Part shown: one piece after another, positions 1 to 64,000 of the stretch
How the letters are laid out: each line of letters opens with the position of its first letter
Position numbering within the stretch: the first letter of the stretch is position 1
DNA from: Dipteris shenzhenensis
Taxonomy: Eukaryota
Assembly: GCA_047967505.1 (NCBI GenBank)
Contig: CM106538.1
Reading direction: 5' to 3' (one strand)
Length of the DNA stretch: 64,000 nt
Position numbers and translations under genes: made by a program
The notes under the pieces: model-generated
Seen by the model: the letters and a program-made list of their open reading frames with translations, nothing else
Told to the model about the DNA's origin: nothing
Databases searched by the model: none

Positions 1-329
1 CACCTCCCTCAGCCGCACAGGTTGTTGTTTGTGTTGATATTGGCACCTCCTTCTAGCTCGAGCCACCAGAGTCATTAAACCTGTGCGTAAAAGCAAATGG
101 CATTGTAACCGCTTTTTAGGAAATTCTCTACAATCAATTCAAGATGAACGGTTGATAGTGGTACACATGGCTGAAGGAGGGCTCAGAAAACCCAAACTTC
201 CCTCTACACTCACTCACCCATGATCCTATCTAAGGGTACATGGCCCTCGATTGATAATCGTAGGTTTCATAGATGTGGTTAAGTCATGTACAACATACAC
301 ATGCACCCATCTACAAGCTAAGACGTTAT

Positions 330-405
330 GCCCGCCCTCCAAGATTTGAACCCATGAGTTGAGAATGGAAGCCCAATGCTCAAACTTGGAGGCAACAGAG
401 AAGCT
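330..405 (-). other. Possible degenerate tRNA-derived SINE head
   Basis: Minus strand reads gcttctctgttgcctccaagtttgagc...catgGGTTCAAATCttggagggcgggc, with a B-box-like GGTTCAAATC; the A box is poor. Confidence 0.3.
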
Positions 406-1005
406 TTTTTAAAACTAAAAGTCCTCCTTTAAGGTACTGAATGAGTTTTTTTTTAAGGGTTGGTCACCCGCAAAAAAGACCTTGATTATAAAAAAGGGGG
501 ATATTAAATGTCAAAAAGCTCGGCTAGGCAAAAAACAAAAAACCTTGACTAATTCTGCATATCGACTTTCTTGCCAAATCTCCTTGCTTGCCTTCATAGG
601 CCAAGCTTACATCACATAGCAAAGTTATGAGTAGCTCTTGACTACATCAGTTGTGTTAATGGAAGACAGCCAAGACATGCTAATTGCTCTCACATTCTAG
701 TCCAAGAGCTTTATTTTTTAACCAATATAGACAATGTGTTCTCGATCCCTATTATGTGAAACCTTGCTTTTAATTTGTTACAACAAATTGCCCAACAACT
801 CACAAAACTCATATTCTAATGCACACAATTTTTTAAGATGGTGCAAAAAGGCATGATATTCATATAAATCATGCCTTGTCATTTGAATTGATATGTAACA
901 TTATGCCATTTGTATTTAACAATCAAAAGATGCATGGATGTTAAAAACTCATCTTTTGGTCCAAACTCCAAAACAAGCAAATTTTGATAACTTGCAAAGA
1001 TACAA

Positions 1006-1281
1006 GGATGTGAAAACAGGGAGCACGTTAACGTGGTCCCTATTTTGGCCCGAAAGATGGCATTTTCACATCCTTATATCTTTTGATTTACAACTCCAAA
1101 TGGGGTCATGTTACATATGAAATCAAACGATAAGGCGTGATTAGGGATGTGAAGACAGGGAGCACGTTAATGTGGTCCTTGTTTTGGCCCAAAAGATAGC
1201 ATTTTCACATCCTTATATCTTTTGATTTACAAGTCCAAATGGTGTCATGTTACATATGAAATCAAATGGCAAGGCGTGATT
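1006..1281. repeat. Tandem duplication, ~138-bp unit x2
   Basis: ggatgtgaa(a/g)acagggagcacgttaa...tacatatgaaatcaaa...aaggcgtgatt occurs at ~1006 and ~1145. Confidence 0.9.
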
Positions 1282-1866
1282 TGGTTGATTATCATACCTA
1301 TTTGCACCATCTAGTAAGATTTCATGCACCAAAATATAAATTTGTGGTTAATTTGTTGCATTGGTTGGATTAGTGGAATGTAAGAGTGAATCATTGGGGA
1401 GGGAGTTTTTGAAGTAACAAAGAAACATAGGTTTTGTTCCAAGAGTGAATAGAGTTTAAAAAGCTAAGCATTTACATATGCATGGAATCTTAGCTAATCC
1501 ATTCAAGGAGTGCTTGGAAACACCCCACTTGTGTGGAAGGTTACATTGATGATCTCAATTACTATGGTGGAAAAGAGAACTTGATTGTAGTAGGGTTTGT
1601 CTTTGATACTAATGATGATTTAGCAATGAAACATACCACCTCTCTTATGGGTGGGTGATGTGAAATTAGTGTTAGTGGCTTTAAATATTTAACCTTGTAG
1701 CAGTAAGAAAACGTATGGAATTTTGAATAAATTATATTTTCTTACTACTCAAATGGGGGACTTATTAATCTTTTATTGTTTTGTATTGCTCGCTTTTGTT
1801 GGCTCGCTCGCCTTTTGTTGGCCGCATTTTGGTAATCCTCATGTGATTGCATGGTGATGTGGTGGG

Positions 1867-4800
1867 TCACTTCAACTTGAAGAGATCTATCACACAAGGA
1901 TACCCCTTAACACCTCTACTTTTTGCTCTAGTAAGTGAAACTCTTCTGAATGCAATTCGAAGAAAGATTGTTGTTGGTTCAATTGAGGGCTTATAACTCC
2001 CTTCAAGGTAACAACTCGCCATGCAAATGTTTACAGATCGCACCAACTCCGTGATGGCAGCAGAGGAATCGGTAGCTGATGCCCTTTTGTTAGAAATAAA
2101 TGCATTTTCTTTCATCTGGCTCTATATGCAACCTATCTAGATGTCATACAGCTTGTCAACAAGGTTGAGGATAAAGATCTCCCTGCACGGAATGAAGCCA
2201 TGTTGCTCTTGCCCCCGACCAACATTGGAAATTCTCCTTATGATCCTTAGAGTCACAGCCTTGGCCATGATCTTGTAGGCCACGATTAACATCTCCAACC
2301 TGGCTTATTAGGCCTTTTTGGGATAAATTTGATGAGTCCTAAATTGACATTGGGAGGTAAAAGACCTCTTTTAGAAGTAGTTGCATTTACCATTTTTGTT
2401 GAGTCCTTACCAAGAAGATCCCAAAAATACAAGAAGAACTTCTTAGGTAGGCCATTAATCCCTAAGACCTTCAAAAAGTTCTTCCTAAGGCTTATTAAGT
2501 CTGAACTTTTAGACCCTCTTGCAATTTGGATAACAAAGATTGAGTGCCATTAGGATCTATCATAGGGGCTTTCCCTACGATTCCTTTATGGCTAGCCCCA
2601 ACTATTCTTGGCTTAGCACTCCACCTTCATCCATGGTTTTGTCCACCTTTTCTAGTAGCTTATTATCTCTGACTCCTTGGAAAAAAAACCCTAGAAGGAT
2701 AGTCACCCAGCTTTAACCACTTTGTTCTCGATCATGCCCTTCAAGGAATGAGCTTTCTTAAGTTCCAACTCTTTGCAACTTGCCTTTGTTTCCTTTAATA
2801 AGGAAGTAAGGAACGGGTTAGAGGGAGAACTTTTTGTTGCCCTAAGCAAGGACGCACAAAATTTCTCTAAGGTTTTGTTGCCCTAAGCAAGAGGCACGTG
2901 CTTGCTCTAAAAGTAATATGAGGTCTGGCCTCATCTAGCACCGAGTTTAGCAAACGCTGAAGCATATCTAACTAAGGCACAGATCTCATCGTCATCCCAA
3001 TGTTGTAAAGGGTCTACTTTCCCATGAGTGGATGTGTTCCAAGTTTCTTTAATATCTTTGTCAAATCTAGTAAGACCTTTATGAGAGATATTAAGCCTAA
3101 AGGGAGTGTTGAGGGGAGCAGTTAAAATGCTAGGGAGACAAAATTGCTAATGGCTAGCTAAGAGAGAGACTTCCTCGCAAACGTGGAGGGGAATCCACAA
3201 GCTACCTTGGGAGAGAGTCTCTGTGGGCAGTTTTGAACACGTGAGCTATCTTCTTTGTATACCATGTGAATGCCCTCAAGACATACTCCTTGAGTAGAGC
3301 ACCATGGTCTTGCAGCTCCTATCTATCCCAATAGATTTTTCCATGCTTTAGCTTCATTCCTAGAGTGGCTTCTTCTAGGATGCAATCAATCTAGATTATT
3401 TTTTACCATCTTCCAATCACCAACAAGAATAGAGTGTTCCAAGATGAGCAAGGATAACTACTTTGGCATGCTCCTTTGACCTACATGCACACATATCGAG
3501 GCAGCTTAAAAAGTAAAGTCTCCTAAAGCTATTTGGACTATTAGAAGCCTCCCTTCATTGTCATTGAAAAGCAACTGAATTTTGAAAACTTTGAAAACTA
3601 GATTGGCTACCCACCCAACCCCCTTCTTGGGTTATGAACAAAACACATGGATAGATGCAAAGACCCCATAGGTTCTAGGAGACTATTTTAACAATTGAGG
3701 ATGATTTGATACTCTCTTCCTTTAAAAATGAGATCTCTAAGTTGGAATTTGATAGACCTCAAAGAGGTCTTGGATTATTTCATTATTGCACATTTACATT
3801 GTTTTTTGAGATGGGTTTATTTCCCTATTGGAGTTTTAGAGCAAGAATAGAGTCCCTTTCCCTTTTCTATTATCCTACATTGGGAAAATTCCTTGTCTTT
3901 AAGGTAGAAGAGAAGGAACATTAGCTTGTTTTGGAATGAGTGAGGAGTTATGCTTCCAACTCCAGCTTTCGACCTTAAACCCTTGAAAACTTTCTTTGGG
4001 GTTCTCCAAACATTTGAGACGTGCTTCCCCTCCTCAGAGAGAACTTTGGCATGAACTTTGGCAATGGGCAAGGCAGTAGACGTGTCAAGACTCTCAATCA
4101 TGTCAAAGGGTTTTCTGGTTGTCCTAGATGTAGAATTCCTAACATAATGACAAACTTGCTTACAAATGTAGCAAGCATTAGGGAATGGTCCAACTTACAC
4201 CTTTTGATTCCACATTCCCTCACCAATCTTGATGAGTTTTTTAGGTAAGTCTTCAAAATGGTTCCACAAGATCCAGGCAACCTTGAGCCTCCATTACCAG
4301 GTTGAGCAGGTGCGTGGAGCACATGACCAAGTAGTCTTTCCATCTCATCCAACTCTACGTCTAGCTATATTGGGATTTTAGGGAACTCAACCAAGACTGG
4401 GCAGTTGGCATTTGGTCTACAAAAATTATTTGATGGAGAACTTGGGGGACCATGAAAGAGCCAAGACAACTTCACCTTTAAGCCCAGGGACCTCGAAAGA
4501 ATTTTATTCTTGGAGGCTTCATATTCCAACTCCACCAAGAAGGGGCCTTTACCTAGATAGCGACAAGATGGGGCATTAAACTTAAGAACCAAACCACATA
4601 GAAAGCATCTCTCAAACTTGTTAAACATCTGGGACTTGCTGACAAAGAAGAGGTACACTACTCTAGATGCCAACCAAAGCAGATCATCCTTAATCACTCC
4701 AAGAGAGAGTTCAAGTACATGCTCCAACTTTCACAAGTTTACATAGGACTCTTTAGTAGTTGCCATCCCTTTCCCATGATCCACCTCTTCTTAGAGGAGT

Positions 4801-4900
4801 TATGCAACCTCTTCATCTGAATATACATGATCTTTGCCCTTGAACTTCACTGCAAATGAGACTCCACTTCTGGAGCTCCTCCTTTCTCTCCACCACAATA
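1867..4900 (-). mobile_element. Decayed L1-clade LINE (ORF1/EN/RT relic)
   Basis: Minus-strand peptides YFWDLLGKDSTKMVN...NLGLIKFIPK, QHGFIP and GVKGYP are L1 RT-like; many stops and frameshifts; boundaries approximate. Confidence 0.6.
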
Positions 4901-5679
4901 CAATGCAACTTCTTTTTTATTTTCTCTGTAAGAGGAGAAAAATTAGTGCCAACAACCACTTGTGAGCTTGAGTAATGCATACAACCTCTACATGTTGCAT
5001 GCAAAACTTGGATATACTCTAGAATGCATTAGCAAACAACTCTAAGTTGTCAACTTCAATGGTAGAGGGTGGCAGGATGTGACGTTTGTCACTCGAATTC
5101 AAAGTATTCATACTCTTAACCTTTGGACAAGCTCTACCCTTCACAATTGTCGACCTTTGACAGGGAGGGTCAAGACATTACAAAAGAAGCAGGGAGATGA
5201 ATATGGCTTAAACAATCTATAGAACCAAGATCAAGGATAGCCCCAAGCATGCTTGTTGTAACTTGACATTCTCTACAAGACCGAGGAAACCAAATCTAAT
5301 AATAAAAAGCTTTTTACAAGAGCAAGACTTGATCACAAAAGAGTCCCAATCTACTGAGCCAATGTTATGTTGCACATGCTTAAACAAATACAAAAGGGAT
5401 ATGTGCCAACATTTGCAAGGAAAAACATGATAATATCAACTAAAACATAGCACACTAAAAACTTGAATGACATTGATGCTTGTCTAGTGTCTATGAGGAT
5501 ACCATTTGCTCACAATCGTGAGTTAACATATGATGGTCAATACGGTTTGACTTAGCATGAACACACTACCCAGATCCTCCAAAGGAAAAGTGACCAAATA
5601 GCGGCAAACATTTGTAAATTCATTTGCTTGCTCAACGGAAGTGACACCCGTTTCAAGTAGATCAGTGGCATTGTACCCA

Positions 5680-8600
5680 ATGCAAATAGGGCACCCCTGA
5701 TAGAAAGATCTATTGAGGGAAAATCTTCCTACCACCCCCTCATTCACACAGAGTATCACGGGTGCATTGCCAAACAAAGATGCAACTTCTAGACAAAACC
5801 CTTTCCAAATTCTAAGTTTTCTAAAACCACTAGCAAGTAATCCCATTTTAGGTGGTCATATGCTTCATCGAAGTTGAGGCCGAATAGCAAGGCTCATTGA
5901 CTGGTATTGCATGCCAAGTCCAACGGCGGTGAACGTTGATAATATTTTTGAAGATGTCATGGCCTTTTACAAACCCATTTTGCTCTTAATCGACTTCCAT
6001 GCAAACCTCTCTAATGAGTATTTCTAGGGCCTTTGTGATAATTTTGTATGAAGTGTTGAGCATAGTAATTGGTCCCCAATCACCTACCTTAATCTGGTTC
6101 TGCTTCTTAGGGAAGAGTTTAACTAGTCCCATGTATACATCCTTCGAAAGGGAACCTCTAGAAATGGCCTCATTTACCATGTCAACTAGATCGTTGTTGC
6201 CAACTATAAGACTGAAATGCCTTGAAGAATTCAACAGCTAAACCATTTGGTCTCGTTGACTTGTCGTCTTCAAGGGCTTCCAATGCTTCTTCCAGCTCCT
6301 GAAGAGAGAAAGGCCTGGCCAACAGTCCTTTTTGGAAATCCAAGCCCTCATTCCAATACCTACTGATGGCTCATTTATGTTATCTGTCCACGCCGCATCT
6401 TGAATGGCTTTGTCTCTCGCTATCTCCCCTAGTTCCTATAGAAATGTTTGAGCCACATGCCAAAACTCAATTACTAATCTTCCTTGTGAATTGGTGACTC
6501 TGCCAAAGTTTTCCTTCTCATTTTTCATGTTGACCTCCAAGAAAAAGCTTGGACAATCCCCTATTGCTAGCCATAACTGATGACTTTGGATTCTTACCGC
6601 CTCCGCTGACTGCAGTTCCACTTCCTAAAGGGCTGCTTTGGTCTCGACCATTAAGGTAGTCACTATCGAATCTTTGGGATCAACCGCTACAGCTACCCTA
6701 AGGGATTGCCTGATGTCAGCAAGTGCCACCTCTACTCGTTTTATTTTATTTTTGTGCTGGCTATCCTTCTCCTTTGCAAATTTCATGACTCCTTTGATAG
6801 CCGCATCCCACTTCTGACAGGGGATGACAATTCCAGTAGTCGACTTGCGCCATATGATCGTAACATTGATAATGATACCAATACATAGGCTTTTTCTCCC
6901 TAATCCTCACACCCTGGATTTCTGTTTCTTAATTATGCCCATCTGTAGCTCCTTCCTAGATTTATAATTCTTAAGTATGCTCATCCCTAGCTTTTCCAAA
7001 CCTTCCATGACACACCTCCCTTTCCTTTGACCTACCTCAACTCCTCCAAGGGTGTTTCAAAGATAGGACACCTTTCAAGCAAGATTAAGTGGTACAATCT
7101 TTCTCATTTTTCCTTGTTTTTGCATTTCTTTGGTGTTCTTTTCTTTTTCTTTCAAATTGTATTCTCTCTCCATCAACATTGTTTGTGCATCCTAAATCTA
7201 GACAAGCTCATTCCATGCCAAATAGGAGATCTACATTTGGGTTTACCCATTTTGGATTCCTTCTGGCATGTTCTAAATCTTCTTCCTCCTTGAATGGGAC
7301 ATCTTTGCATCATTTATACACAATAAAAGGGTCCTTATGTTAATCTCAATATTCTCACACATTAACTATTAAGTTTAGGCTTAAGCCCAAGGTTTGCATA
7401 TATGTGAACTTGAATGAGGCAAGCCTTTTAAAATTTAGTTAGGTCAACCTAGTGGAAAGGAGGGTTGATATAAGTGATAATCTTTCAAGAGGTCCATATT
7501 TTAAAGTATCCTAATCAACTCATGAAAATGTTCTTGCAATACGCAATGAAAGAGGCTATATCGAGAAGAATCATATCCGACTTGTAGTGCTTGAAAGACA
7601 TTAGAACAAGGGAAGGTTGGTCATATGAATGAGGGGAGGTCGATAATAAGAGGAGGTCCAAGTGGCTCTCCATAGTGAACCTGCTCCGCGATGAAGATTT
7701 ATTTTCATTCCAAATACCTTGGCAACTAGAGTATTCAGCAGTGCTCCTCTCGCTCCAAATAGAGGCAATTTAGTTGATGCATCCCGGGGCATGGGGATAT
7801 GACAAAGCATCTAGGTGCGAGTTTGAATCCTCCCATTTTCGTAAGGCTTGTTTGACACCCCAATGCTAGATGGTGCCCAGCCAATTGCTTGAGTCCCTTG
7901 TTAAGGTCCTCTCCTCCTTCTACTCTTCTTATAGCAAGTCGTGCCAGCCCTGTGGTCTGAATTGCTAGGCCACGTTCCTCCCAATCAGGTGCTGAGATGG
8001 CCATAGCATAGAGCTACATGGAAAAAGTGTAAGAAAATAATACAATGTCTGTGCTCAACAGATAACAGGATCTCGTACGCAAGAGAGAAAACAAGATAGT
8101 ATGGAGAATCAAAAATTTGATTATTGTAGAACTGATACAATAGATGGCGGTGCCTCCCAACTGTGCACTCCTGTGAAAGAAGCTTCGATGGCGTGCTGGA
8201 AATAGTAGAAGACGGAGGCTGGATGCTAAGGAATCAGGGTTGCTGTAGCTAGTGATGAAATGGGCTTCACGGGCTTGCTCTTATATAGCCACCAGTCGTA
8301 GTCGGTTAGGCTCAATTGGGTGACCGACCTAGTCCGCCCAAAATGGTCGATTGGGGGTCGGTCTCGAAATAGGCTACCGACCATACGATAGAACCGGTGC
8401 GCAAAACAGAGCAACTAACCTATGGTTACCATTCGGCCCAGAGCCATTCGGGATCATCTGAGGCTCCAAACGGGCCCCGCAACCCGAGAGTGGGCTGCCC
8501 CGGGAAATGCTCCGTCTACCCTCAGTGCGGTCAGTCAAGGGATGCCTTCCCGCACTTGCATGTAGCCTAGTTGGCAGTGTGCCAACTCTATCTAAAGCCA

Positions 8601-8920
8601 TCCAGCCATCAGGCCACACATGGCCCCCATCTGGTGTCTAAACGAGGACCTACCGGATAACCGAGCTACTCAAATGCCTTCTCCTCATATGGGGGGCTTA
8701 CAAGTAGAATTAGTTGGTTCCCGCGTAGTTACACGAGAGTGGAGCATTGATATCTAACAAAAAGTAGTGGGGTGGTCCTTTGAACTTAAGAAATGTCCAT
8801 GCAGTAAGTGGATGAGCCACCTCTTGAATACAAAGGGTTGATTGTTCGTGTCTTGGGAAATTCTTAGAGCGTTCTCATTGGGAGGAGAGACCATTGGAAT
8901 TTGGTGCTTTCCTTTCATCA
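5680..8920 (-). mobile_element. Decayed L1-clade LINE, interrupted in its ORF1 region by a solo LTR
   Basis: GLVKLFPKKQNQIKVGDWGPITMLNTSYKIITKAL, WLAIGDCPSFF and RSFYQGCP are L1 ORF2 motifs; boundaries approximate. Confidence 0.7.
8028..8702 (-). mobile_element. Solo LTR (675 bp)
   Basis: Inverted termini TGTAAG...CTTACA, GC-rich U3-like part and minus-strand TATATAAG near 8281-8288; the 5-bp flanks (aaaag/agtag) are not a clean TSD. Confidence 0.6.
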
Positions 8921-8924
8921 TTTT

Positions 8925-11075
8925 CAAAACAAAAAAAAGGTTATTGATGCAACCTTAAATCAAGTAAGGGGTGGTTAGTCCTTAGAAAAAAACCCAGTAC
9001 AACAAAAACAAATCGGCCACATCTAGGGGCAACTCACCCAAGGCCCGCACTGCATTCGCAGTACAACCTCCTCTAGATCCAGACACCCACACCTTGCAAC
9101 AACTGCCCCACCAGCTCATCTTTCCTGCCAACCAACACTCCAATATCCCTCAAGTTTTCCTTAATCTCACTAATCACCAATGGCACCCTCATCTCCAATG
9201 GAGCGGGGCTCCGAAAGATTAGACAGTTTCTAACAGACCAGACCGCCAATAAAAGAGCAGCTCGTACATAAGGCAAGCAACTCAAAAACAAGGGGGGAGC
9301 ACGCCTCGGATCCCTAAGCAGGGCCAAGCACCAATTGGGCCCTACTGCACGCCCCATCCATAAGCCAGCAGCACCTACAGCAAAGGCTACTCTCTTCCAC
9401 AACTCCCTGACTAGCTCACACTCCTAAAAAAGATGCATCACTTTTTCTTGCGCCACCCCACAAAAGGACATAGTGGATTAACTTGCATCCATCTCACCAG
9501 CCTATTTCTCACGGGCAGCCACCCATGCATAAGTTTCCATAAGAAGAATTTGAATTTCCCAGGTAGTTGCAATTTCCATAGCTCCTCAAACCTCTGTCTC
9601 CACCACTCCATACCACATTGTGAGGTCGTGCCACCCTTGTTGTAAGCGTCCCAGCTCTTTGTAACACAATCTTGATGAAATCCTTGCCAACGCTGTGCGA
9701 CCAACCATCCATTGTTTCTCCCTCCAATGCAAGGAAGGGCATGAGTTCGTTGGCCAAGACTGCGGTAAGGACGCTACGACCCAAGACAAGAAGGCCGTTT
9801 CTCTAAGAGCAAGACCAAATTCTTGCACCCCTATTCAACGGCTTCCAAAATGCTTGCTGTTGATCCCATACATCAATCCAACACCTCACACCTTTCTTGT
9901 GCAAGGCCCTAGCCCTTCGACAGTTTAGTAGCGCCAACGGTTTCCCATCCACTGCGGTGGTTAATCCCCACCAGATATTTTCCCATAAACTGGCATCACC
10001 CCTTAAGCCCTCCCTGCCTTTCCACTTCAATACACTAAAGCTCTGCTTCCAGGCTTCCACTATACCAGCCAATAGATCCGAACCTTTAATCTTGACAGGG
10101 AACCAAGAGACTAATTTATAGTACCAAGATAGTTGCACCCAGAAACCCGTTCCTTTACCTACCGCTTCCTCAACAGACACACGAAGGATTTCGGTCAGGG
10201 AGCTGAAGAGTAAAACAACTTTGGTAACCATTTAGCCAGCAGAGAAATATTGCGGCATCTAATGTCAAGGACAACAAGTCCACCCACATTTTTAGCACTC
10301 TTAATTAGCTCCCACAAGATATAATGGAGTCGTTTATGCCCAGCTTCCCCAGCCTATAAAAATGACCTGAACATTTTTTCTATTTCCTGCCAATGGGTAG
10401 GCCTAAAGTGCCACACCAATGAGACATAAGTTGTTGATGACGCCAGCACATGCTTGATCACAATAATCCTGGCATTCCAGCCTAAATTCAACCCATTCCA
10501 CCTTTGGAGCTTAGCTATAAACTGCTCCTTCACCCAATTGAATCACTGACGAAGAGACAAGCCTATACCTAGCGGAACTCCGAGATAATGAACAATCTGT
10601 CCTCTCCCCACCCATTTGACTGGCAAAGAGGAAGCCCAGTCGGGTAAGGGATTCAAAGACACTCGCTAGGCAAAAGTTTTCTGCGAACTACAGATGGACC
10701 CCGACGCAGCACAAAACCTCTGAATGACCTGGAATAAGCAATCCACACATTGTTTGGACTCCTCCACAAAGATAAGGAGATCATCAGCAAACATTTGTAA
10801 GGTGAAATGGCTCCTAGACGGTAAACACACCCCCATGAGCCACAGAGTGCTTAGTTGAACCAATTAAGGGCATCGTATAGAGAGCAAACAGCAATGGGGC
10901 CAACGGGCACCCTTGCTTGATCGATCTACCGAACCCCAAATGGAGCAGAACCTCCTTGATGAACTCCCACAGCACTCGGTCATATGCCTTATCAAAGTCG
11001 ATGCCCAAAACCAAACATTTTTTACCTTTACCAGAAGACACAGCATAATCAAGGGCCCAAGTGGTGCACCCAAAG
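8925..11075 (-). mobile_element. 5'-truncated decayed L1-clade LINE (RT C-half + zf-RVT)
   Basis: IDFDKAYDRVLW, KQGCPLAPLLFALY, QMFADDLLIF, LWKLQLPGKFKFFLWKLMHGWLPV...CPF and WSVRNCLIF. Confidence 0.85.
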
Positions 11076-11466
11076 GTCGTTGGGCAGTTGTGAGCTGTAT
11101 TCATTAGTCATTGTAGACGAGATAGTACTTCATCTGATTGTTCTCTCTTCTGTGTCGTCGCTTCGATCCAGCTGCTGCATCCAGCTTAGAGTTAGAGGAT
11201 AAATTGCTGCATCCATCCAAGTTTTGTTCATCGTCCAGGATAAAGTTTGTCAGTTGTGAGCTTTCCGAGAAGAAAAAGAAGCAAGAATGTCGTTGGATCG
11301 GCAGCCCGCAGCAGCTGTAGCAGAGAATTTGCTCCCATAGCACCTGCAGCTACGGAAAACTTATTTGCAGAGCAACGGTGTCATGCGAGCTCATGGAAAC
11401 AGGAACATCCTATTTTGAGCTGAAGAAAGGAAGAAGATTCCTCGTATCTATGGCTCCTCCATCTGC

Positions 11467-11680
11467 ATGATCTCCTTTGCCCCTATGGCGCAAGGATTCT
11501 TTAACTGCCCTGTCCGAATGCGTTGCTCCTACAGAATCGCGACTATGGTTGTCTGCGGCGGCAATGTCTTGGCGGCTCTCTACCTCCTCCATTCTCTTTT
11601 GGGTCCCGTCTTTCATTTTCCCTCATCACCTCCTTCGTCACTTGGTGTCGTAATTCAAACTCGGCGGGCGCCTTTATCAG
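11467..11680 (+). CDS. Host gene exon 1 of 4: small uncharacterised land-plant protein (179 aa) with an N-terminal hydrophobic/TM segment
   Basis: ORF MISFAPMAQGFFNCPVRMRCSYRIATMVVCGGNVLAALYLLHSLL...; donor CAG|GTTTTT at 11680/11681 (phase 1). The RCSY + hydrophobic helix motif matches my recollection of a conserved plant family. The start could alternatively be the ATG at 11485. Confidence 0.8.
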
Positions 11681-11762
11681 GTTTTTACCCAGCCTTTCTT
11701 AGGAAATAGCATCTGATTGTTTGCGTGTATCTAATATTGGTGTCTCATTTGTCTTCCTGAAG

Positions 11763-11851
11763 CTGTGAAATATACCGAAGAGCAACTCAGCCGCATGAAG
11801 GAAGCAGTCTCACAATGGAAAGCTGCCAGGCCCGTGGAACTTATCAAAAGG
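11763..11851 (+). CDS. Host gene exon 2 (AVKYTEEQLSRMKEAVSQWKAARPVELIKR)
   Basis: Acceptor ttcctgaAG|CT after an 82-nt intron, donor AGG|GTACGC; phases compatible with exons 1 and 3. Confidence 0.85.
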
Positions 11852-13029
11852 GTACGCCCTCTTAATTACAGCGAATATCCGTTGGGTTGGACAAAAATTA
11901 GATTCATACTACGCAAAAGCTGCTTTTATTAGGAAGGTTAACGTTTAAACAGCGTCACGTACAGAGTTATATTTTCCAGGGCCATTCCGTGGCTTTGTGA
12001 GGATTTTTCAAAATTGCTTCTTTGCGTCTATTTTGGGCACTATCTAACATCTAGGCTCAGATACTTGTGATGCGATTCATACGTTCAATCCATTTGTGAT
12101 GTAGACAAAGATGCCTATGAATGTTCAGGGTACTGTGCCACCACCAGTATTGCAGAAGGTTTATTTAAGTTAAAACTCAGAATGGGTAGCCCATTTTGAG
12201 TGTCTGTGCTCAAGTATTGCTGTGAGGCTAACTTGGATGATCGATGAGATGTCATACAAGCCTTATGCTCGTTGTGTAAGCCATCCATTAATCAGCAGAT
12301 ATATGCATAATAATGGGACAAGCCTTATTCTTGCCATTCATTAAGCATCTTTTTGGGGATGAGGGGGGTCCGGTACGATCTGGTGTGGCTTATAATGATG
12401 TTACATCCCGTGGACTTAAGTTCAACCCCCCAAGGGCATCTATGAGCATGGCTAGTTGACCACAGACCAGGCCTGTTGTGTGGTCAAAACCTCGTGAGCA
12501 GTGAGTCTAGACACTTGTGAAATTCTCGCTTGGCTGGCTACGTTGTGCATGTTGAATCAATCTATGGTCCCATTATGGACGATCAAGGTCCTTTGAGTGT
12601 GGAGGAGGCCTTGATATGGTATGCCGCATTTGGTTTAATTTGGTCTTGGATCATGTTTGGTGGAACCTTGCACTCTGTTATCTATGCTTGACTTTGCTCC
12701 ACCTACATGGTATTGCTCTCATGATCTAGACCCAAACTAGACGAAACAATGTCTGGATTGAGTATGACCCTGTAAGTATCTGGATCTTGCGATGAGACTT
12801 ATAAGATAGACTACATGACCCATGTAAGTAGTTTAGTGCCATATGTAAATCAAAGCACTGGTAATCAACTGAATGGCTGAGACTAGTGGGGGAGAAGATA
12901 CCTTGGAGCCAATGAATGCCCCACGGTGCCACCTCCTTGAATGGTGAGAGTCAACCATACTAGTTTCAGTTCAGGAACCACACAATATTGCAACAGTTCA
13001 GGAACCACACAATATTGCCTCCATGACTA

Positions 13030-13700
13030 GATGCCAATAATGACATCAAGTGCCTTTGGCGCAATCTAGAAAGTCTTGCGATCTATAAACCCACCGTTCT
13101 TGAGATTGACCGACTTTGTTTGCATATTTGAATAAGTGAGGGCTCCAACAAAGAGGCATCCCCTTGCGTTGCTGGCCGAGTGGGACAAAGCTCTAGCCTG
13201 CTTGTCTAGTATCCTTTTTGAAAGGGTGTCGTTAGTACTGCCACTATCAAAGAATACCAAGACCTTGTATCCACTAACATTGCTATAGGCTTTCAAGGTG
13301 TCGACACATTGGTATTGCACGCTCTTGTACCTTCTTAATGATGAGTCAAGGCAAGTGTTGCGGAGCTATCGAAGGTATTACTAATAGTGCAAGTCTATCA
13401 GTGTTCAATGCAGGGCAATCCTGCTTAGTGTGACTGAGTTCTTGGCAATGGAAGTATTTTCCCTCCTTTAGGTTAATGTAGAAGATTTAATCTTCTCTGG
13501 AGAGCTTGCATCATAGTTTGTATGGTGGAGGTTGATGTCGAGTCTAAAACGCTGGGCTTGGGTCTAATGAACTGCTTTGACTGATCCATGTGTGTTGGTG
13601 GCGACGAAGTTGTGTTCTTGCAGGAGGGGAGCACGGCCATTGTTGGAGGCGTTGAACGCCACTCATTGTAGAGTGAAAAACGAATTGGAGAAATGTAACA
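13030..13700 (-). mobile_element. Ty3/gypsy gag-protease relic
   Basis: Decayed zinc knuckle (KYFHCQELSHTKQDCP, ~13410-13460) followed by retropepsin motif VLVFFDSGST. Confidence 0.7.
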
Positions 13701-13967
13701 TTCTTAAGTTTTTTTCGAGACTGCTTTGTAAGCAACAATGATTCTATTCTTTCTCCCTTAGTTTTACTTTATAAAAGCATTTTCTTCATAAAACCCTAAA
13801 AAGTGTGTATTTTGGTGACTTCCTTCACCTGAAAGAATAATTATATCTTTATAGGACTGATTTGCGATTTTCAAATGGGGTTTTGCGTCTAGAGCTTATC
13901 AAATTTGTGCATTTCTTGATGAGATATTTACTGCATATTTCTTTTCAATGTCCATATGGCTCCCCAC

Positions 13968-16429
13968 TGTTGGAAGTCAATGTCCCCTGGGCCTCACCTG
14001 TGAGCCCTCATATGAGGAGGACATGGGGGCATATGACTGAGGGGAAGGGAACACAGGGGACTGTTATGGGCTGCAGGACAGCAGCATAAAAGGGCTGTAT
14101 GGCAGGCCACAATGGGCTGGGACAGCAAGCCCACTAAACCCCCTGGCAGCTCCTTATATAGGCTGCCTAGGGGGGGGTTGGTTTGGGCAGAAAAGGGCCG
14201 ACTGGTAGGTCGGCCAGCCAGCCAGCCAGCCCCTGGGTCGGTCATCTCTAGGGGCTGCAGGCCCCCTATAAAAGGGCCCTTCCCCCCCCTCATTTCTCCA
14301 TCAGCCACTAAATCCAGAAGAGGCAGCGCGGAGCAGGAGAAGTCCAGGAGAGTTCTTAGTTTTAGCAGTCCAGCCCTCACTGGTTCTTTTGTGCTCACCT
14401 TGAGCTTTGTCATGCCCACTATTAAGTAGAGGAATACTATCTGAGCTCTGTGTGTGTGTGTGTGTGTCTCTCTCTCTCTCTCTCTCGTGTATGCTGTTTA
14501 TGATCTATCTTTTGAGTGAGGTATTCATGTGTGGTCTGCATCATTGAGTGTTAGATGGAGCTGTTCCTATTCTGCATAGGTTGTGAGGACAGAGAGATTC
14601 TTTCCTTAATTTCCAGCATGGTATCAAAGCCCGGTTCCCAGCTCGCTCTAGATGCTCACACATCGAAGGAAGGGGTTCTTCTACTCCAAAGCGACTCTGA
14701 TTTGAATCAGGTTTGCAGAGTAATATTATATCTGCCGCACACTCTATTTGGAGATTCTTTGCTGTGTTAAATTTGCAGGAGACATGTCGAAGTCAGAAAC
14801 CCCTTCTGCCTCTGCTCTTCATACCTCCTCCTCTAGTCATGTTCCATCTTGTACTATCCCCAACTTTGGAGAGTCCGGGAAGCTGGATGGGACTAATTAG
14901 CCCATCTGGAAGGTAAAGATTCGGAGTCATCTTGTGGCTGGAAGTTGGGGAAGCTCACAACGGGAATGGAGGCAAAGGCGGAGGATGTTGTAGACAACAA
15001 GGGGAGGATTCTTGAGCCGGTGGACAAAGATGAACTCAAAGCATGGGAGAATAGAGATGCCCAAGGCCTGGCTTTAATCATAGGGACAACGGCAGACTCA
15101 GCGATTCCTCATATCTAGAGGGCAGATACGTCAATGGAGGCGTGGTTCACTCTGAACAACTTGTACGAGAGAGAGAGCACTTCTCGTATATGGACTCTAC
15201 AGCACCGGATTTTCAATATGAGCATGAATGAAGGAGAGTCGGTACATGACCACTTGACGAAAGTCAAAGTGCTAAGAGATCAATTGGCAAATCAACTGGC
15301 ATTGGTTGGTCAGAAGGTGGACTCCAGTTAGATGGCACTGTTGACACTTGGTATGCTACCCTGCAGCTTCAAGGGATTCGTCACCAGTGTGATAGCTGGA
15401 GAAAGGATCAAGCCCCTGACATTCGAAGGAGGCTCGGGAGAAGTTGTACAACAAGGACGGTGATAAAGCACTTCTGGCAAAGGATAAGGCCGTTAAGGGC
15501 AAACCCAAGGACTCCAAAGGCAAGGTCGAAGACTCAGAGAAGAAAAAGATGAAATGTTTCTGTTGTGAAAAACTCGGTCATTATGTAAAGGACTATCATC
15601 ATTAGGAGACAGATCAGAGAGTCCAAGAGCAAGAAAGAGCTTAAGACAATGGCCAATGTCACTAGAGGTGAGCTATTCTTGTGCATAGAGCACTGCTCCG
15701 CCCATGTAGCGAGTGATAACAAGGAGGGTTGGTACGTGGACAGCGGCGCCTCAAAACACATGTCCAACAGGAAAGAGTGGTTCAATACTATGGAGGGGGT
15801 TCATCCTGACTCATAGGTGATTGTAGGGGATAGCAGGACATGCAAGGTGAAGGGTGTAGGGAGTATTCCGTTCATCACCATAGTGGGAGAAGAAAATATA
15901 ATATCTGGGGTGCTATATGCTCGAAATCTTTGCATCTGCTATTGTGAGTTAGATGGGTAAGCATAAGATGTCAATACTCTTCGAAAATGGGGAAGTCACT
16001 GTCACATCCAAGGAAAATGGACAGGTGGTGGCCCAAGGTGTCGAGGAGGATGGCTTATACCGGTTACATGCCTTAGTTGTTCATGGGGACGATGGGCACT
16101 CAAAGTTGTGGCACGAAAGGTTTGCTCATGTCAATTACGGCACTCTTAGAGAAATTCAAAAGTCGAAGATGGTGGAGGAACTTCCACTGATTGTAGGCAC
16201 AGATAAAGTCTGCCAGCTTTGCTTGGAGGGCAAGCATCACCGTGATAGATTCCCAGGAGGGCTAAGGGATTATGAGAGCTGGTCCACTCCAACATTTGTG
16301 GACCAATGTCAACAAACTCGTTTGCAGGTTCAAGGTATTCTCTCCCATTTGTTGATGACTTTAGTCTTCTTCTATTTGTTCATGACTTTAGTCGGATGAC
16401 TTGGGTGTACTGCCTGGCCAAGAAGTCAT
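13968..16429 (+). mobile_element. Decayed Ty1/copia element A: 5' LTR 13968-14618, PBS 14619-14631, gag-PR-partial IN from 14784, cut by element B
   Basis: TG...CA LTR followed by tggtatcaaagcc (tRNA-iMet PBS); gag, WYVDSGASKHMS protease motif and LWHERFAHVN integrase Zn-finger, with stops and frameshifts. Confidence 0.85.
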
Positions 16430-19400
16430 TGTTAGAAATGTCACTACCCCACCTGTGAGCCCCTGATTGGAGGGGATAAGGGGGCAGGAGACTGTAGAGG
16501 GATGGGGCTGAGAGTACCTAATCTTCAGAGGCAGCATCCTGCGTGGAGTTGCGCCAGCAGACACGGGAGAGGCTGGAGCAGCATGCAGTACACGTGGGGG
16601 CCTGGCATCAGCAGCCCAAAAAGCCCACAGAGGGGGCCTATTTATAGGTTAGACCAGCCAGGTCTGGTCGGCCCAGATTCAGCCCCAAAAGGGGCCTTGA
16701 CCAGGTCGGTACAGTAGGCTGAAATCGACTGGCCAGGTCGGCCAGTTTGAGGGCTCAGGCTCTCCTATATAAAGCCCTTCATTCCTCCTTCATTCTCCAT
16801 CACCAGCACTGACCTGCCTTGCACCAGGCAAGCGCGCAGGGAGAGGAGAACACTTAGCTTTTGTTGACAGCAGCCTTGCTGTTCTCTGTGCTCATCTTTG
16901 AGCTTTTGTTTGCCCACATCTGTGGAAGAATATATCTGAGTTTTGTTGCAATCTCTCTCTATCTCTTTGAGTGTTGTTTGAGCTGCGATCGGGAGTGTGA
17001 GGAGTGAGTGATTCTATCCTCTATTTCCAACGTGGTATTAGAAAAGGAGACTCCAATCAACACTAAGGTTTGCTGCGTGGTCAAGTTCTCTTCTGCAAAT
17101 TCATTTTTCAGTTTGCTGTTTGCTATTACAGCAAGAATGGAGGACAAGGATTCTACTGTTGCCTCTTCATCCCCTTCTCTTCCTTCCTCCTCTTCCAGAT
17201 TTCTCTCATTCACCATCCCGAACTTCGGAGAGTCAGGGAAGCTAGATGGGTCGAACTACCCAATCTGGAAGGTGAAAATCCGGAGCCATTTAGTGGCTCG
17301 GAAGTTGTGGAAGTTGACAACGGGGGTCGAGGCAAAGCCGGAAGATATGCTGGACAGCAAGGGGAGGATTCTCATTCCAGTAGATGGAGAGAAGCTTGAG
17401 AATTGGGAAGACAGAGATGCCCACTCCCTAGCATTAATCATCGGGACCATGGCAGACGCTGTTTTTCCGCTCTTCCAGATGGCCGAGATGTCGTGTGGGC
17501 TATTCTGAAGGATCTGTATGAAACGGACAACACATATCGTATTCTGCTTCTTCAACATCAACTGTACAATCTGGACATGAATGAGGCGGACAATGTTCAT
17601 GACAATCTGACAAAAGTCAAGGTGGTAAGGGACCAGCTCGCGGTAGTTGGTCAGAAGGTAGACTCAAGTCATCTAGCATTGCCGACATTACACAAGCCAC
17701 CTCGCAGTTTCAAGAGTTTCGTGACTACGGTCATTGCAGGACAGAGGACCAAGCCTCTCACCTTCGAGGAGCTTGGTCCTTTACTATTGCAAGAAGAGGC
17801 TCGAGAAACGCTATTTACTCAATTGGATGAGAAGACTCTTGTGGCAAGGGAAGTTCAAAGACTCCAAGAACAACAAGAAGACCGAGGATGCATAGAAAAA
17901 GAGGCAGATGAAGTGCTTCTACTGTGAGAAGCTTGGTCATTCTGCTAAAGAGTGCTACAAGAAGAAAGTGGACCTTAAGCGAAAGGAGTCCAAGTCCAAG
18001 GAGGAGCCAAAGACTGAATCGGTAAACGTCACGACTAGCGCTCTCTTCATCCTGACTAAGTACTGCCCCGCTTATGCAATCAGTGAAGGAAGGAAGGTTT
18101 GTACGTGGACAGTGGAGCTTCAAATCACATGTCCAACAAAAAGGAGTGGTTCAAAACCATGGAAGGTATGCATCCTGATTCCAAGGTCATTGTTGCGGAT
18201 AACCGGACATGCCCTGTTAAGGGTTTTGGTAGTATTCCATTCATCACGACTGCAGGAAACGAGGAGCCGATTTTCGTTGTACTGTATGTACGGACCTTGT
18301 GTAAGAACCTTTTGTCTCTCAGTCAGATGGACAAGCACAATATGTCGGTCTTATTCGACAACGGCAAAGTCACTGTCACATCCAAGGCAAACAAAAAGGT
18401 GGTGGCTCAAGGAGGTGTGGAGTATGGGCTATATCCACTCAACGCTTTGTTGGTGCACGGGGACCATGGCAAATCCAAATTGTGGCATGAGCGGTTTGGT
18501 CACGTCAACTATGGCACTCTCGTCGAGATGCAAAAGATGGTGGATGGACTTCCACCGATCGCAGGCAATGATCGTGTTTGGAGGGCAAGCAACATAGAGA
18601 CAAGTTCCCATAGGAGGCCTCGTCACGGGCCAAGAAGCCGCTCGAGTTGGTTCACGCCGACATCTGCGGCCCAATGTCGACAAATTCATTCACAGGTTTG
18701 CTGTATTCTCTTTTATTTGTGGATGATTTCCCTCGCATGACGTGGGTATTCTGCGTGGCCAAGAAGTCTTAGGCTTATGAGAAATTCAAAGACTGGAAGG
18801 CCCAGGTAGAGAAGGAGAGCGGGGAGATAATCAAATCCTTCTGCACTGACAGAGGGGGAGAGTTCACTTCTACCGACACTTCTACCGAACCCCTCTGCCA
18901 TAGATGGTGACCTTTTGAATATGGTCTCCATCCAATGATAAGCTCGCCTGGATTCAGTAACGCACTCGGCTTCTGATCGGCGTGAGGCCAACTATGCCTA
19001 CCACTGCCATGTCTTATAGTGATTATATGGGTGTTTGTCCTCTAGAGAGAGAAGAACCTTAACGGTTCGCGGTTCACGGTATTTCTCTTTTATTTGTGGA
19101 TGATTTCCCTCGCATGACGTGGGTATTCTACCTAGCCAAGAAGTCTCAGGCTTATGAGAAATGCAAAGATTGGAAGGCCCAGGTAGAGAAGGAGAGCGGG
19201 GAGGTAATCAAAGCCTTCTGCACTGATAGAGGGGAAGAGTTCACTTCTACCGAACCGCTCTGCCATAGATGGTGACCTCTTGAATATGCTCTCCATCCAA
19301 TGCTAAGCTCTATTGGATTCAGTCACGCACTCGGCTTCTGATCGGCGTGAGGCCAACTATGCCTTCCACTGCCATGTCTTGTAGTGATTGTATGGGTGTT

Positions 19401-21060
19401 TGTCCTTTGGAGAGAGAAGAACACGGTTCGTGGTTTGCGGTATTCTCTTTTATTTGTGGATGATTTCCCTCGCATGACGTGGGTATTCTGCCTGGCCAAG
19501 AAGTCTCAGGCTTATGAGAAATTCAAAGATTGGAAGGCCCAGGTAGAGAAGGAGAGCGGGGAGGTAATCAAAGCCTTCTGCACTGACAGAGGGGGAGAGT
19601 TCACTTCTACCAAACCCCTCTGCCATAGATGGTGACCTCCTGAATATGGTCTCCATCCAATGCTAAGCTCGCCTGGATTCAATCACGCACCTGGCTTCTG
19701 ATCTCGACGTGAGACCAACTATGCCTACCATTGCCATGTCTTGTAGTGATTGTATGGGTGTTTGTCCTTTGGAGAGAGAAGAACCTTAACGGCTTGGGGA
19801 GTCGAGGGTGCTGCCATGTGAGCCCTTCTGGCCAGACCAATGGTCGCCACCAAGGAAAAACAACAAAGGAACAAGGGCGAAGCCCTTCAGAACCTCTGCC
19901 GACCCAAAGGAGTAGGTAGGCTGTGGGGTGCACCTTGATGACCTAAAGCAACCACCAGAAGCTGTCCCAAAAAATGTGAAAACTGAGAGTGAAAGCTCCA
20001 TGCAGAAGGCCTTGAACCGGAACTCCTTGTAGAGACTGCATGGGAGGGGGTTGCTTGCGCATAAAACTTCCACATGTGCATGAGCCTTCTTACAGAGGGC
20101 TTGGACCCTTGCAAGGATAGTCCCGGGGGTAGCTCGACGCTGCACATTGCTGCACCACACCCGGGAGATGCCCCAAGCTCCATCGCACTTGGGGCAGGCC
20201 CCAGAGGAGCACGCTGCTGTTGCTGTGCAGCTATGCGCTGTGCCACCAAGCCAGACGAGGAGAGCGGAGACCCGCGCACCTGCAAGGGGGAACCTACTAT
20301 GCGCTGCCCAGTAGGGAGCGAAGAGCCACACATGAAAAGGGGTGTGCCCAAAAGGTATGTGCATGAAGAGGCGTGTACTCCTTGTGAAGGGTGTAACCTG
20401 CTGGATAGATGATGGCCTTGACATTTTCGAGTTGATGAGATGGTGACTTAGTGGATTAACCTGTCGGTGGTAACTAGATTACATGAGGAAGCTGGTCAGC
20501 TGATGCTGCATGGTCGAGGTCCATGTACGGTGTTACAAGGGTACGGAGGTGGACCTAGAGGAGGAGGAGCTGTAGAGTCGAGGATCACAGATTGAGGAGG
20601 CCTTTGAATCTGCATTGGTGGTGTTATTGGCCCAAAGTGGGTTGGTGAAAGGGGGTGTTGGAATCAAGGGGTCGCCTCCCCAGGTGAGCCCCTGCATGAG
20701 GACCACATAGAGGAGATGACAAGCAGCATGCGATTGGAACAAAGGGGCTGGAATTGAGCTGCCATGTGGGCAGCAAGCTGGCTGCCACATGGGCAGCAGA
20801 CATGAGTCCTTGGATTGATTATGGGAAGCCACATGGGCTACTCAAGCCAGCAACATTGGCTGGCTGTTTGCCCTGACTTAGGGCTGGCAATGGGCCAATG
20901 GGCTGGGGACAGACGAGCACAAATGGGCAAAGATCAGGGCCTATTTATACGGAAGAAAGGACAGCAAGTCGGCTGTCTGTCTGGGTCTGTTTACAGACCT
21001 GATGCAGGTCGGCCTGCCATGTGTCAGGTCATTGGAGTGATTAATTTTCTTTACAGGCTA
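16430..21060 (+). mobile_element. Related copia element B (deletion derivative): LTR 16430-17032, PBS-like 17033, gag-PR-partial IN 17137-~18880, no RT/RNase H, PPT 20647-20655, partial 3' LTR from 20656
   Basis: KLDGSNYPIWKVKI, CFYCEKLGHSAKEC, YVDSGASNHMS, LWHERFGHVN, VDDFPRMTWV...TDRGGEF; gaaaggggg then TGTTGGAA; its LTRs share the cacctgtgagccc-type motif with LTR A. Confidence 0.8.
18700..19795 (+). repeat. Triplicated ~360-375 bp unit (integrase core fragment + non-coding segment)
   Basis: ttctcttttatttgtggatgatttccctcgcatgacgtggg starts at ~18706, ~19083 and ~19443. Confidence 0.95.
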
Positions 21061-21082
21061 GTGAGCAAAATGGAAGGTCTTT

Positions 21083-21832
21083 CCCAATGTATTTTTTTCA
21101 AGGTCCGTCCTTGGAAAAGTTTTGAACATTTGGTGACAACCTATATATATTTTAGAGGAACTAACATAATGTTTTACACTATTTCCCATATACTTATGCC
21201 TAGTATAATACACTCTAGATAAGTTTTTGGCGACAACTTGTCAACAGATGGCTATAAAGTCATATTTTGGTCAAATTTTTGGCAATGTTGTATTTCTTTG
21301 GAGCCATAGTTTCACCCAAAAAATCCTTGGGGGTGCCAATTTTTTGCCAAATTTGTAAAATTTCTCCCAAAAAGAAAAATGCTAGTATTTACCCTATAAG
21401 AGGACCCCCAAATGGGAGCATAGGGCAGTTCAATCCCCAGGGAGCAGTGAGCCTTCCTGGTCACAAAGGGAGGGCAGATCTCGAGGAGCCTACATGGGTG
21501 GTGACATATTTTAGAGGAACTAACATGATGCTTTACACTACTAGTATAATGCACTGTAGTTCAGTTTTTGATGGCAACTTGTCAAAAGATGGCTATAAAG
21601 TCATATTTTGGTCAAATTTTTGGCAATATTTTATTATTTTGGAGCCATATTTTCACCCAAAAAAACCTTGGGGGTGCCAAAATTTTGCCCAATTTGTAAA
21701 ATTTCTCCCAAAAAGAAAAACACTAGTCTAAACCCTATAAGAGGAGCATAAGGCAGTTCTCTCCACAGGGAGCAGTGAGCCTTCCTGACCACAAAAAGAG
21801 TGCAGATCTGGAGGAGCCTACATTGGTTGGTG
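21083..21832. repeat. Tandemly duplicated ~350-bp MITE-like AT-rich unit
   Basis: Two copies of ttttagaggaactaacat...aaatttctcccaaaaagaaaaa..ctagt...gcagatct.gaggagcctaca; weak terminal inverted motif (caatgtattttttt / aaaaagaaaaacactag). Confidence 0.7.
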
Positions 21833-22059
21833 CAGCATACAGAGCCAATTTTGACGCCCGATGGTCTGCTGCAGGTATTGGTGCAATTCGCCTTTGGACT
21901 TTTCTTGTCCAGGGCGCTCCCCCTCAGCCAAGTTAGCGCTTGCTGGCCAAACGCGGGGCATGCATTGGCAGGATCTATATCTATCGATGATTTTTTTGTG
22001 GTACATCTGAGTACATTCTATGCAGATCTTAAGTGCTTGTTATCTACGTGCATTCGCAA

Positions 22060-22232
22060 TGAGTGAGTAGTTGTCTCAAGTTAAGTTGTGATATCTTGGG
22101 GAAGTCTTCCACTGCGGGGAGTTGCCTGCACAGAATCGAAGTTCTTTCAATCGACATGCATGGACACTGAGTGAGTTGTTTTCTCAAGTTAAGTTGTGTG
22201 ATCTTGGGGAAGTCTTCCTGTGTGGGGAGTTG
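22060..22232. repeat. Short direct duplication (~65 bp x2, period ~108 bp)
   Basis: tgagtgagt.gtt.tctcaagttaagttgtg...atcttgggg(a)agtcttcc...ggggagttg repeated. Confidence 0.8.
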
Positions 22233-22343
22233 GCTGTAGCAAGCAAGCTCTCTTTCTTTGACATGGTATTTGGGCCTTGTGTGGTAGTGGATGCATGGTC
22301 TTGTATTCTCTGAGATTTTCATGTTTGACCCTTTTCTATTCAG

Positions 22344-22479
22344 GTAAAGGAAATTGAGCAAGAATCTTCAGGGGCATATGGATATAAAAAAGGTGTGGTT
22401 GCAAAGGGGGGGCCCACTTCAGGTTTGGCTCAAAGGTTGAAGGTTTTACGCGACTCCAGTAGTAAAAATGATCAAGAAG
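22344..22479 (+). CDS. Host gene exon 3 (VKEIEQESSGAYGYKKGVVAKGGPTSGLAQRLKVLRDSSSKNDQE)
   Basis: Acceptor cttttctattcAG|GTA, donor GAAG|GTACTT; joins exon 2 in phase 0 to give PVELIKRVKEIEQE. Confidence 0.85.
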
Positions 22480-23339
22480 GTACTTTTATGCTTTTGTGTA
22501 TGCATTTACATATACCTTTTTCTCCTCACAACTTGTATTTATATAAATCTAGCTCTATTCTCATATGTAGCACATCTCCATGAAAGTGCAACATTTGAGC
22601 CTTTTCAAAGAAAAGAATGTCTCTTGTTTGTCCCTATTTTTACACAAAATGCCGTTTTCATTTGTTTCCTAGCTTATATTTGTTTGTGACGTACAATTTA
22701 AAGATTACTCTAGTATCAAGACGGTTTAACTCTTCAATGCTTCGTACAATCTTTCCCTCATGTTTTGATGTTGTTTCTTCATTTTTGGCTTGAAATGTTC
22801 TCATCTTGCAAAGGACATACTCAAGAAGATCCTTCTAAAAGAAATTTTTAAGTCAATGGGTTTTGAATACCAAAGGGAAGATGGATTTGTGATGATATCA
22901 TCCTTATCCTCTTGCTTATTGTTCTGAGTTGTGGTGATTGAAACATAAGATAAGTGCCCAATCTAGGGTAGTGTAGCGGACATGCAAATTCTTTGAATTT
23001 TCGTCCAAGTGGTGATCAGTTGTTCAAGTATATCGAAGTATCTTATGCGGTTGCAGAAGCCCCAACAGTTAAAAATTCTCAACTTTAGAATAATGAAATC
23101 TGAATTTGTACGATTGGATATTTTCAAGTCTTACAAAGGTATAGTATAGCCCTTAAAGGCATAAAAAGTGTAGTGTGAAACTATCAGGGAAGCAATCCTA
23201 AAGTTGTTAAGTTATGTACTATTGGGACAGGTGTTGGTGTCTAAAAATGATTTGTAATGGGCAAGAAGAGTACACACCACTCTCACTAACTGTGCCTGTG
23301 CTATAACTACTAGGCGTGGAAGCATGGAATGCTAGCTTT

Positions 23340-23510
23340 GAAAGAAAGAAGTTTATTAAAGTCTTTGGAAGATTGACGGGTCTATGAGATTATAAGAAAC
23401 CTGATACAATACGCTGAAAGGGTGGAGCTACTAGACGAGCATCATCACCATGCTAAATGCTAGGTACTACATAGTTACAACATCATCATCATCATCATCA
23501 TATCAATTAG
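23340..23510 (-). mobile_element. Short 3'-end fragment of the RTE-X-like LINE family
   Basis: Homologous to 23954-24200; minus strand ends AATAAAC(TTTC)n and carries a (GAT)n run. Confidence 0.75.
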
Positions 23511-23953
23511 ATCGAGTGTCAAGTGTGCTTAGATGCATCAAAGGCTCCAAGAGGGGAGTGAGATATCATGGTGGCCCCGGTGGTGGGCGGCTTTGCAAGA
23601 GCAGTGTAGAAGTGGGTCAAAATTGCCTTCAAAGACCTCGAAGTGTTGCCAAAAATGCTTGCAGGTGGTCGGCTCTACTGCAGGAGCCTAGGAATCCTAG
23701 GTTCAGCGATGAAGAGCTTCAAAACAGCTTCAGGGAACCACTCCTGCAGGCGCTTGTAGACCAGGGTACCGACAGTAGATAAAAGGCGCCTAGGGGACTC
23801 GAAACAGCCCAGGAATGACACTATTGGAGGCGGTTATGGAGGCAGCAAGCTAGTTAGGGTTTAGGGTTTGTTGGAGAAGATGATGATGTGGCAGGGCATG
23901 CTAGGGTAGGACTAACCTGGCTTTGATACCATGTTAGAAACATGGTGGTGAGA
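23511..23953 (-). mobile_element. LTR-retrotransposon leader fragment (LTR end + tRNA-Met PBS + 5' UTR)
   Basis: Minus strand ...tttctaaCA|TGGTATCAAAGCC (PBS at 23919-23931). Confidence 0.65.
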
Positions 23954-26900
23954 GAAAGAACGAAAGAAAGAAAGAAAGTTTATTAAAGTCTTCGGAAGAC
24001 CGATAGGTCTATGAGACTGTGAAAATTCTGATACAACGAGCTGTGGTAGTGGAGCTACTAAACGAGCATCCATACCAATGCAAAATGCAAAATGCAAAAA
24101 ATGCAAAAATGCAGAATGACAGTACTAAGTCCTAAGTACAACATAGTCATGTTGATGGTAGACTATATATCAATCTCAGCATCATCATCAATATCATCAT
24201 CATCCCTAGCAACAGCAAGATATCAGGATGGATGAGGAGGCGGAGGCATGAAGTCGGCAATAGAGTGCTGTCGGCCACTCAGAGGTGCGGTCCTGGCACA
24301 TCTCCTGGTTGTAGCGCTGCGTCTAACCAAGGCTATTGTGACCCCAGTCGGTCGGGCTCCGACTCTAAACAAGGAGGGGATGTCTCCAAGTGTGATTTGT
24401 GTGTCGACCCTTTGTCTGAGCTGTCGGGTCACGGGCTCCGTGTCACGGTCATGTCGAGGCCTCGTCTCGTTGGGGTCCATGTGATCTAGCTGAAAGAACT
24501 CCGTGATAGAGCTTTGAGAGGGATCAACCAAGGAAGAAGTCTGCTCCTGTCTCCGCGCTCAAAGTATCCTCTCGCGGTGTCTAAGTGCCTCATGAATGAA
24601 ACCTGCCAAACACCGCTGGTCTGGGTAGGAGAGGAAACGGGCTAAAATCCCATAACTATCCCTGAAGAGGCAGTGGAAACATCCTCGGATCTCATAGTAC
24701 ACAGGACACCTGAAGATGAAATGCTCCTCTGTCTCAACCTCCTGTATGTCACGCAGTGTGTATATGCGTCGCTCCATGGGTAGTCGCTCTGCTCTGCCGC
24801 TCTCGATGCAAAGTCTGTGTGAAGAGACCGGGAACTGCCCAAGAGAGATCCTCAGCGAGTGGGGTAGGTGAATCTGTGTGTATCCTGGTGGGTCAATGAA
24901 ACCCTCTGCTGTGATATGTAAGAAGTGATCTCTGTAGAAGCTAAGCTTCACTGGGAGTTCACTCGGTTCCAACCAGGTCTGAAAAGTGTGTAACTGTAGT
25001 AGATCCTCACAGATAACCTGGTTGACCTCGTGTGATAAGAGGGGAGAGAACGGAGCATCCATGCTATACTGGAAGGGAGGTAGTCTATCCATGTGGAGCC
25101 CCAGTTGCTCAAACCATCTCTTTGTACGTGCATACCATCACCTTTGATCTCCTCCTGCTGCAAGTGCCATAGAAGAGGATAGAGCTATCCATGGTAGCCT
25201 GCTACGCCCTGAGGTATAATCTTATATTCCCTAACTCGGTACAGATATGTGATGACTTGAAATGCAGCATCTAGATGTAAAGGGGGTAACCCAAACTCAG
25301 CCTGAATGATCTGGTGAGGAACGGATGACTTACCACGAATCATCCATGATAACATGAGAACCTGTAGCCGCTCCACACGGGCCCACTCTGTATCCGACAA
25401 GTCTGGCCCCCAACAAGGGCTGCCGTACATCCCTGTTGGGCAACCCCTTGGTGCGTGGATCTTGAAAGTGTGAGCGGAAGCACTGCCTCTCTAGCCTGGC
25501 CAATGAGGCATACCCTCTACTCAAGCGTGCCTTCATCGCGGGTCTCATAGTGAAGCTTGGTCCGGAGAAGATAACCCCAGATAAGTGTATGATGAAACTA
25601 TCTCAACAGATGACTCCGCAAATGTGAACTGCTCCTGACGCGTGATGGCTCGAGATATATTGAAGATCATGACCTTGGTTTTACCCAGGTTGACCTTCAA
25701 ATCATGAGACTCACAAAAGGACTGTAGTGCGTCTTGGTGTCTCTGAAGCCCCTCTGTTGATGAAGACAAGAGAGCCACATCATCTGCATAGAGCAAAATC
25801 TGGATCAGCGTGCCCGCAAGAGAGCAACCTACACCCCCCTGTGTCTGCATCACTATCTCAAGCTCGTCAAGGTAGAGGCCAAACAAGGTAGGCGACAAAG
25901 GACAGCCTTGTTTGACCCCGATGGTACTCATGATCTCGTCTGTCCACCTGGATCCTGCTCGAACTCTGCTAGAAACTCTCTCGTAAAGTGCCATGACAGC
26001 CCAAATGATCTCCTGGTCATATATGAGGCGGGCTCTCAGGACCGTGTCAAATGCCTTGCGGAAATCCACAAAGCAACAATAAACCCTCTGCTTCCGTGAC
26101 CTCGCCTCCTTGATGATACATCTGAGCGTGAGAATGTGGTTCATGGTTCCATGATCACGCCGAAATCCGGCCTGTCTTGTTGCTCTAAGTCCTCGACACT
26201 CTGCAAGTTTGCTAACCTTGGAGTCAAGTACTGATGCATAAATCTTGGACATGACATGTCCAATCATAGTGGTCCTGTAGTTCTCCGGGCTCATGGGATC
26301 CCTTGCCTTGTGGATGGGTGAGATAGTGTTAATGGTTCGAGTGTGTGGAAATCCCAAACAAACCGCTTCATTAAAAAGCTTTGCTAAGATCGGGGCTAGG
26401 AGGTTAATCCTATATGCAATGAACTCAGTGCATAGCCCCTCATGATCCTTCGCTCGGCCATTATGAAGTTTCATTATGGCATCCTTTACCCCTCCTCTAG
26501 TGAAGAGGGTGCAGGATGTGGGACGTGGCATGTGTAAGAGGTTAGGGATTGGCTGATTTGGGATGTCATAAAGTGTGTGTGCATAATCAAACCAGATCTG
26601 GGTGTCAGTGAGTGGCGGAGGGGACCGTCCTTCTAGAAATCTCCGCCAGAAGTCCTTAGAGTTGTTACTAAACAAAATGTTCAGTAGCTCCTCCTCGTTT
26701 CGATGAACGAAGTCTAGTTTCTTTCTCCGTACCAGTCCACGGTATTCACGTAGCGTATCTGGTGCGCTTGGAAGACTGTTTTTGGTTTCGAATCTGAGTT
26801 GACGGCGTAAGGCCTTACACTCATCATCGTACCAACTATTACAGGGTACAGTTCCAAGGGGTGGTGGGTGGGTGGTGTGGGAAAAAGCATGAATGACAGC

Positions 26901-28630
26901 CTCGTGTAGTGAGCGGGTGACAAGGGCAGCACGATCCTGTAAAAGGGGTATGAAGTCAATATAAGCGAGAAGTATGTACAGACGGCCAGAGTAAGAAGGT
27001 GAGCGATCCCGATCAAAGCGTATATCGTGGTTGGTGGAGTAAGCACTGAGTGGGGTGGAAGATGCTGTGTGAAGGGAGGTGGAGATGCGAAAGAAAAGGT
27101 ATGTATGATCAGCCCCTGGGGGGAGAGGTGCTACAATGAAGTCAGTAATGCGAGATGTGAAGACAGGGGATCCCATGATGTAATCAACAACACTGGAGCT
27201 CCCCCCATGTGGAAAGCATGTGAAACCACCTGAAGCGTTTCATCTGTCAAGACCATTATAGATAATGAGATCATGTATCCTGCCTAGGTCTAATAGGGCC
27301 TGCCCATAAGATGAGAATGGACCTCGCCTGTCAGCTGAAACCCGTAGCATACCTGCCTCCTCAAGGTCAACATCTGCCAGTAGAGTGGAATCATCTCTGA
27401 AGTCAAGAAGTGGTACCTGACGGGCCCTTGTCCTCGCGTTGAAGTCCCCCACTAGAAGGACTTCTCCGTGGCCAGAAAAGTCAACGATGGACTGATAGAG
27501 GGCAGCAAATGGGGATGTCTCATCATCACCTCGAATATCTTTGGCAAAGTGGGAGCTCCCGGGGGAAAGTAGCAAACTGCGACAAACAGATCCCGGCTGT
27601 CCATGTGTCATCCGAATCCAAAGAAATCTGAATGTGTATCTCTTTGCTCTACTGAAATGATCCCATGAAGTGTGGATATGAAAAGGACTGCAACTCCACC
27701 TGAACCTCGAACTCCTCCTGTACCCCTCGTCTCATCTCTGTAGGCAGACTCCCATGTATATCCACTGACTATTGGAAGAGGGCGCTGTGGACTCTGATGT
27801 GTCTCTGCATAGAAGACTATGTTGTGGCTTGTATAGGATTCCGAGAAGTTTCCTGGTTCTGACCATAAGGTACCATTACAGTTCCAAATGGTGCAGGACA
27901 GTGTCTCGGATATCTGAGTCTCATAGACCCCGCTTCCCTATGTAGCGGAGGGGGCAGGTGCCCTACGAGGGCCTGTAAGAAGTCGTCCCTCCCGTACCAC
28001 TACCCACTTCCCCTCCTTCCGGGCCTGATCCCGCTGCTGCAGCAAAGAGCGCCTCTCCTCAACCTGTAGAGGTGTGAGGTCCTCATCCATAGAGATCGTT
28101 GGCTGATCTCGAAGGAATGACCTGCGTCGTAGAGTTGAAAGTCATGCTTGAGTGTCATGGAATCGTATGATCAGGGGTTGCTCTCAGTTGGGATCTCTCC
28201 CCACCCGCCATGCCCTCTCTATCCTGTGCTCAGCCACACCCAAGGTAGCGGCCACGAACGTAGTCACATCTACCATCGGTGTAGCCTCAGTGCGTGGGAT
28301 CCCGCGTACTCTGATGTTGAGAGCCTTACTGGCTCTCTGCTGTTGCTGCTCCATGAGGGTAGTCGAAACGGTTACCCTTGCGGGTTCCCGTTTGGCCACG
28401 TCAACCCATCTGGAAGTCTCGTCAATAGCAGATTGCATGCTCGCAATCTGTGCCTCGACCACCGGGGTACTCCTTGGGACAGTGTGTATGGAGCTGCATG
28501 ATATATTGTCTGAGTCCCAGAATAAGACCCGCTTGCTCCCGAATGGCCCTAGCCTGCTCCTGTATGATGCGGCTCTGCGCCTGGTTGAAGTGGACCTGCT
28601 CCCGTGCGAAGCGAGTCAGCTCCATCTCAC
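23954..28630 (-). mobile_element. Near full-length RTE-X-like non-LTR retrotransposon (ORF1 ~28625-27940; ORF2 EN-RT ~27925-24559, frameshifted)
   Basis: EN motifs IWNCNG, FYAETH, GSGGVAV, LLVGDFNART; RT motifs QAGFR, CCFVDFRKAFD, GVKQGCPLSPTLFGLY, LLYADDVALL; C-terminal SSHRLCIESGR...ETEEHFIFRCPVY; tail AATAAAC(TTTC)n; ORF1 LNIRVRGI...AWRVG...DEDLTP. Confidence 0.85.
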
Positions 28631-28816
28631 GCTCTCAAAGTCCAGGAGTAGAACTGCCAGCCTCTGCCCGCTCTGCATAGCCCACTCAGTGGCTTCCCAA
28701 AAGGAAAAGATATTGTCAAATATGCTCCTGCCATGCACAAAGCCTGTCTGAGTATCATGGATGAGGTCTGGAAGAAGGGGCTGCAATCGGATGCTGATTG
28801 ATTTGGAAATAGGCAT
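28631..28816 (-). mobile_element. Short L1-clade RT fragment abutting the 5' end of the RTE-X-like LINE
   Basis: ISIRLQPLLPDLIHDTQTGFVHGRSIFDNIFSFWEATEWAMQSGQRLAVLLLDFE. Confidence 0.8.
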
Positions 28817-30449
28817 GCATGGAAAAGCAGTCGTTGATTTGATCTACACTAGATTGGGATCATAGCTATAAATTTGTTTGAATGCGATTTGTTATCGAAG
28901 GGCAGCAAATGTGGAAGAATCAGAAGAGACGTGTGGGCAAGCATAGTCTATATCAAGCTTTTCCCATGAATCACATAGTTCTTCATTCCCTTCTGCTTAT
29001 GCCTTCCCCCTTCACACCTTAAGATCACAAAGTGGTTTCTTTGAATGCCTTTCATCACATAAAGGTGGTGTTTTTCAGCATGTATACTGCAGATTGTGTT
29101 TCGTGCATACATTGCGCGTACCATATGAAATTATTGTCTCAACCTTACACTCTCCCTCTTTCGCCGTCTTTATGTGTTACATGTTTACCCCTTGACAAGC
29201 ATTCTATGTTTTCTTAAGTTGTTTGTATCTATTGTGAAAAATGTTTACATTATTGTCCCTTCCAAAATCAACCTCTGAAAAGGTGTACATATCAAGCAAG
29301 TGCTTTGTTCCGTGAACTCACAACCAGTTACAAACTCATCTTGAATGCAGTAAGTAACACACGATCCATTGACAGTTCATTATGCTTCCTCCTTGACTTG
29401 AATGGGGCAGGGCTGGTTTTTCTGCTGACCCCCTGGATAGGGGATATCTGAAATTCCAGCTCGTGGGCTCTCTTTGAACAGCTGATCATGGGCTTCATAA
29501 TAATTCAGTCCTGCCTGCCCTGTTCCTGTTAAACCATTTCATAAAAGCAGCCTCACATTAGTACTTTATTGGTCAACTTGAACATTATTAGCTCCTCCAG
29601 CCTGCTCACTGCAATTCTGCCCCCCCTCTCCCTCGCCGTAGCTTCCTTATATCCCTTCCTTCTACTCCCACCTCTCCCCTCCCCCCTTCCTGTTCCCTAC
29701 CTGCCCCTTCTCCAGCTCGTTTCAGTGCACTACTGCCCTGTTCCAGCCCCCTGCAGGTTGTGTTTGGAGCCAGAGGATGCTGGTGTCTGTCCGAGCTATT
29801 CCGTGGAGTTGTGCCTGGTGGTTTCCCTCTTTGTGCAGCTCATTGGCCCCTTTTCACTGCTGTGAATGGCGTCTTGCATCTCCTGGCTGGTTGAGCCAGT
29901 TTTCGAGTGCCTCCTAGCCCATTTGGGCTTACGTTTAAACCCCCTTGGTAGCTGGTGCCTGCTGGGTGAATTCTTTACTGGCATTTTAGGCCAGCTTTGA
30001 TGCTCTAGACAGCAAAGTACTTTGAGCCGGGGTATCTAAAGTTTCGAAAGCAGACTTGGGCAAATTTGGTGACCTTTGGTGCTCCTTCCTTATCTTTGGG
30101 AGCAGCTCTTGCTGCCTGAGGATTTCTTGTGATAAACTGTGGACTTTGGCTCAAATTTTGAGCTTTCTTGGTGTGGGGGCAGCCCTTGGCCTAGCACTCT
30201 CTTGAGCCTGGTTTTTTTGCGGCTGGTTGGCAGTGGTTTGGAAGGTCTGAGCCTCCTTTTCTCTGCTGTGAGCTCCTTTTTTGCTGTGCTATCCTTTTCC
30301 CGCAAGCCTTTGGAGGTTCTTGGTCCTCCTTAGCCTCTTATTTTCCCTTTTCTGCCCCCCTTCCATTCTAGCAGCGCAGCATTAGTGCTTGTACTTTTTG
30401 AAGGATGAATCTTGGTAATGACCCTTGGTTTGGCAGCAAGAAGGGCTCA

Positions 30450-33400
30450 CATGGCAGCACCCTTGACTCTCCAAGCCGTTAAGGTTCTTTTCTCTCCAAT
30501 GGACAAATATCAGGTTAGGAATACAGTCTAGTCACTCCAGGATAGAGCTGTGGTGGGCATTATCGTTGGACTCACTCCCATGAGAGTCTGGTGTGTGATC
30601 TAGGCGAATCTAGCACTGGATGGTGACCACATCTAGGAGGTCACCAATTGAGTTCCCCGGACACCACTCAGGACCTTGTGGAGCAAAGCCCCATTTTCCT
30701 TGGCCCTCACGTTGTGTACTTCATCCCCTGTTATCATGGGTTCACAGTCAAGGATGTGGACTCGACAAATCATGTGCCTTGCTTCTTGGTGATGCTCCGC
30801 TTCTCGAGGCTCCCAAGGGACTTCCCCACCAGTTTACACAGCCTCGGTCGTTGTAGATGATGGAGTGCCTTGAATCAGGATGATTGTAGAGATCCTAGCG
30901 TCCCTTCTTGAAAAGTTTTCCTTGAGACCTTGAACGGGGGCGAGTTCTGTCAGAGGATTGATGCCTCCAGACTTCCAGGATAGTGCGTCCGATGTAGGCA
31001 GATGGGTCATTTGGCACGGGCTTGCCCTAGGAGGTAGGGACGGATTGCACCTCTTCAGGCTAGACAGAAATAGCAGAAGCAGACAGATCTCAGCGTCTCA
31101 TTAGGCCGCAGCTAGAAGGAGTCCGGGATCCCTTGGCTAGAGCCCTCCGAGGGGCATGGACTAGGGTAGATAAGAAGCCTAGCAAGAAGGCCACAAAGGA
31201 CCATAGGAGTCTTACTAGAATTAGACAGTGGGTAGCAACAACATCCTCTCCTCAGAGGGAGAGGCTAGATGGGTCCTCTTCTCAGAGGGAGAGGCGAGAT
31301 GGCTTCCCCTCAGGCCATCCCCGGACTTCCTAGGGTGAGGTATTCTTCTACGTCCCAACGGACCCACAAGTGGCAGAGGCCCATCGTTCTCAGTCTTCTG
31401 CACCACGTTAGGCCTCAGGGGAGGCCGCAACTCTGTCTCCTCGTGTTCCCCTAGTCCTCTCCTGCTTTGCCTAGATCCTCTCCGTCCTCCCCTTCTCCTC
31501 TGATCTTCTCTGCATCCTTGTGTTGCAGTCACCCTCACTACGTGCCCCTTGCTTGCCTTGTCTTTGGCTCACCCTTCTTCTTCCCCACTGCAACGGTTCC
31601 CCCTTCCTCCTCTTCTCGCCTCCCGCTCTCGAAGTCTCTGCCTCCTAAAACGCCTAAGCCTTTGGGCAAAGGCAAGGTAGAGACTTCCTTCGCTTAGCCT
31701 CAGGCTTCTTTTGTGCAGTCAAAGCATGGCCTTCTCCTTGCTCAGGACTCATCTTCTATGGAACATGTGGAGGTAGGTTCGTTTGGGAGAGACTAAAATG
31801 AAATCGTTTAGACTTCAGAAGCAGTTGTAGCTTGAATGAAGAGATTTGGACTATTTTTTGATTAGCCTTCTCCTTTAGTGCTAGCCTTCGTCATGGCTGA
31901 GTTTGCCCTTCCCTCCGAAGTGTTGACAGAAACTCAGTACGAAGACTTTGTATAAATGGATGCTCAATTATGTGTGGGTGTGTGGATTTGTATGTGTGAG
32001 AGCATACTTTTATACTATGGTCTACACCCACTGTTGGGCGCTGATGACGTTAGTGGGGATATCATAGTAGCTAGTCCTTGCTATGCGTGATGGAGTTTAT
32101 GGTTTTCAATCTTATGAGTGACCCTCGTGAGATTGAGACTGCTCTATGTTGTGTTTTTAGGGATGAGTTCGGGATTCATCTAGGTATATGCGGAGGCAGG
32201 CATAGATCCCTAGCACATTTTCCCTGAATGATGTAGTGGGCCCAGAAGGTAGGCATAGATCCCAACATGCCTCTGATGCGTTGTTGCACGGATGAGGAAT
32301 ATTTTCCTTACCTCCTCAAGATTTGGAACATGGTGAGCTAGAACATGCACGAGTTTCTTGATAGTGCACGACAACAGCCATAGCATCTGATACTCCACTA
32401 GGAGTTCTAGAGGCTAGTTGCAGGAGTGGCATTGGATTTTCTACTGATTCAGAAGCATATGTTCTCACCATCGGATATCAGTCGTCGCCATTCCTTGCTT
32501 TTGGGGAGGGACTTAGAGGTGTGGTCCCTGGCTTAGGCCGGAGTGGCGAGGTAGTGGCCCCAAACGTTTTTGATCAGGGTCCCTGCGTGTAGGCGACCCC
32601 CCTGTCTTTTGGAGGCGGTTGATAGAGGGCATGCTAAACGTTGACTCTTGGATTGCTCGAGGACAAGCAAGGGGAGTTTCTTTCTCATAGGTGTCCGCAA
32701 TGGAGAGGAGTACGTGCGAGTTGTTCATTTCATGATCAACGGTCATGATCTATGGAGAGAGGCGGAGTTCACCAGGCTCCCTGGCAGCCTTCTCTTTTCT
32801 TTTGGCCACCGAAGGCATGATGGCCTTCTAGAGCGCCTTGACAGGTTTTACATGGGGGATTGGACGATGTACAGAGTGGGTTCCATGGTGGTATTTTGGC
32901 AATCACAACGATATCAGATCACTCCTAGATTGTGATGCACTTAGAGCAGCCTTGACATGGACTCTCTCAGAAGGGGGTCTGCATTTAGATGCTCTACTTC
33001 AGGAGGAGGAGGTATAGTAGGACATGTCTACGATTTGGGAGCAGCCAGGGGGTGCTTTCGAGGATGGATGGGCTACTTGGATTGGCAGACACGATACACG
33101 ATTCAGAGGAGTTGTGAGGGGCTCCATTCCCTGGCTCTTGGTTGGAGGCATGCTCTACAAGAGTGCGAGAGAGAGCCCCGAGAAGGGATTCGACATCTAT
33201 AGAGTGCCCTAGGGAGCATGATTTGGACTCTCAGTGTCTCGACGGTTGGTACGAGAGTGCGCGGCTTGATCTTTATTGCATAGAGGTCCGATGAGCCGAG
33301 TTCTCTTATCACTCTTCTCGAGCCAGATGGGTACAACAACGAGACAAGACGACCATACAGTTCTTGTAGACCACTAGGCCACGATGAGCCGAGACTCAGC

Positions 33401-35231
33401 TTCAGCGGTAGAGGGACGCGAGTGATCATAGACTTCTATTGCCAATTGTTTTAGTTCAAGAAAGAGTCTCTTTCTATTTTTGTAGCCCAAGAGGCAGTGT
33501 GGGATCAGATTTTGATAGTAGTCCCTCCGAGCTTGAGTTGGTAGTTAGAGGCACCGTTCATTGATGAGGAGCTCTAGGAGGCCCTAAAGTCCCTTCCGGC
33601 TTAGAATCGCCTTGGGGAGGATGGCTTGAATTTGTTCTTCTTTCGCTACTTCTGGGAGCATATCCTCACCTCCCTTCGGCTGGCTTTTTAGGAGATCTTT
33701 GACTTAGGCTCTCTTCCTTAGTCCTTGAGTTGAGGTTGGATTTGTTTGATCCCGAAAGGGAAGAGGGGGGGGTCAAACATTCGTTAGTGGAGGCCGATCA
33801 TGTTGCTGGACACTGCTCAAGATCTTAGCCAAGGTCTTGAGTTTGCGGTTGAGGCCTCACCTCGTTGATATCATCCAGGATACACAGATAGATTTTGTTT
33901 AGGAACGGAGCATCTTAGACAACATCTTAACCTTTTGGGAGGCAGTGGATTGGGCACGAGAGGAGTCTTAGCCTATCACAATCCTTCTTTTGGATTTCGG
34001 GAAGGCCTATGACAGGATGGGGAGTGGTCCTTTTTGGAGGGCACTATCAGAGGATGGACTTCTTGGAGAGATGGATTCGAGGGGTCTCGGCTATGTATGC
34101 CGGGAGTACTAGTCAAATGCTCATTGGAACCACATGGGAGAGGCCTTTGCCCTGTATTGCTCAGTACGACAGGGTTGCCCCCGTCCTCTTCCTCTTTGTA
34201 GTAGAGGTTTTGGGCTACTTTTTGCATTCTCAGGTAGCAAGACTCAATGCGATGAGGCCTCCGATTCGACTTTTGGATTCAGAGTTTGCAGACGACACTT
34301 CATTCTTTGTAGAGGGCACTAGCGAAGTACTGCTTGGCCTCGAGGGTCAGGGTTTCCTCACGACGATTGAGGAGGTCTAGGAGATCCAGAATTGGGGGGT
34401 AGTGCTTGGCTTCCATTGGATTCCGAGGGCTAGGCTGCTAGGTTGGCATTGACATTTCAGCAGAGCAGTAGTTTGCTGGAGTATTGGAGATTATGCGCTA
34501 GAGAGAGTTTGGTTGAGCTCCAATATAGAAGCTTGCATCAGGATCAGATGGTACGAGGAACACTAGAGCTGGGGTTACTTGGTAGATGGTGATTCTACCA
34601 CTCTCACAGGGAGGACTCGGCATTATCGACCCAAGAGATACATAGTAGAGACTTTTTGGACAAGCTAGTAGTACAAGGTCTCAACCCAGGCTCTGAGCTC
34701 GCACTCCGACGAGGGCTTATCAGGAACACCCCCACATCGGGGGAAAGTGGCAGCAATCTTATAGATGGATCTTCTCAGAGGCTCCCCTCATAGGGAAGGG
34801 CTCCCCCATCATGCGTAGCCTTCGCAGGGTTTGGCAGTGTTTGTCTAGTGGCGGACTCATTTGGGCCAGCCCTTCGTGTCCGGAGGAGTTTGAGAGGCAG
34901 TCAATCATTTGGCACTCGGAGGTGCTGGATCAAGAGGGATGCATGCTGGGGCAGCAGACATGCATTGGTTGGGCGGGATGAGACAGTGGTGTATCTAGGT
35001 CCTTTAGGACATGGAGATGCTTCCCTGCGGAGAGAGAGGCACGAGAGCAAGCACTTTCTCATCTGAGAGGGGCAGGCACATGGATGACGGAAGCAATTGT
35101 TGGTCCACAAATCTATCCCTTAGGAATTGAGCATGCTTGCCAAGTGGGGGAGGGCAGGGAGAAGACAGGCTGTCTGGTCTGAGTCGTTCTCCATCCCTAG
35201 GAACCCTTGCTACTACTAGCGGAAAAAAAAA
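30450..35231 (+). mobile_element. Decayed L1-clade LINE in sense orientation within host intron 3
   Basis: LERLDRFY (EN), LIPKG...WRPIMLL, LLLDFGKAYDR, SVRQGCP, SEFADDT; A-run at 35223-35231; boundaries approximate. Confidence 0.75.
31778..32187 (+). mobile_element. 5'-truncated single copy of the ~560-bp structured non-coding element, inserted into the L1
   Basis: Clearly homologous to the 36699-45497 monomers; flanked by atgtggaggtagg (31765-31777) and atgcggaggcagg (32188-32200). Confidence 0.85.
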
Positions 35232-35532
35232 CCTGCTGCTGTGAGTCAAGTAGGATTGAGAAAGAAGTACTTAAAACTCTCATGATCATCCTCAGTTCAA
35301 ACTTTGATCATGAATGGGGGGAAACCGATTTGTCTCAAGCGACAGTAGTAGTTTCTGGAAACATAATGCTATGTAGAAAAGCTATGGTTATATTGCCAAA
35401 AAATGTGCAGTATAACTTTCTATTACACATATAACTTAATTGAAGGGACAACGTGGTACTTTTTAAAATCTGTTTTGAAGAATTTTAAGAAAAAACATGA
35501 TCTTCCAAAACTTAATGTTACTCATCTTGCAG

Positions 35533-35633
35533 CTCTTGAGGAGTGGCGCAAAAAGAAGTTGGATGAAGCTAGGCGGCGTGCAGAGACGGTAAAAGCCAAG
35601 CAAGAGGAATACCTGAGTTCATTGGAGACCTAA
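35533..35633 (+). CDS. Host gene exon 4 (ALEEWRKKKLDEARRRAETVKAKQEEYLSSLET*)
   Basis: Acceptor catcttgcAG|CT, phase 1 with exon 3 (G+CT=Ala). The ALEEWRK(R/K)K motif is typical of the recalled family. Total CDS 540 nt ending in TAA. Confidence 0.85.
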
Positions 35634-37038
35634 CCAGACGGTGCTCATTCGCATCAATGATCGAATCTTAAATGTAAGTATTTAAAGGCACTGACATATC
35701 AGTTTCATGTCTCGCTGTTATTAGTCTAAATTCTCTTGGTGAATTTGGTGACTTTGGGGCAGCATTCCAGAGTGCCTGCTGAGAGCACCTTTGCAAAGAA
35801 GTTTCAAATTTATGAGCGTATTTGCATAATTGAAAACAAGTGTACTATGGAGCTCTTACTGAAGTTTCAGGGATTAACTCTCATCTATGGTATAGGGCAA
35901 GTGTTTTACCTAAGAGCACACCATTGAATGGTAAATACCCCTATTGTCACAGTTTAAAGCATTTTAGTGGTTATTTCTAATTTCATTTAACAAAAGGCTA
36001 TTATCTTGACAAAATACTGAAATGTTCTGCTCATTTCAAGTTTCCAAGATCTCTGATTATTGTCCATGATACATTAGGTCTACTGGCTGTGCAATGAAGG
36101 ACTCGAATGAATATTCAAAGCCTTTATAATATTCTGCATGACTTTTGTCCTGGATTGTCTGCGGACTCTTGTTTTATACTCCGCACATTCTTTCACTTCC
36201 ACACAATCTTCAAGGTACCATAATTGGAAGAAACTGATGGATCAAGAATAATGTCTGAGAGAAGTTTCCTGAATTTTGTCCATCATCATTCATAGCTTCC
36301 TACTGGATGCAGAATGGAGGAGTAGGCTTCCTGTTCATGCTCTTGCCGTACTCTCCATTTTGGCCGCCTGTTATGTCATTTCACATCCTTTAAAACAGGT
36401 GATGAGGATTAATAAAGTTAACTGAGAGGGTCAAAAGGTTTGAAGGCATTTATTGTTCCCTTGTAGCATATTCCAAGAGGTCAAGGTATCTCTGCAAGTG
36501 TGGTTTCCTGTAGAAACTTTTAACAGTAGAATTTGAAAAGCAGTCAGTGCCGTATTTTAATTATATCACTGTCAGTGTATGGAAATTTTACAAGCACAGA
36601 AAGATTCTCAAACTCTGCTGAGGTTGACGGATGTCACGATCTCTAACGTCTAGCCTTGTCTTCCTCTCTCGTTCTTTGGTGTTAGCCTGAAAAAGCTGCG
36701 GCCTGCTGGTATTGTGATAATTCTTTCTATCTTAAATGGTGCGTTGCCCTATCAGCTAGATTTAGATTTAGATGCTCGTTGGGGAGAGACTAAAATGAAA
36801 ATGTTTAGACTTCACAAGTAGTGTAGCTTGAATGAAGAGATTTTGGACTACCTTTTGATTAGCCTTTTCCTTTAGTGCTAGCCTTCATCATGGCTGAGTC
36901 TGCCCTTCACCTCCGGAGTGCCGACAGAAACTCAGTACGAAGACTTTGTATAAATGGATGCTCAAGTATGTGTGGGTGTGTGGATTTGTATGTGTGAGAG
37001 CATATTTTTATACTATGGTCTACACCCACTGTTGGGCG

Positions 37039-40000
37039 TGTTGAGATATCAAGCTCTATCCCCGACATATCTCCTGGATGACTATCATTTATGTCACCGC
37101 CTATGTTAGTTGTACTCGTGGTGTAGTTAGACTACCACGTATGTTTTGGTTTGGGTTCACATATGAACCACGTATTCTAGGGTTTGACATATAGGGTATT
37201 TCCCTCTTCTATTGTAATTGTCGTGTGCAAAAGTGAAGAAAGGCTTCACCCTCCAACCTTGTGTCCTCTCTCTTTTGTGTGTTGTGAAGAAAGCTGAACT
37301 TGAGTCTCCTATCTCTCTCCCTTCTTCTTTACATGGTATCAGAGCCTTGTTCGTGGTAAGGAGCTCAAGAAAGCAAGCCAAGTTTGTGGTGTCCTGGTAA
37401 GAGGACCAGTGTTGCTTTCCTATTTCGAGTTTGGGAGCAAATCTCTGCAGGTAGCACAGCCAGAAGTGTCTGAGTGCACTGCTTCAGATTGAGAGGCCCT
37501 TCGCGGTGTGGCGAGAGCGCGCGGCCAGTCGGTGGAAAGGTGCCACAGAAATTGCATCGTATGCTTGTGTGCAGAGATATTGGGAGTTGCAGATTCATGC
37601 CTGTTGCCTGTTGATGCAAAATCGTCACTAGGAAGTGACTGTGTGGTGAAATACCACTTTCGTCAGTGTTGCAGATCTGCCCCTGTGAGGCTTTTTGCAG
37701 AAGTTTTGCTATTTACCCTTGTGAGGCATTTGCTGTGTTTACAGGTTGCTGTTGCAATTCGTGATTTGTAAAATGTCTGAGAATCTGTCTACCATTGTCA
37801 GTGAGAAGCTTGACAAGAACAACTTCCAAGCATGGAAGTTCCAGGATGACAAACTTCCTTATGGGAAAGGGAGTTTGGGATTACATCAGTGGTGAAACTA
37901 CAGAACCAGTTTTGGGTGCTGCTCCCACTCCTGCTGAATTGAAGGCCTTTAAAGAATGACATGAAAAAGCCAGAAAATGCTTGTATTGGCTGTCTGTTAG
38001 CATTTCAGATTCTATGATTGTGCATATACAGGATGTAGAGACACCTAAGGAGGCATGGGATACATTGGTGAAGCTGTATAGCACAAATACCAAAGCACGA
38101 AAGATGCAGCTAAAGCAGGAGTTGCACAATGTGCAAAGGAAAAATATGAATATAAATGAGTATTCCTTGAAGGTGAAAGGCCTTGCAGATTCTCTTGCCT
38201 CCATTGGAGCACCTGTTGATGATGAGGACTTAGTGTCCGTGACCTTGAATGGTCTTGGGAAAGATTATGCACAGTTTCGGACATCCATTGGAGTCCGTGA
38301 AACATTTCTTGATTTTCAGGAACTTATTGCTCTCTTGCTGAGTGAAGAGCAAAGGAATGGTGGTTCAGCCACCTCAACTTCTCAAGAGACTACTTTCTAC
38401 TCGAATACAGGTAGAGGCAGAGGTAGAGGAAGAGGCCGTTTTGGTGGCCGTGCAGGAAATCAGAACCAACAGCAACAACAGGAAAACCAGTCCTATGGAG
38501 GAGGACGTGGTAGTTCTAGAGGCAGGGGGAGCCAAAGAGGCCGTGGTTCATGGCAAAGGAACCAGCAAGTAAATAGTAGCACAGAATGCTATTATTGTGG
38601 AAAGCCTGGACACAAGAAGAATACATGCTATAAAAAGCAGAATGACATCAAAAGTGGGAAGTTGCAGCAAAGCAACTATGCATCATCAAGTGGGCATGGT
38701 GACGACAGAAATGAGCACCTTTTTGTGATGCAGCATATGGTTAACTCCATGTCAGGAGATGCTGCAGCTTGCAATGATGTTTGGTATGTTGATTCAGGTG
38801 CCTCTAACCACATGACCAGTCATGGTGAGTGGTTTCATGATGTTAGAAATTTGGATAAGCCAGGTTATGTTGAAACAGGTTATGATACTGTGTACCCAAT
38901 TACGCAGGTTGGTAAAGTGCCATTGGCTATGCAGGATGGCAAAACGAAGTACTTGCCAGATGTACTTCATGTTCCAAAAATCACTAAGAACCTGGTTTCA
39001 GTTGGCCAGATGGTTGAGCAAGGTCTGCAGGTTAGATTTAATCCTGATGGATGCTTTGTTGAGGACTTGAAAAATAAGTGCCGCTTGGTTGCGAAAGGCA
39101 ACAAAAATGGCAGAATGTTCACCTTGGATGTTGATATGCCTGAGGTGAAAGCTGCTATGTTTGCGCATGGGAGAGGTGTCATTGCAGATATTGAGATATG
39201 GCACAAGCGCATTGGGCACGTGAATATACAAAGGCTGAAATCTATGCAAACGAAAAACATTGTTGCAGGTTTGCCTAAATTCAGAGTTGAGGGAATGCAA
39301 AAGGTATGTGAAGCATGCCAAATGGGTAAGCAGGCCAGACATGCATTTCCCAAAAATGCTAAGGTGAGCAGAAGACCTTTGGAAGTGATCCATTCAGATG
39401 TTTGGACAACCAAAGCTGCTTCTATTGGTGGATGTCATTATTATGTGACGTTTATTGATGACTACACTAGGAAGGTGTGGATTTATTTTATGAAGCACAA
39501 AAGTGAAGTGTTCAGCCATTTCAAGGCTTTTAAGGCCATGGTTGAAAAAGAGAAAGGTGTGCATATTAAAGTGCTAAGATCTGATGGAGGGGGAGAGTAC
39601 TTTTCAGAAGAATTTTGTGAATATCTGAAAGAACAGGGAATTCAAAGGAAGTACTCATGCAAGTCTACCCCTCAGCAGAATGGGGTTGCAGAAAGGAGGA
39701 ACATGGATATTGCAGAAGTAGGACGGGCGATCCTAAATGAGAAAAACATGCCTGATTATTTTTGGGCTGAAGCAGTAGCAACTGCTGTTTATATTATGAA
39801 CAGAACTCCCACTGCAGCTGTCCATGGCATGACGCCTGAAGAAATGTATACAGGCCAAAAACCAGATATTTCTCACTTGAAGGCATTTGGTTGCATAGCG
39901 TATGTTCATGTTCCTGATGAGAAGAGAACCAAGCTGGATCCAAAGGCAGAAAAATGCATCTTTATTGGATATGCTCAGCACCAGAAAGGGTATCGCTGTT

Positions 40001-42382
40001 ATAACTCTTCCACTCGCAAAATGCAAGTGAGCAGAGATGTTGTTTTTGATGAAATGAGCAGCTGGTATGCACCAACTGTTATGGTAGGAGATGCAGATGC
40101 AGGAAATGGGAATGCTGCAATAAATGCAGAGCAGCAATCTCAAGTCTTGAGTGGACCCAGAGAGTCCTCTACTAGTGGATCTAATGCATGGACAGGGAGA
40201 TTGAGATCTAGTGAATCGTCACATGGCAGTCCTGATAGTGTTGTGCAGGTATCACATAAGGGAAAAGAAAAAGTGGACCATACTCCAGTGTTTGATGTGT
40301 CTGCTGGTAGCTCTCATGTTGATGGAGAGTCAAGCGGCTCTGAAATGAGCCTTGATGAGGAACTTGGGATTCCTTTTGTTGTTACACCTGGTGCAAGGAA
40401 AAGCAAGCATGATTTAAAGACTCCTGCAACTGATCCAGTTGTACGGAGGTCCACTCGTATTAAGTATCCAGTTGACAGGCTAAGATATGATGGGTATACA
40501 GCACATCACTATGCTTATATGGTCAAGGTTCTAGAGGAGCTTGAGCCCACATGTTTTGAGGATGCAGCAGGGCATAAAAATTGGGAAGCAGCTATGGATG
40601 AAGAGATGGCTGCCTTGGATGCAAACCACACTTGGGATTTGATGTCTTTGCCTCATGATAAGAAGGCTATTGGCTGCAAGTGGGTTTACAAAGTAAAGCA
40701 CAATGCTGATGGGTCTGTTAGCAGGTACAAGGCAAGATTGGTTGCCAAAGGTTTTGCGCAGACATATGGAATTGACTATGAGGAAACTTTCAGCCCAGTT
40801 GCAAGGATGGCAACCGTGAGAGCAGTAATTGCTATGGCTGCTGCAAAGGGATGGTCTTTGCATCAGATGGATGTGAAAAATGCCTTCTTGCATGGTGATT
40901 TGCAGGAAGAGGTTTATATGATGCAGCCAGAGGGTTATGAGGATAATGCACACCCCGATTTTGTATGCAGGTTGTGCAAAGCCTTGTATGGCTTAAAACA
41001 GGCGCCGAGGGCATGGTCAGACAAGATAGGGCAATATCTTGTCACTATTGGATTTCAGATTTTCAATTCAGATTTTTCACTTTATGTGAAAAGGACAAAC
41101 AAAGGGATTGTGCTTATCGTCATCTATGTTGATGACTTGATTATTACAGGTGATAGTGATGCAGACATTAATGAAGTGAAGCTGCTGTTGAAGCATAAAT
41201 TTGAGATGAAGGATTTGGGAGAGCTGCGTTACTTCTTGGGCATTGAGGTTATTAGATCCCCGAGTGGGATATGGCTGTTGCAAAGGCAATACGGTTTGGA
41301 CATGCTGTCCAAATATGGGATGATAGGCTGTAAGCCTATTTCTGTTCCATTGGAGCAGAATGTGAAGCTCAATGCAGAGACAGGTGAGCTTCTTGAAGAT
41401 ATTACTATGTACAGGCGCATAGTAGGTAGCTTGATTTACATGACTATAACCAGACCAGATTTGAGCTATGCTGTGGGGCTGGTGAGTCAGTTTATGCAGG
41501 CACCGAGGAAGCCACATTTGGATGCGGCTAGGCGCATACTCCGGTATGTGAAGTCCACATTGCATTATGGACTGCTTTATGAAGCTGGGTGTGCATTACA
41601 GGTATATGGATACACAGATGCTGACTGGGCTGGTAGTGTCTCAGACAGGAGATCTACTAGTGGTTTTATGTTTTCCCTTGGGAGTGGTGCCATCAGTTGG
41701 AGCAGCAAGAAGCAGCCAACAGTTGCCTTGTCGAGCACAGAGGCTGAGTACAGGGGTGCAGCAATGGCTGCATGTGAGGTAGCTTGGTTACGGAAGCTAC
41801 TTGCAGATATGGGACACTCAGTTCATGCAGCAGTTGTCATTCATTGTGACAACATTAGCAGCATCATGCTTGCTAATAACCGAGTTTATCATGCTAGAAC
41901 GAAGCACATTGAGGTGCATTATCACTTTGTGAGAGAGAAGGTTCTAGCTGGTGAGATTGATCTTGTCTATGTCAGCACTGAGGAGCAGGTGGCTGATATC
42001 TTTACGAAGGCATTGGGTACCGAGAAGCTTCGCAGATTTAGGAGCTTGCTTGGTGTACGTGAGATGGATTTGAGCTTGAGGGGGAGTGTTGATATATCAA
42101 GCTCTATCCCCGACATATCTCCTGGATGACTATCATTTATGTCACCGCCTATGTTAGTTGTACTCGTGGTGTAGTTAGACTACCACGTATGTTTTGGTTT
42201 GGGTTCACATATGAACCACGTATTCTAGGGTTTGACATATAGGGTATTTCCCTCTTCTATTGTAATTGTTGTTGTGTGCAAAAGTGAAGAAAGGCTTCAC
42301 CCTCCAACCTTGTGTCCTCTCTTTTGTGTGTTGTGAAGAAAGCTGAACTTGAGTCTCCTATCTCTCTCCCTTCTTCTTTACA
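37039..42382 (+). mobile_element. Full-length young Ty1/copia LTR retrotransposon
   Basis: 5' LTR 37039-37333 and 3' LTR 42087-42382 (TG...CA, only a few differences); PBS tggtatcagagcc 37334-37346; PPT gagggggag 42078-42086; TSD GGGCG/GGGCA. Confidence 0.97.
37773..42129 (+). pseudogene. Copia gag-pol polyprotein (gag, CCHC, PR, IN, RT, RNase H), disrupted near its N terminus
   Basis: ATG at 37773 (MSENLSTIVSEKLDKNNFQAWKF), +1 frameshift at ~37841 and a TGA (Trp codon) at ~37957, then a 1382-aa open frame with CYYCGKPGHKKNTC, WYVDSGASNH, DD..E core, YVDD and ADIFTK. Confidence 0.93.
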
Positions 42383-45300
42383 GGGCACTGATGACGTCAG
42401 TGGGGATGTCATAGTAGCTAGTCCTTGCTATGCATGATGGAGTTTATGGTTTTCAACCTTGTGAGTGACTATCATGAGATTGAAACTGCATTATGTTGTG
42501 TTTTTGTGTTTTTAGAGGATGAGTTTGGGAATGTTCCTGGATTCATCTAGGTATATGCTTCTGCCGTATTAGCGGACATGCAAATTTCACCTCGTGAAGT
42601 TTTCGTCCAAGTTGCGGTCTGCTGGTATTGTGATAATTCTTTCTATCTTAAATGGTGCGTTGCCCTATCAGCTAGATTTAGATTTAGATGCTCGTTAGGG
42701 AGAGACTAAAATGAAAATGTTTAGACTTCACAAGCAGTTGTAGCTTGAATGAAGAGATTTTGGACTACCTTTTGATTAGCCTTCTCCTTTAGTGCTAGCC
42801 TTCATTTTGAATCTGCCCTTCATCTCCGGAGTGCCGACAGAAACTCAGTACGAAGACTTTGTATAAATGGATGCTCAAGTATGTGTGGGTGTGTGGATTT
42901 TTGTGTGTGAGCATATTTTTATACTATGGTCTACACCCACTGTTGGGCGCTGATGACGTCAGTGGGGATGTCATAGTAGCTAGTCCTTGCTATGCATGAT
43001 GGAGTTTATGGTTTTCAACCTTGTGAGTGACTATCATGAGATTGAAACCGCACTATGTTGTGTTTTTAGAGGATGAGTTTGGGAATGTTCCTGGATTCAT
43101 CTAGGTATATGCTTCTGCCGTATTAGCGGACATGCAAATTTCACCTCGTGAAGTTTTCGTCCAAGTTGCAGCCTGCTGGTATTGTGATAATTCTTTCTAT
43201 CTTAAATGATGCGTTGCCCTATCAGCTAGATTTAGATTTAGATGCTCGTTGGGGGGAGGGGTGGTTTGAGAGCTTTAGCACAACATCTTAGATGGGGTAG
43301 TTCTTGGAAAACACTCCTCCACCCTTGCTTAGCTAATTGCAAGCAAAAAACTTCAAAACTATATTAAAATAAGAGGTCCCGGGAGGCTCCCCATCCCAGT
43401 TTTGTCCTAACAATGTGTACTTAACCATGTAGGTTTTAAAATTCCATTACCAATTCAACTCTCCATAGATTCCACACACAATAGTTGGATTAGAAAGAGG
43501 TCTCTTTTTTTTTTTTTTTGCTCTTCATGCTTTTGGAGGGATTGCTCTCTCCCCCCAAAAGCATGCTTTTTTGGGGGGATTGCTTCTTTCCCCCCAAAAG
43601 CCTATTTTTGGATTGCTTCTTCCCCTTCTTTGCGTGATTTCTTGCCTTCTTCCTCCGCCGTCCTCGTCCTCCTCCTTCGCTTCCTTCCGTCCTTTCATCC
43701 GTGCCACTCCGTTAAGGCCTCCTACGCTGCTGCTGTTTCGGCGCCCTCCTCGTCATCTCTTCCTCCGCTGTGCTCTTTCCCCTGCCGTCCTCGTCCTCAG
43801 TTTCGGTTGCGCTCTTTCCCTCTACCGTCCTCGTCCTTAGTTTTGGCCTGCACTACCACAGTTTCCTCTACCATCCTCGTCCTCAGTTTCGGCTGCGCTA
43901 CCACAGTTCCGGCTGGCTGCGCTACCACAGTTCCCTCTGTCATCCTCGTCATCAGTTTCGTCTACGCTACCATAGTTTCGGTTGCCTTCGCCACTCATTT
44001 CCTCTGCAGCACAGTTTCAGCGCCGCTCTGCTTTTCCTCCTCCGTAGCATAGTTTCAGTGCCGCTCTACTTTTCCTCCGCACATGTTTTCTTCACAGTTA
44101 TTCAGTGGCAGGTTCGTAGCCCTCAGCAGGCCCATTCTTCTTCGCCAGCGTGACTGTCAGTGAGGCTTCTGTGTCGTCAACAACAGTCTGAAGCTTCTCC
44201 TTTTTCGAGTTAATCTCACGGAACCCCTCTTCACGAAATCCCCTTTGGACAAAATCCCCTCAGCTCCTACGATTGCTTGAAATCCAAAGAGCAGAAGCTC
44301 ACAAACAACAATGGCTACTCAATCATCCAAGTAAGAAAATGAAAGAAATCGAAAGTGTACCTAATTCATGCATGTTCTCCACTTTCTCCATTTCGGAACA
44401 CCACGATTTGAAACAAAGAGTCTTGTAAAAGTAGGAATCTCAAAATGTGATTTGAAAGTAGGGTCTTAAGTATATGATTTGACTTTCATATCTTCAAATT
44501 TGAAATTTGAATTCTGTATCTAAGATTAATGAAAATGTTTAGACTTCACAAGCAGTTGTAGCTTGAATGAAGAGATTTTGGACTACCTTTTGATTAGCCT
44601 TCTCCTTTAGTGTTAGCCTTCATCATGGCTGAGTTTGCCCTTCACCTCTGGAGTGCCGACAGAAACTCAGTACGAAGACTTCGTATAAATGGATGCTCAA
44701 GTATGTGTGGGTGTGTGGATTTGTATGTGTGAGAGCATATTTTTATACTATGGTCTACACCCACTGTTGGGCGTTGATGACGTCAGTGGGGATGTCATAG
44801 TAGCTAGTCCTTGCTATGCATGATGGAGTTTATGGTTTTCAACCTTGTGAGTGACTATCATGAGATTGAAACTGCACTATGTTGTGTTTTTAGAGGATGA
44901 GTTTGGGGATGTTCCTGGATTCATCTAGGTATATGCTTCTGCCGTATTAGCGGACATGCAAATTTCATCTCTCGTGAAGTTTTCGTCCAAGTTGCGGCCT
45001 GCTGGTATTGTGATAGTTCTTTCTATCTTAAATGGTGCGTTGCCCTATCAGCTAGATTTAGATTTAGATGCTCGTTAGGGAGAGACTAAAATGAAAATGT
45101 TTAGACTTCACAAGCAGTTGTAGCTTGAATGAAGAGATTTTGGACTACCTTTTGATTAGCCTTCTCCTTTAGTGCTAGCCTTCATCATGGCTGAGTCTGC
45201 CCTTCACCTCCGGAGTGCCGACAGAAATTCAGTACGAAGACTTTGTATAAATGGATGCTCAAGTATGTGTGGGTGTGTGGATTTGTATGTGTGAGAGCAT

Positions 45301-46379
45301 ATTTTTATACTATGGTCTACACCCACTGTTGGGTGCTGATGACGTCAGTGGGGATGTCATAGTAGCTAGTCCTTGCTATGCATGATGGAGTTTATGGTTT
45401 TCAACCTTGTGAGTGACTATCATGAGATTGAAACTGCACTATGTTGTGTTTTTAGAGGATGAGTTTGGGAATGTTCCTGGATTCATCTAGGTAGATATTA
45501 GCCTCAAAAAGCTGTGTAGTAGCTCTTTTGAAGTTCCAGAATCTTTTGTGAGCGGAGCAAAGTTGCCAAGGAGGATTTTCTTTACAAAGTGATGTGAAAA
45601 GCAGATGCAAATAGTATCTCGTTATCACATGGGATGCCTTGATCCAATTTCAAACACAATTCTCTAACAGGCTGGCATAATGAAGTATTTTTTAAAAAGG
45701 CAGGCCCTTTTTTTGTGCCAGAGGGACTTCTTTTTTGTCATTCGAAAGATATCTTTTGCCATCTTGGTTTTCACATGCACAATTTATTGGGTGTACATGT
45801 GGATGATTAGCTCGCTGGTAGGCATTGGATGTTGTTAGTACCTGCCATTGTCGAAGTCCCACTAGGATATACTGTGGGTGGTTGTGATTGTTTGCATACT
45901 AGGTAAAATGCCATTTTTGGGCAAGTGGCTCTACTCCTTACTCCTTATTCTGCTTGCTTGCCCCTTCCTCTTTCTCTCCCACTTCATTTGGTTCCCCCTC
46001 TCCACTCTAGGCTGTTGACTGCCTTAAGGCTTGTTATTGGGCTTTTACTATTTTATCATATCGGGGTAAGCTTCCTTTGCTTCTTGATCAATACTGGGGG
46101 TTGATGTGCTTGGTATTGTTTCAATATGTTGAGGGATACACAAGGGTGTTTTATCTCTTGAGATCTTCACTTTTTGACTGAGAGTTTTTGCCAAGCTTAT
46201 TATTTTTTCCTCCTTTTTATTACAATTATCAATTGTGGCATCACAATTTGTGTTGTAACTATTTGATTTTCAATGAAAATGATTCCAAGGGGTACATAAA
46301 TTTTACTTCAGTGGGCCATTGAGGTTTGGCTCTAATTGGATAATCCTTGCATGCATGCCCAACTCCGTAGTCTCTACAC

Positions 46380-46600
46380 ACAGGTTGAAATGTATTTGGG
46401 CTACTTTATGTGTGGTGATCCAACTATACTCTATTTCAACAACGTGAGTAATATTTACTTGGCAAAGAAAACTAGTGTTTCATGCCAAAACAAAAACATA
46501 TTGAAGTGTATTATCACTTCATTAAGAAAGTTCTTAGTGGGTGAGATTGGTCTTGTTCAAGTTTGAATAAGAAGTAGTTAGCTACTTCCTATAACATCTT
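46380..46600 (+). mobile_element. Decayed copia RNase H fragment
   Basis: PTILYFNNVSNIYLAK followed by frameshifted FHAKTKHIEVYYHF-like sequence. Confidence 0.55.
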
Positions 46601-47055
46601 GGTATTCCTTAGAGGGGGAAAGTAGCTCCGAAGTAATGGTTGTGCTATATGCGCATTTTACATACACTTCCGTTTCACTTTTCGCATTACTATTTGCAAA
46701 ATTTTATTCTCTATCGCCTTTATAATGCAATGGTTTGCACCCTCTCCTCATCCAAGAGAGCTAGTTGAGGATGGTATAAATTGCACCATCAAAGATAGGT
46801 CCATGGGACAAACCCTAACACTAACCTAAGGGATGAACAGCAAGTCGACCTCTCCATCCATGATGAGCTCGCGTATAAACTGATATTGAATCTCAATGTG
46901 TTTTGTGCGAGCGTGGAACACAGGGTTCTTTGCAATCGCCATGCAACTCTGATTGTCACATGATAACTGCGTAGGCTTGTTCTGCACTGCACCCATGTCC
47001 CCCAAAATCCTCCTCAACCACACTGCCTCGCAAGAAGCAAAGCATGCAGATTTGT
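46600..47055 (-). mobile_element. Copia RNase H fragment with probable 3' LTR start at ~46820
   Basis: AVWLRRILGDMG...CDNQSCMAIAKNPVFHARTKHIEIQYQFIRE, then minus-strand TGTTAGGG. Confidence 0.75.
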
Positions 47056-48119
47056 AAATTTACTCTAAAAGGACTAGTAAGCATTAAATTTTCTTGTAAT
47101 CACGTGGACTTCTTGTGTGTTCAAAAAACATGCATGTCATGATGGCAAAACCTCTTGGTACCAGAAATAAAAAGGGAATTTGGCATATTACAATCAATAA
47201 TTTTGGTAATATTGTTTAAAAGGTAAATTTACCACTGGCAAATAAGCCTTTATTGTGGGTAGATCAACTACTATTGTAGTAAACAAAATACTACGAGCAG
47301 TGAAAGTGGTAAGAGACTAAACCATTGGTAATATTATTATCGATGGTAGAGGGTCAAAACTTATTACCATTGATAATGGTACCTAGACCACTAGCAATAG
47401 AGCCATTACTAGCGGTAAAGGCTATAAGCTCTTAATGCCATGCCTATATAAGAAGCACGATGGCCCATTTTTAGTGCTTTGGACTTGAGAGGCAAATTTT
47501 TTCTCTTCTTCCCAGCCCCTTCTAGGGTCGGGTTGCAAATAAGTTGCATAATTTGAAGGCCAAGGTTGTAAAGTACACAAAGAGGTTGCAAGAAGTATAT
47601 GCTCAAACCCATGGGCTTGTTAGTAATGCGAATTGGGAGCCTGATGCATTGCTTTCAATTGAATTGTTATTGGCAATGTCTACACATGGTTTGGGCAATC
47701 ATTTACTGCAAGAATAGCACTTGCCAATGATGTCTGTGCATCACATATGGAATGATGGGATGCAATATGGGCTTTGCATAAAACTAAAGTGCTACAATCC
47801 AACAAGAAAACCCTCATGATTGAGAGTTTGGAGAACAAGTCAGCATTAATGTTAGGAATGACGAAGCTATAATAACAAGCTAGTCACATGAGAAATGTTA
47901 TTTTTATGACAGAGAACAAGATCTTCTGAGGTAGAAAGATTGGATTTATAACATACGCGGGCTATATATTGGGTCCATGTAATATGATGTTCTAGTCTAT
48001 CACAATACATATGGCATGTTGGCAAGCATTATCAGAACTCGTAAGTGACAAGCACAAATAGATGTGGCCATGCAAATAGCATACCGTGTCCTTATCCAAG
48101 TTATTTATCCTACTTGAGA

Positions 48120-48450
48120 GGAGCCCCTTTGAACCATCACACCATCCTTTAATGGTGGGAGCCTTTCTTAGCTTTTCCTCAAGCTCGCATTTAAGGAAGG
48201 TCCTTTAGGCATTAAGGGCACAGGTAGAAGGACAGCTAGAGGATGCAATCAAAGGCTCAAATACTTGGTGCAAAGAATCAAGTTTGTTTGTGCCAATGTG
48301 CACCATTTATCCATGCTCTCTTGGCTAAACTAGCATGCTTGCATTGGGCCCAATGGTTCCATAGAGATCTGCACCCTCAAAACATCTTACTTGATTTTAC
48401 ATCAAATGGTGGAATCCCATGGAGGTCCAAGGGGAGAAGGTTTTTCTGAC
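48120..48450 (+). pseudogene. Decayed protein-kinase-like fragment
   Basis: FNGGSL (different frame), then FIHALLAKLACLHWAQWFHRDLHPQNILLDF with an HRD catalytic loop. Confidence 0.55.
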
Positions 48451-48639
48451 AACGGCAAGGTTTTACGCAAGATTTTACTATGAGCATGGATTTGGATAGT
48501 GAATGCCTAGAGTTGGGCATCGGGCAGAATTGACTCATTATAGGGCTTTCCTTGCACAAGTCTTTGAGTCTTACTCTTTGAAATTTCATTTTTTCATCTA
48601 TTCATACTACTCTATTTTGTGTCTAGTGTTGTCTGCGTT

Positions 48640-48985
48640 GTTTCAACATTGGTATCAAAGCTGGGTGTGTCAAAAAATCTAAGATGGCAACTAAATTGTA
48701 AATTTTGTTTCTATTTTCAACGGCACCAAGCCTAAAGCCTAGAAGAAAAAGAAGAAGGTTTTTTTCCTAAAAGGAAAAGGCTTGTATGGCATGACACATG
48801 GCACAGTCAAGGAACCCAAGTAAACGAGCTATTAAACCACAACACAAGGACTTCAATCCCCTCACAACAGTTGTTGCACAAAAACCATTTGATAAATGGG
48901 GGATTTATTTTGTGGGTCCCATACATCTAAAAGCAAAGGGAACATAGGCACGATACATCATTGTGGCGTGGCCACTGATTGCTAT
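48640..48985 (+). mobile_element. LTR end + tRNA-Met PBS + gag start, joined to a gypsy integrase fragment
   Basis: ttcaaCA t TGGTATCAAAGC (PBS 48650-48661); PFDKWGIYFVGPI...ARYIIVA at ~48880-48970. Confidence 0.6.
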
Positions 48986-49095
48986 TGACTCTATGCCAAC
49001 ATGGACTTAGGTAGAACAGAATGTGTGTGTAGAGTAGTGGCAAAACTCCGCTTATACTTGCATTAGGCTAGAAATAATTACTCTTAGAAATCCAA

Positions 49096-49560
49096 CTTGC
49101 ATGTTCTACATGCAAGTTCTACATGCAACTCCTACATGAGAGTTGTACATGTGAGTTCTACATGCGAGTTCTACATGCAAGTTCTACATACAGCTCCTAC
49201 ATGCAACTCCTACATCCGAGTTGTACATGCGAGTTGTACATGCAAGTTGTACATGCGAGTTGTACATGCGAGTTGTACATGCAAGTTCTACATATACGAC
49301 TTACATACAACTCCTACATGCAACTCCTACATGCAAGTTGTACATGCCAGTTCTACATGCAAGTTCTACATGCGAGTTCTACATGCGAGTTGTACATGCA
49401 AGTTCTACATACGACTTCTACATACAACTCCTACATGCAACTCCTACATGCGAGTTGTACATGCAAGTTCTACATGCAAGTTGTACCTACGACTTCTACA
49501 TGCAACTTCTATATACAAGTTCTACATGTGGAGAGAGAATGTGTTACAATTCCTACATGC
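49096..49560. repeat. 13-bp minisatellite (consensus GC(A/G)AGTT(C/G)TACAT), roughly 35 units
   Basis: Directly visible periodicity; produces spurious repetitive ORFs in three frames. Confidence 0.95.
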
Positions 49561-49719
49561 AAAGAGAGAAGCTCTCCAACTTGTATAAACACCCCATAAT
49601 GGAATGAAGCCCAGACTCTTTGGGGCATTGTGTTGAGTTCTACTTTGGTATTCCAAGCAATTATCTCAAGTGTCCATGCTTCCTTGCACTCTACATCCAA
49701 AAGCATATCCTAACCTTGC

Positions 49720-50295
49720 AACTCCTCCTCCCCTCTCCTCCAACCTTGCAACCCATCCTCTCCCTCTCCTCCTCCCTCCTCCTCCTCCTCCTCCTCCTTC
49801 CTCTTCCTTCTCCTCCTCCCTCATCCTCCTCCCTCCTCCTCTTCCCTCCTCCTCCCTCCTCCTCCTCATCTCTCTCCTCCTCCCTCCTCCTCTTCCCTCC
49901 TCCTCCTCTTCCTCCTTCTCCTCCCTGCTCTCTCTGCTTTCCCCCATGCTCTTACACCTTCTTCCTCTCCCACTCCTATGCTCCCACTAAACCCTTAGTT
50001 CCTCAACCCTCAATCTCCATGATCTACAAGGGAGACAAGTTCTCCACCATGTACTCTACTCTAAACCTTGGAACCTCTTCTAAACTCTGGAACTCCTGAC
50101 TCTGGAACCTCCTTCTAAACCTTGGAACTCCTTCTAACCCTAGAACCTCCTTCGAAACCTTGGAACTCCTAACCCTGGAACCTCCTTCTAAACTTTGGAA
50201 CTCCTAACCCTGGAACCCCTTTTGTACCTTGGAACGTCCTTCTAACCTTGGAACCTCCTTTTAACCCTTAAACTCCGCCTAAACCCTGCAACCCC
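49720..50295. repeat. (CCT)n polypyrimidine tract followed by GGAAC(C)TCCT(T)CTAA(A)CC repeats
   Basis: Low-complexity sequence seen directly. Confidence 0.85.
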
Positions 50296-50873
50296 TAATG
50301 AAGGCGAAAGCCTTCATTACCTCAACCATGATGATACAGGTTCCTTTTACACATGCATACTACCACACCTCTCCCTTAGTCGCAGGAGGTCCCGAGTCGA
50401 CTCCACATTCCTCAAATGTAGCCAAACCGCACGCTGGCTTTAGCCTGAATAACTCCCTCCTGGGATCTCTATGTGGGCATCACTGCCTATCCTTGAATGG
50501 CATGACGTGCCCATTGCAACGGTTGAAGAAGCTCCTCAATGGGAGTCTAAATGCAAAAGTTATGATGGAAAACGTACCAAGAGGTCTCCACGACCATGTC
50601 TCCCCCGTTCGCGGGGGTCTCACGCCCATCACATCCTCAGTGACACATCCTGCACCCAAGCACCTAGGCACTTGCCTAGACGTTCACCCTCTCTTTCACA
50701 TGCACTCAACCCACCCCGTGCGTGAGTGTCAAGAAGAAAAGCAAGGGAATCGAAAATGATACAGAAGAACACATATATTCACAAAACGTGCCAAAACGTC
50801 CGCACGCGTTACATTGTTTGAGAGCACCACCTCCCATACACTCTCACCGGTTCAATGGAGCTTGAAGTCCCTT

Positions 50874-53345
50874 TTAAGCATTATAGAAGTTTAGAACCAT
50901 GTCGTGATAGTTATCAATCATAAATGCCTCTGGAATCCACCTGCATTCTGTCATGGGCCTACCCTTAAACTTAACATAAAACTCTACTCTACCTCGTAAC
51001 ATTCTATATTTCAAAATTGCCTTTGGCTCATAAGGCGGGCTTACAGTGTTAGAGAATGATAGGGGGACCTTCTGACCAAACTTATTATCTGTATAGAAAC
51101 GACGCAACAACTGTACATGAAAAGCATTGTCGATGGCAACCTCCGACGGTAACTTTAGTTTGTGGGTCACCTCATCAAGTGTGTACATTGCTTCATACGA
51201 TTCGTAGAGCTGATGATTGAATTTTGGGGTCATGTTCTGCGGCAGCTTAATGTTGCGAGAGCTCACAAGTACCAAGTCACCAGCGAAGAACTCCATGTGC
51301 TTGCACTTCTTACCATGGTACCTCTTCATGACTAGTTTACTCTTTTGCAAGCTTTCCTTTGCAATTTTCAACCTTTGTTTCCATCTATTCAAGAACTCCT
51401 CTGCATCGGGATCATCCACCTTTGTAACCCCTGATGCAAGAGCCAAAGGCGTGATAACTTTTTACCTATTGCCAGTTCGAATGGCGTGAAGCCCGAGCTC
51501 TGGTGCACCGTGTTGTAGTGAAACTGAAGAATGTCCAAGTGCAGCGCCCAATCCTTTTGGTCCACCTGAACATAGTTGCGCAAGAAATCCTCTACGGTTT
51601 GATTCACCTTTTCGCTCTGTCCAACAAACTCCGGGTGATACGATGAATTGAAACACAACTGTGTCTCCAATATCTTAAAGAGTTGAGTCCACATCTCACT
51701 TAAAAACCTTGGGTCCCGGTCGAAAACGATTGCAAGGGGCAAGCCGTGGTACTTGAAAATATGCATGAAGTACAAATGGGCTACATGTTTCACCGTGATG
51801 GGCGATTTGATAGGGCCTGTTGGAGAAGTAGTCTACCACCACCATGATTGCGGTGTAACCATGAGACTTGGGGAGATAGTGATGAATTCCATGCTCACCA
51901 CATCCCATGGCCTTGATGGCACAGGCATGGTCCGCAACTTGCCTGCCCTTTTGGTTCTGTCGGTCTTCACGAACTGACAAGTAGGGCATGTGCGTACGTA
52001 CTTCACTACGTCGTCGTGCATGTTGGGCCAAAAAAACATTGGGCACACTCGTTCAAGCGTCTTGTTCTGCCCTATATGTCCCGCAAGCTTACAGTCATGG
52101 CACTCCCATAACAAAGCTTTCTTGAGCTCCAAGTCATCCGAGATGTACAAGCGGTTCTAATAGACATAGAGCAATCCGTTTTCCTCATTGTAAATTCCCC
52201 ACGAGACGGCGCCCTGCTTCACATCCTGAAGCAGTTTCTAAGATTCTGCATCTCGTTCCATGGCCTCCTTGATTCGCTCCATGAGAGACCCTTTTACAAT
52301 GCTAATTGCCATCAGCTCGACTTTCCTACTCAATGCATTCGGCATTGCATTAGCCTTTCCTCGATCGTAATATCAAACTCCACCAAGAAATCTTGTCAGT
52401 GTGCTTGCTTCGTAGAAAGTTTTGGTTGAGTTTGAAAATACTTCAGTGAAATGTTATCGGTTAACATCTTGATATGCTTGTCCTACACTTAGTGTTTCCA
52501 CTTCCGAAGACATTCCAACACTACCAACATTTCTTTCTCATGCGTGGTCCACCGACGCTCCACTACATCCAACTTCCGCGATTTGTAAGCCACCGGGCAC
52601 CATCTTGCATGAGCACCCTCCCAGAGCAAAGTCCGATGCATCTGTGTGTATTTTGAATGGCTTGTCAAACTCTGGGAGTTTCAACATGGGCGAATCGATC
52701 ATGATCTGTTTGATTTCCCCAAATGCCTTACTGCACTTAAGGTTCCAATCAAACTTTTCCTCCTTATGTAAAAGGTCATTTAGAGGAGCTGCAACTTTGC
52801 TGTATTCCTTTACAAACCTTTGGTTGAAGTTACAAAATCCCAAGAAACTTCGTACTCTGCGTACTGTTCTTGGCACCTCCCACTCTTTCATTGCTTCAAT
52901 CTTGGATGGATCTATTTTCATCCCATCTTTTCTTACCATGAACCCTAGGAAATCTATCTCGCTTACCCCAAACTCGCACTTTTTGCGCTTGGCGAACAAC
53001 TTGTGCTCTCAAAGTTTGGTAAACACCTTCCGCAGATGTTCTTTGTGTTCTTCCATCATTTTGCTAAAGATTAGTATGTCATCAATATAGACGATGACAA
53101 AGTCATCCAGGTACTCCCTGAAAATGTCATTCATCATGGTACAACGGAGCATTGGTGAGTCCAAAAGACATGACTAGCCAATCGTAGCTCTTGTACCTGG
53201 TTTTGAATGCTATCTTCTCAATGTCTTTGTCTGCGATCCTTATTTGGTGATATCCCGATTTTAGATTGATTCGGCTAAAGTACTTAGCTCCGGTTAGCTG
53301 ATCCATCAAGTCATCCAACAGCAGCATTGGGTACTTGTTCTTGAT
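50874..53345 (-). mobile_element. Decayed Ty3/gypsy chromovirus pol (RT, RNase H, IN, chromodomain); possible 3' LTR starting at 50813 downward
   Basis: KNKYP...[30 protein letters not shown]...CPTCQ, SSYHPE, and chromodomain YEPKAILKYR...FYVKFKG...CRWIPE. Confidence 0.9.
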
Positions 53346-53349
53346 TGTA

Positions 53350-53690
53350 TTTGGAGGGGAAGAGATATTTCACGAAAGCAAATACTGGGGGCAGCTCGTG
53401 GATGAGCAAGCTCACTCCTAAACTTGAGGGCAGGTCAGAGAGTGTCTCGTCAAATACTAACGCCGCGAGCTCCAGTGGAGCAATGGTGACTCGGAACCCG
53501 ATGAGAGGTGGCTACACTGGTCAAGGGGGCTTCGCGAGTAGAGGCACTAGCTCTTCCGGCACTAGGCAAGCACCAACAAGGGTGTGCTTTGAATGTGGAA
53601 AGGACCATTATGTCAAGGATTGCCTGGAACATGGTAGATTTGGAAGGCCTCGAATCGCCTTGACCCAGGCTGAGGAAGCCGAGGATCATT
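53350..53690 (+). mobile_element. Gypsy-type gag C-terminal fragment, inverted relative to the adjacent pol
   Basis: Zinc knuckle CFECGKDHYVKDC preceded by a Gly/Arg/Ser-rich linker. Confidence 0.6.
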
Positions 53691-55716
53691 CTTTTTATTG
53701 TTCAATTTTATTTTCAAATTTACCTTCCTATTAAATTCCCTCTTTTCCAATTTTCCCATTCCCCCTAATTTTTCCTATTGTCCCTAATTTTTAATATTTT
53801 CTCCTAAATTCCTAACTTTGTTCTAAGTATTTTCTTTTTTCCTTTAATTTTTCTTATTCTAGCCTAATTTCATTACAATTCTTTTTTCTCATTTAATTTC
53901 CTTTCTAATTTCCTCTACTTTTTATTAGTACTTCACCTTTCTCAAAAATGTTACCAAACTTTCTTAAGTATTTCCTATTTCTCTCTAATTATTTCATAAA
54001 ATTTTCTATTTTTTTCCTAAAATTTTCCTATTTTTTTTCTAATTATTTCCTATTTCTCACGAAAAATTTCCTAATTTTTTCTAAAACTTTTCCTAATTAC
54101 TTCCTTATTTTACCTATTTTCCCTCATTCTTATTTTCCCCTCATTTTTTCCTATTCTAATATTTTTTTAATTTCTTATTTTTCCCTCATTTTTTCCTATT
54201 CTATTTTTAAAAATTTCCCCTTAAATCTATGTTTCTCTTTATATAAATATTTAAAATTTCACCTCATTCTTTCCCATTCTAATTTTTCATTTTCTAATTT
54301 TTTGTATATCTAATTTTCTAAACTTCTCCTTATTTTTCTAAATATCTCCTTACGAAATAGTGTTTTTTCTCCATACAATTGCTTAAAGTTTAAATAATTA
54401 CTTAAACTATCTATGCTACCTTAATTAAAGACCCCCCTCCATGCACTCTTTACCTACCCAACAATTTTTTGCTGTCTCGCCTTTCTTGTCGGCACGCTTC
54501 TCCATAAACCTGCACTCTCATTCAATTCGGACTCCCCCGACTGACCGCCCCTTCCCTTATTTAAAAAGACCCAGCTCCCCATCTCCTCTCCCATCGCATT
54601 GTTGCAGTCACCTCTCTAGGCCCCATGCCCTGCTTCTCACGCTGTAAACTACATAGTACAGCTTGGCTACTGTAGCTTATCTCCCTCTCTAGTGTAGTAG
54701 ATTATTGCTACGGCAATCCTGTGTCTCCCGCTCGAGCCTCCAGATTTCAGACCTCGACGATTGTGCTACCCAAGCTCCAACCTCCAGACCTCGACTGTTG
54801 TGCTGCATTGCCCATCGCTGTGCTATCTTCTAGAATATATAGGGTGTCCACACAGGTGCACCTCCGTGTGCCATCGCAATACCTCTTCCACACTATAGTC
54901 ATACTCTACCCCCCCTCTAGCACCGCTCTAAACAAACCACTATGGAGTTGTGGACATGGACTCATTGGTGCAGTCCATGGATCCTTTTGTCCTTTTTAGT
55001 ACATTTGTTTACCCCCCCTCTCAAGTTCCTTTTTAATTAGTCTTTTCATTAAACGTATTTATTTACCCCCCCCTCTCTCTTAGTTCTAAATACTTTTGTC
55101 TTATAGTATTACTGTCTAAATTTCATATTCGTCCCTTTATAATTTTGTAAAAATTTCTTTCTATATATAAAGACTTTTACCCTATTTTTTCTTCCCTCTC
55201 TATACATCTCTCTATACCTTTTCTCCTCCCCCCCCCACCCCCCTTCTCTCTATAGATCTATCTATATCTAGTTTCCCCTTCTCTATATATCTCTATAGAT
55301 ATATAATCCCTACCCCCCCTCCCTAATAAATATTTACCCTTAATTTTCCCCTCATCTCTATTGACTTATTTTTTCCTCCTCTGAAAACCTGATGGATTTG
55401 ACACCCTTTTCCAATCTTGTGTTCCTATTTCAAACTCAATATGATTATAAATTCTCAATTTTGTTAGAATTGTTGCACGTTCTCAAAATTTTGCTCCTTC
55501 TACTCACTCTCCCATTTGTTGCTCTTTTTATGCACCATGTACGTAAGGTAGACCTCTGTTGCACCATGTTAGAATCTCTCTATCATGGCTTTTGCGCATC
55601 GCCTTAGTTTCTTCCATTAGCTGTTCCCCTGTCATGGCGTTTCTCTCCTCACATAGTCGATAGTTTTGGTGACTATGGTTTACCCAAGTATATGTCCTAT
55701 GTACTTTTTTATTTTC

Positions 55717-55846
55717 ACACACACACACACACATGCACGCGTGTGCGCGCGCGCGCGCACACACACACACACAGACACAGACACACACACACACACACAA
55801 TAATCTTGATTAGTAAATGTATCTCACACTCACAAACACTTATTTC

Positions 55847-55881
<35 letters not shown>
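55717..55881. repeat. (CA)n/(CG)n microsatellites
   Basis: Direct inspection. Confidence 0.95.
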
Positions 55882-55884
<3 letters not shown>

Positions 55885-56820
55885 TTTCCTTAAGAATATG
55901 TACAACCCAACTACCCCCCTAGATATGGGACTACCTTTAAGATTTTTTTAATGTTTTTAATGATAATTTTTAAGTTTTTGCATGTTCTTTCATGGTGGTT
56001 TTCTTTGTAACGCTTCCTATACTTTATATTCTACCCCTCCTTACTCGTATTCATCCTCTTGCAACTATCTTTTCATCCTCTTTTGTCGCTCTCTATTGCT
56101 TTAACACAATGCTCTACTTGCCTTTTCTCTTGGTTGCCATCCTTTTCTCAGGTTTGCTTCCCTCCTTGTCTCGACTTTCTTATTGGCAACAGCTCTTCCT
56201 CTTCACCACTTGTGCACTTCCTTGGCCATTTCAGTAGCTACGCACTTCACTCAAGTGATCACACATTAGGTCCTTCGCCATTTCAGTAGCTACACACTTC
56301 ACTTAGGTGATCACACATTAGCTCCTTCTCTAGATACCATTGCCAGGCATTGTGTTGCTATGACTTTTTCCCACAATTACGCTATCTCCATTGGATTTCT
56401 TTCAGCCTTACACTTGCTACAGTCTCTTTTTACGATCTTTCCCTCCATTATTACATGATGATTGGTATACATTTTGCTTATGTGCATTTTTAAAGCTTAT
56501 GGGCTTTCTTTAAGCAGAGGCTCATGTGTATGTTCCTCCTCATTCCCGTATGACACCCTGGTTCTTCTCTCTTTCTTCACCTTGGTCTCCTTAATTTTGG
56601 TGCACCCTTTCTATGTGCCTTTGGTAGATTCTCATGAGCATGACATAAACAACTACATCTACGTCCCCTTGGAAAGACACATGAGGCAAGTTCTTCGAGG
56701 GTTCTTTTACTCAATTTCGTTACTTGGATGGCTCTCTACTTTCTTATTTGCAATGTTTAGATGACTTGGCCATGCAACATTTTTTCTTTTGCTTTATGTG
56801 GCTGGCGGGTGATATTGAAG

Positions 56821-56955
56821 CCACTTTTTCATTCTTGGGTAGCTACTGAGGATTGAGGGATTGACATTCATGATCATACCTTCGATTTTCCACTTTTTCA
56901 TTCTTGGGTAGCTACTGAGGATCGAGGGATTGATGTTCATGATCATACCTTTGAA
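56821..56955. repeat. ~69-bp tandem duplication in a possible gypsy protease relic
   Basis: ccactttttcattcttgggtagctactgaggat.gagggattga..ttcatgatcatacctt x2. Confidence 0.8.
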
Positions 56956-58344
56956 TTTGTAAAAAGGCTTGTCACCTCTAATCATGAGTTGTAGATCCTT
57001 GGTTTCTCCAACTTGCATGGCATTGCTTCTTTCGAAGGTGCTGGTTCGGCTGCACACTCTTGCACGATCTTAGTCCTCCGTTGCTCATTGTCTTGCGCCT
57101 CCTTGCTCGGAAAGACTCCCTCTCATAACCTCGGCCGGATCTTGTTGGCTCTCGGTACTTCTACCGGCTCTTATTGTGCTAGCTACGTGACTCGCTCGTG
57201 TCCTCTAGCTCACTACTCTACTCTTGATAGCCTTGCTTGCCTATTTTGTACGTGGGAACCCTTTGTGGTAACTGTCCATGTTGAAGTTATATATCTATAT
57301 ATATTTTTTGTACATTTTTTCATATTTATAATCTTACATATAATATCTCAATGCTACATGTATATTTATACGTATTCTTGTAGATATTTTTTGATGGCTT
57401 TGACTTTTAATAGGTGTCTTTAACAATAAGGGCTAATGCTTCATTATTTATGGTTTCATTCTTATGTATATATATTTATTCATGTATTTCATATATATAT
57501 ATATATAGGATTGGTTCTCTTTACTTTATTGTTGTTAACTTTCTAGTCCACTCCTTGTGGTGGCTGTCTTTGGTTATACAAGGTTTGCTAGCAGGTGTGC
57601 ATTGCCAAACTATTGGCCTTATGCCTCACGCCTGACTCTTTTTCCCTTACACACACCACATTCCTTTTTATTTATGTACTATTATATATGCCTTTGTAGT
57701 TAAAATATATATACATTTATGTATATAGGTATAATTTGTTTATTTATTTAGGTAAAATTTCAAGTTCCTTACTCTTTTTTTTCTTTTCATTTAATGTTTT
57801 TTCTTGTCTAAATCATTTCTCCTAAAGCAAAGAAATTTTCCTTAAAGAAATTCTTATAAATTTCTTATTAAATGATAAACCTATTTGACCTTAACCAATT
57901 TATCGTACAATTTCCTCAAAATTTTCTTATGTAACCTTAACTTTTTATTGAAGTCTTTTTATATTTTTTCATTTATAATAACATTTAGCTATGCAAGTAA
58001 TTTATGCCTCCTATGTTATGGTTTATTCTAACTTCTGTACCCGATATTGTCCTAGTTAACCCTCATTGCTATCTTGAATTAGGAGTTCATTTTTAGTCAT
58101 TCATTTCTTTTGAAAATTCTTAGGAGTTTTTGACCATATACTTAGGCAAGCATTTTTTTTCACTAAGGATTTGTTTTAAATGGTTTATGGTTATCTAACT
58201 TTTTTATATCATTTTATAACCATATATGATTTGCTTTTGAATTTAGTCAAGGATGTGGAACACCGTCGTTGATTAGTTATGTCAAAAATTGAGATGATCT
58301 CTGATGGGTGTGGATTACCCCCCATGGCATTTTTAAAACTTATG

Positions 58345-61300
58345 TCACAACTGGGTATCCCCTGACCAATCTGAGTCTGTGAAACCACTCAGAGAAATGT
58401 CACAATTTGCAGCATAGTGCAATCCATGAGTAAGAGTGCCCTGCAGATATCTGAGAACCCGCTTGGCTTCTTGCCAGTGTGTGACTGTAGGACAATGCAT
58501 AAACTGACTTAGCAACCCAGTGGCATGTGCAATATCAGCCCTGGTAGAACACAGATAGATAAGACTACACACCAATTGTCTGTAAAGTGTGCCATCAAAC
58601 TTCTCTACTGTGTCATGCTTTGAAAGCTTGAGTCCTTTGGTCAATGGAGTGGCCACAGGTTTGCAATTTTCCATCTTAAATTTCTGCAAGAGACTCTTTG
58701 CATACTTTGTTTGGGACATACATATCCCTTCCTGGGTTTGCCAAAACTCAATACCAAGACAATAGTGCAAGAGACCCAAATCTGTCATATCAAATGTATG
58801 ACACAATGCTGTTTTGATGGCTGCAATTTGCTGATTACTACTACCTGTGAGTAGTATATCATCCACATAAAGAACTAAAATCAGCAAATCTGATTTTTCT
58901 TGCAGAACATAGAGGTTGGACTCTGTATGTGTGTTCACAAAGCCCTGGGACAGCAAATACTGATGTATCTTGTGATACCAAGCACGGGGTGCTTGTTTTA
59001 GCCCATACAATGCCTTGCGTAGCTTGCAAACCTTGTGTTCTTGTCCCGTAACTTCAAATCCTTGGGGTTGCTGCACATAAACTTCCTCTTGTAAATCACC
59101 GTTCAAGAAGGCAGTCTTGACATCCATCTGAAAGACGGGCCAGCCATAACTTGCAGCAAGAGAGATGACAGACCGAATGGTAGTCATATTGGCTACCGGA
59201 CAAATGTTTCCTCATAATCCACTCCCTCCTCTTGGGCATACCCCTTGGCAACTAGCCGGGCCTTGTGTTTTTCAATAGTGCCATCTGCATGGTACTTAAC
59301 TTTATAGATCCATTTGGTACCAACCACATTCTTCCCAATGGGCTTATCAACCAAATCCCATGTGGCATTCCTTTCAATGGAACTAATTTCAGATTTCATG
59401 GCTTCCTACCATGCGGGATGTTTCATGGCATCCTCAAATCTTTGAGGTTCAGTTTCAGCTGCTATAACTGAAGCCATCAAAGCATAATTCACCTGTGATG
59501 ATGCATTCCTTGTGGCTGTCCTGGTCCTCCCTAAAGTTGGCTGAACATTAGCCTCTCTGAGGGTCAACCGTGCCCATTTTGGGACTGAATTTGCAGCACC
59601 ACCACTGGCTGGACCACTGTTGGTATGGCGAGGTAAAGGATTCCAAACATGTGGCTGTCCTGCCCCACTAGCTGGCTGCCCTTCTGGAACATTTGAGGGA
59701 AATCCCCCCTCAACACATGGCACCAAATCTGAACTGGGTGAGGAGGATAAAGACTCCATCTCATTACTATCAAACTGAACAATATCAAGAGGCACATCAT
59801 CATATGGTGGCAAATCAACATTGACCGGTTGCATGGTTTCATTTTCAGCAAAGACAACATCTCTACTGATAATAATCCTATGAGTAATAGGATCATACAA
59901 ACAAAAACCTTTACTCTCAATACTGTACCCCACAAATATGCATTTGACACTCTTGTCATCAAGTTTAGTTCTATGTTGAGCAAGAATTACAGCATAAGCA
60001 ACCGACCCAAAAATTCTGAAGTGATTTACCTTGGGCTTGTACCCATAGTATGCCTCAAATGGTGTCCTGTTAACCAAAGCTTTTGTTGGGCATCTGTTCA
60101 AGATGTATGTGGCTGTAGTAATGGCTTCTCCCCAAAATCCTTTTGAGATTTTCTTGAATTTCAGCATGCATCTGGTCATTTTTACAAGAGTCCTATTCTT
60201 CCTTTCAGCAATAGGATTGTGCTGGGGTGTGTATGGCACAGTTAAATGATGTTTGATGCCATGTTCTTGCAAATAGCTTGCAAATACCTCTGAAGTATAC
60301 TCTCCCCCTCTATCTGTGTTGAGTGTTTGTATCTTGGAATTGGTCTCATTCTCAGCCATAGCCTTGAATATCTTGAACCAATAAAACACTTCGGATTTGT
60401 TCTTCATGAGGAAGAGCCATGTAAATCTGGAGTAGTCATCAATGAAGGTAACAAAGTACCTTGCCCCTCTATGAGTAGTAACATTCATGGGGCCACAAAC
60501 ATCACTGTGCACTATTTGCAATGCTCTTATTGCTTTCACATCACCTTTCCCATCCTTTTTGAAAGGTAAGCGGTGCAATTTGCCAAGGGCACACCCTTCA
60601 CATACTTCATTAACTGGCTGTTGCAATTTTGGCATTCCAATAACCATGTTGTTGTTAAACAAATAGGTCAAAGCCCTGTGATGGATATGGCCAAACCTGG
60701 CATGCCATAAATCACCCTGAGATACACATGATACAACCATAGCATGCTGATTATAAGGCTGAGCATCAAGCTTGTACAACCCTTTTTCATAAGTGCCTGT
60801 AGCCACAATAGCATAACCCTTTTTAGGATCCTTAATCCTGCATTGGCTGCCTTGAAACTCTACCAACATATGTTGATCATGAGCAATGGAGGAAACTGAA
60901 ATCAGATTCTTCTTCAAATTTGGAACATACCAAACATCACGGATGTATTGTTTCTTTCCTGAACCATCCAAGAGAATAGGAACATGTCCCACTCCCGTGA
61001 TATCCTGAGTGGCATCATTGGCACAAACAACATGTTTGCCATGGACCGGTATAATGTCCTCAAACCAATCTCTGTGATGAGTCATATGCTTAGAAGCACC
61101 ACTATCCAAGTACCAAGGATCAGTGGTGGCCAAAGATGCATCAATACCCTCTGACACTGGCTCAATAAGAGCATGAGCATGTGTAGCATGTGACATACTG
61201 GGCTCCCCCCCTGTGTCAATGATCTCATGATCCACAACACCAAAGGCAAAGTCCTTGTCATCCTGGGCATAATGTGCATGAGAAGAGGCATTTGAATTTT

Positions 61301-62990
61301 CAGCAGGTGCCACAAAATTACTGTTTGTAGTCCTTCTCATTAGCAATCCTCTTCTGACACTCGGCAATGTAATGACCAGGCTTTTTGCAATAGTTACATT
61401 TACCCTTTTTCTTAGAGGCGGGACTTGCCTGAGAACTTGCATTGGCCTCACTTTTGGGCTGAAATCCATTGCTGTTTTTTTTGTGAAAGTATCCTCCTTT
61501 TGACTGAAATTTGCCCTTTCCCTGCATAGCAAGAGCTTGCTCACCTTGGCGAGATGAATGAGCAAAATTAGAGGTTCTTTCCTCTTCTTGCAGGAGCAGC
61601 CCTACGAACTCATCAAATGAGACAGGTGCAGCTCTAAGCATGATAGACAAAGAGGTAACAAAAGTGCCAAATGACGGAGCCAGGCTATTGAGAGTGATAG
61701 TGACCAACTTTCTGTCTTCTATCTCCTCATCAACGCCTGCTAATTGATCTCTAAGATCAGTAATCTTAGCAATATGCTCTGCAATTGTTTGCCCTTCTTC
61801 CATCTTCAACTCCTTGAGTTGATTTGTCAAAGCTAGCACTCTAGCTTCATTTTTGACGTGATACATAGATGCCAGTTTATCCCAAGCATCTTTAGCATAC
61901 ATGCAGGACTTGATAGTAGACAATGTACCTCTTCACTGAGAGGGATATCAAAGATAAAGCCTGGGCATTTCTTCTATCAAACCTCCTTTGCTCCTCCAAT
62001 AGAGCAGGAGTAGGAGCTATGGATGTAGATGTGATGGATGAAGATGAACTAGTTGCAGCAGCAGCTAGCCTAGTTTCATCACCACTCACAATGTCCCACA
62101 AGCCCTTGCCAACCAAAATATTGCGGAGCATAAATGACCACAAGGCATAGTTTGATCCTTCCAATTTATCCCCTTTTAGTGATAGTGCCAAAGCTTTCAG
62201 AAAGAGACATTATTCCTGACAAATAACTGACAAGAAGATTTGGGTGTCCAAGAAGCAGGAAAAGAGCGCTGAAGCAAATCGATTTGAAGTAGGAGCTTCC
62301 GAGGTGGATGTCAGTTTGATTCGGGGCTGGAAATTGCTGAGAAGAGCACCAATGTAGCAGTAGATGAACTCGTATTGAAGAAGATGGCTGCTGCTACTGA
62401 GAAGAGCATCAATGCAACTATAGGAGACTGCTGTAGGCAGTAAAAAACAGCAAGAGGAGATGCCGAAAAGTGCTGGAAATCAGGGCGACCTGAAGTAGAA
62501 GCCCCCGGGCTCAAGGGCGACCTCAAAAAGAGGGGCGAAGTGAAGGCGACTTGATCTGAAGCTGTTCGGCCTGAAGTCTGAAAATCAGCAACATTGGTTG
62601 TCGACCAAGTCCTGGAGAAAGGCGACCTGAAGAAGACCTCCCGGGGCAGCAAAAAACTCAAGTTCTTCACAGCAACTGACTGAAAAACGAGCTGGAAACT
62701 GAAGTGGGCTGAATGTAGGATTGAGAGCAACACGAGGACACGAGAGAACTTGCCACAAGACGGAAGGCAAGGCTGAATCTCGGTTCAAGTGACTGAGGCT
62801 CTGATACCACTTGAAGGAACACAAATGGAGACAAAAGTGAACACCAGTGAATGGATGTGCTCACACACGAAAGCTCCAACAGATGTTCAATAGATAAGAA
62901 TACAAAGTACTTGGCATATATAGTGACCAAGTAGAACATAAAAATAAACCAAGTACTAGACTAGCCTACAAGGTCATATCTTTGTATATG
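58345..62990 (-). mobile_element. Decayed Ty1/copia element, 3'-truncated within RNase H; 5' LTR remnant from 62812, PBS 62797-62809
   Basis: PBS tggtatcagagcc; gag DKLEGSNYALW and CNYCKKPGHYIAEC; WYLDSGASKH; IN; RT with YVDD; ends at GFTDSDW; several frameshifts and a stop. Confidence 0.92.
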
Positions 62991-62999
62991 TCTACAGTA

Positions 63000-63900
63000 C
63001 CACCACGTCAACTTGAAGGAGCCACACTCTCTAGCATCCTAAGTTGCCCTGTGTCAATTCCCATCGGAATCCTCCTATGGAATTGTCCCAATCTATGGGA
63101 GAGTTTCAAAGGATGGATTGAACTCACAAATCCCCCTCCACCTATGAACGACATCGAGGATATCACTGTGCGGATGGGTGAGAGAGATGACATATGCAAC
63201 ATTACTATGCCTTTGATCCACAAGCCATATAATGAAGTCAAAGCCATAGTGGATGGTGGAGCAGGTGTAAATGTCCTATCAAAGGAGTTCTATGAAGAAT
63301 GGGGTCTCCCACCAATGCAAAAGGCTAATTTTAACATACACCTTGCCAATGATTCCCGGGCTAAACCCTTGGGAATAGTGAATGTTGTGTCCACAAAGAT
63401 CGCAAGAGTCTACTTTTCCTTTCAATTCAAAATCTTGGATCTCCCCAAAAAATCCTATCAAATCTTACTGGGACGTCCTTGGTTACAAGAAGCATCAGTC
63501 CTCCATGACTGGGGAATTGATAGACTAACAATCCAGAATCGCGACATTGCAGTCAGGGTGAATGTGGGGACAGGAGCTATTAAACCAATTGTGCCTAGAG
63601 CATTGGATGACACATCTTCAACAACAATCTCAAGCAAATCAGCTTTCTTGCAATAGCATGCCATAGCAGGTGACTCATAAAGCAATGCCAATAACTGGAT
63701 ACAAACATTGGCAACCATCCACAACTGACATTCATTAGATCCCATCTTCTCACAGATAGATGCTTAGTGCTACAGGTAGATCCTCCACTCCCACATGAAG
63801 AACTAATCGATCTAGAGATGCCATTCTTTATGGCTAAACTCGAGTGGGATAATGAACCTGAAGAAGATACCCATACCAATGATGACTCAGATTTTCCTTG
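63000..63900 (+). mobile_element. Ty3/gypsy aspartic protease region relic
   Basis: VKAIVDGGAGVNVL...ANDSRAKPLGIV...YQILLGRPWL. Confidence 0.8.
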
Positions 63901-64000
63901 GGACCTTGAAACAAATGTTGAGAATGCTAAAATTGAAGGTCAAATCTTTGATAATGACTTAGACATTCTGCATGCCCTAATGGCAGTCGAGCTCCCAAAA

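Follow-up and report, generated by a model that had tools for sequence, protein, structure and literature searches.

Features of the window

The DNA analysed here (hereafter, the window) is a stretch of 64,000 nucleotides from contig CM106538.1 of the Dipteris shenzhenensis assembly GCA_047967505.1. The region of interest, positions 22915–23010, consists of non-coding, AT-richer DNA and starts 435 nt downstream of an exon-like segment (22345–22480) with AG and GT borders. It had originally been predicted to contain a distant relative of the junction between the units of a tandem element further along the window. The region and the sequence immediately downstream of it contain the following features:

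22936..22971, plus strand: GATTGAAAC ... ATCTAGGGTAG, similar in motifs to the large unit's 3' end (not beyond chance in shuffles)
22974..23010, plus strand: junction ("tail") module; a shortened hairpin is enclosed by exact blocks of 17 and 13 nt (exact matches, profile, covariance model)
22978..23006, plus strand: hairpin with a GGAC/GUCC outer stem, an AUGC/UC internal loop, an AAAUUC/GAAUUU inner stem and a UUU loop (fold, alignment)
23011..23071, plus strand: may be weakly homologous to the opening ~60 nt of the 562-bp unit (end-anchored alignment)
23137..23143, plus strand: AGGTATA box, likely the 3' end of a short unit (position; contigs of runs X2 and X3)

The tandem element and a truncated sister copy are made up as follows:

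31778..32191, plus strand: large-family copy with a truncated 5' end and the common 3' end
36682..36698, no strand: left 17-bp target-site duplication, TTAGCCTGAAAAAGCTG
36699..45497, plus strand: large element, four head-to-tail units of ~504 nt and three 58-nt linkers
42517..42556, plus strand: 14-bp hairpin ending CAUCU, then AGGTATAT, the large family's fixed 3' end (centroid fold; contig stops)
42557..42614, plus strand: linker 1, 58 nt, carrying the module
about 43111–43168 and about 44935–44994, plus strand: equivalent linkers
45498..45514, no strand: right 17-bp target-site duplication, 16/17 identical to the left one

The units of the large element repeat every 554–562 bp, and the array as a whole is enclosed by the 17-bp direct repeat TTAGCCT[G/C]AAAAAGCTG. 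The predicted position of the hairpin, in a linker of ~60 nt just beyond the fixed 3' end, proved accurate: the linker measures 58 nt (e.g., 42557–42614). It is found at 3/3 internal junctions; neither end of the array has it, nor does the truncated copy at its 3' end. The last bases of the array, CTAGGTAGATA, correspond to CTAGGTATATG within the array, while its first bases, CGGCCTGCTGG, correspond to those just after each linker. There is just one full-length 5' end (36699), and so its place right after a linker may be chance.

The array is interrupted twice: by a copia element (37039–42382) and by an insertion of ~1.27 kb (about 43252–44527). The former is an apparently intact Ty1/copia element inserted in the first unit of the array, with near-identical LTRs of about 300 bp, a 5-bp duplication (GGGCG/GGGCA), and a 1389-aa polyprotein ORF (37960–42129) that matches gag, the protease region, integrase and RVT_2.

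Only two large-family insertions are present in the window. The second, the truncated copy, is without the first part of the unit; it is flanked by a 9-bp target duplication, GGAGG[T/C]AGG (31769–31777 and 32192–32200), and ends in CTAGGTATATGC, within 2 nt of the position at which the array ends. All matches to the unit in a BLAST search of the window (10/10) lie on the plus strand, and the units end in GGTATAT(GC), with no repeat tail. Target-primed reverse transcription, as carried out by non-LTR and Penelope-like elements, characteristically leaves target duplications of variable length, shortened 5' ends and a shared 3' end that lacks poly(A). Given its 17-bp duplication, head-to-tail units, 5'-truncated copy and common 3' end, the large element behaves like a non-coding, target-primed retroposon.

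Other repeats occupy neighbouring parts of the window. A LINE-like element lies on the minus strand (23331–28100), with an RVT_1 ORF (25545–27239). Its 3' end bears a (CTTT)n-type tail near 23960, and behind it, in head-to-tail order, stands another 3' end, 5'-truncated, that extends to about 23331. This LINE-like region includes a direct repeat (23349–23450 and 23976–24077) with 77% identity. At 18703–19792, a degraded copia-type integrase region contains three repeats of a 360-bp unit (90% matches).

The junction module in the intron copy

The 17-nt block TAGCGGACATGCAAATT, which starts with TAGCGG, occurs exactly at 22974–22990 of the intron copy, and the 13-nt block TTTTCGTCCAAGT occurs exactly at 22998–23010, both on the plus strand. 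The 17/17 and 13/13 identities to the tandem unit that had been read from the sequence are thus correct. Each block has four copies in the 64-kb window, all on the plus strand, a count that was reached in 0/100 shuffles. The other three sites (42570, 43124 and 44948) are the three linkers of element 36699–45497. A profile built from the three junctions at 42–45 kb recovers 22974–23022 (E 9.1e-5), and no further site in the window outside the large family. The covariance-model scan suggested along with the original prediction was run within the window: the intron copy (22972–23012) scores 58 bits, the large-family copies 72.6–79.4 bits, and the best unrelated site 11.9 bits (E 0.34).

Identity falls abruptly at the edges of the module: the blocks on either side of the loop are 100% identical, whereas the sequence beyond is about 58% identical or does not align. 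In the BLAST alignment, the blocks are identical at 30/30 positions, compared with 37/64 aligned columns outside the module. Directly after the module, TGGTGATCAG (23010–23019) resembles the copia primer-binding site TGGTATCAGAGC seen at ~37336; at the corresponding place the large family has only TGGTAT, and the likeness to a primer site is probably chance.

The hairpin and its conservation

The shorter loop of the intron copy was expected still to pair, and it does: AAATTC-TTT-GAATTT forms a 6-bp inner stem within the GGAC/GUCC outer stem. The hairpin has a predicted energy of -6.3 kcal/mol, a value equalled or bettered by 94/200 shuffles. The large-family module consists of GGAC, AUGC, a 9-bp stem with a 3- or 5-nt loop, UC and GUCC, with energies of -13.1 and -12.1 kcal/mol (z about -2); the stem lengths of the two families therefore differ by 3 pairs. 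When the 13 modelled pairs are laid on the alignment, 97% of cells are paired, as opposed to 19–54% with the partner slid. Two changes distinguish the intron hairpin from that of the large family: one compensatory pair (U-A to C-G) and one U-G to U-A. As a test of covariation these are statistically empty, with n=3 distinct sequences and 141/500 shuffles equally good. The strand preference of the fold is inconsistent, with the large family favouring the plus strand (z -2.1 vs -0.5) and the 22.9-kb copy the minus strand (0.0 vs -1.8). The large unit's strong 14-bp hairpin is absent from the fold at 22.9 kb, and hence what is common to the families is the AGGTATA box and the downstream module.

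The structure of the junctions raises the question of whether the linker acts as a promoter. The linker could hold the transcription start of the next unit, in the manner of a pseudo-LTR, with RNA beginning just behind it, such that only multimers would be self-transcribing and conservation of the module would serve transcription. The sole full-length 5' end (36699) corresponds to a position directly after the linker, and an A/T-rich AAATTT lies, by our own count, 33 nt upstream of that start. In PMC8557442, the pseudo-LTR of Penelope and Chlamys-3 is described as holding the transcription start. However, there is only one such 5' end; a better TATA-like sequence, TATAAAT, lies in mid-unit; and the 3-pair difference in stem length would shift the spacing of a promoter between the families. 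We regard a promoter as an unlikely explanation of the module; as a second role, it would be compatible with the signal proposed below.

Sequence surrounding the intron copy

According to the original prediction, the same motifs appear in the same order over a longer distance, in otherwise unrelated sequence. Upstream of the module, GATTGAAAC occurs at 22936–22944 (five copies in the window) and ATCTAGG at 22961–22967. A collinear chain of the two is equalled or exceeded in 375/5000 dinucleotide shuffles, and the ordered pair can therefore not be counted as evidence; likewise, when the 174 nt upstream are locally aligned with the 3' part of the unit, 111/1000 shuffles reach the same score. The placing of GATTGAAAC in a stem carries no weight, given that the 101-nt fold has a z of +0.77 and that 154/200 shuffles fold at least as well.

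Downstream, local alignment of 190 nt with the unit is equalled in score by 736/1000 shuffles. When the 62 nt after the module are aligned with the start of the unit from a fixed end, only 7/2000 shuffles are as good; the same end-anchored test gives 410/2000 at 40 nt and 188/2000 at 100 nt. This is a hint, and no more, of ancestry shared beyond the module over ~60 nt downstream. To call the surroundings unrelated is therefore slightly too strong.

No convincing target duplication was found around the 22.9-kb copy. The sole candidate is an 11-mer with 1 mismatch, of which ~0.6 would be expected by chance (our own estimate). A self-similarity search of 22300–22973 against 22974–23330 gave nothing below E 0.25.

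Public-run contigs and a probable second family

Contigs of three small public runs (X1, X2 and X3) were aligned to positions 22701–42700 at 80% likeness. All three runs cover parts of 22000–24000, in small shares (0.06–0.07). One X2 contig and one X3 contig run from 23143, the end of AGGTATA, through 14 letters to 22974, the start of TAGCGG. The large family is arranged likewise, with AGGTATA (42549–42555), 14 nt, and TAGCGG (42570); in our own comparison, 7/14 spacer letters are identical between the families. One X2 contig diverges after 23136, continuing with GGTATAT and then unrelated letters, and two X3 contigs start matching at 23096. Three X3 contigs end their match at 42556, the last T of GGTATAT in the large family.

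These contigs suggest that 22974–23143 is a unit of its own, which elsewhere occurs in head-to-tail order, joined by the module. The intron copy is thus probably a member of a second, shorter family that has only the junction module in common with the large one. The support for this family consists of a few contigs of coded runs at 80% likeness, which we count against our best explanation. At 22.9 kb, the module is preceded by something other than the 3' end of the short unit itself, and so the locus is not a simple dimer. The intron copy is probably inert, a dead insertion of the shorter family, and most likely neutral for the host gene.

The raised depth of bin 22701–23367 was considered as a sign of copy number and rejected, since large-family contigs lying on the module can explain it.

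Several other features of the contigs deserve mention. An 89-nt GT..AG intron (35674–35762), located after the host gene's apparent stop codon, is skipped in contigs of all three runs. The runs therefore probably contain cDNA (the kind of run is itself a guess), and the host gene would have a spliced 3' UTR. An X1 contig of 783 nt lies on 36077–36698 with 6 differences and ends its match exactly at the array's left edge, with 158 letters over; it may represent an empty site, with the array absent in that organism. Six X1 contigs have loose ends before 36944, whose noisy consensus (agreement 0.56) approximates the reverse complement of the following unit sequence; these could reflect head-to-head copies elsewhere or an assembly artefact. 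Finally, an 8-nt duplication at 42489–42504 (GTGTTTTT twice), in the first junction-proximal unit, is missing from eight X1 contigs and one X3 contig.

The contigs bear on two further explanations of the intron copy. In the first, the short family lately took the module from large-family RNA, by template switching or gene conversion, and the identity would be a sign of youth rather than of selection. An abrupt drop from 100% identity is what such a patch would leave behind, and template jumping by non-LTR reverse transcriptases is known. Yet the shortened stem with its paired changes is not a plain copy, and the same 14-nt spacing and AGGTATA box recur at a separate head-to-tail junction, in runs that bear the label of another organism. 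A recent patch is, in our judgement, improbable.

In the second, the intron copy is a decayed, internally deleted fragment of the 562-bp family, functionless at any level, in which the core has survived by chance. The resemblance of the motif order to the large unit's 3' end, the possible weak homology over 62 nt downstream, and the finding that 22481–23335 has no further copy within the window would all sit well with decay. Set against these are (i) the 30/30 matches in the blocks, which at a flank identity of 58% would arise by chance with a probability of ~1e-7 (our own arithmetic), and (ii) the contigs, which show 22974–23143 as its own unit, head to tail. We consider chance survival unlikely.

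Searches for relatives and for a processing signal

No Rfam family reached its gathering score anywhere in the window; within 22700–23300 and 42100–45700, the only matches were weak (E 0.22 or higher, far below gathering score). An ARAGORN scan of the window found no tRNA. Scans for bacterial-type promoters and terminators gave 0 and 0, with models that are not relevant to a eukaryote.

The original prediction had allowed for self-cleavage, or another processing signal, near ATCTAGG. Such a signal would make the linker a segment that is excised from multimeric RNA, with cuts near ATCTAGG and 3' of the hairpin. The array does abut the linker sequence at either end, and Penelope-like elements and retrozymes are reported to carry hammerheads near their junctions (PMC4209133; bioRxiv 10.64898/2026.07.22.740005). 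Against this, the two regions contain no ribozyme family at E up to 10; by our own reading, the unit's CTGATGA and GAAAC lie about 100 nt apart, with no helix II; and three uncut linkers persist within the array, which efficient processing would not leave. With no ribozyme or other Rfam family assignable down to E 10 in these regions, this part of the prediction is not supported, and excision of the linker is highly improbable.

A similarly poor case can be made for a SINE-like origin, by capture of a small-RNA gene of the host or of a polymerase III head. TAGCGGA loosely resembles the consensus A box of tRNA genes, and TTCGTCC the B box. Neither ARAGORN nor Rfam supports a captured gene of this kind, and T-runs, which stop polymerase III, occur within the unit. 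We think such an origin very unlikely indeed.

Searches beyond the window yielded no true relative. The pattern GGACATGCAAATT-N(3-25)-TTTTCGTCC is present at nine metagenome loci, which fall into three sequence families and have nothing in common beyond the pattern; they were rejected as chance matches. With the covariance model these loci score 16.7–21.3 bits, compared with 58–79 for the window copies. Among them, L002, L004, L005 and L007–L009 form a repeat family in which GGACATGCAAATT-N5-TTTTCGTCC stands beside an 11-nt inverted repeat; this looks like a eukaryotic dispersed repeat that is unrelated to the window element. The pattern gave 0 matches in viral contigs. In prokaryote genomes, a 16-mer search returned 91 scattered bacterial and archaeal matches, below a rough chance estimate, and was set aside as uninformative. 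Three 13–14-letter strings from the module and the 3' end had no occurrence in a full-text literature search. Four such strings of 10–11 letters were compared with the curated Penelope-like consensus file of PMC8557442, which contains one chance 10-mer, in a coding region.

Proposed role of the module

The work above confirms the core of the original observation, whose periphery was overstated. Two families share (i) a unit end with AGGTATA, (ii) a 14-nt spacer, and (iii) a 37–47-nt hairpin module that stands between units and is omitted at insertion ends. Since the module recurs at the equivalent position of another type of unit, a cis signal common to related families accounts for it better than a random fragment would. 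With regard to the conserved functional core that had been postulated, self-cleavage is not supported; what persists is a module that is kept far better than its surroundings and holds its position in both families. That related families have a conserved signal at their junctions is plausible and partly supported, and the 37-base intron sequence most likely marks a second, shorter family that uses the same copying signal.

Our preferred reading, to which we assign a probability of about one half, is that the module is a family-level cis signal located just 3' of the cDNA start, and that the intron copy derives from a second, much shorter family within the group of non-coding, target-primed retroposons to which the tandem element belongs. 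The following sequence of events would account for the arrangement: (i) a multi-unit RNA is transcribed; (ii) a reverse transcriptase binds the hairpin module; (iii) cDNA synthesis starts internally, at AGGTATAT, ~14 nt 5' of the module on the RNA; (iv) the reverse transcriptase copies back through one or more units; (v) the signal is retained by head-to-tail copies only; and (vi) selection on source copies fixes the module, while unit bodies drift or are replaced. The sequences themselves show that the families have the module and its spacing in common, and that insertions have target duplications, can be truncated at 5', and end alike at 3'. We infer a function at the RNA level, binding by a reverse transcriptase, and the kind of enzyme involved.

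Descriptions of Penelope-like elements (PLEs) fit a signal of this sort, positioned immediately 3' of where the cDNA begins and hence missing from insertion ends. With the purified protein of one such element (PAc of Anolis), reverse transcription begins inside the RNA, at tail-defining sites, and initiation requires RNA 3' of the start site (PMC11167929).

A broader, and doubtful, extension of our preferred reading is that land plants harbour hammerhead-less, obligately multimeric retroposons, in which the initiation hairpin is not part of the mobilised unit but follows the cDNA start at a distance of 14 nt, and unit bodies are exchangeable. The driver would be either a Penelope-like enzyme new to the lineage, or a LINE enzyme with Penelope-like internal initiation. 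If this were true, only head-to-tail copies would breed, and unrelated bodies would swap behind a constant module. If our preferred reading holds, a short signal outside the copied unit would decide which plant retroposon copies multiply, and Penelope-type internal initiation, so far described for one lizard element in vitro, would extend to non-coding elements of plants. For annotation, the combination of AGGTATA, 14 nt and the hairpin module could serve as a compact marker with which to find related families and the partner enzyme.

Comparison with known systems

Tandem units and a hairpin near a CTAG-containing end are also seen in non-autonomous Helitron and Helentron elements that carry tandem arrays. 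Helitrons generate no target duplication, and their hairpin lies upstream of a CTRR end. The element described here differs on both counts: it has a 17-bp duplication, and its hairpin lies downstream (3') of the end.

A closer likeness exists to stringent LINE/SINE pairs such as UnaL2/UnaSINE1, which share a 3' stem-loop that is recognised by the LINE enzyme. Here, too, the elements are non-coding, with variable target duplications and 5' truncation; the 3' end is defined and lacks poly(A), and the recognition signal is probably a conserved hairpin. In UnaL2/UnaSINE1, however, the hairpin lies inside the element and is present in every copy, whereas here it lies beyond the 3' end and survives in multimers only. 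Two further differences from SINEs are that there is no polymerase III head here (no tRNA and no Rfam family) and that, within the window, the units have neither the 3' tail of a partner LINE nor a poly(A) or microsatellite end. The sole LINE of the window (RVT_1 ORF 25545–27239, minus strand) has no match to the junction profile or to the covariance model.

Retrozymes are likewise small, non-coding retroelements; those of the animal type are tandem and, according to bioRxiv 10.64898/2026.07.22.740005, are thought to be derived from PLEs. Unlike retrozymes and TRIMs, the elements in the window have no hammerhead and no LTR ends, and their duplications measure 17 and 9 bp rather than 4–5 bp.

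The fullest set of parallels is with PLEs, for which PMC8557442 describes partial tandems, 5' truncation and an optional tail of 30–40 bp. It also describes non-autonomous PLEs (Chlamys-type, e.g., MRC1) that are non-coding and form multicopy head-to-tail insertions. The same paper places hammerheads in the pseudo-LTR of canonical PLE clades, with most Naiad/Chlamys elements missing them, and so far reports land-plant PLEs from conifers and spike mosses, with a few protein hits in mosses (PMC8557442). PLEs and the large element have in common (i) a head-to-tail, multicopy insertion within one target duplication (here, four units and three linkers between 17-bp duplications), (ii) 5' truncation with a common 3' end (here, the copy at 31778–32191 and the X3 contigs that stop at 42556), and perhaps (iii) a short segment that is found at junctions but not at all insertion ends, together with a proposed cDNA start inside the RNA that depends on RNA lying 3' of it. 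There are also differences. The junction segment measures 58 nt here, compared with a tail of 30–40, and none of the 3 insertion ends seen carries it; a hammerhead is lacking; and an inverted 5'-truncated copy, frequent but not obligatory in PLEs, is absent, with all 10 unit matches on the plus strand. Nor was a partner gene seen: 23 ORFs of at least 150 aa (of 31 listed) were scanned in the window without a match to GIY-YIG, and the window contains neither a reverse transcriptase with GIY-YIG nor another element sharing this 3' end. We count this, too, against our best explanation. Given the lack of a partner gene and hammerhead, the longer segment that is not at the ends, and the lack of an inverted copy, membership of the Penelope group cannot be claimed, and a LINE partner with similar behaviour is equally open. 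The arrangement in the window represents a known kind of retroposon behaviour, rather than a new system.

Follow-up and report, generated by a model that had tools for sequence, protein, structure and literature searches.

A solo fragment of a repeat raises a simple question: how did it come to lie where it does? In the 64,000-nucleotide stretch of DNA analysed here (the window), 413 bases of a 562-base unit (31779–32191) stand apart from an array of four such units at 36699–45496. Because the solo copy lies between 13-base duplicates and ends at the same base as the array, the repeat family most likely spreads, to judge from its sequence, by way of an RNA copy, with LINE-type machinery carrying out the insertion. 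All features described below are on the + strand except where stated otherwise.

Results

The repeat unit is 562 bp of non-coding DNA, composed of a 57-bp linker that forms a hairpin and a 505-bp body, with monomer 4 of the array (44935–45496) taken as the reference. It contains no open frame of more than 62 aa and no terminal inverted repeats (the best head-to-tail inverted match is 6–9 of 80 nt), and ARAGORN finds no tRNA in it. An Rfam scan of 31000–46500 on both strands, with E up to 10, returned nine weak matches, none at threshold; none of the nine is a hammerhead or other self-cleaving ribozyme, and the unit has no 5S or 7SL match. Transcription of the + strand by Pol III would be expected to stop, as that strand of the monomer carries several T4–T5 runs. 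The monomer folds just modestly better than shuffled sequences (z of −2.7 for the + strand and −2.4 for the − strand), which rules out a viroid-like rod, and a hammerhead at the monomer's CTGATGA motif was also ruled out, since no helix II and GAAA lie in register downstream.

The array comprises three full monomers and one truncated monomer, 96.7–98.4% alike, and is split in two places, once by a Copia element and once by an insert of 1.3 kb. Its first part (monomer 1, 36699–37038) begins just past the 57-bp linker, at monomer position 55–58, so that the 5′ start coincides with the linker/body boundary; a target-site duplication lies directly upstream, and the junction shows microhomology (AAGCTG in the target, AAGTTG in the monomer). 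The Copia LTR retrotransposon (37039–42382), a later insertion into monomer 1, has LTRs at 37039–37333 and 42087–42382 and an open polyprotein frame of 1389 aa (37960–42126), and carries the expected 5-bp duplication (GGGCG/GGGCA), in contrast to the 13 and 17 bp that accompany the repeat. The remainder of monomer 1, monomer 2 and the start of monomer 3 follow at 42388–43258. Monomer 3 is then interrupted by an unclassified 1269-bp insert (43259–44527, no strand assigned), with about 9 bp of monomer lost at the site and no target duplication around it, and the rest of monomer 3 and monomer 4 occupy 44528–45496.

The solo copy is truncated at its 5′ end and spans 31779–32189, corresponding to monomer positions 138–562; the homology may reach 32191, because ATGC is common to the monomer and the duplication. 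The preliminary description of this locus presented 31765–32200 as a diverged copy of the array unit that arose by a second, separate insertion and began about 80 bp further in. Each of these points is borne out. BLAST identity to the array monomers is 88–93% over 399–427 bp, ungapped identity is 92.3–93.4%, and the two starts (position 138 in the solo copy, 55–58 in the array) are 80–83 bp apart. The flanks of the solo copy differ from those of the array, it has its own duplication and it is more decayed, all of which argue for a separate insertion. Relative to the array consensus it bears 24 substitutions (18 transitions and 6 transversions); this count, the closeness of the array monomers to one another and the two mismatches within its duplication indicate that the solo copy is the older of the two.

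Both insertions are bounded by direct duplications. Those of the solo copy are 13-mers, ATGTGGAGGTAGG at 31765–31777 and ATGCGGAGGCAGG at 32188–32200, which agree with the earlier claim of a target-site duplication of about 13 bp with two C/T differences; one difference lies in a CG context and the other in a CAG context. Of 20,000 random placements in the window, with one boundary free to shift by ±4 nt and the other by ±6 nt, 0.85% scored equally, and the duplication is thus above chance at a moderate level of significance. The 17-bp duplication of the array (TTAGCCT[G/C]AAAAAGCTG, at 36682–36698 and 45498–45514), with one mismatch, was equalled by 0 of 20,000 random placements. The duplications are therefore of variable length, 13 bp with two mismatches and 17 bp with one, within the range of about 7–20 bp expected of a retroposon that depends on LINEs; for a plant L1, lengths of about 13–16 bp are given in the accessible part of PMC8091179. 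The corresponding nick sites, GGAAC/ATGTGG for the solo copy and TTGGTG/TTAGCC for the array, are unlike the TTTT/AA target of L1. The octamer TTCTATGG (31754–31761) lies 3 nt upstream of the solo duplication and TTCTTTGG (36672–36679) lies 2 nt upstream of that of the array; they match at 7 of 8 positions, as do 1.9% of 20,000 random pairs equally well, and this resemblance, spotted post hoc, is a possible target preference. A linker-like fragment at 22974–23010 was considered as a third insertion and dropped, no duplication having been found there.

The 3′ ends of the two insertions fall within about 2 nt of each other, at ...CATCTAGGTA[T/G]AT: the solo copy ends with ...GGATTCATCTAGGTATAT(GC) and the array with ...GGATTCATCTAGGTAGAT at 45496, as expected from the original suggestion of an end shared with the large array. 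By our own arithmetic, two ends placed at random in a 562-bp unit would agree this closely in about 1–1.6% of cases. The 5′ ends vary, with starts at monomer positions 58 (array) and 138 (solo copy), a common 3′ end with a variable 5′ end being seen in just two to three cases. Immediately upstream of the shared end is a 14-bp hairpin with a 4-nt loop (45457–45488), followed by an 8-nt tail (45489–45496); hairpin and tail are present in 4/4 monomers, and the last 55 nt of the monomers fold with z of −4.0 to −5.2. The solo copy retains just the base of the stem, as a 9-bp remnant (32161–32181) followed by its own 8-nt tail (32182–32189); the apex is gone through a deletion of 11 nt that are present in other copies, in contigs of the sequencing runs described below. 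Neither 3′ junction carries a poly(A), an A-run or a microsatellite, at most a single extra A following the array end (45497), and the last 120 nt of the element have no match in other window sequence, any LINE included.

It was also proposed that the solo copy interrupts an older L1, and here the two flanks differ. On the right is a decayed L1-like ORF2 (33542–34400) with the N-terminal part of a reverse transcriptase and its motifs: read-through residues 448–538 (nt 33542–33815) resemble residues 448–538 of human L1 ORF2p (E 3e-5 to 8e-5), reverse transcriptase motifs carry on at 33825–34400, and by human L1 numbering the ORF2 start would lie roughly 70–110 nt to the right of the insertion. 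On the left, read-through frames give just a weak CCHC knuckle (30981–31028, E 0.007), with no domain match on the minus strand. A Pfam search of 83 ORF pieces from the flanks turned up no LINE domain for about 1.6 kb around the copy, apart from a weak RVT_1 match at 28619–28843. There are no further copies of the flanks within the window and no open frame across the rejoined flanks. Given an L1-like right flank and only a weak CCHC knuckle on the left, the solo copy may lie inside an L1 or at its 5′ edge. The window contains a second LINE, whose reverse transcriptase is nearer to that of R2 than to that of L1 among solved structures.

The family extends beyond this window. Seven public sequencing runs matched, all with small shares (0.05–0.06) and none listed as RNA, and contigs of four (X1, X7, X4 and X5) were compared; the kind of each run is guessed, and X1 and X7 are RNA by guess alone. 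The segment 31779–32191 is present at high depth in 4/4 runs, with flank bins at 0 or below 4 and no joint corresponding to an empty site, and word depths in X1 and X7 range from hundreds to thousands. An X4 contig returns from 32191 to 31779 with 133 letters between, where the window monomers predict 133–135, and thus contains the same tandem junction as the window array. Other organisms therefore also have the family, in tandem and at high depth; the head-to-tail monomers and high copy number of a satellite are evident from the window array, the X4 junction and the run depths, and the 562-bp family is normally arranged head to tail. An X1 contig joins 32189 to 31821 via 6 letters, which is the same 3′ end with another truncation point, and this adds a third case of the shared end; no loose ends behind 32189–32191 appear among the 18 of 294 rows listed. 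In X5 just the central ~270 bp are very deep, and many contigs of X1, X5 and X7 hold just parts of the element, suggesting either a heterogeneous family or one that has modules in common with other repeats. A 24-nt pattern from the middle of the monomer had 0 matches in metagenome_contigs, viral_contigs and genome_contigs, and a linker pattern had 0 matches in metagenome_contigs.

Discussion

Taken together, a 3′ end that is fixed, a 5′ end that varies and duplications measuring 13 and 17 bp bear the signature that target-primed reverse transcription leaves, the + strand being sense. Our preferred reading, to which we assign a probability of about one half, is that a satellite-like, non-autonomous retroposon without poly(A) was inserted by target-primed reverse transcription; with the same even odds, the solo copy would be an independent, older retroposition of the non-coding 562-bp repeat family. 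Specifically, a + strand transcript of at least one monomer would be recruited by LINE-type enzymes (a reverse transcriptase and an endonuclease), and cDNA would be primed on the nicked target, starting at a fixed point of the monomer 8 nt past the 14-bp hairpin (...CATCTAGGTATAT). Synthesis would proceed toward the 5′ end and stop at a variable position, at 138 for the solo copy and, in the case of the array, four monomers further up at 58, and staggered second-strand cleavage would leave duplications of variable length, here 13 bp and 17 bp. As there is no poly(A), we propose that recognition by the reverse transcriptase would be of the "stringent" kind, acting through the 3′ hairpin and tail, and not of the poly(A) kind used by L1.

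The preliminary description considered the element to be mobile, with a defined 3′ terminus, and the + strand to be its RNA template. The pattern of ends and duplications, together with the X1 joint, agrees with the first part, although the cases behind a defined 3′ end number two to three, namely two copies in the window and one contig joint elsewhere; we infer the RNA intermediate, as we do the enzyme and what the hairpin does. Several observations sit less easily with the preferred reading: the 3′ ends have no poly(A) or microsatellite tail, the nick sites are un-L1-like, no LINE in the window shares the last 120 nt and no empty site was seen in the window or in the four runs. Likewise, the significance of the solo duplication is moderate (0.85%), the family is heterogeneous or has modules in common with other repeats, and the 3′ end may be the tail end of a larger element.

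It is worth considering what else could produce such a pattern. The repeat might instead be a 3′ UTR, tandemly repeated, that belongs to an autonomous LINE. Solo copy and array would then be ordinary copies of that LINE made by the same mechanism, so heavily 5′-truncated that they stop inside the repeat, and the evidence from ends and duplications would fit equally well. LINE copies are as a rule severely truncated at the 5′ end, and by its nearest solved structures one LINE in the window is not L1-like. In addition, the accessible part of PMC9659126 tabulates satellites that stem from LINE 3′ UTRs, among them the cetacean common satellite and Drosophila 18HT, which resemble the present family as tandem repeats tied to a non-LTR 3′ part but are described in that part as arising from LINE parts and not as arrays inserting with duplications of their own. 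However, the monomer and its last 120 nt are absent from the window LINEs, none of the contig pieces listed, for which letters are not given, has been seen to run from the repeat into coding sequence, and the array has its duplication immediately before a start that falls exactly on the linker/body boundary; we consider this origin unlikely. Spread at the level of DNA, in which a satellite piece (a circle or a rolling-circle product) is captured at a staggered break or by a template switch and fill-in duplicates the target, draws on the fact that satellites are known to shed extrachromosomal circles; the repeat occurs in tandem and abundantly in several organisms, and there is neither poly(A) nor an L1-like target. 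Yet random breakage of circles predicts no common end in two insertions and one contig joint, one fixed and one variable end are not predicted either, and duplications of 13–17 bp are unusual for end joining, which leaves this route quite improbable.

Penelope-like elements and animal retrozymes make tandem or partly tandem insertions with variable duplications and without poly(A). A non-autonomous derivative of this type would account for a four-unit array within a 17-bp duplication, for the differing duplication lengths and for the 5′ truncation; unlike these elements, the 562-bp repeat has no hammerhead (the Rfam scan yielded no self-cleaving ribozyme and the CTGATGA motif lacks its partners), and no Penelope-type reverse transcriptase is seen in the window, so we regard this as very unlikely. 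Finally, there may have been no insertion, the 413-bp piece being a relic of an old array or a product of rearrangement and the pair of 13-mers a coincidence. The 2/13 mismatches, the 0.85% of random placements that do as well and a left flank not tied to the right one leave room for such a coincidence, but the 13-mers fall precisely at the two ends of the homology, the two mismatches are both C/T changes at methylatable sites, as expected at ~6% decay, the solo end is the array end and the array's own duplication is unambiguous. This explanation is scarcely credible.

Several familiar classes of element were rejected. A strict SINE should have a Pol III head (tRNA, 7SL or 5S), for which Rfam and ARAGORN gave no match and with which the T4–T5 runs disagree, and a retroposon mobilised by L1 should have an A-rich 3′ end and nick sites other than those observed. 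Helitrons make no duplication, insert at A/T and have 5′-TC and CTRR-3′ termini; here there are duplications of 13 and 17 bp, the 5′ ends are CGGCC... and TTCGTT..., and homology continues 6–7 nt past CTAG into GTA[T/G]AT. The absence of terminal inverted repeats and the unequal duplications dispose of a DNA transposon or MITE moved by a DDE transposase; for an LTR retrotransposon or solo LTR, the ends (CGGCC/TTCGTT and ...GGTATAT) are not TG...CA, and the duplications of 13 and 17 bp are longer than the 4–6 bp that such elements make.

To account for short satellite arrays scattered over chromosome arms, one usually invokes DNA circles, unequal exchange or transport inside Helitrons or MITEs. 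In "stringent-type" LINE/SINE pairs, such as UnaL2/UnaSINE1 of the eel, the reverse transcriptase recognises a 3′ stem-loop and a short tail. The present family is like these pairs in that it is non-coding, with a fixed 3′ hairpin and short tail, no poly(A), 5′ truncation and variable duplications, and unlike them in its lack of a Pol III head, its 562-bp unit and its insertion as a multimer, with no candidate partner LINE in the window. SVA, a composite retroposon of primates that is mobilised by L1 and has an internal tandem-repeat region, is similarly non-autonomous and 5′-truncated with duplications of about 13–17 bp, but has unique ends, a poly(A) tail and the L1 target, whereas here the whole element is the repeat and neither poly(A) nor that target is present. 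Cg170 of oyster, as described in the accessible part of PMC7492417, consists of tandem repeats carried by non-autonomous Helitron/Helentron elements, and is likewise a case of short satellite-like arrays spread by a mobile element with a hairpin near its 3′ end. A keyword-based search of open-access full texts found no report of a plant tandem repeat inserting with its own long duplications and without poly(A).

One can imagine a further step, which we consider doubtful: a "retro-satellite", that is, a satellite-like family that seeds whole arrays in one step via RNA. Each monomer would carry its own entry site for reverse transcriptase (the hairpin and 8-nt tail), and multimers could come from read-through transcripts, from end-to-end template jumps that link monomer RNAs of 562 nt, or from a circular RNA copied in rolling-circle mode; with template jumping or circular RNA, the junction between array monomers would represent the RNA's own 3′ and 5′ ends. 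If true, this would constitute a sequence-specific, RNA-based and poly(A)-free route for the spread of satellite DNA.

The present case is a small-sample but well-formed instance in which an unusual cargo bears ordinary signatures of non-LTR insertion. An array and a partial unit, each with its own long duplication and both with one common end, point to retroposition of the repeat itself. If copies throughout the genome agree, the family would offer a tractable example of a tandem repeat moving as RNA, its 3′ end set by a hairpin, and would mark which LINE lineage is active in this large, transposon-rich genome of the plant type.

Results

The window is transposon-rich and plant-genome-like in appearance, with domains of the Copia and Gypsy types and LINEs of two kinds. 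Within it, the single truncated copy at 31779–32191 (the solo copy) matches five other stretches, all within 36.7–45.5 kb and at 81–93% identity. Together they make up a single tandem array with a repeat unit of 562 bp, whose reference monomer (44935–45496) comprises a 57-bp linker and a 505-bp body. The array (36699–45496) is interrupted by two later insertions; with both removed, three full monomers remain, preceded by one that is 5′-truncated and starts directly after the linker. Among themselves, the monomers are 96.7–98.4% alike. Monomer 1 carries a Copia LTR retrotransposon (37039–42382; LTRs of 295/296 bp, 97% alike) with a 5-bp duplication (GGGCG/GGGCA), a primer site of the tRNA-Met type and a stop-free 1389-aa frame containing gag, protease-region, integrase and RT domains. 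Monomer 3 carries an unclassified 1269-bp insert (43259–44527) that lacks both a duplication and a Pfam match; it has a T16 run and internal tandem repeats of 38–69 bp (43531–44078), and roughly 9 bp of monomer sequence have been lost at its site. Other tandem repeats in the window are a 360-bp unit present three times within a Copia-like region (18703–19792) and a nested 13-bp/117-bp array (49098–49528).

By alignment, the solo copy corresponds to monomer positions 138–562. It ends ...GGATTCATCTAGGTATAT, and a further two bases, GC, fit the next monomer as well as the flanking repeat. The array terminates in ...GGATTCATCTAGGTAGAT, its last base being 45496, and a single A follows. The 3′ ends therefore agree to within about 2 nt of the 562-bp unit, in keeping with the common end proposed in the preliminary description, and simple arithmetic gives roughly a 1–1.6% coincidence for random ends agreeing that closely. 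The 5′ starts differ, at position 55–58 in the array and 138 in the solo copy, which bears out the earlier estimate of about 80 bp. The target-site duplication of about 13 bp proposed for the solo copy was likewise recovered: 13-mers lie at both boundaries (31765–31777 and 32188–32200) with two C/T differences, one in CG and one in CAG, and only 0.85% of 20,000 random pseudo-insertions in the window, length matched and given equal boundary slack, had a direct repeat scoring at least as high. The array is bounded by a duplication of its own, TTAGCCT[G/C]AAAAAGCTG (36682–36698 and 45498–45514), whose score was reached by 0/20,000 random placements, and at its 5′ junction target and monomer share microhomology (AAGCTG vs AAGTTG). 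A post hoc observation is that TTCTWTGG lies 2–3 nt upstream of both duplications (7/8 matches, equalled by 1.9% of random pairs). The inferred first-nick sequences do not resemble the L1 target.

Relative to the array consensus, the solo copy differs by 18 transitions, 6 transversions and 14 indel columns. Because most of these changes are private, and because contigs from other organisms' runs carry the array's base at many of the variant positions, the solo copy is, on these comparisons, an older and separate copy rather than a duplicate of the neighboring array, and its description as an independent insertion holds.

The further claim that it interrupts an older L1 is half borne out. Reading through on the + strand from 32201, residues 448–538 (nt 33542–33815) align to human L1 ORF2p residues 448–538 (E 3e-5 to 8e-5) and to no R2 protein; typical RT motifs follow, frame shifted, at 33825–34400, and residue numbering places the ORF2 start some 70–110 nt to the right of the insertion. 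In contrast, the left flank offers only a weak CCHC knuckle (30981–31028, E 0.007), with no match on its minus strand. Thus, the sequence similarities place the solo copy either inside a decayed L1-like element or at that element's 5′ edge. No open frame spans the rejoined insertion site, and a second copy of the flanks is absent from the window and essentially absent from the four runs compared below. A second L1-like RT fragment on the minus strand (28637–28810; 52% protein identity over 58 aa to 33825–33998 on the + strand) was apparently truncated by the neighboring LINE (24077–28400, minus). The RT of this LINE (25548–27239) is, among solved structures, nearer R2 proteins (E 1e-24) than L1 ORF2p (E 6e-13); ORF1-like and endonuclease-start motifs lie upstream in read-through frames, and a (TTGCATT)n run lies near the 3′ side (24077–24118).

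At the end of every monomer stands a hairpin of 14 bp with a 4-nt loop, trailed by 8 nt (AGGTATAT); folding of the final 55 nt gives z of −4.0 to −5.2. The solo copy has lost an 11-nt apex and retains a 9-bp stem; a contig from organism C (run X5) has those 11 nt at the corresponding place. As a whole, monomer RNA folds only slightly more stably than shuffled sequences (z −2.7 and −2.4), so a viroid-like rod was rejected. A monomer trimer contains no open frame >62 aa; the 562-bp unit has no terminal inverted repeats, poly(A) or simple-repeat tail, and no tRNA was found in it. On both strands of 31000–46500, no Rfam family reached threshold, the 9 weak matches including no ribozyme, 5S or snRNA. 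Together with the nick sequences, these findings argue against a strict SINE, an L1-poly(A) passenger, a Penelope/retrozyme-type element, a Helitron, a DDE transposon and an LTR element. A lone fragment of the monomer junction lies at 22962–23010, in which ATCTAGG(G)TA precedes stretches of 17 and 13 bases identical to the 57-bp linker; it retains the linker hairpin with a different apex, ends at the point where monomer 1 of the array begins, and has neither a duplication nor adjoining monomer body.

Seven runs contain small shares of words from 31300–32700, and four of these, from other organisms (X1, X4, X5 and X7), were compared at 80% likeness. All four cover 31779–32191, with summed word depths from tens (X4) to thousands (X1, X7); bins in the solo copy's flanks are 0 or <4. 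A 509-nt X4 contig leaves the element at 32191 and re-enters it at 31779 after 133 other letters, where the window monomers predict 133–135; the tandem arrangement, linker included, is therefore characteristic of the family. In an X1 contig, 32189 is joined via 6 letters to 31821, so that the identical 3′ end adjoins a copy with a further, different truncation point. In X7, a loose-end consensus continues as monomer sequence upstream of 31779, which is what truncation of the solo copy would predict. The element is present only in parts in many contigs, so the family is heterogeneous. In X5, the central ~270 bp rises to far greater depths; there, ~70 bp (32005–32071) reaches a summed word depth >200,000, against <300 at the element ends, and in organism C this sub-part is apparently a repeat of much higher abundance.

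Discussion

The insertion signatures are clean, in a sample of two copies and one contig joint. Chance is very improbable as their source. Capture at the DNA level is an unlikely reading. A Penelope-like derivative is less likely still, being of a type that the findings above disfavor. The most serious competitor, although itself rather doubtful, is that the identical process acted on an autonomous LINE whose 3′ UTR is repeated. A review lists satellites that derive from LINE 3′ UTRs (PMC9659126), and for a plant L1 the reported duplications are about 13–16 bp (PMC8091179). Dispersed short arrays have been linked to Helentrons and MITEs (PMC7492417, PMC3879986). Keyword searches of open-access texts found no plant tandem repeat that inserts with its own long duplications and without poly(A).

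We favor, at a probability of about one-half, a non-autonomous, hairpin-recognized retroposon. Target-primed reverse transcription of its + strand RNA best accounts for the combination of a fixed end, a variable end and long duplications that vary in length, and initiation would be at the hairpin-plus-tail. The array would have arrived as a multimer. The linker cannot derive from unequal exchange between the duplication copies, and the identical junction occurs elsewhere. The multimer may have come from read-through transcription of a source array, or from template jumping or circle copying.

Follow-up and report, generated by a model that had tools for sequence, protein, structure and literature searches.

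The 64,000-nucleotide window analyzed here, a stretch of contig CM106538.1 of Dipteris shenzhenensis, contains an array at positions 36699 to 45496 that, once two insertions are excised, consists of 3.9 head-to-tail copies of a 562-bp unit without open reading frames (ORFs) (Table 1). The unit was framed to start with GCTTCTGCC... and to finish with ...CATCTAGGTATAT, which gives unit lengths of 554 to 562 bp, the 5' boundary of the complete unit being defined by the three internal array junctions only. These three junctions are identical in register and carry no internal duplications, and unit D terminates in ...CATCTAGGTAGAT, one substitution away from the canonical ...GGTATAT end.

Table 1. 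Positions of the array, its later insertions, and a separate copy of the unit in the window
Feature	Position	Strand	Details
Separate copy, TSD	31765-31777 and 32188-32200		13 bp; ATGTGGAGGTAGG and ATGCGGAGGCAGG
Separate copy	31780-32189	+	5'-truncated, begins at about unit position 138; 92-93% identical
Left TSD copy	36682-36698	+	TTAGCCTGAAAAAGCTG
Unit A, first part	36699-37038	+	5'-truncated, without first 59 nt; TG microhomology to target
Insertion 1, 5-bp duplication	37034-37038 and 42383-42387		GGGCG/GGGCA
Insertion 1, Ty1/copia LTR retrotransposon	37039-42382	+	
Insertion 1, LTRs	37039-~37333 and ~42088-42382	+	~295 bp each
Insertion 1, PBS	37334-37345	+	TGGTATCAGAGC
Insertion 1, gag-pol frame	37960-42129	+	1389 aa
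Unit A, second part	42388-42556	+	Reaches unit 3' end
Unit B	42557-43110	+	Full length, 554 bp, two small private deletions
Unit C, first part	43111-43258	+	
Insertion 2, composite	43259-44527	.	1.27 kb
Insertion 2, repeat	43259-43519		Terminal T16 run
Insertion 2, CT-rich short tandem repeats	43520-44080		
Insertion 2, repeat	44081-44511		Different flanks in run X1
Unit C, second part	44528-44934	+	
Unit D	44935-45496	+	Full length, 562 bp
3'-terminal hairpin of unit D	45457-45488	+	14 bp, several G.U pairs, then 8-9-nt tail
Right TSD copy	45498-45514	+	TTAGCCTCAAAAAGCTG

A single target-site duplication (TSD) of 17 bp is located exactly at the array ends, and its two copies match at 16 of 17 positions, which was equalled in 0 of 2,000 shuffles of both 45-nt junction windows. 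One additional A (45497) lies between unit D and the right copy. The left junction of the array has the bases G|C and the right one A|T, and at the left junction the flank reads AAGCTG|CGG against AAGTTG|CGG in the unit, an exact match of 2 nt (TG) or of five in six. The unit sequence has neither TG..CA ends nor poly-A, a search for a terminal inverted repeat (TIR) in the unit found none, and no PBS within 2 mismatches was found in any unit or junction, including the 54-bp segment that could be read as an LTR element's interior. The segment preceding the next unit is not purine-rich and thus offers no PPT, and a TATAAAT box occurs in the unit. The first-pass annotation had described an ORF-less multimer of about 3.9 head-to-tail copies interrupted by two insertions, the 17-bp bounding repeat, the microhomology at the left junction, and the absence of TG..CA ends, PBS, TIR, and poly-A, and the framing of units A to D, the shuffles, and the sequence, PBS, and TIR searches bear out each of these descriptions.

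The possibility that the flanks are decayed monomers was ruled out, the observed alignment scores being reached by 132 of 200 shuffles on the left and 133 of 200 on the right. At 14 of 15 positions, the left flank also matches an internal stretch of the unit, which was taken as chance (3 of 200 shuffles reach it). No empty-site allele turned up in the four sequencing runs compared, all of which show a depth of about zero over the unique flanks.

The pairwise substitution differences among units A to D are 1.6 to 3.3%. Because only one of the 25 variable sites is common to two units and the other 24 are each private to one, the four units arose together and are of the same age rather than the result of a stepwise buildup. 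Between the two LTRs of the copia element, the alignment shows 2 substitutions in 292 bases and a further 6 gap positions. Since the divergence among the units exceeds 2 in 292, the sequences fit an arrival of the copia element later than the array.

The 3' end of the unit and its other copies

The 3' end of the unit consists of a G.U-rich hairpin followed by a short TA tail, and units A to C share the hairpin of unit D. It folds with -16.8 kcal/mol on the + strand (z of about -5) and with -6.4 kcal/mol on the - strand, and because the G.U pairs leave the hairpin much weaker on the other strand, this indicates an RNA-level signal on the + strand. Two related copies (L007 and L004) also carry a terminal hairpin. 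For the 3' hairpin, covariation across the two hosts was considered and rejected, as the stems are out of register and most related copies are decayed, with z near 0 in seven of nine. A conserved RNA structure in the core was likewise rejected, RNAalifold on 13 copies giving -9.6 kcal/mol, with a double change in 1 of 20 pairs. The core stem CCCACUG/CAGUGGG shows no covariation among the copies, and its conservation follows from how the copies were selected, the stem lying within the 19-mer search key.

The unit is not confined to the array, and a further, 5'-truncated copy lies upstream of it in the same window. This copy stops at ...CTAGGTATAT, which is the array's own 3' terminus, and it has its own duplication, matching at 11 of 13 positions, as do 12 of 2,000 shuffles. 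Contigs from other samples (sequencing runs X2 and X15, with 88% likeness, which may come from other species) exit the unit at no fewer than four positions among the matches listed (42556, 42557, 43113, and 44934), in each of these 0 to 4 nt beyond ...GGTATAT, and the sequences beyond the unit diverge, with an agreement of 0.43 to 0.5 where several contigs were pooled. In the few copies examined, the observed 3' ends thus vary by only 0 to 4 nt. One X15 contig, at a depth of 27, fuses the unit 3' end to about unit position 166. Searches with a 20-mer of the unit gave 0 matches in metagenome sequences and 0 in viral sequences.

Homologs were identified in a different plant host, where 29 of the 30 fetched loci represent 10 distinct loci (L005 being a chance hit), most of them decayed copies. 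These start at nine different unit positions and have the 3' region in common. Direct repeats were found at the boundaries of four of the 10 loci, with matches of 17/17 (L007), 16/18 (L010), 17/19 (L017), and 11/12 (L003), so that the duplications are 12, 17, 18, and about 19 bp long, and a clear duplication was not found in the other six. In L001/L003, a 3' fragment of about 105 nt lies directly before a copy of about 540 nt within one duplication. The partial tandem scores 43 in L001 and 41 in L003, whereas 200 shuffles of each reach at most 26 and 30, respectively, and it is a second, independent partial tandem with the same architecture as the array.

Origin of the array

We consider that the 562-bp unit is probably a non-autonomous, noncoding retroposon mobilized by target-primed reverse transcription (TPRT) and that the array was laid down in one event of 3.9 units. 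The behavior that the first-pass annotation had attributed to TPRT is seen in six independent insertions, in which the 3' end is fixed, the 5' ends vary, and the duplications span 12 to 20 bp. Its proposal that the multimer was inserted in one event also gains from the analysis: because about four copies share a single 17-bp duplication, the array points to one reverse-transcription insertion, and the private sites and the second partial tandem in the related family agree with this. A partner reverse transcriptase would start cDNA synthesis at a fixed site, right after the 3'-terminal hairpin and short TA tail, and would proceed toward the 5' end, halting at a variable point, while staggered nicks 12 to 20 bp apart would yield the long duplication. 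At this locus, the enzyme would have copied 3.9 units consecutively. The template may have been a multimeric transcript produced by read-through of a tandem source copy, with an internal start at the hairpin of one unit, or the enzyme, on reaching the 5' end of one RNA, may have jumped to the 3' end of another. The purified enzyme of a Penelope-like element is described as starting reverse transcription internally on unprocessed RNA (PMC11167929). The product would start with a 5'-truncated unit, continue with three full ones to the canonical 3' end, and lie within one 17-bp duplication; the copia element and the composite insert would have landed in it afterwards. We infer both the class of the enzyme, either Penelope-like or that of a LINE recognizing the 3' stem-loop, and the step in which it used a multimeric template or jumped between templates.

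Within the window and around the 10 related loci, we found neither a reverse transcriptase sharing the 3' end of the unit nor an ORF combining a Penelope-type reverse transcriptase with GIY-YIG. The ORFs adjoining the related loci are host genes (aminotransferase, zf-CCCH, DUF7086, and a proteasome repeat), with no reverse transcriptase among them. The sole LINE in the window, on the minus strand at 24.5 to 28 kb, has its 3' end cut off by another element, and neither the unit tail nor the related tails have a significant match elsewhere in the window. A 22-nt stretch of this LINE that resembles a related tail was rejected as evidence for a partnership, since its score of 27 is within the range of the shuffles, which reach 28, and it lies outside the best BLAST matches. 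The reverse transcriptase of the LINE falls into generic RVT_1/APE-endonuclease protein clusters only.

The array could instead have grown stepwise, from TPRT of one unit or of a 1.9-unit dimer followed by unequal crossing-over or by insertions aimed at a resident 3' end. Unequal exchange is well established as a means of enlarging tandem arrays, the X15 contig that joins the 3' end to about position 166 shows that other types of head-to-tail junction exist in the family, and the endonuclease of Drosophila virilis Penelope is described as cleaving a tail-bearing Penelope fragment (PMC11167929). Duplications over time would, however, yield nested shared changes instead of the private sites observed, the three unit junctions have the same register and no duplications within them, and the first junction would still require a dimer and hence a multimeric insertion, all of which makes stepwise growth a doubtful account of this locus. 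A non-mobile origin is highly improbable. Here, the array would be a local tandem duplication, a satellite fragment, or an LTR-internal-LTR array of the TRIM/Cassandra type, and the flank repeat would be incidental. The array length does fit three times a 508-bp "LTR" plus a 54-bp "internal" segment, followed by a further LTR, the TATAAAT box would suit an LTR, and tandem arrays of small LTR elements are reported from plants (PMC7215508). Against it stand a duplication of 17 bp rather than 5 bp, a flank repeat far beyond what the shuffles produce, the missing TG..CA ends and PBS noted above, and the truncated copies, which possess long duplications of their own. In addition, the related loci hold one unit copy each, and no LTR pair was found within several kilobases of them.

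The first-pass annotation had proposed a candidate retrozyme-like element, templated for example by a circular or multimeric RNA. With a circular template, the unit RNA would be self-cleaved and circularized, and the multimer would result from repeated passages of the reverse transcriptase around the circle. A multimer with identical unit junctions inside a single long duplication would be expected from such a process, and the hammerhead motif CTGATGA does occur in the unit. The summed depth of X15 RNA-library contigs is also higher over the unit bins (260 to 1320) than over the copia element (120 to 350). Depth is a poor measure, however, RNA libraries may contain DNA, and the junction of an RNA circle in these contigs is indistinguishable from a genomic tandem junction. 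No Rfam ribozyme, hammerhead or of any other class, was found at an E value of ≤1 over 36000 to 46500 (10.5 kb) or at an E value of ≤10 over a unit dimer of about 1 kb. In a descriptor scan, the first GAAA to follow CTGATGA, the only such pair in the unit, is 87 nt away with a closing helix of 0 bp. CTGANGA followed by GAAA is absent from eight of nine related copies scanned, and in the ninth (L019), the two are 98 nt apart, again with a closing helix of 0 bp. The whole unit folds moderately better than shuffles (z of -2.7), and this fold is not viroid-like. Truncated single copies with a common 3' end are unexpected of a rolling circle, as is the contig junction between the 3' end and position 166. 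Because a ribozyme, PBS, PPT, and 4-bp duplication are all absent, the array unit is not a retrozyme by definition, so that this label is not borne out; the circular template is not supported either, and its involvement is improbable.

If the array was indeed inserted in one event, as we favor, it is a clean, datable case of a retroposon laying a four-unit tandem array at birth, and satellite DNA has been proposed to arise in this way, among others. The head-to-tail insertion of several copies at once, described to date for algal and animal Penelope-like elements, would then also operate in a land plant without a hammerhead, and the conserved 3' hairpin is a concrete handle toward the partner enzyme. 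More speculatively, and with little weight placed on it, the unit could represent a ribozyme-less land plant counterpart of animal non-LTR retrozymes and algal Penelope-like elements, whose 3' hairpin permits an internal start of reverse transcription on multimeric (or circular) transcripts and which seeds its own arrays in one insertion. If so, a mobile element could turn directly into a young satellite, and this route would have been conserved in two separate plant lineages. The unit family may already be catalogued in repeat libraries, in which case the locus is merely a well-preserved instance.

Comparison with known element classes

The array shows the general traits of TPRT retroposons, namely, a fixed 3' end, a variable 5' end, and variable duplications of about 10 to 20 bp (17 and 13 bp in the window). 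Satellite DNA forms long arrays with arbitrary ends, no duplication, and no dispersed single copies, whereas the array ends at the family 3' end within a TSD and single copies exist. Helitrons produce no target duplication, insert between A and T, and have 5'-TC...CTRR-3' termini, whereas the array has a 17-bp duplication. In SINEs that depend on "stringent" LINEs, such as the eel pair UnaL2/UnaSINE1, the LINE recognizes a 3' stem-loop and a short repeat tail. The unit resembles such pairs in its 3'-terminal hairpin and short tail, the lack of poly-A, 5' truncation, and variable duplications. SINEs carry a tRNA, 5S, or 7SL head with a pol III promoter, whereas the unit has no such head: no tRNA, 5S, or 7SL match was found in it with Rfam at an E value of ≤10, and ARAGORN found 0 tRNA genes in 31000 to 46500. 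An acceptor-like pairing seen by eye near the 5' end of the unit (first ~70 nt), which had suggested a tRNA-like head, was supported by neither program. SINE/stringent-LINE pairs are not known for multi-unit insertions.

The units of metazoan non-LTR retrozymes are 170 to 400 bp, compared with 562 bp here. These elements are described as small noncoding head-to-tail units without LTR, PBS, or PPT and, when duplications are present, with duplications of >4 bp, all of which are like the array, and their mobilization by Penelope-like elements has been proposed (PMC7229834; bioRxiv 10.64898/2026.07.22.740005). They are also described as having a type I hammerhead in each unit and abundant circular RNAs, in contrast to the array unit, which has no detectable ribozyme. 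Plant LTR retrozymes (PMC4918200) are likewise non-autonomous, noncoding, and a few hundred bases long, and the array period resembles one LTR plus a short interior. According to the published descriptions, they accumulate as circular RNA of 600 to 1000 nt and depend on Ty3/gypsy elements (PMC7229834). The features reported for them, which are type III hammerheads in the LTRs, a tRNA-Met PBS, a PPT, and 4-bp duplications (PMC7229834), are all absent here.

In its behavior, the array unit looks most like the non-autonomous Penelope-like elements, and the array looks like multicopy insertion in a known style, not like an element of a new kind. It shares with non-LTR retrozymes and Penelope-like elements the head-to-tail or partial-tandem insertion with 5' truncation, seen in the array and in L001/L003, and differs from them in that the type I (often minimal) hammerhead found in each unit or pLTR is absent. 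Penelope-like insertions typically have a 30- to 40-bp tail, which is also absent from the array and the copies examined. Non-autonomous elements of the Chlamys group, including MRC1 of Chlamydomonas, are described as forming multicopy head-to-tail insertions like the array, and Naiad-type Penelope-like elements are reported to be without a canonical hammerhead as well (PMC8557442). The hosts of the Chlamys group are green algae, whereas the array host is a land plant with a transposable element-rich genome, and the match between them is one of behavior only.

Structure of the array and its flanks

With three copia-type gag-pol frames, one chromodomain gypsy fragment, and one LINE, the window is transposable element-rich plant DNA. 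A direct-repeat search, a window-wide BLAST search with one unit, and a MAFFT alignment identified a 562-bp unit, starting with GCTTCTGCC and ending with CATCTAGGTATAT, which is repeated four times head to tail at 36699-45496 (units A to D). The array is interrupted by two later insertions, a complete Ty1/copia element in unit A and a composite made of other repeats in unit C. No ORFs of at least 100 amino acids occur in the unit sequence, and all frames at 36682-45514 belong to the two insertions, which confirms the ORF-less head-to-tail array described in the first-pass annotation.

Features of the window and their coordinates
Feature	Position	Strand	Description
Tandem repeat	1006-1284		139-bp unit, 2 copies, 91%
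PBS-like site	14619		1 mismatch
Tandem repeat	18695-19792		~370-bp units, ~3 copies, 91%
PBS-like site	23920-23931	minus	TGGTATCAAAGC
LINE fragment	24559-27731	minus	564-aa frame, end of APE-type endonuclease and RVT_1 (E 1e-25)
Fifth (solo) copy	31780-32189		92-93% identity to unit; begins at about unit position 138
Left flanking repeat	36682-36698		TTAGCCTGAAAAAGCTG
Unit A	36699-37038 and 42388-42556		first 59 nt missing
Ty1/copia element in unit A	37039-42382		LTRs ~295 bp; PBS TGGTATCAGAGC; 5-bp duplication GGGCG/GGGCA; 1389-aa frame with gag, protease-like, integrase, and RVT_2 domains
Unit B	42557-43110
Unit C	43111-43258 and 44528-44934
Composite in unit C	43259-44527		1269 bp
Unit D	44935-45496
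Right flanking repeat	45498-45514		TTAGCCTCAAAAAGCTG
PBS-like site	48650		1 mismatch
Tandem repeat	49085-49530		~105-115-bp units, several copies, 78-88%
Second copia-type element	58345-62809	minus	RVT_2, integrase, and gag frames; exact PBS TGGTATCAGAGC at 62798-62809

The 17-bp direct repeat reported to bound the array, TTAGCCT[G/C]AAAAAGCTG, is identical at 16 of 17 positions and lies exactly at both array ends, a match reached in 0/2000 shuffles of the junction windows. The left-junction microhomology was also recovered, with 2 nt (TG) exact and 5/6 positions matching when AAGyTG is counted. A few recurring short motifs had raised the suspicion that the flanks are old, decayed monomers, and this was rejected: when 300 nt of each flank was locally aligned with a unit dimer, the scores were reached by 132/200 and 133/200 shuffles. 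Because the flanks align to the unit no better than shuffled flanks do, the array is an insert in unrelated DNA.

The composite in unit C begins with a 261-bp repeat with a terminal T16 run (43259-43519), a candidate small SINE-like element with a poly-T end. A contig of one public run (X2) matches precisely the span 43259-43519, with different sequence on either side, and the repeat's place in unit C is no more than about 10 nt from where, in unit coordinates, the solo copy starts. The adjoining 43520-44080 stretch is CT rich and carries several short tandem repeats that overlap (periods of 24-69). The sequence immediately upstream of the solo copy (31300-31700) is similarly rich in CT, and self-BLAST found no significant similarity between the two stretches. 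Elsewhere in the window, a 192-aa frame downstream of the LINE's main frame bears the Cys/His motif HFIFRCPVYYEIR. The LINE lacks its own 3' end, since its 3' UTR runs into an apparent LTR end followed by a PBS-like sequence.

Dispersed copies and related loci

The fifth copy has the same 3' terminus as the array (...CTAGGTATAT). Its flanks, ATGTGGAGGTAGG and ATGCGGAGGCAGG, match at 11/13 positions, with both mismatches being C/T transitions, and this match was equalled by 12/2000 shuffles. Contigs of four public runs were compared with 31000-46500 at 88% likeness. In runs X3 and X15, the summed depth was hundreds to thousands in unit bins versus ~0 on unique flanks, and therefore the unit family is repetitive in these samples, which are other samples and perhaps other species, with depth not being equal to copy number. 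Among the 24 contig loose ends listed, at least four fall at 42556, 42557, 43113, and 44934, 0-4 nt beyond the ...GGTATAT of units A, B, and C; past these points the contigs run into differing sequences. Other copies therefore terminate where the array does. The Ty1/copia element in unit A is itself extremely abundant in X3 (summed contig depth of 1.4-4 x 10^5 versus ~0-1 on unique flanks). Many air-metagenome runs hold ~27-33% of the words of 36200-46100, which fits airborne pollen or spores of Dipteris shenzhenensis or its relatives.

In another plant host, 30 metagenome-contig loci were picked by one 19-mer of the unit. Homologous sequence was present in 29 of them, L005 being a chance match, and these grouped into 10 distinct loci, the members of each group sharing 95-100% identity across kilobases and thus representing one locus. 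Distinct loci resemble one another only within the element, in the part that starts near unit position 128 and runs to the 3' end. The 5' starts all differ in the nine loci measured, and the common 3' region ends at the end of the window unit in pairwise alignments. Boundary direct repeats were found in 4 of the 10 loci (L007/L024, 17/17; L010, 16/18; L017, 17/19; and L003, 11/12), and the other six showed no defensible one. No related locus has a second copy in an LTR-like placement. At L007, the 5'-truncated copy with the perfect 17-bp duplication (2171-2518, plus strand) lies ~50 nt upstream of a DUF7086 ORF (E 8e-49). At another locus (L008/L020/L021/L023/L027), a 129-130-aa open frame without a Pfam match begins in the element's 3' part and extends downstream.

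A second multimer was found among these loci. The L001/L003/L012 contigs carry, in order, the upstream duplication, a ~105-nt fragment of the 3' region (alignment scores of 43 and 41 versus shuffle maxima of 26 and 30), a ~540-nt copy, and the downstream duplication. This architecture is that of the window array, where one duplication encloses a truncated copy and, head to tail behind it, one or more full-length copies. In X15, which is an RNA library, one contig joins the unit 3' end to unit position ~166, which is weak evidence because it is a single contig.

RNA signals in the unit

Every unit is closed by a 14-bp hairpin, GGAUGAGUUUGGGA/UUCCUGGAUUCAUC, with UAGGUAUAU directly after it. The hairpin's predicted energy is -16.8 kcal/mol (z ~ -5) versus -6.4 for the opposite strand, which is weaker because several pairs are G.U. 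Two related copies (L007 and L004) likewise carry a terminal hairpin, and the remaining copies have decayed. The whole-unit fold is only moderately better than shuffles (z -2.7). Neither a ribozyme nor a tRNA nor any other Rfam family was detected at E<=1 across 10.5 kb or at E<=10 on a unit dimer, and ARAGORN detected no tRNA. The reported lack of a canonical hammerhead core agrees with this, as the unit's CTGATGA lies 87 nt from the next GAAA without a closing helix; eight of nine related copies scanned have no CTGANGA with GAAA after it, and in the ninth (L019) the two are 98 nt apart, again without a closing helix. The lack of a PBS and of terminal inverted repeats in the unit likewise held when both were searched for. 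Two features at about unit positions 350-395 (in unit D, window 45315-45360) are retained both in window copies and in related loci: the 19-mer GTCTACACCCACTGTTGGG, and a 7-bp stem, CCCACUG/CAGUGGG, that may form around CTGATGA and has no covarying pair. The related loci were selected by that same 19-mer.

Origin of the array and comparison with known systems

A 3' end that is fixed, 5' ends that are scattered, duplications of 12-20 bp, junction microhomology, and a strand-specific 3' hairpin together form the signature of target-primed reverse transcription (TPRT), and features of this type occur in six independent insertions, four of them in the related host and two in the window. A single insertion is the best reading of the multimer. 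It has one duplication, and of 25 variable aligned sites among units A to D, all but one are private to a single unit (24 sites); the remaining site is split two and two. The units differ pairwise by 1.6-3.3%, mostly through transitions, and the LTRs of the Ty1/copia element in unit A differ at 2/292 aligned bases. The private sites and the greater divergence of the units thus indicate that units A to D were identical at one starting time, before the copia insertion, and have been neither homogenized nor re-duplicated since. Of the interpretation in the first-pass annotation, TPRT and insertion of the multimer in one event were supported, and the retrozyme or circular-RNA reading was unsupported, with no Rfam ribozyme detected.

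Two routes to such a multimer are known. The reverse transcriptase could, on reaching the 5' end of one RNA, switch to the 3' end of a second, a template jumping known from work on R2. Alternatively, it could initiate internally on unprocessed tandem transcripts, as shown in vitro for a Penelope-like enzyme (PMC11167929). The partner enzyme may be Penelope-like or a LINE; the search for an autonomous partner found none, either in the window or beside the related loci, where the adjoining ORFs are host genes. Judged from the window and the related loci, the element is classed as a nonautonomous TPRT retroposon that inserts as head-to-tail multimers, and the array would be a clear-cut case in which a mobile element built a short tandem array at a single stroke, in a land plant and with no ribozyme. 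Animal non-LTR retrozymes (PMC7229834) contain hammerheads, whereas the unit has no detectable ribozyme, but they resemble it in their tandem habit and long duplications.
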